A stretch of 19,035 bases of DNA from positions 1 through 19,035 of the forward strand of contig JBNRMN010000005.1 in the NCBI GenBank assembly GCA_050309605.1, in the 5' to 3' direction. Source of the stretch: Anaerohalosphaeraceae bacterium. GTDB taxonomy: Bacteria; Planctomycetota; Phycisphaerae; Sedimentisphaerales; Anaerohalosphaeraceae. The notes beneath the pieces were generated by a model, which was given only the letters and a program-made list of their open reading frames with translations, was not told where the DNA came from and searched no databases. Below are positions 1 through 19,035 of the stretch, piece after piece (the first letter of the stretch is position 1; the number at the start of each line of letters is the position of its first letter). Made by a program: the position numbers and the translations under genes.

Positions 1-18
1 TTTGGAAGTCTCGGTCAT
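1..18 (-). CDS. 5' end of a probable transposase (partial, MTETSK)
   Basis: ATG at 18 downstream of a TAnnTTTG motif and abutting a 13-bp hairpin. Only 6 codons are visible. Confidence 0.35.
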
Positions 19-60
19 AGCATTGTAATTAAGAGTTTGCACTACAAAATTACAATGCTA
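18..60. repeat. 13-bp perfect inverted repeat (TAGCATTGTAATT / AATTACAATGCTA, 17-nt loop)
   Basis: 18-30 is the exact reverse complement of 48-60. It overlaps the putative promoter and translation-initiation region. Confidence 0.9.
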
Positions 61-120
61 TTTTTTTGTCTAATCATGTCGATTTAACTTTTCCGATTTT
101 TGTCGATACAAAATTACCGA

Positions 121-2280
121 TTACACCTGTCCGACATCACCCTGCGCATAGCGCCGCAACGCGATGTTCATATTGTTCTTGATGCCGATGTAGTCCACCA
201 CCAGGCCCTTGTCTTTTCCGGGATAGACCCGGTTGACCCGCGAAATGGTCTGCACCAGCGTATGCTGCTGCAAGGGCTTGTCGATGTACATCGTATCGAG
301 ACAGTCCACGTCGAAACCCGTTGTCCACATATCGACAACCAGCGCAATCTTGAAATTCGACTTGGGCTTTTTGAACGCTTCGGCATAGGCACGGCGGTCT
401 TCATCCGTACCCAACAAATCGTACAACGCCGGTTCATCGTCCTTGTTGCGGGTCATGATCAGCTTGATCTTTTCGACAGGACGCTCCTGCCCCTCGCCGA
501 CATCACTCCCTTCCGAAACCGATTCCGGCTCGGGTAGTTGCACCCACTCGGGACGCAAGGCAATAATCTTCCGATAGAGATCAAATGCAATCGTCCGATT
601 CGCGCAGACAAACATGGCCTTCCCCTCCACCGTACTGCCCTCGGCAACCCGATTCTCATAGTGGGCAATAAAATCTTCGGCCACCGCCTGCAGACGATCC
701 GCATCCCCAAGAATCCGTTCCATCTTTGTAACGGCCTTCTTGCTCTCCTCAATCTGATATTCGTTCGCCCCCTCCTCGGCGCACTGCTTATAGTACTCCT
801 CTATCTCTTTGAGTTTGGCATGGTCGAGCAATACCTTTGCCGCGCGACCTTCGTAAACAATCCGCCGCGTGATGCCGTCCGCAACCGATTCGGTCATGGT
901 ATAGGCATCGACTACCTCGCCGAACACGTCAATCGTAGCATCAATCGGCGTTCCCGTAAAACCGACATAGGTTGCATTCGGCAGCGAATCGTGCAGGTAC
1001 TTGGCAAATCCGTAATTACGCTTGACACCCTTGTCCGTCTGCCTGATCTGCAACGAAAGATTGGTTTGCGAACGGTGCGCCTCGTCGGAAATGCAGATGA
1101 TGTTGGCCCGCTCAGACAACAGACTTGTATCCTCCGTAAATTTGTGAATGGTGGTGAGGAACACTCCTCCGCTTGTCCTGCCGGCCAGATGTTCGCGCAG
1201 CTTCTCCCGACTCTCCACCTCCACCACACACTCATCTCCAATAAACCGCTTGGCCGTGCCGAACAGTTTGGACAGCTGATCGTCCAGATCCGTGCGGTCC
1301 GTTATCAGTACGATTGTCGGACTGGCAAATTCCCGGCTCCGCATCAACATCCGCGACAGGAACAGCATCGTGATACTCTTTCCGCACCCCGTCGCGCCGA
1401 AATAGGTGCCACCTTTGCCATCCCCGTCCGGGCGGAGTTTGGAGTGCAGACGGATATTCTCGAACAGCTTGTGCGCAGCAAAGAATTGCGGATAACGACA
1501 AACGACTTTCCGTTCATCCTTCGACGAATCCGGAAAAAAGACAAAGTCTTTCAGCACGCTCAACAGACGCTCTCGCCGGAACAGCCCCTGCATCATCGTC
1601 TTCAGCGAGTTGATGCCGTCAAGAGCCCGCTCTTCGGCGTGAACCTTGCGCCATGCATAGAAAAAGTCGTAGGGAGCGAACAGCGAGCCGTATTTGTTGT
1701 TCACACCGTCACTGATAACGACAAACGCATTGTATTTGAACAGCTCGGGAATATCCCGCCGATACCTCACCGTCAGCTGCCGATAGGCATCCATGATGGT
1801 TGTCTCCTCCTTGACGGCGCTTTTGAACTCCAGCACGACCACCGGCAAACCGTTCACATAGACAATCCCGTCGGGAATACGGGTCTCCGCCCCTTTGATC
1901 TCCAACTGATTGACAACCCGGAAAATGTTGTTCGACAGACTCTTCCCGCCAAAGTCAATCGGTTCGACATACAAATCGGGCAGCGAGCTGTCGTCGCGCT
2001 TCAACGAAAACCCCTCGACCATCAGCCGATAGGTATGCAGATTGTTTTCATACAACGAGAATCCCACATTGGCGGTGAGTTTGGCCACGGCACGCTCGAT
2101 TTCGAGCGGTGTGATTCCGGCCTCATCGTAGCGACCGCGGAGATAGGCCCGCAAATCGTCGCGCAGCAAGACATCGCTCACCTCCTTGTGAATCTCTTCA
2201 CCGTTTGTATAGATATAACCCTCCTGCTGGAAAAGCTCCATAATGGACATCTCGAGGGCATGTTCGTTAAAGAATGCCAT
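121..2280 (-). pseudogene. hsdR: Type I restriction endonuclease subunit R, C-terminally truncated (719 aa)
   Basis: HsdR N-terminal nuclease motif (PDGIVYVNGLPVVVLEFKS), Walker A (ATGCGKS), DEAHRSQ, FTGTP, TTGFD, QTISRVNR. It ends just after the helicase core (VVDYIGI...GDVGQV*), lacking the ~300 aa C-terminal region usual for ~1000+ aa HsdR. Confidence 0.85.
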
Positions 2281-2285
2281 AGTTA

Positions 2286-2681
2286 TTAATCACAAAGATC
2301 CTTGATCGCTTGAACAATAGATGATCCTTGCCACTTGACGATTCGATCGGCGTTATCTTTTACTTTTTTAGACGTGCGCTCTGCCCCCCAAGGCTCAATG
2401 GCAATAATGGGTTTCGCATACTTCTTAGCTATTAGAATCTCTTTGTCAATCCATTTGCTATATGATGAATAAACACCAGCTAATATAAGAACGCAACTTA
2501 CGCCTTTAACTTTAGCATCAATAGCATCTGTTAATTGTTTGTCTGTTCCATTAGTATGAACCGGATCATTTCGCGGAATAGAATGGTTGTAATAGTCAAG
2601 ATGTTGGCTGTCTAACAGTTGGACTAATCTGTCATATGCGTCGCTATATGACCATGAATGGCTAATAAATAATCTGTACAT
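2286..2681 (-). CDS. TIR-domain protein, MTH538/DUF1863/ThsB-like (131 aa)
   Basis: N-terminal LFISHSW strand, CVLILAG, SKWIDKEI with the catalytic-position Glu, and KPIIAI: the typical ThsB-like TIR pattern. Confidence 0.85.
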   Translation of the reverse strand: MYRLFISHSWSYSDAYDRLVQLLDSQHLDYYNHSIPRNDPVHTNGTDKQLTDAIDAKVKGVSCVLILAGVYSSYSKWIDKEILIAKKYAKPIIAIEPWGAERTSKKVKDNADRIVKWQGSSIVQAIKDLCD

Positions 2682-2683
2682 AA

Positions 2684-3889
2684 CTAGTCTTTTATGTTTA
2701 ATATAATATTTTTTTGATCATTAAATGATTGTAGTTTCCATTCTTCCGGACGAAGTCCTATGAATTTAGTCTCATAGATAGTAGCGCGTTCTTTATCTCC
2801 GCATGCTAAATAAGAGTTGGAGAGTGTTGCATATTTCCATATAATATCATCAGACTCATCACTAATTGTTTGTAGTAAGTTAAGAATGATTTCTTCAAAA
2901 ATCTTTCTTGAACCAACTTTATAATAAATTCGTTCTTCATCGACTTCTTTTCTTGACATCTCTAACATGCAGGTAGCATAATTCTCTCCTGTGTAATAAT
3001 CGCTGTAAAGATCCCATCCTTTTTTGTAATTTTCAATAGCCTTATTTAAATATGCAGCATCCCGAGATAGCCGCCATAATCTTTTGTATATGGCGCCTAA
3101 GATTCCGAGTGTTTCAGTGTCGGTCGGATTAGATATTTTAGAGATGATTGTTAATGCGTCGGTTAATGCACTATATTCAGACGGTTTTTTACTTTTATAA
3201 GTGCATAACGCTTGTTGTTGAATATAATAATTTTCATTCTCAACGGTTTCACTTAATCTTTTCCATATATCGGCAGCCTCAACAAACCGATTATTTTGCA
3301 TATGTAATTTTGCCTTTTCTGTTAATGCATATATACTATTTTCATTATCGCGTAACTCTTGTATTATTGCCTCCAAAGCCTCTTCTTCGATATATGGTTG
3401 TGTTATTTGAGGTATGTAAGAATACAGCGGACTATCTGTAATAGGATTGTCTATTATAGTTTTTATTAGGCTCTTTAACTCTGTGATACATCGTTGCGCT
3501 TCTTGCTTGGATATTTCATTGCCAAGGTGTTCATAGTTAAGAATTCTGTTATGGCCTATATCAAATGGAATCTTTCCAGGACCTTCTTTTATAATAATTG
3601 TAGAATATTTTTTTAGGGTATGTCGTACCCCTAATTCATATAAAGCATTTGGATTGTCAGTAGAAATGTCAGCAATGACCAAATCTGCTTTATATAAAAG
3701 GGCATACATACTTCTATCAATAATCCCTGATTCGGTAATTTCGTCAGCACGCACACACCTTATATCTGCAGCTTCTACTGCTGGACGAATAATACATTTA
3801 TATGTTTGATCTAAGTCAATGGTTCTATTCGTTTCAGGGTCTTTCTTTTTACCAAAGCCCATGACAACAAAGCATATTTTCTTTTCCAT
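2684..3889 (-). CDS. Nucleoside 2-deoxyribosyltransferase-like domain + TPR protein (DUF4071 / MAP3K TRAF-binding, ASK1-like), ~401 aa
   Basis: CFVVMGFG...IIRPAVE...RADE...ADLVIADISTDNPNALYELGVRH (NDT-fold signature with Glu), then a helical TPR region (ETLGILGAIYKRLW, AIENYKKGW, DYYTGENYA, WKYATL). Start placed at Met10 of the ORF-track call, 10 bp after the upstream stop. Confidence 0.8.
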   Translation of the reverse strand: MEKKICFVVMGFGKKKDPETNRTIDLDQTYKCIIRPAVEAADIRCVRADEITESGIIDRSMYALLYKADLVIADISTDNPNALYELGVRHTLKKYSTIIIKEGPGKIPFDIGHNRILNYEHLGNEISKQEAQRCITELKSLIKTIIDNPITDSPLYSYIPQITQPYIEEEALEAIIQELRDNENSIYALTEKAKLHMQNNRFVEAADIWKRLSETVENENYYIQQQALCTYKSKKPSEYSALTDALTIISKISNPTDTETLGILGAIYKRLWRLSRDAAYLNKAIENYKKGWDLYSDYYTGENYATCMLEMSRKEVDEERIYYKVGSRKIFEEIILNLLQTISDESDDIIWKYATLSNSYLACGDKERATIYETKFIGLRPEEWKLQSFNDQKNIILNIKD

Positions 3890-3899
3890 ATCAGTACAA

Positions 3900-4499
3900 T
3901 TATTTGGGGTATACAATTACTTCGCTGGCAATTGGTTGCGCTCGTTTATCGAAGGCTTTATCGATATATAAATTAGGATTTTCTACAAAATCATCCCACT
4001 TGACTAAAACACAATAACGATCATCTTCAGCATATGAACATTTGCCATGGCTATTCAGATAGTAATTTCTATTAAACTCTTTAATTGTTGTATTATCATT
4101 TACCGCAACATGTTGGTGCTCTTTACCACATGTATTACACCTATATGAGCCTTTATATATCTTATCATACAATGCAGGTAACACAACTCCAAGTATTCCA
4201 TTTCTGGTGTTGTTTGCACCATTGTATAGTGAGGCTTGTAATTCTCGTTTAATAAAGCGTTGTTGATACCAACCCAAAGACTCGGCACTGCGTGCCCCGA
4301 TTAAAAAAATCGTAACCGTAGAGTCCGATAAATAATCCTCGCGAATTTTTCGCATAATATATTCTTCATTATCCGAATCTATGGGCTCGTTTAGTGATTT
4401 GTCAATCATATCGACTTTATTATCATCAACCCAACTTTGTATGGTCTCTTTGTACCATTTGTCTTCCGTCTTAAAGGAGATAAAGCATTTGTGTCCCAT
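3900..4499 (-). CDS. TIR-domain protein, DUF1863/ThsB-like (199 aa) with a CxxC-containing insertion
   Basis: KCFISFK, IMRKIREDYLSDSTVTIFLIG, FIKRELQASL (catalytic-position Glu), NGILGVVLP. Also carries CNTCGKEHQH. Confidence 0.85.
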   Translation of the reverse strand: MGHKCFISFKTEDKWYKETIQSWVDDNKVDMIDKSLNEPIDSDNEEYIMRKIREDYLSDSTVTIFLIGARSAESLGWYQQRFIKRELQASLYNGANNTRNGILGVVLPALYDKIYKGSYRCNTCGKEHQHVAVNDNTTIKEFNRNYYLNSHGKCSYAEDDRYCVLVKWDDFVENPNLYIDKAFDKRAQPIASEVIVYPK

Positions 4500-4511
4500 A
4501 TTTTCTTCATT

Positions 4512-5585
4512 TTATAGCCCCATCTTTGCCAATAGCAAAGACTGTAATTCGGTTAGTATTGATTGTTCTTCGTTCAGTGTTTCGAGGTATTTATAAACGC
4601 ATTCTATTCTGGTATTGAATGCAACTGCAATATCTTGGGGAGGGATTACACATTCTTGATTATTCAAAATCGCTTGTGTAAGCAATGGCTGACCGGATCC
4701 TTCACTTTGACTATTCAAATCCATTCTGTTGATTGTTTGATAAAGATAATAAGATAAATCGGAATGAGCAATTCCAATTATCGCATTATCATTCACCCAA
4801 CAATTTTTAGTCTCTAAAAATATACTTCCGCAGTTAATGCCTACTCGCCCAATGATTACTACATTTTTAGCATTGGACGCACTGCAATATCCAACTATTC
4901 CATTTCCACCATAAATCGGAATGTTACCCAATCCTTTTTGAACAGCTTTGCCGTTCTTAAAATCCGCAATTTCTCCCAATGTTCCCACACGCCAGCCGGC
5001 GGGGAGATGCTCGGGGTCGATGTCGTCCACAAACATCTTGCGGTAAAGCGTTTGCGCCGTGGCCTCCAGCTGCGCAATCATCGAACGATTCAGGTCGATA
5101 CGCCGCGACAACGTCTCATATTCCACAACCATCGCCCGCTGACGCTCTATCGACGGAATACAAACCATCGTTTCGCATAGTTCATCCCAATTATATCCAC
5201 CTCTCACCGATGAATCTGATTTGAAGTCTGCATACCTATCGAATTCTGCTCGGCGAAACCACATCATCAAATATTGAGGATTTAGCAAATCAACATCTAT
5301 ACTCTCGAATGTTATATATGCCGGCGAAACGATTATGGGAGAATCTGTTTCATTTAGCGCAATAGGAACCTTATGCACTCGAATAACAGACATGGGGTCA
5401 AAGGCAAATACATTATTATTTACGACCTTGTACTTGCTCAAATCAACACCCACAATATTTGATGTCGATGGACGAAACCGCTTTGTCATACTCAAACCAA
5501 GCAGATTCGTTACCGCCAAATCCCGATTCCGGACATCCACCTCCCGGATGTAATTCCCCAGCCGTTTATAATCACTTCTGTTCAT
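4512..5585 (-). CDS. hsdS: Type I R-M specificity subunit S
   Basis: Two TRDs separated by a conserved spacer (IPSIERQRAMV...LEATAQTLYRKMFVD..LPAGWRVGTLGEI); IGRVG, GSGQPLL and terminal LTELQSLLLAKM. Likely start MNRSDYKRLG at 5585, overlapping the hsdM end. Confidence 0.9.
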   Translation of the reverse strand: MNRSDYKRLGNYIREVDVRNRDLAVTNLLGLSMTKRFRPSTSNIVGVDLSKYKVVNNNVFAFDPMSVIRVHKVPIALNETDSPIIVSPAYITFESIDVDLLNPQYLMMWFRRAEFDRYADFKSDSSVRGGYNWDELCETMVCIPSIERQRAMVVEYETLSRRIDLNRSMIAQLEATAQTLYRKMFVDDIDPEHLPAGWRVGTLGEIADFKNGKAVQKGLGNIPIYGGNGIVGYCSASNAKNVVIIGRVGINCGSIFLETKNCWVNDNAIIGIAHSDLSYYLYQTINRMDLNSQSEGSGQPLLTQAILNNQECVIPPQDIAVAFNTRIECVYKYLETLNEEQSILTELQSLLLAKMGL

Positions 5586-7173
5586 GGGCGGCATCGTTTT
5601 GCTGGTGAACATCAAGCGGGTAGCCCAAATCCGTAAAGACCTTTGCCAATTCGCGGCGACTCTCCGTTTCGGCCTGCAGCAGGCGGTTCAATTCGTTACG
5701 CAGTTCCGTCATCCGGATCTCGAAATCGACCGTTTCATCCCGATTGACAAACTCGATGTATTTGCTGGGGACAAGCGACCATCCTTTGGCTTCGATCTCG
5801 TCGAGTGTGGCCGAGTAGCAATACTCCGGAACATTCCGATAGGTCTGTTCGTAGCCTTCACGCTGCCAGTTGTGGAAGTTCTCGGCAATACGGGCAATCT
5901 GCTCCTGCGAGAACTGGATATACTTCTTTTCGAAAGGCTCACCCCACTGGCGGAGGTCGACAAACAGCACTTCATTTTCGCGATCCCGGTATTTAACCAG
6001 TTCGCCGTTCTGCTCAACGGTACGGGCCTTACGGTTGCGGGCCAGAATCCACAGGGTGACGCTGATGTCGGTGGAATAGAACATATTGCGCGGCAAAATC
6101 ACAATGGCCTCGACTAGATGGTTTTTCAGCAGTTGACGGCGGATACTCAACTCCGTACCGTCGCCGCTCAACGCACCATTGGCCAGCAGGAATCCGGCCA
6201 TGCCGTTTGCCGAGAGTTTCGAGACGATATTCAGAATCCAACCGTAATTGGCATTACTCGTAGGCGGTACGTCATACCCCTGCCAGCGCGGATCCTTGGT
6301 CAGCTCGTTATCGGCCCGCCAGTCCTTCTGGTTGAACGGAGGGTTGGCCATGATGAAATCGGCCTTCAAATCCTTGTGCTGGTCGTCGTGGAAGGTATCG
6401 GCCGCCTTCTCGCCCAAGTTACAAGCGATACCCCGGATGGCGAGATTCATCTTTGCCAGTTTGTAGGTGGTGTTTGTATACTCCTGGCCATAGACCGAGA
6501 TATCTTTCCGGTTGCCGTGGTGAGCCTCGATGAACTTCATGCTCTGCACGAACATACCGCCCGAGCCGCAGCACGGGTCGTATATCTTTCCACGGTAGGG
6601 TTGAATCATCTCGGCAATCAGATTCACGATGGTCTTGGGCGTATAGTATTCGCCTTTTCCCTTGCCCTCGGCAATTGCGAACTTGCCCAGGAAATATTCG
6701 TAGACACGGCCAATCAGGTCGTGCTCCTTGTCCTTGAGGGTATCGATCTTGCCAATCACATCGAGCAGGCTCGCCAGTTTGATGCGGTCGAGTCCCAGAC
6801 CCGAATAATAGTTACTGGGCAAGGCTCCCCGCAAGGAGGGATTGTCCTTCTCGACCTGCGCCAGAGCCGCATCAATCTTGATGGCAATGTCGTTCTGTTT
6901 AGCATTCTCAATCAAATAGTCCCAGCGGCTGATTTCGTTCAGATAGAAAACATTCCGGGCGTTGTAGAACACCGCCTGGTCCACGAAGGCCGACTTACCA
7001 TCGGCAATCAGCTCATCACGTCGCTCTACAAAGCGGTCGTATGCATATTTGAGGAATATCAGACTCAACACCACATGTTTGTACTCCGACGGTTCCACTG
7101 ACCCCCGCAGTTTGTTGGCCGACTCCCACAAAGTCTCCTCGATACTTTTCTCTTTCAGTTGTTTCTTTGCCAT
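5572..7173 (-). CDS. hsdM: Type I R-M N6-adenine methyltransferase subunit M (533 aa)
   Basis: LWESANKLRG N-terminus, GEYYTP, YDPCCGSGGMF (SAM motif I), MANPPFN (catalytic motif IV). Confidence 0.95.
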   Translation of the reverse strand: MAKKQLKEKSIEETLWESANKLRGSVEPSEYKHVVLSLIFLKYAYDRFVERRDELIADGKSAFVDQAVFYNARNVFYLNEISRWDYLIENAKQNDIAIKIDAALAQVEKDNPSLRGALPSNYYSGLGLDRIKLASLLDVIGKIDTLKDKEHDLIGRVYEYFLGKFAIAEGKGKGEYYTPKTIVNLIAEMIQPYRGKIYDPCCGSGGMFVQSMKFIEAHHGNRKDISVYGQEYTNTTYKLAKMNLAIRGIACNLGEKAADTFHDDQHKDLKADFIMANPPFNQKDWRADNELTKDPRWQGYDVPPTSNANYGWILNIVSKLSANGMAGFLLANGALSGDGTELSIRRQLLKNHLVEAIVILPRNMFYSTDISVTLWILARNRKARTVEQNGELVKYRDRENEVLFVDLRQWGEPFEKKYIQFSQEQIARIAENFHNWQREGYEQTYRNVPEYCYSATLDEIEAKGWSLVPSKYIEFVNRDETVDFEIRMTELRNELNRLLQAETESRRELAKVFTDLGYPLDVHQQNDAAHEQK

Positions 7174-7262
7174 GCTTCAATTCTTTTCCGAACAACTCAC
7201 TTTCACCAACACGAATGCATTTTGATTCTTCAGTTGTCCGGTCTGTATTCATATATATTATA

Positions 7263-7270
7263 CAAATTTA
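7263..7270 (-). promoter_or_regulatory. Bacteroidota sigma-A -7 element (TAaaTTTG) for the hsdM operon
   Basis: Matches TAnnTTTG, ~90 bp upstream of the hsdM start. Confidence 0.55.
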
Positions 7271-7306
7271 CCAAAAATATCCGTGAATCACCTGTTTTCA
7301 GAGAAA

Positions 7307-7314
7307 TAACTTTG
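7307..7314 (+). promoter_or_regulatory. Bacteroidota -7 element (TAacTTTG), divergent, for the flavin reductase/helicase genes
   Basis: Matches TAnnTTTG, ~90 bp upstream of ATG 7407. Confidence 0.45.
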
Positions 7315-7406
7315 CGACATCCGCCTCAAAAAAGATTCGGATTTTGTCGAGTTGTCAAATTTTTGTAATTTTCGTAAAATCTCACCAATTAATTTCACAA
7401 TGTAAT

Positions 7407-7964
7407 ATGAAAAAAGACTTTGGATCGAAGAGTTGGCTCTATCCGATGCCGGTGCTGATCGTGGCAGCCTACGACGAGCAAGGTGTGCCCAATGTCATGA
7501 ATGCCGCATGGGGTGGCATGTTTACCGATGAGACAATCGGAATATGTCTCTCCGCCGGGCATAAAACCACGAAAAATATCCTTGCGACACGCGCCTTCAC
7601 TGTCAGCATGGCTACGGTCGACCAAGTGACGGCATGTGACTATGTAGGCATCGTATCCGGAAACAAAGTCCCCGACAAATTCGCCCGGGCGGGATTTCAT
7701 GCCACTACTTCGGCACATGTCAATGCCCCGCTGATTGACGAACTGCCCATGACGCTCGAGTGCGAACTACTCTCCTATGACCCCGAAAGCTGCCATCTGA
7801 CAGGACGTATCGTCAACATCTCGGCCGACGAAAGCATTCTTACCGACGGACAAATCGACCTGCGTAAATTGCGCCCGATCACCTACGATCCCATTCATCT
7901 CGAATACATTGAATTAGGAGTTACAGTCGACAAGGCTTTCTCCTGCGGCAAAAAACTAAAATAA
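7407..7964 (+). CDS. Flavin reductase family protein (flavoredoxin-like), 185 aa
   Basis: LYPMPVLIV, NVMNAAWGG, HKTTKNI...FTVS, CDYVGIVSG..DKF, APLIDELPMTLEC. Start MKKDFG at 7407. Confidence 0.9.
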   Translation: MKKDFGSKSWLYPMPVLIVAAYDEQGVPNVMNAAWGGMFTDETIGICLSAGHKTTKNILATRAFTVSMATVDQVTACDYVGIVSGNKVPDKFARAGFHATTSAHVNAPLIDELPMTLECELLSYDPESCHLTGRIVNISADESILTDGQIDLRKLRPITYDPIHLEYIELGVTVDKAFSCGKKLK

Positions 7965-7986
7965 CGGCACCTACCGCTATATCAGG

Positions 7987-10737
7987 ATGTACAACCCACG
8001 GGAAAATAGGATTATCATTGACGGAGAGGACAAAACCGACTCCGTCGAACGCTGTTGGTACACCTCAAGGCCCAACCGCTGCCAGGTCATTTTCTGTAAT
8101 TTCCCGAAGACCTACTCCTATGTCCCGAGCAAAGTGTTGTGGCTGAAGGATCCCGTGGTATTTGATCCGCAGCATTACCACCTGCTCTACAAGGGGCGCC
8201 AAATAGAGCCTCTCTCCTACATTGCCGCCTTTCAACAAGGTGCGCGGCGATTCTGGTACGTGGAATACGCCAACGGCACCGGTGCCCACTACAAGGGATC
8301 GGAGGTCGAACTCGTTCGGTCATGCCTGGAGGAGCCGCCCGCACAGGATCGCTTCGCCTATCTGCGCGACGTGGCGGAACTCAACCCACTAAAGACCGAC
8401 GACGGGCAGAAACTGCTGCTGATGCAGTACCAGAAGATCGACTTCGTCTCCAACCGTTCGGCAGCGGCCCTCTACCTGAATCCCGACAAGGACTCGCCCC
8501 GGCAATTCCCGGAGGCGCCGCTCATTTACCCCTTCGGGTGCAACGCCAGCCAGCAGAGAGCCATCCAGGCAGCCTTCGGGAATCAGATCAGCATCATCCA
8601 GGGCCCTCCGGGAACCGGCAAGACGCAGACGATCCTCAACATCGTGGCCAACCTTGTGGTGCAGGAGAAGACCGTGCTGGTCGTCTCGAACAACAACTCG
8701 GCCATCGAAAATGTGGTCGAGAAGCTGGAGAAGCAGGGACTGGGATTTCTCACCGCCCTGCTGGGCAGCCGTGAGCGAAAGACAGCCTTCGTCGAAACAC
8801 AGGCTATCGAGAAGTCCATTCCGGCCGAGATCGACTCGTGGTATTCGGCCGAAACCGACTCTCCGGAGTTTCTCCGCACCATTCAGTCCGAGGCTGAATC
8901 GTTGCAGACGGTTTTCGAACGACAGGAGCGGCTGGCTCGTGCCCGACAAGAGTTGACGGGGCTGCAAACCGAACAGCTCCATTTCGAGCAGGAGACAACG
9001 ATTGACTCATCCGTCACGCTTCGTCGGCAAATGCCGTCGGCCCGGCTGCTGATGCTGTGGAACGAATTGCAGGCCGCCGTCGAATGGCAGCCGAACGGAC
9101 TCTTCGACCGATGGCGCGACGCGGTCCGATGGTTTTTGCTCAAACGCCGCATCCGCCGCCTCTTCGACGGATTTCCCCGCCACCCGGAGCGGCAGGATCT
9201 CCAGCGGTTGATCCCTCTCCTCCAGCGCAGCTACTACCAGGTCCGGCAAGAGGAGCTCACGGCGGAGATCGACCGGATTGAAAAGCAACTTGCCACGTCG
9301 GACGCTCCGGCGATAGTGGCCCGGTTGAGCGACGACTCGATGCGCTACCTGCGCAGCCGTCTGGCCGGACGTTTCGGCAAAGGACACAAGCGACCGATTT
9401 TCCAGCACATCACCCCCGAGCTGCTCAAGGAGTACCCCGTCGTGTTGAGCACGACCTTCTCTTCGCGGTCGAATTTCCGGGCGTAGACGCTGTTCGACTA
9501 CGTGATCATGGACGAAGCCTCGCAGGTGTCGTCCGAAACAGGGGCATTGGCGTTAATGTGCGCCCGCAATGCGGTGATTGTCGGCGACTCGATGCAGCTG
9601 CCCAACGTCATCACCGATGCCGACCGGCTCTGCATGCAGGCCATCGCCGCCAAACACGCGATCGATCCCCGCTACGACTGCGCCGCGTTGAGTTTTTTGG
9701 AGTCCGTCTGCCGGGTCTTTTCCGAAGCGCCTCAGACGCTGCTGCGCGAACACTACCGCTGCCATCCGAAGATCATCAACTTCTGCAACCAACGCTTCTA
9801 CGGCGGGCGTCTGCTGATCATGACCGAGGATCACGGCGAACCCGACGTCATCACGGCGTGGCGGACTGCACCGGGGCATCACGCGCGGGGAGCGTTCAAT
9901 CCCCGCGAGATCGAGACGATCCGGCGCGAGGTGCTGCCGTCACTTCCCTGCGAGCCGGCCGAGATCGGCATTATCTCCCCCTACAACGAGCAGGTCAATG
10001 CGCTCCACCGCGAGCTGGGCGGAGGTGTTGACGTGGCCACGGTCCACAAGTTTCAGGGACGGGAAAAGGAGGCCATCATCCTGTCGACCGTCGACGATCA
10101 GATTACCGCCTTCACGGATGATCCCAATCTGCTGAACGTTGCCGTATCGCGGGCCAAGCGGCAATTTACGCTCGTCACTTCGAGCAACGAACAACCCGAC
10201 AGTCGCAACATCGCCGACCTGCTGGCCTACATCGACTACAACGGCGGCAAGATCACGGAGAGCGCCATTCATTCGGTTTTCGACCTGCTCTATGAACCCT
10301 GTGCCGAAGCGCGGCGGGAGTTTCTCAAACGGCACCGACGGATCTCGGAGTTCGACTCCGAGAATCTGACCTATGCCCTGTTGGAGCGGGTGCTGAAGGA
10401 TGAACCGGCATTCCGGAATCTGGGCGTTCTCTGCCACCAGCCGCTGCGACAGTTGATCCGCGACTGGACGCTTCTCAACGACGAGGAGCGCCGCTATACC
10501 TCGAACGGCGCCACGCACCTCGACTTCCTGATCTACAACCGGGTGAGCAAACGCCCCGTCCTGGCTATTGAGACCGACGGCTACCAATTCCACAAACAAG
10601 GCACCCGCCAATCCGAACGCGACCGGATGAAGGATCGCATCCTCGACCGCTACGGCCTACCGCTACTGCGCCTCTCGACCACGGGCACCGACGAGGAGGC
10701 GAAAATCAAGGATCAATTATCGAAGATTGTGGAATAA
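7987..10737 (+). pseudogene. Superfamily-1 (Upf1/Dna2-like, AAA_11/AAA_12) helicase with C-terminal DUF2726/Vsr-like nuclease domain, interrupted by an in-frame TAG at 9484-9486
   Basis: N-part: NASQQRAI, IIQGPPGTGKT, SNNNSAIENV. Same frame after the stop: TLFDYVIMDEASQ, VIVGDSMQLP, EHYRCHP, ISPYNEQ, TVHKFQGREKE, NVAVSRAK, and C-terminal HLDFLI...AIETDG..FH...ERDRMKD. Confidence 0.85.
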
Positions 10738-10786
10738 AACGCGCAAGATAGAGCACAAATGACCATAAACTCAATTATTTTTTTGT

Positions 10787-10794
10787 TAGCTTTG
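10787..10794 (+). promoter_or_regulatory. Bacteroidota -7 element (TAgcTTTG) for mcrBC
   Basis: Matches TAnnTTTG, 28 bp upstream of ATG 10823. Confidence 0.55.
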
Positions 10795-10822
10795 TTGTGA
10801 CTACTAACTAATACAACCTGCC

Positions 10823-12583
10823 ATGAACGAATATATCCAATTCAAACACCTTCTGGAGTACTTTGTCTCCCATCTGGAATGGACTGTCAACCAGAATACA
10901 TCTCACGTCGGATACCAAACCTATATCGCCCCTATTCCCAATTTTAAATATTCCGGACAGGGGTATGCCGGTGCCAACATCCAACATCAAATCGAGAATT
11001 GGTGCCAGTATGGCAAAGATCTGATCCACATCAATATAGATGCAAGAGGTTATACGACGACGCGCTGCTACATGAATTGGAACTGGACCTGGGTCAATGT
11101 CAGGCCCCATTGGATCAACACGGGTGACACGTACCATATTGATTCCTTGTTTCTGACCCAGGAACAAGGCTCCAACGCAAAAGCGGAATTAACCCGCACT
11201 TTGAGCGAATTGGGACTTTTCGACAATCATGAGCCAAATGATACATTAAAAGATTTTTTCAACACCTACAAGGATATGCTAAAATCATTTAACGATAAAG
11301 AAGAGATTCAGAACTACGTCCAGCTCCTTAAAGCCAACAAGAATCTAATTCTTACAGGCGCTCCGGGAACCGGCAAAACCTATCTTGCCAAACAGATTGC
11401 AAAGGCAATGGGCGCCGACAGCGAAGAACAGTGCAAAATGGTTCAGTTCCATCCTTCGTATGACTATACGGACTTCGTCGAGGGGCTGCGTCCGATCAAG
11501 AGCGATACTTCGGACCAGATTGGATTCGAACTCAGGCAAGGTGTTTTCAAGCAATTCTGCGAAAAAGCGCTGGAGAACTGGGAGGACAGTCGGAAAAAAC
11601 CGAAAGACATCTCAGCCGAACGAACATTCAAAGAGGCATACGACAATTTCATCGACGACATCAGAAACGGGGAAATCGCCGGGAATGAATTGAAGTTACG
11701 ATCCGAAGATGTGGCCATGAAAATCGTGGAAGTATCCGACAATAACAACATCATACTCAAGACAAAAGAATCAGACAGTAGAAAGACCTACACCGTCTCG
11801 TACAACCGCTTGAAGAAACTATCGGAGGCCTACAAGGACCTCAAAGCGCTAGATGAGATAACCAACATATATAAAGCGGTAACAGAGGCAATAAAGGGCT
11901 GTCACTCATCGGCCTATTGGGCGGCACTCCATTATATATACGAGCATTATGTAGGGACGGTCACTGCTGACGCAACTCCCGTCGAGGAGAAGAACTACGT
12001 CTTTATCATCGATGAAATCAATCGGGGTGAGATCTCCAAGATCTTCGGCGAACTATTCTTTTCCATCGACCCGGGATACCGGGGAGAGTCGGGACGGATT
12101 TTCACCCAATATCAGAACCTGGAGGAAGATTCCCCCTTCAACAATGGCTTCTTTGTCCCGGAGAACGTATATATCATCGGGACGATGAACGATATCGACC
12201 GAAGTGTCGATACGATGGATTTTGCCATGCGACGCCGCTTCGCATGGAAAGAGGTGAAGGCCACCGAACGACTCGGAATGCTGGATACTCTCGGGGCAGA
12301 CAAGACAGAAGCAATAACTAGATTGATCAATCTGAATGCAGCAATTGAAAAGATCGACGGATTGAGTTCCGCCTATCATATCGGCCCGGCATATTTCAAA
12401 AAGCTTGAGCTTTATCAGAAAGATACCGGACAGAAATGGGATCTGCTGTGGAATTATCATCTCAAAGGTCTTCTGTATGAATACCTTCGCGGATCCGACG
12501 AATTGGAAGCCAATATGCAGATTCTGAAGGATGCCTACGATTTGACAAAGAGAGACCAAGCTGAATCAGATGGTGAAAACTAA
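10823..12583 (+). CDS. mcrB: McrB-family AAA+ GTPase (type IV modification-dependent restriction), 586 aa
   Basis: NLILTGAPGTGKTY, VQFHPSYDYTDFVEG, FIIDEINRG, IFGEL, IIGTMNDIDRS (NxxD), DFAMRRRF, IGPAYF. Confidence 0.9.
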   Translation: MNEYIQFKHLLEYFVSHLEWTVNQNTSHVGYQTYIAPIPNFKYSGQGYAGANIQHQIENWCQYGKDLIHINIDARGYTTTRCYMNWNWTWVNVRPHWINTGDTYHIDSLFLTQEQGSNAKAELTRTLSELGLFDNHEPNDTLKDFFNTYKDMLKSFNDKEEIQNYVQLLKANKNLILTGAPGTGKTYLAKQIAKAMGADSEEQCKMVQFHPSYDYTDFVEGLRPIKSDTSDQIGFELRQGVFKQFCEKALENWEDSRKKPKDISAERTFKEAYDNFIDDIRNGEIAGNELKLRSEDVAMKIVEVSDNNNIILKTKESDSRKTYTVSYNRLKKLSEAYKDLKALDEITNIYKAVTEAIKGCHSSAYWAALHYIYEHYVGTVTADATPVEEKNYVFIIDEINRGEISKIFGELFFSIDPGYRGESGRIFTQYQNLEEDSPFNNGFFVPENVYIIGTMNDIDRSVDTMDFAMRRRFAWKEVKATERLGMLDTLGADKTEAITRLINLNAAIEKIDGLSSAYHIGPAYFKKLELYQKDTGQKWDLLWNYHLKGLLYEYLRGSDELEANMQILKDAYDLTKRDQAESDGEN

Positions 12584-13949
12584 TTCAGAGGTACGACAAT
12601 ATCGGATACGGGACTACGGAACGATTACAGTCCCGGAGATCGCCGTGTCCGATATCGAAAACTTCCAACATTTCGCCAACCGTTCCATCCAAGACCTGTG
12701 CAATAAGAAGAATTCTAATCTGCTCATCTTCCCGGATGTAGAACATCTTCTCAAAAACGGTATCGGAGAACAGACCATTTGCACGTTGGATGATACCCAA
12801 TTGCAAGCTGGGGATCTCATGGGGTTCATTGGTCGGGGCAACAGCCAGCTGACAATCAGCTCCCGGTTTGCAGTAGCAGATCAGGAGGATTATTTCCTGC
12901 ATTACATGGTTCAGCGGGTTTTCGATATCAATCTGTTCGATCTGAAACACGCGTCATCGAAAAACCGAATCTTCGACTTCCTGACTCTCTTATTTCCTTA
13001 CTACCTAAAAAGAGCGCTCAAACAGGGTATTTACAAGAAATACAAGACCATTGCACACAATGATGCAAATGTCAAAGGGGGCATCGATATTTCCAAACAA
13101 ATCCGACTGAATACTCCATTTACTGGGAGAATTGCTTACTCTGTCAAGGAGTTTTCCTATGACAATGAACTTACACAGTTGATTCGTCATACGATTGAGT
13201 GCATCCGGACCACACCGCAAGCATACGTTCTGAAGGCGGATCCAGATACCGAGGCTTTTGTCTTGCAAATCTGTCAGATAACCCCATCCTACAGTCAGCA
13301 AGCACGAAGAAAGATCATCTCCAGCAACCTGCGGCTGGTAACGCATCCATACTACGTCGCTTATCGTGAACTGCAGAAACTTTGCATCCAGATTCTCACC
13401 CACCGAGGGCTGAAATACGGTCAAAACAAGGATGACATCTATGGCCTTCTATTCAGTGGATCCTGGCTCTGGGAGGAGTTTCTTTATAAAACACTGCTCC
13501 ACGACTGTGGATTCCGACATCCGCAAAACCGCTTGGGCAAAGGCAGTATCTACCTCTTCGAAAAGGCTCCCTCATCTGAAATGGAGAGATACAGCCGTTG
13601 TAAACGATATCCGGATTATATCAAAGAGGACTTTATTCTGGATGCCAAATACAAGAAGCTGGATTCCGGGCACATCAATCGAGATGACATGCATCAACTC
13701 ATTTCGTATATGTATGTCGAGCAGGCCTCAAAAGGTGGATTCATCCATCCGCAACAGACGACACAGATCCAACCTGTTGTAAGGACGCTGGGGGCGCTGC
13801 GCGGTTACGGCGGAACCATCTATCTCATCGGGGTACCGATTCCGACCGGCGCAAAGTCTTACCAGGATTTTATTGAACAAATGCAACAAGCCCAACAGAG
13901 ACTAAAACAGAATATAAGACGCCTTGAAATCAACACATTTAATGAATGA
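12570..13949 (+). CDS. mcrC: McrC-family PD-(D/E)xK nuclease, 459 aa
   Basis: Overlaps the mcrB stop by 14 bp. Motifs ALKQGIYKKY, DNELTQLIRH, LWEEFL, YPDY...ILDAKYK, DMHQLISYM. Confidence 0.88.
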   Translation: MVKTNSEVRQYRIRDYGTITVPEIAVSDIENFQHFANRSIQDLCNKKNSNLLIFPDVEHLLKNGIGEQTICTLDDTQLQAGDLMGFIGRGNSQLTISSRFAVADQEDYFLHYMVQRVFDINLFDLKHASSKNRIFDFLTLLFPYYLKRALKQGIYKKYKTIAHNDANVKGGIDISKQIRLNTPFTGRIAYSVKEFSYDNELTQLIRHTIECIRTTPQAYVLKADPDTEAFVLQICQITPSYSQQARRKIISSNLRLVTHPYYVAYRELQKLCIQILTHRGLKYGQNKDDIYGLLFSGSWLWEEFLYKTLLHDCGFRHPQNRLGKGSIYLFEKAPSSEMERYSRCKRYPDYIKEDFILDAKYKKLDSGHINRDDMHQLISYMYVEQASKGGFIHPQQTTQIQPVVRTLGALRGYGGTIYLIGVPIPTGAKSYQDFIEQMQQAQQRLKQNIRRLEINTFNE

Positions 13950-13990
13950 GATCAAATGTCTTTTATCATCATGGAGCGTTTTTTGTAATA

Positions 13991-14458
13991 TCACCGCTTA
14001 TATAGATACAGCTCAAATCCTGAATTGCAAACCAGACTTGGATAAGGTAGTCTGACATTGCACTGGTAAGTGTATTTCCGATAGATGGGATGAAAACGAA
14101 ACCCCTCCTTCGTCAGATCTCGACGAACGGCAAAATAAGCTGTCCCGTGCGGAGCTAACAAATGGGCGATATCCATCATCACCTCGGCTTGTGCATAAGG
14201 TTCCAGTACGTTCAAGACATACACACACATAATCGTATCGAATTTCCCGTCGGGGTAATCCGGACGATAATAACAATCGTACCCAGTAATGTCGAACCCC
14301 TGCCGGCCTAGTTCATCTGTATCGAAACCAAGACCACATCCGAAATCAAGTATCCGCTCCTTCAGCAGACCATGCTGAAGCAGATAACGAGCCGGAGCCG
14401 ACAATCGCGTTCTCCGAATAGCCGTTAAATAGGGATGATTTATCTTTGCCGAATCCAT
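13991..14458 (-). CDS. Small class I SAM-dependent methyltransferase (155 aa; possibly a truncated MTase-HIT fusion)
   Basis: ILDFGCGLGFD SAM-binding motif, ITGYD, FDTIMCVYVLNV. Likely start 14458, 4 bp after the HNH gene stop. Confidence 0.8.
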   Translation of the reverse strand: MDSAKINHPYLTAIRRTRLSAPARYLLQHGLLKERILDFGCGLGFDTDELGRQGFDITGYDCYYRPDYPDGKFDTIMCVYVLNVLEPYAQAEVMMDIAHLLAPHGTAYFAVRRDLTKEGFRFHPIYRKYTYQCNVRLPYPSLVCNSGFELYLYKR

Positions 14459-14462
14459 CGTT

Positions 14463-15533
14463 TTAACCTTTCCAAATTTCAAATCCCATATTCAACGCAA
14501 TCTGGTGCATCGGAGTAAATGTCTGAAAGAAACAATCCATCAGATGCTCCCGATCCATATCGGCAATTTCTTGAGGAGTATGACCCATAGAAAGATAATC
14601 TTCCAATAATTTGTCCTGTTTCCCGATCTTCAGATTGATACGTAAAGCTGCTTGATGAGCCTCTGCCAATTTCGGAAGATACAAATTCAAATCGGGCAAA
14701 CGATTACTTTTGGAGCTATTGATACTCGGATCGGCCGGCATCAGGTTCCAAAGTAAATCGTGAGAGACAAAACTCCACGGGATAAAATGGTCCAATTCAT
14801 ATGCGCGTTCTTCCAACAGGGTTCCGGTATACAAGCATCGGACTTCCAGTCCGTGACTCATGGCGGTATTCCAAAACTTATGCTGAGCGGATAAGGAGTT
14901 TCGTTCTTCTCTCTTTACCAACTTATTAGGAATATTCGGAACATTCGGGTTCCTCACCTGTAAGAAGCCGGTTAATCCCCAATATGCAAAAGCGCTCAGA
15001 ATATCATAATTTTCTCTCAAATAGTCCAACCATGCTGGATTCAATTCTACCCATAACGCTCCAGGCTTTTTCTCCAATTTATAGAGACATCCGTTCTCGA
15101 ATGTTTGAGAGCGGATAACCGTTTGACGATCATCGGACGTATTGATCCACGGACGCAAAAAACGGAACGGAACATTCATTTGCAGAAAGTTTAACCGTTT
15201 TCGCACATCTGGTTGCTGAATAAGCTCATGCAACAAATCCGTCAAATCTCGGACACTGATATTGACGGGAATGTTATACTCTTTTTGCAAAGCCCATATC
15301 GCCTCATATAGGGATTCCGACTTTCCAAAAGAAAGACGGAAATAGATTACCGGATACCAGGCGTTTGCCACCATTGTAACCATAATCTCCCATACATTTA
15401 TCCTTGTTTTTCCCTGCCTTACAAACAAGTCGAGTATGCCGAGGAACCAGTAATATTTATATGTTGCCACGGTCTTGTCAAACACTCGGTTCAGATGTCT
15501 GGTTGTCAATATATGGGATTGTGGTATTTGCAT
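14463..15533 (-). CDS. HNH endonuclease domain protein (356 aa)
   Basis: C-terminal CLYTG...LDHFIPWSFVSHDLLWNLMP...INSSKSN HNH motif. N-terminal ATYKYYWFLGIL helical domain. Confidence 0.85.
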   Translation of the reverse strand: MQIPQSHILTTRHLNRVFDKTVATYKYYWFLGILDLFVRQGKTRINVWEIMVTMVANAWYPVIYFRLSFGKSESLYEAIWALQKEYNIPVNISVRDLTDLLHELIQQPDVRKRLNFLQMNVPFRFLRPWINTSDDRQTVIRSQTFENGCLYKLEKKPGALWVELNPAWLDYLRENYDILSAFAYWGLTGFLQVRNPNVPNIPNKLVKREERNSLSAQHKFWNTAMSHGLEVRCLYTGTLLEERAYELDHFIPWSFVSHDLLWNLMPADPSINSSKSNRLPDLNLYLPKLAEAHQAALRINLKIGKQDKLLEDYLSMGHTPQEIADMDREHLMDCFFQTFTPMHQIALNMGFEIWKG

Positions 15534-15558
15534 ATAAAAGATTTAATTACCTTAGTAG

Positions 15559-15566
15559 CAAAGATA
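15559..15566 (-). promoter_or_regulatory. Bacteroidota -7 element (TAtcTTTG) for the HNH-methyltransferase pair
   Basis: Matches TAnnTTTG, 25 bp upstream of ATG 15533. Confidence 0.55.
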
Positions 15567-15581
15567 ACAGAATAGTAGAAT

Positions 15582-16301
15582 TTAGAAGCACGCTTGCAAT
15601 CTTTTTATACCCAAATCTTTAATTGGGCTCGTTACATTGCCAAGTTTATTAACAATCTTTCCGTAGTCATTAATTAACTGTACAGCTTCGGATAAATGTA
15701 AGTTTTCTATAATATCTATCTGTGTACCTACATCCACATCCCTATGAGCATCTATACTATTTCTGACACGAGTTAATTCAGCAGTGTTTAACTCTCTAAA
15801 TTTAGTAAGTTCTTTTCGTGCATCAGCAAATGTTCCATAGTCATAATCTGGAAAGCAACGCTTTATAAATTTGATAATTTCAGCAGTAGTATCAACCAAC
15901 TTTTTTGAAGTTTCATATATCGCGGTATATGCTGATTTAATAACATCTAGCAGTTCCCATTCATCAATTCCGTCAGCAGACAAACGCTTCAAATATTCCT
16001 TCATTTCAATACTGGCCATTTGAATATGCCCCATTGTATTCCATATGAGTAAGTTATCTTTAAATGCAGACTTCTTTGTTTCATAGATAGGCAAAGAAGC
16101 TAAACTACACTTTTTAATTTGTGCTTCGCAAGCAGCAATATGATTCTTGCAATGACTTATACTTTGTCGGATTTGTTCGAGACAAGTTTGCTCCATTTTC
16201 AATGTTTCGTTGAGTGTGGTCTTTAATTCTTTTGCATTATCGTTTATCCGTTGCTCCAGGAAGCTGTCTAAAAGACTTTTTTTATATCTCATATATATCA
16301 T
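15582..16301 (-). CDS. Hypothetical all-helical protein with a candidate HEPN motif (RNSIDAH)
   Basis: 239 aa AT-rich ORF with an N-terminal coiled-coil-like stretch and C-terminal LTRVRNSIDAHRD = R-x5-H. Start could be 16292. Confidence 0.65.
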   Translation of the reverse strand: MIYMRYKKSLLDSFLEQRINDNAKELKTTLNETLKMEQTCLEQIRQSISHCKNHIAACEAQIKKCSLASLPIYETKKSAFKDNLLIWNTMGHIQMASIEMKEYLKRLSADGIDEWELLDVIKSAYTAIYETSKKLVDTTAEIIKFIKRCFPDYDYGTFADARKELTKFRELNTAELTRVRNSIDAHRDVDVGTQIDIIENLHLSEAVQLINDYGKIVNKLGNVTSPIKDLGIKRLQACF

Positions 16302-16523
16302 TCTCTTTTGTTTATTTCATCATTACCACTGATCTGTACATCTTTTTATACGTAGAATGCAGTCAACAGATAACAGGTAGTAAGGTACGCCACATAAACC
16401 ACATCAATAGCCCTACGCCGACTACCCAGTTTAATCAGTTCAAACATTACTTACTACTATTTTATGTTCCAATCTTCGCAGCTGCTCCGTATCTATGATA
16501 CTCTTTTCGCTATCAATAATACA

Positions 16524-16531
16524 CAAATATA
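16524..16531 (-). promoter_or_regulatory. Bacteroidota -7 element (TAtaTTTG), possibly for the 239-aa gene
   Basis: Matches TAnnTTTG, ~220 bp upstream of the ORF. Confidence 0.35.
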
Positions 16532-16575
16532 GTGTTTTTATTTAATGCTGAATACCAACATGTTCCGGAAACAGA

Positions 16576-16675
16576 AACTTTACTTTATCCCTATATTCCT
16601 ATATGCGTTCATTAAAGCAAAGCCAAAATAAGGGAAAGAAAAGAAATGGCTGGAGCCATTTCTCTTTTGTTTGCA
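16576..16675. repeat. Copy 1 of a structured direct repeat flanking hipBA
   Basis: 16576-16652 aligns to 18456-18531 at 68/77 positions by manual alignment, and similarity resumes after a ~19-nt indel. Contains the hairpin AGAAATGGCT-gg-AGCCATTTCT (16642-16663). Confidence 0.9.
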
Positions 16676-16781
16676 AAATATTTTTCCGACCCCAATACAC
16701 CAAACAACAAGTTTCACGGCATATAAATTGATCTCCGCCCAAATTATTTCTAATAAGATTTCATTTATGAGCTTTTATTCT

Positions 16782-16789
16782 TATATTTG
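16782..16789 (+). promoter_or_regulatory. Bacteroidota -7 element (TAtaTTTG) for the hipBA-like operon
   Basis: Matches TAnnTTTG, 23 bp upstream of ATG 16813. Confidence 0.55.
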
Positions 16790-16812
16790 TCACAACAGAT
16801 ACCAAATTTGAG

Positions 16813-17163
16813 ATGTTGGATAATATATACATACTGACAGACACCGAACTTTGCAACAGGATTGCAGCCAAAATAAAAACAGTACGCCTGAAGCAGAACA
16901 TGTCGCAGGCCGAACTGGCAGACAAGAGCGGTGTTTCCATCTCCACCATAAAACGCATGGAGGACGGGGAGGTAAAGAACTTCGAGTCGCTGATCCGCAT
17001 CCTGCGCACCTTGGGGAAGCTCGACATCTTCGTCCCGCTCGTCGAGGAGGAGCAGTTGAGCCCGAATGAATACTACGAGTTGGCCAGCAAAGCAAGCAAG
17101 TCCAGGCGCAAACGGGCGTCCAAAGGTTACACAAAAGAGAATAAGGAGGAATCGGAATGGTAG
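16813..17163 (+). CDS. XRE-family HTH protein, HipB-like antitoxin (116 aa)
   Basis: IKTVRLKQNMSQAELADKSGVSISTIKRMEDGE HTH_3 pattern. Overlaps the hipA start by 7 bp. Confidence 0.88.
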   Translation: MLDNIYILTDTELCNRIAAKIKTVRLKQNMSQAELADKSGVSISTIKRMEDGEVKNFESLIRILRTLGKLDIFVPLVEEEQLSPNEYYELASKASKSRRKRASKGYTKENKEESEW

Positions 17164-18431
17164 ACGTAGCTCGTGTCAATCTATACGGCCAGCCCTTAGG
17201 CTCGGTACGTTGGGACCAAAGATATGAAGTCGCACAGTTCGAGTATGATCCGGACTTTGTACGACAGGGCATAGAGCCTTCGCCGCTGATGATGCCCGTA
17301 AGGGAAGGACGTGTGTACAGTTTCGGAGAACTTGACAAAACGACCTTCAAAGGCCTGCCCGGAATGCTGGCTGACTCCCTGCCGGATACATACGGACGTG
17401 CCCTCTTTGAGAAGTGGCTGGCCCTGACGGGCCGAACCAGCGGCAATGCGATCGAGACGCTTTGCTTTCTGGGCAAACGCTGCATGGGAGCCCTTGAATT
17501 CGAGCCGGCCATCGATGCCGTAGATACGGATATCCGGATAGAGGTCGATTCGCTGGTGGATGTAGCCAAAGAAGCCCTTGCCGACAAATCAAGTTTCAAC
17601 GTGAACATCGGCTCCGACAAGAAGGCTGCCATTGCGGAGATTCTGCGCCTCGGCACTTCTGCCGGCGGGCAACGGGCCAAGGCAATCATTGCCTACAACA
17701 AAACCACCGGAGAGATCCGTTCGGGACAGGTCGAGGCTCCCGATGGGTTCGACTACTACATCATCAAGCTGGACGGTGTATCCGCCACGGCCGGATTCAG
17801 GGAGACGGAGAACTTCGGGCGTCTGGAATACTCCTTCTCTCGTCTTGTGAAGGAATGCGGAATCGACATGGCGGAATGCTCGCTGATCGAAGAGAACGGG
17901 AGGGCTCATTTCCTGACAAAGCGGTTCGACCGGATAAACGGTGTAAAGGTGCACATGCAGACGCTTTGCGGCATCGCGCACTTCGATTATCGGCTCCACA
18001 GGGCCTACTCCTACGAACAGGCGTTCGCTGTGATGCGCGGTCTGCGGCTCACCTACAAGGATGCGCAGGAGATGTTCCGCAGGATGGTGTTCAATGTCGT
18101 CGTGCGCAACCAGGACGACCACACGAAGAACATCTCTTTCCTGATGGACAGAGGCGGGAAATGGCGCCTTTCTCCGGCCTACGACATGGGCTACGCCTAC
18201 AATCCCGACGGCCAGTGGACCTCGGCTCACCAGATGTCGATAAACGGCAAATTCAGCGGTATCACCAAAGACGACCTGCTCGAATGCGCGGCCAAGAACA
18301 ACATCAAGAATGCCGCACGGATTATCGACGAAGTTTGCCAGGCGGCATCCGGATGGCCGGAGATCGCCCGGGAATGCGAAGTGCCGCAAAAGATGATTGA
18401 AGAAATCCGGCCGAATATGGTTTTCTTCTGA
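17157..18431 (+). CDS. hipA: HipA-family Ser/Thr kinase toxin (424 aa)
   Basis: N-terminal coupled domain (AQFEYDP, LADSLPDTYG), SAGGQRAK P-loop, FLTKRFDR, NQDDHTKNISF catalytic loop, LSPAYDM. Confidence 0.93.
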   Translation: MVDVARVNLYGQPLGSVRWDQRYEVAQFEYDPDFVRQGIEPSPLMMPVREGRVYSFGELDKTTFKGLPGMLADSLPDTYGRALFEKWLALTGRTSGNAIETLCFLGKRCMGALEFEPAIDAVDTDIRIEVDSLVDVAKEALADKSSFNVNIGSDKKAAIAEILRLGTSAGGQRAKAIIAYNKTTGEIRSGQVEAPDGFDYYIIKLDGVSATAGFRETENFGRLEYSFSRLVKECGIDMAECSLIEENGRAHFLTKRFDRINGVKVHMQTLCGIAHFDYRLHRAYSYEQAFAVMRGLRLTYKDAQEMFRRMVFNVVVRNQDDHTKNISFLMDRGGKWRLSPAYDMGYAYNPDGQWTSAHQMSINGKFSGITKDDLLECAAKNNIKNAARIIDEVCQAASGWPEIARECEVPQKMIEEIRPNMVFF

Positions 18432-18455
18432 TTGGTCGATCCGAGGGGTTGCCGC

Positions 18456-18573
18456 AACTTTACTTTATCCCCGTATTCATATATACGTTCATTAAAGTAA
18501 AGTCAAAATGAGGGAAGAAAAGAGATGGCTGCGCCATGGCAAAATGGCTACAGCCGTTTTTCTTTTGGCTGCG
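18456..18573. repeat. Copy 2 of the structured direct repeat, with a perfect 11-bp inverted repeat ACTTTACTTTA/TAAAGTAAAGT
   Basis: Offset 1880 bp from copy 1. IR arms at 18457-18467 and 18493-18503; second stem GATGGCTG...CAGCCGTT. Confidence 0.9.
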
Positions 18574-18718
18574 AGACTTATTAAGCAACCCGAAGGCAAA
18601 GGCCAAACAAAACACCACTCCGGCCCACCCAAGATGACGACCGACAACCCCTAAAATTATCCGTGAATCCATACTCGATTTTACAGCCCATTTTGGCGAA
18701 ATAAACCCCGACATGCCC

Positions 18719-18726
18719 TATCTTTG
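18719..18726 (+). promoter_or_regulatory. Bacteroidota -7 element (TAtcTTTG)
   Basis: Matches TAnnTTTG. TTTG at 18692-18695 is a possible, slightly distant -33 element. Confidence 0.45.
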
Positions 18727-18744
18727 CAGACGGGGTCTGTCGGG

Positions 18745-18763
18745 GCCCGAAAGGGCTGTTTTT
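18745..18763 (+). terminator. Possible short intrinsic terminator/hairpin GCCC-GAAA-GGGC + TGTTTTT
   Basis: 4-bp GC stem with a GNRA tetraloop followed by a T-rich tract. The stem is short. Confidence 0.3.
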
Positions 18764-18997
18764 ACCTCTTTCCCCTCTGTTCGGAGAGAGTCGATGAAAA
18801 AAAACGTTAAATCTTAGATTTTTCGCAAAAAAACAAGTAAATTTTTGAGTAGTCTACCTTTTAAGTTGTAAACCATTGATAATCAATGAGAATATGATGA
18901 TGCATCGGAAAGTAACTAATAATAATATAATTCAATAAAAGTGTTTACTATTAATTGATTACCTCTTCACTATAAACTAATTATAATCATAAAAAAC

Positions 18998-19035
18998 ATG
19001 AAGAAAACGTTTTTTTTGCTGATTGCTGTGTTTTG
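18998..19035 (+). CDS. 5' end of a probable exported protein (signal peptide MKKTFFLLIAVF..., partial)
   Basis: ATG after an A-rich Bacteroidota-type leader (AAAAAAC). Basic then hydrophobic N-terminus; runs off the window. Confidence 0.55.
   Translation, partial: MKKTFFLLIAVF

Follow-up and report, generated by a model that had tools for sequence, protein, structure and literature searches.

The window analysed here is a 19,035-nucleotide stretch of DNA from a bacterium of the Anaerohalosphaeraceae (Planctomycetota). Three small co-oriented genes lie on its minus strand at positions 2286–4499, in the order thsB-A (3900–4499), a thsI-like effector gene (the middle gene, 2684–3889), and thsB-B (2286–2681), with gaps of 10 nt and 2 nt between them. 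The cassette sits among the genes of a type I restriction–modification (R-M) system on the same strand. This co-oriented block begins with the methyltransferase gene hsdM (5572–7173; Pfam N6_Mtase, 2.3e-97, and HsdM_N, 5.6e-19) and continues with the specificity subunit gene hsdS (4512–5615; Methylase_S, 2e-12), whose stop codon is 12 nt upstream of the thsB-A start. The restriction subunit gene hsdR (121–2280; HSDR_N, SWI2_SNF2, and T1R_D3-like) starts 5 nt past the thsB-B stop. GC content is 0.34–0.35 over positions 2501–4500, compared with about 0.54 in the flanks. An earlier reading of this DNA (the original prediction) had described three co-oriented, AT-rich genes spaced 10 and 2 bp apart, and the ORF coordinates and GC content bear this out; the agreement of genes, domains, and motifs with that description is far beyond chance. 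A longer, TTG-started frame of the middle gene (2684–3916) is unsupported because homologues align from residues 1–5 of the ATG form. Neither a promoter scan of the window with a sigma-70 consensus, which may not be that of the organism (18 sites vs. 14.3 ± 3.2 in shuffled sequences), nor a terminator scan (4 sites vs. 6.7) found an excess, and an NCBIfam search gave no significant match for any of the three cassette proteins.

The two outer genes encode divergent ThsB-type TIR proteins with no BLAST similarity to one another. TIR-A, the 199-aa product of thsB-A, matches Pfam ThsB_TIR (E 3e-14, residues 6–109) and PADLOC ThsB1 (8e-18, residues 1–188), and has a Cys-rich module at its C-terminus. 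Its best PDB match, 9vyl (E 1.9e-5), is named “cyclic ADP-D-ribose synthase TIR1”; the Glu of the TIR-A motif FIKRE (E86, codon 4242–4244) is at the catalytic position and aligns to that of WIpwE in 9vyl. Among 28 aligned relatives, E86, C121, C124, and C154 are invariant, and H128 and C163 are conserved in at least 90%. TIR-A also resembles a ThsB class that is present in other Thoeris types. TIR-B, encoded by thsB-B, is a minimal ThsB-type TIR of 131 aa that matches ThsB_TIR (E 4.6e-16), ThsB1 (1.8e-12), MTH538 (PDB 1eiw, 3.5e-5), and, weakly, PDB 8wcf, where its motif WIDKE aligns to WVkyE. The catalytic-position Glu here is E81 (codon 2439–2441), which is invariant, together with S7 and G69, among 36 aligned relatives. 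Both TIRs have thus kept the catalytic Glu, each aligned to the Glu of a solved TIR protein, as the original prediction of two dissimilar ThsB-like TIRs had proposed.

Domains, fold, and predicted dimer of the middle protein

The middle protein has 401 aa from its ATG and two parts. The C-terminal part (residues ~170–400) is a TPR-S/ASK1-like helical repeat domain, with a match to Pfam TPR-S (PF20308) at residues 202–308 (positions 2966–3286; E 2.6e-21; score 76.6 bits, family cut-off 27.6). A second Pfam family, MAP3K_TRAF_bd (PF13281), which we take to be the former DUF4071, matches above its family cut-off (E 4.1e-7). The N-terminal domain (residues 1–165, positions 3395–3889) contains the motif ADLVIADISTDNPNALYELG, in which the Glu of YELG is E85 (codon 3635–3637). 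Across 29 aligned relatives E85 is invariant; N79, N81, F109, and D110 are further invariant residues of the N-domain, and G301, N303, and W351 are those of the TPR part.

A phmmer search with the whole middle protein against PDB sequences returned nothing, and DNPH1 and ASK1 were reached by profiles only. With a profile of the N-domain, Rcl/DNPH1 matched at E 2.4e-5, YELG aligned on YELG, and DNPH1/Rcl entries were the only sequence-level PDB matches at E < 0.01. The AF2 model has a pLDDT of 92.2 over the whole protein and 90.2 over the N-domain. When the modelled N-domain was searched with Foldseek, the CMP N-glycosidase MilB (4jem) was the top match (9.3e-5), and VIA-align placed deoxyribosyltransferases first, with Z scores of 13.2 and 13.0, and a TIR fold at 12.4. 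Because TIR folds score within about 1 Z, it is the sequence profile that places the N-domain in the NDT/DNPH1/MilB (DrHyd) superfamily; on this profile it is a member, with a flavodoxin-like fold and a putative nucleophile Glu in the motif after strand 4. For the whole-protein model, the top Foldseek matches were the ASK1 structures 8qgy (2.8e-7) and 5ulm (3.1e-4); a profile search against the PDB also reached 5ulm (0.0034), and the TPRs of IFIT proteins and kinesin light chains matched the model as well. The original prediction of an NDT-fold domain fused to TPR repeats, with a likeness to ASK1, therefore holds in both respects.

The middle protein is predicted to form a homodimer, with ipSAE values of 0.74, 0.75, and 0.74 in three runs, while the best of three controls reached 0.00. 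At least 96% of the contacts are common to the runs, and the partner pLDDT is at least 81. In the calibration of this score, 20 of 30 proteins with solved same-chain pairs passed the threshold, as did 1 of 23 solved as single chains. The predicted interface lies on the Glu85 helix (residues 58–66, 75–92, 108–111, and 154–171). The modelling thus supports an N-domain homodimer, although the result may reflect likeness to known structures, since solved NDT and DNPH1 dimers exist.

Relatives and gene neighbourhood

The nearest relatives come from Bacteroidales MAGs. In 67 of 83 related loci, one or more Pfam TIR ORFs adjoin the effector gene on the same strand, and 31 have a TIR on both sides; where both sides offered enough room (56 loci), the counts were 51 and 30. 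A wider look around the loci added TIR genes in L008, L068, L080, L098, and L114. The effector gene is thus co-conserved with TIR genes. Full-length effector relatives with 39–50% identity also adjoin TIR genes on Pseudomonadota plasmids. A tblastn search against plasmids gave 73 records; in 41 of them a single place covered at least 80% of the query, and all were below 60% identity. For example, the Pseudomonas plasmid pA7J1 carries a two-gene form with a TIR-adjacent effector 49% identical over its full length (E 3e-138), and the single TIR of this locus is 31% identical to TIR-B (E 5e-22).

In a sample of the phylum, 36 of 401 genomes matched the middle protein at E 1e-10 or better. Beyond the cassette’s own genome, only one match was full length (G122, with one in-frame TAG); the remaining matches were the N-domain fused to other C-termini. 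A scan of genome contigs with the single protein found 2 loci; an alignment as query would reach further, and the survey is based on metagenome loci and plasmids. SLATT/DUF4231 genes (the type VII effector) occur in the same clusters in L056, L062, L067, L068, L079, L105, and L114, and also in clusters on E. coli and Vibrio plasmids; in the cassette’s own genome the SLATT search was silent, as it was in the control genomes. In L098, a neighbouring protein has TPR-S fused to an alpha/beta-hydrolase in place of the NDT domain, a swap of heads consistent with TPR-S being the invariable sensor. TPR-S was found on several enzymatic heads, namely NDT, alpha/beta-hydrolase, and nSTAND1. No Pfam TIR was present in the extra N-terminal part of 17 fused long forms and, by that test, there is no Rosetta-stone fusion.

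The hsdR frame stops at 719 aa near the contig end, without its C-terminal domain; in related genomes, the open frames of HsdR homologues span 673–1090 aa, mostly above 1000. On a near-identical contig (L037), whose sequence parts from that of the window at about position 125, the hsdR frame reaches 802 aa and includes a T1RH-like_C domain. There the cassette is 99.85% identical and intact, though hsdM lacks its 3' part and hsdS its 5' part. With a best HsdR match of 38% identity among 40 related genomes, relatives offered no orthologous hsdS–hsdR site in which an empty state could be seen. The same sequence is present at full word share in DNA runs of seven studies (P1–P7), any of which may be the window’s own source. 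Contigs from metatranscriptome libraries of four further studies cover the cassette (identity at least 99%) and span all four gene junctions; such contigs may contain DNA, and they give neither strand, level, nor single transcript.

Probable assignment to type VIII Thoeris and the alternatives

Type VIII Thoeris consists of a TIR protein and ThsI, in which a CMP-hydrolase domain is joined to TPRs. It was named and experimentally validated in a preprint of December 2025 (Yirmiya et al., bioRxiv 10.64898/2025.12.03.692087); in literature searches, no other paper named type VIII Thoeris or ThsI. In E. coli, defence was conferred by two type VIII systems, one from Yersinia enterocolitica Ye11102_2 and the other from a metagenomic Pseudomonas scaffold. 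The TIRs of both produced canonical cADPR, on infection only, and cADPR in the medium halted growth where 2'cADPR and 3'cADPR did not. The type is reported as especially abundant in Pseudomonadota, and ThsH (SLATT, type VII) as co-occurring with ThsI. The same text credits Burroughs and Aravind (2020) with predicting a TPR role in TIR signalling and puts forward the manipulation of nucleotide pools by ThsI as a hypothesis only.

Each part of this architecture is present in the cassette: ThsB-type TIR genes in the operon of the effector (two, flanking it), a retained catalytic Glu in the TIRs (E86 and E81), and an effector that combines a CMP-hydrolase/NDT-superfamily domain with a TPR domain (Pfam TPR-S, presumed to be the domain meant by Burroughs and Aravind). 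Among the window proteins there is no type I or II Thoeris effector, be it SIR2-SLOG ThsA or TM-macro, and the genome, which is 99.7% complete, has no SIR2_2 match; the absence of a ThsA-like effector from the window had been anticipated correctly. We therefore consider it likely, with a probability of roughly 0.8, that the cassette is a two-sensor type VIII Thoeris, horizontally acquired, lying within a type I R-M operon, between its hsdS and hsdR genes, in a defence island. This membership rests on the described architecture and on the Pseudomonadota relatives, the tested ThsI proteins being compared by description only. The original prediction took the cassette for a candidate new system, to be withdrawn should it match one already characterised. 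It does match the system that Yirmiya and colleagues named and validated, and is consequently a new example of a known system. The placing of the NDT-TPR protein in the effector slot was better founded, as the layout matches that of ThsI and the gene and its TIR partners are conserved together.

By analogy with the published relatives, the cassette would act in phage defence, through a cADPR signal and with an additive range of its two ThsBs. Each ThsB TIR would stay inactive until it recognises a sign of phage infection specific to it, and would then turn NAD+ into a signal of the cyclic ADP-ribose type, most likely the canonical N1-cADPR; TIR-A may make a product other than cADPR. We infer that the TPR-S repeats of the ThsI-like protein are where the signal binds, and that binding activates its dimeric N-terminal domain, an N-glycosidase of the NDT/DNPH1/MilB kind, with Glu85 as the nucleophile. 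The base–sugar bond of a nucleotide would be cleaved, and nucleotide loss would starve phage replication and arrest the cell. Two unrelated TIRs would broaden the range of phages sensed. The substrate is a guess: a (d)NMP such as CMP falls a little short of even odds, and NAD+ or an ADPR derivative is a less probable choice.

The same layout could also work with a different effector chemistry. If the N-domain were a NADase of the TIR/DrHyd type and not an NMP N-glycosidase, the effector would destroy NAD+ or process ADPR derivatives. PADLOC 2.0.0, which is without a ThsI-like effector model, gives as its sole real match to the N-domain “Effector TIR” (3.9e-8, residues 18–131), the best folds include the TIR domains of TIR-STING (Foldseek 4.2e-4; Z 12.4 vs. 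13.2 for NDT), and text from the Iyer and Aravind laboratory assigns DrHyd members of conflict systems a role as NADase effectors or as ADP-ribosyl cyclases. However, the only PDB sequence-level matches at E < 0.01 are to DNPH1/Rcl, enzymes with dNMPs as substrates, Foldseek ranks the CMP N-glycosidase MilB first, and the preprint annotates a CMP hydrolase and proposes, as its hypothesis, nucleotide-pool manipulation; we regard a NADase effector as possible but rather unlikely. A reversal of roles, with the TPRs of the middle protein sensing a phage protein and the TIRs serving as NAD+-depleting effectors or adaptors, is much harder to accept, and we judge it very improbable. TPR arrays often bind proteins, the likeness of the model to IFIT and kinesin light-chain TPRs accords with this, and TIR domains are described as NADase effectors in other systems. 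However, the TIRs here are minimal ThsB-type proteins, TPR-S is joined to differing enzymatic heads, and in type VIII systems a TIR expressed by itself produced cADPR when cells were infected, while cADPR without further additions was toxic to cells carrying the system. The original prediction had also entertained phage sensing by the TPRs; this is the less likely of its two options because added cADPR alone sufficed to stop growth in the tested systems.

The remaining alternatives concern the relation of the cassette to its surroundings. It may be functionally tied to the type I R-M system in the manner of PrrC or Ronin, co-transcribed with hsdMSR and triggered once the restriction complex is engaged or put out of action by a phage, with the strongly conserved, Cys-rich TIR-A as monitor. 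The same-strand nesting with short gaps to hsdS and hsdR and the RNA-library contigs across both outer junctions are consistent with such coupling, and there are precedents in PrrC/EcoprrI, Ronin, and the type I-embedded TgvAB. In addition, type I R-M genes immediately flank the cassette in 12 of 47 flank-scanned loci (67 of 108 listed flank ORFs examined), and type III and type II R-M genes abut it in L001 and L002. Against this, the cassette of L037 is intact despite its damaged hsdM and hsdS, R-M neighbours are absent from many relatives (the plasmid loci L117–L119 among them), and the tested type VIII systems, reportedly cloned as TIR-containing operons, worked in E. coli. Defence genes also cluster for other reasons, and the loci are not mutually independent. 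We consider coupling improbable; if true, it would be a TIR signalling system triggered by the state of another immune system. That the cassette is merely left over from horizontal transfer and no longer functions seems the most improbable reading of all. Its GC content, 20 points under that of the flanks, and the shortened hsdR beside it would suit a remnant, but the three frames are intact, the catalytic residues are kept, and the sequence recurs in the DNA runs of seven studies (any of them perhaps the source of the window) and in the RNA libraries of four more. Under the preferred assignment to type VIII Thoeris, the points of remaining interest are the conserved two-sensor layout with its Cys-rich TIR, the nesting between hsdS and hsdR, and the substrate of the effector.

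Comparison with known systems

With type VIII Thoeris as described, the cassette shares a TIR sensor gene adjoining an effector that joins a CMP-hydrolase/NDT-like domain to TPRs, SLATT genes that are sometimes in the operon, and a defence-island setting. It differs in that two unrelated ThsB genes flank the effector, one with a Cys-rich C-terminal module, in that its closest relatives are in Bacteroidales MAGs and not in Pseudomonadota, and in its nesting inside a type I R-M operon. If the assignment is correct, type VIII Thoeris reaches past Pseudomonadota to relatives in Bacteroidales MAGs, where the three-gene, two-sensor form is stable. Two sensors on one effector are also known from the type I Thoeris of B. 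dafuensis, in which ThsA works with TIR1 and TIR2 and the phage ranges are additive (Ofir et al., 10.1101/2021.01.06.425286). There, too, the two ThsB TIRs are divergent and without mutual BLAST similarity, and the name of the best PDB match of TIR-A is “cyclic ADP-D-ribose synthase TIR1”. However, the effector here is not SIR2-SLOG, there being no SIR2_2 in the genome, and the expected signal is N1-cADPR and not 3'cADPR. The cassette may offer a compact natural sensor pair on one effector, with which the trigger of each TIR could be studied.

TgvAB of V. cholerae VPI-2, PrrC/EcoprrI, and Ronin likewise consist of extra same-strand defence genes between hsd genes. In contrast, the module embedded here is one of TIR signalling, and L037 argues against a strict link to R-M; the frequent neighbourhood of type I R-M genes is nonetheless a lead on layered defence. 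With DNPH1/Rcl, MilB, and the nucleoside 2'-deoxyribosyltransferases, the N-domain shares the fold and the YELG motif with its nucleophile Glu, and its predicted dimer forms through the Glu-bearing helix. Those enzymes are free-standing metabolic enzymes, whereas the domain of the middle protein is fused to a sensor domain and has N79, N81, F109, and D110 as invariant residues particular to it. These four residues, E85, the invariant G301, N303, and W351 of the TPR part, and the predicted dimer are concrete mutation targets for ThsI activity.

The N-terminal region of ASK1/MAP3K5 (8qgy and 5ulm) is the best Foldseek match of the whole model, and MAP3K_TRAF_bd scores above its cut-off. The middle protein differs from ASK1 in having no kinase domain: it ends after the TPR region at residue 401, Pfam gives no Ser/Thr kinase match in it, and the N-terminal module alone is held in common, at 14–17% identity. 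Components of the ASK signalosome have been traced to bacterial conflict systems by the Aravind laboratory. The module common to ASK1 and the ThsI-like protein raises the prospect that the animal kinase, too, may respond to TIR-made nucleotides.

A TIR–effector–TIR cassette within a type I R-M operon

Within its first 7.2 kb, the window has six closely packed genes that all run on the minus strand. These are the type I restriction–modification (R-M) genes hsdM (5572-7173; methyltransferase) and hsdS (4512-5615; specificity subunit), then thsB-A (3900-4499), encoding the 199-aa TIR protein TIR-A, a thsI-like gene (2684-3889) encoding a 401-aa protein, thsB-B (2286-2681), encoding the 131-aa TIR-B, and hsdR (121-2280; restriction subunit). 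From hsdS to hsdR the intergenic gaps are 12, 10, 2, and 5 nt. GC content is 0.34-0.35 in the three inner genes but about 0.54 in hsdM and hsdR, which makes the inner genes look like DNA inserted into the R-M operon after horizontal transfer. Judged by architecture and relatives, and not by tested proteins, the cassette is probably a type VIII Thoeris system in a two-sensor form.

According to the preprint describing it (Yirmiya et al., bioRxiv 10.64898/2025.12.03.692087), type VIII Thoeris pairs a TIR protein with the effector ThsI, which has “CMP hydrolase” and TPR domains. Protection of E. coli was shown for two of these systems, one from Yersinia enterocolitica and the other from a metagenomic Pseudomonas scaffold. 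In both, the TIR made canonical cADPR only after infection, and cADPR in the medium, but not 2'cADPR or 3'cADPR, halted growth of cells carrying the system. That ThsI manipulates nucleotide pools while its TPR domain perceives cADPR is offered there solely as a hypothesis, with an earlier prediction on this TPR domain credited to Burroughs & Aravind 2020. Our literature searches found type VIII or ThsI named in no other paper. The original prediction, which described a candidate new Thoeris-like system, was accurate in every detail of gene layout, gaps, motifs, and domains, while its claim of novelty gives way to an architecture that the preprint had already named and validated.

Conservation of the effector and its neighbors

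Related loci (3 genomic and 80 metagenome contigs, the best 80 of 557 confirmed relatives) provided the neighborhood survey that had been proposed as a check. A same-strand Pfam TIR ORF was adjacent in 67 of these 83 loci and present on both sides in 31, although the set is non-independent, with several loci nearly identical. Where enough sequence was available on both sides (n=56), 51 loci had at least one TIR and 30 were two-sided. The TIR gene lay one or two genes away in five further loci, and two loci (L112 and L113) had transposase neighbors and no TIR despite room on both sides. Given this adjacency and an architecture that fits ThsI, the proposal that the middle protein is the effector of a Thoeris system lacking ThsA holds up well.

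A plasmid tblastn search with the middle protein returned 73 records, 41 of them at ≥80% coverage, with identity up to about 50% and mostly from Pseudomonadota. Three of these loci were examined. The form on Pseudomonas sp. pA7J1 is the simple one of two genes, an effector 49% identical to the middle protein (E 3e-138) and a 134-aa TIR 31% identical to TIR-B. The gene order is effector, TIR, TIR, DUF4231 on an E. coli IncP plasmid and TIR, DUF4231, TIR, effector on a Vibrio plasmid. In seven loci the same clusters include SLATT/DUF4231 genes, which encode the kind of effector used in type VII; co-occurrence of the SLATT effector ThsH with ThsI is also noted in the preprint (10.64898/2025.12.03.692087). 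Taken together, the indirect evidence that the middle protein would belong to the ThsI family is strong.

The wider family is large: a threshold of E ≤1e-3 takes in 16,647 representative proteins, and one of 1e-30 takes in 297. In one related locus, L098, a neighboring protein joins TPR-S, the repeat domain of the effector, to an alpha/beta-hydrolase (1939-3450). Other relatives combine the N-terminal domain with TPR-S and nSTAND1, or with WD40/CHAT parts. Such swaps are the pattern expected if TPR-S bound the signal and the N-domain served as an interchangeable catalytic head. The cluster at L076 (2405-3493, 4708-6534) encodes a patatin phospholipase together with a protein made of pentapeptide repeats and a C-terminal TIR; like the L098 fusion, these are candidates for other Thoeris parts. 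Downstream of the L057 cassette (4711-6704) are 5-hmdU DNA kinase-like and thymidylate-synthase-like genes, which belong to DNA-hypermodification pathways and adjoin a putatively nucleotide-targeting effector.

Effector domains and the two TIR proteins

Pfam placed TPR-S at residues 202-308 of the middle protein (2.6e-21) and also matched MAP3K_TRAF_bd (4.1e-7). An AlphaFold2 model of the whole protein, built from 66 sequences (pLDDT 92.2), had ASK1 structures as its top PDB matches (8qgy, 2.8e-7; 5ulm, 3.1e-4), and the ASK1 comparison made earlier therefore stands. ASK-signalosome components have been traced to bacterial conflict systems (PMC8195603).

The N-domain (165 residues) was modeled separately (pLDDT 90.2). 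Foldseek ranked the CMP N-glycosidase MilB first (9.3e-5), followed by a deoxyribosyltransferase, TIR-STING, and DNPH1. VIA-align gave Z scores of 13.2 and 13.0 for two deoxyribosyltransferases, 12.6 for MilB, and 12.4 to 11.5 for TIR domains, so that the fold alone does not separate NDT from TIR. The sequence profile does resolve the two, matching Rcl/DNPH1 (E 2.4e-5) with ...NPN..YELG over the enzymes' ...YELG and so pointing to NDT. N79, N81, E85, F109, and D110 are invariant among 29 sequences. Modeling two copies together favors a symmetric dimer formed through the helix carrying E85 (ipSAE of 0.74, 0.75, and 0.74 in three runs, the best of three controls reaching 0.00; contact agreement between runs ≥96%; partner pLDDT ≥81). 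In calibration, 20 of 30 proteins with one-chain-pair structures and 1 of 23 with single-chain structures passed the tool's mark. As NDT and DNPH1 dimers have already been solved, the prediction may reflect likeness to them.

Both TIR proteins scored well over the Pfam ThsB_TIR cut-off (TIR-A, 3e-14; TIR-B, 4.6e-16) and matched PADLOC ThsB1 models, and BLAST found no similarity between them. The solved structure closest to TIR-A is 9vyl, “cyclic ADP-D-ribose synthase TIR1”; the match reaches the C-terminal part and sets the FIKRE Glu over the WIpwE Glu. Across 28 relatives of TIR-A, E86, C121, C124, and C154 are invariant and H128 and C163 at least 90% conserved, and these Cys and His residues suggest that a metal-binding module follows the TIR fold. 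In TIR-B, a minimal TIR, S7, G69, and E81 are invariant in 36 relatives. Relatives with effectors just 45% identical share the layout of long Cys-rich TIR, effector, and short TIR. TIR-A relatives are 57-76% identical to the window copy, while some of these loci have effectors with as little as 45% identity; such conservation of TIR-A is unusual for a presumed phage sensor, where diversification is expected. In type I Thoeris of Bacillus dafuensis, two TIR proteins without BLASTP similarity are reported to protect against different phage sets with additive ranges and to activate the same effector (10.1101/2021.01.06.425286). TIR-A and TIR-B may be read as two sensors feeding one effector.

The R-M operon, the defense island, and known systems

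In L037, a near-identical metagenome contig, the cassette is 99.85% identical and its three frames are all intact, but window positions 4860-6403 (about 1.5 kb) are missing, and with them the 3' portion of hsdM and the 5' portion of hsdS. The leftover hsdM part is just 95.6% identical, against 99.85% for cassette plus hsdR. The R-M part of the locus differs between strains and the Thoeris part is constant. The window's hsdR ends after 719 aa, with 120 nt left to the contig start, and the L037 frame runs on to 802 aa and includes a T1RH-like_C domain. The sequences diverge near window position 125 (window 1-125, 121-2280; L037 5604-6542), which could reflect rearrangement, the junction of a mobile element, or a break in the assembly. 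Beyond hsdR, L037 6129-6542 is 86% identical, in reverse orientation, to window 18493-18908 at the far end, which hints at a repeated element bounding the island or at the same island arranged differently.

Could the cassette be functionally coupled to the surrounding R-M system? Type I R-M genes were immediate neighbors in 12 of 47 loci with scanned outer flanks (67 of the 108 flank ORFs were scanned, apparent duplicates and short ORFs being set aside), and type III and type II R-M genes lay directly upstream in L001 and L002. TgvAB is a documented case of defense genes embedded in a type I R-M operon, and PrrC and Ronin illustrate that R-M neighbors can be functionally coupled. However, the intact cassette beside truncated hsdM and hsdS in L037, and plasmid loci without R-M neighbors, make coupling improbable.

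The remaining window is also defense-related, with a split SF1 helicase, McrBC, HipA, and a gene for an HNH endonuclease. An McrB-like AAA_5 GTPase with McrC (10823-13949, +) and a HipA-family kinase toxin gene farther along (17157-18431, +) confirm that the window is a defense island. The SF1 helicase, at the window's GC maximum (about 0.61), occupies two ORFs 15 nt apart on the plus strand, with AAA_11 in the first (7987-9486) and AAA_12 and DUF2726 in the second (9502-10737). Both matched MkoA/MkoC (Mokosh) and PDC-S37 in PADLOC, and this may be a defense helicase, frameshifted or naturally split. A second AT-rich patch (14463-16301, -; GC 0.34-0.37) contains an HNH_4 endonuclease gene (356 aa) and a 239-aa ORF without a match in Pfam or PADLOC, possibly a further unnamed defense pair.

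Metagenome DNA runs from 7 studies (landfill, activated sludge, anaerobic digester, and unspecified) contain the cassette stretch at full word share, and any of them may be the window's own source. Metatranscriptome-library contigs from 4 further studies covered it at ≥99% identity and bridged every junction: hsdS/thsB-A (X15, 4246-4785), thsB-A/thsI (X15, 3834-4177; X16, 3722-3945), thsI/thsB-B (X16, 2595-2958; X17, 2604-2820; X18, 2546-2939), and thsB-B/hsdR (X17, 2156-2540). Such bridging would fit a single transcription unit, though libraries of this kind can hold DNA and the contigs are strandless.

Tested ThsI responds to canonical cADPR only, according to the preprint, while the TIR-A class also occurs beside other Thoeris effectors (PADLOC ThsB1 and 9vyl matches); TIR-A may make canonical cADPR or another molecule. 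While type VIII Thoeris as described in the preprint consists of a TIR protein and ThsI, the system in the window would combine two ThsB TIRs with the effector inside an R-M operon.
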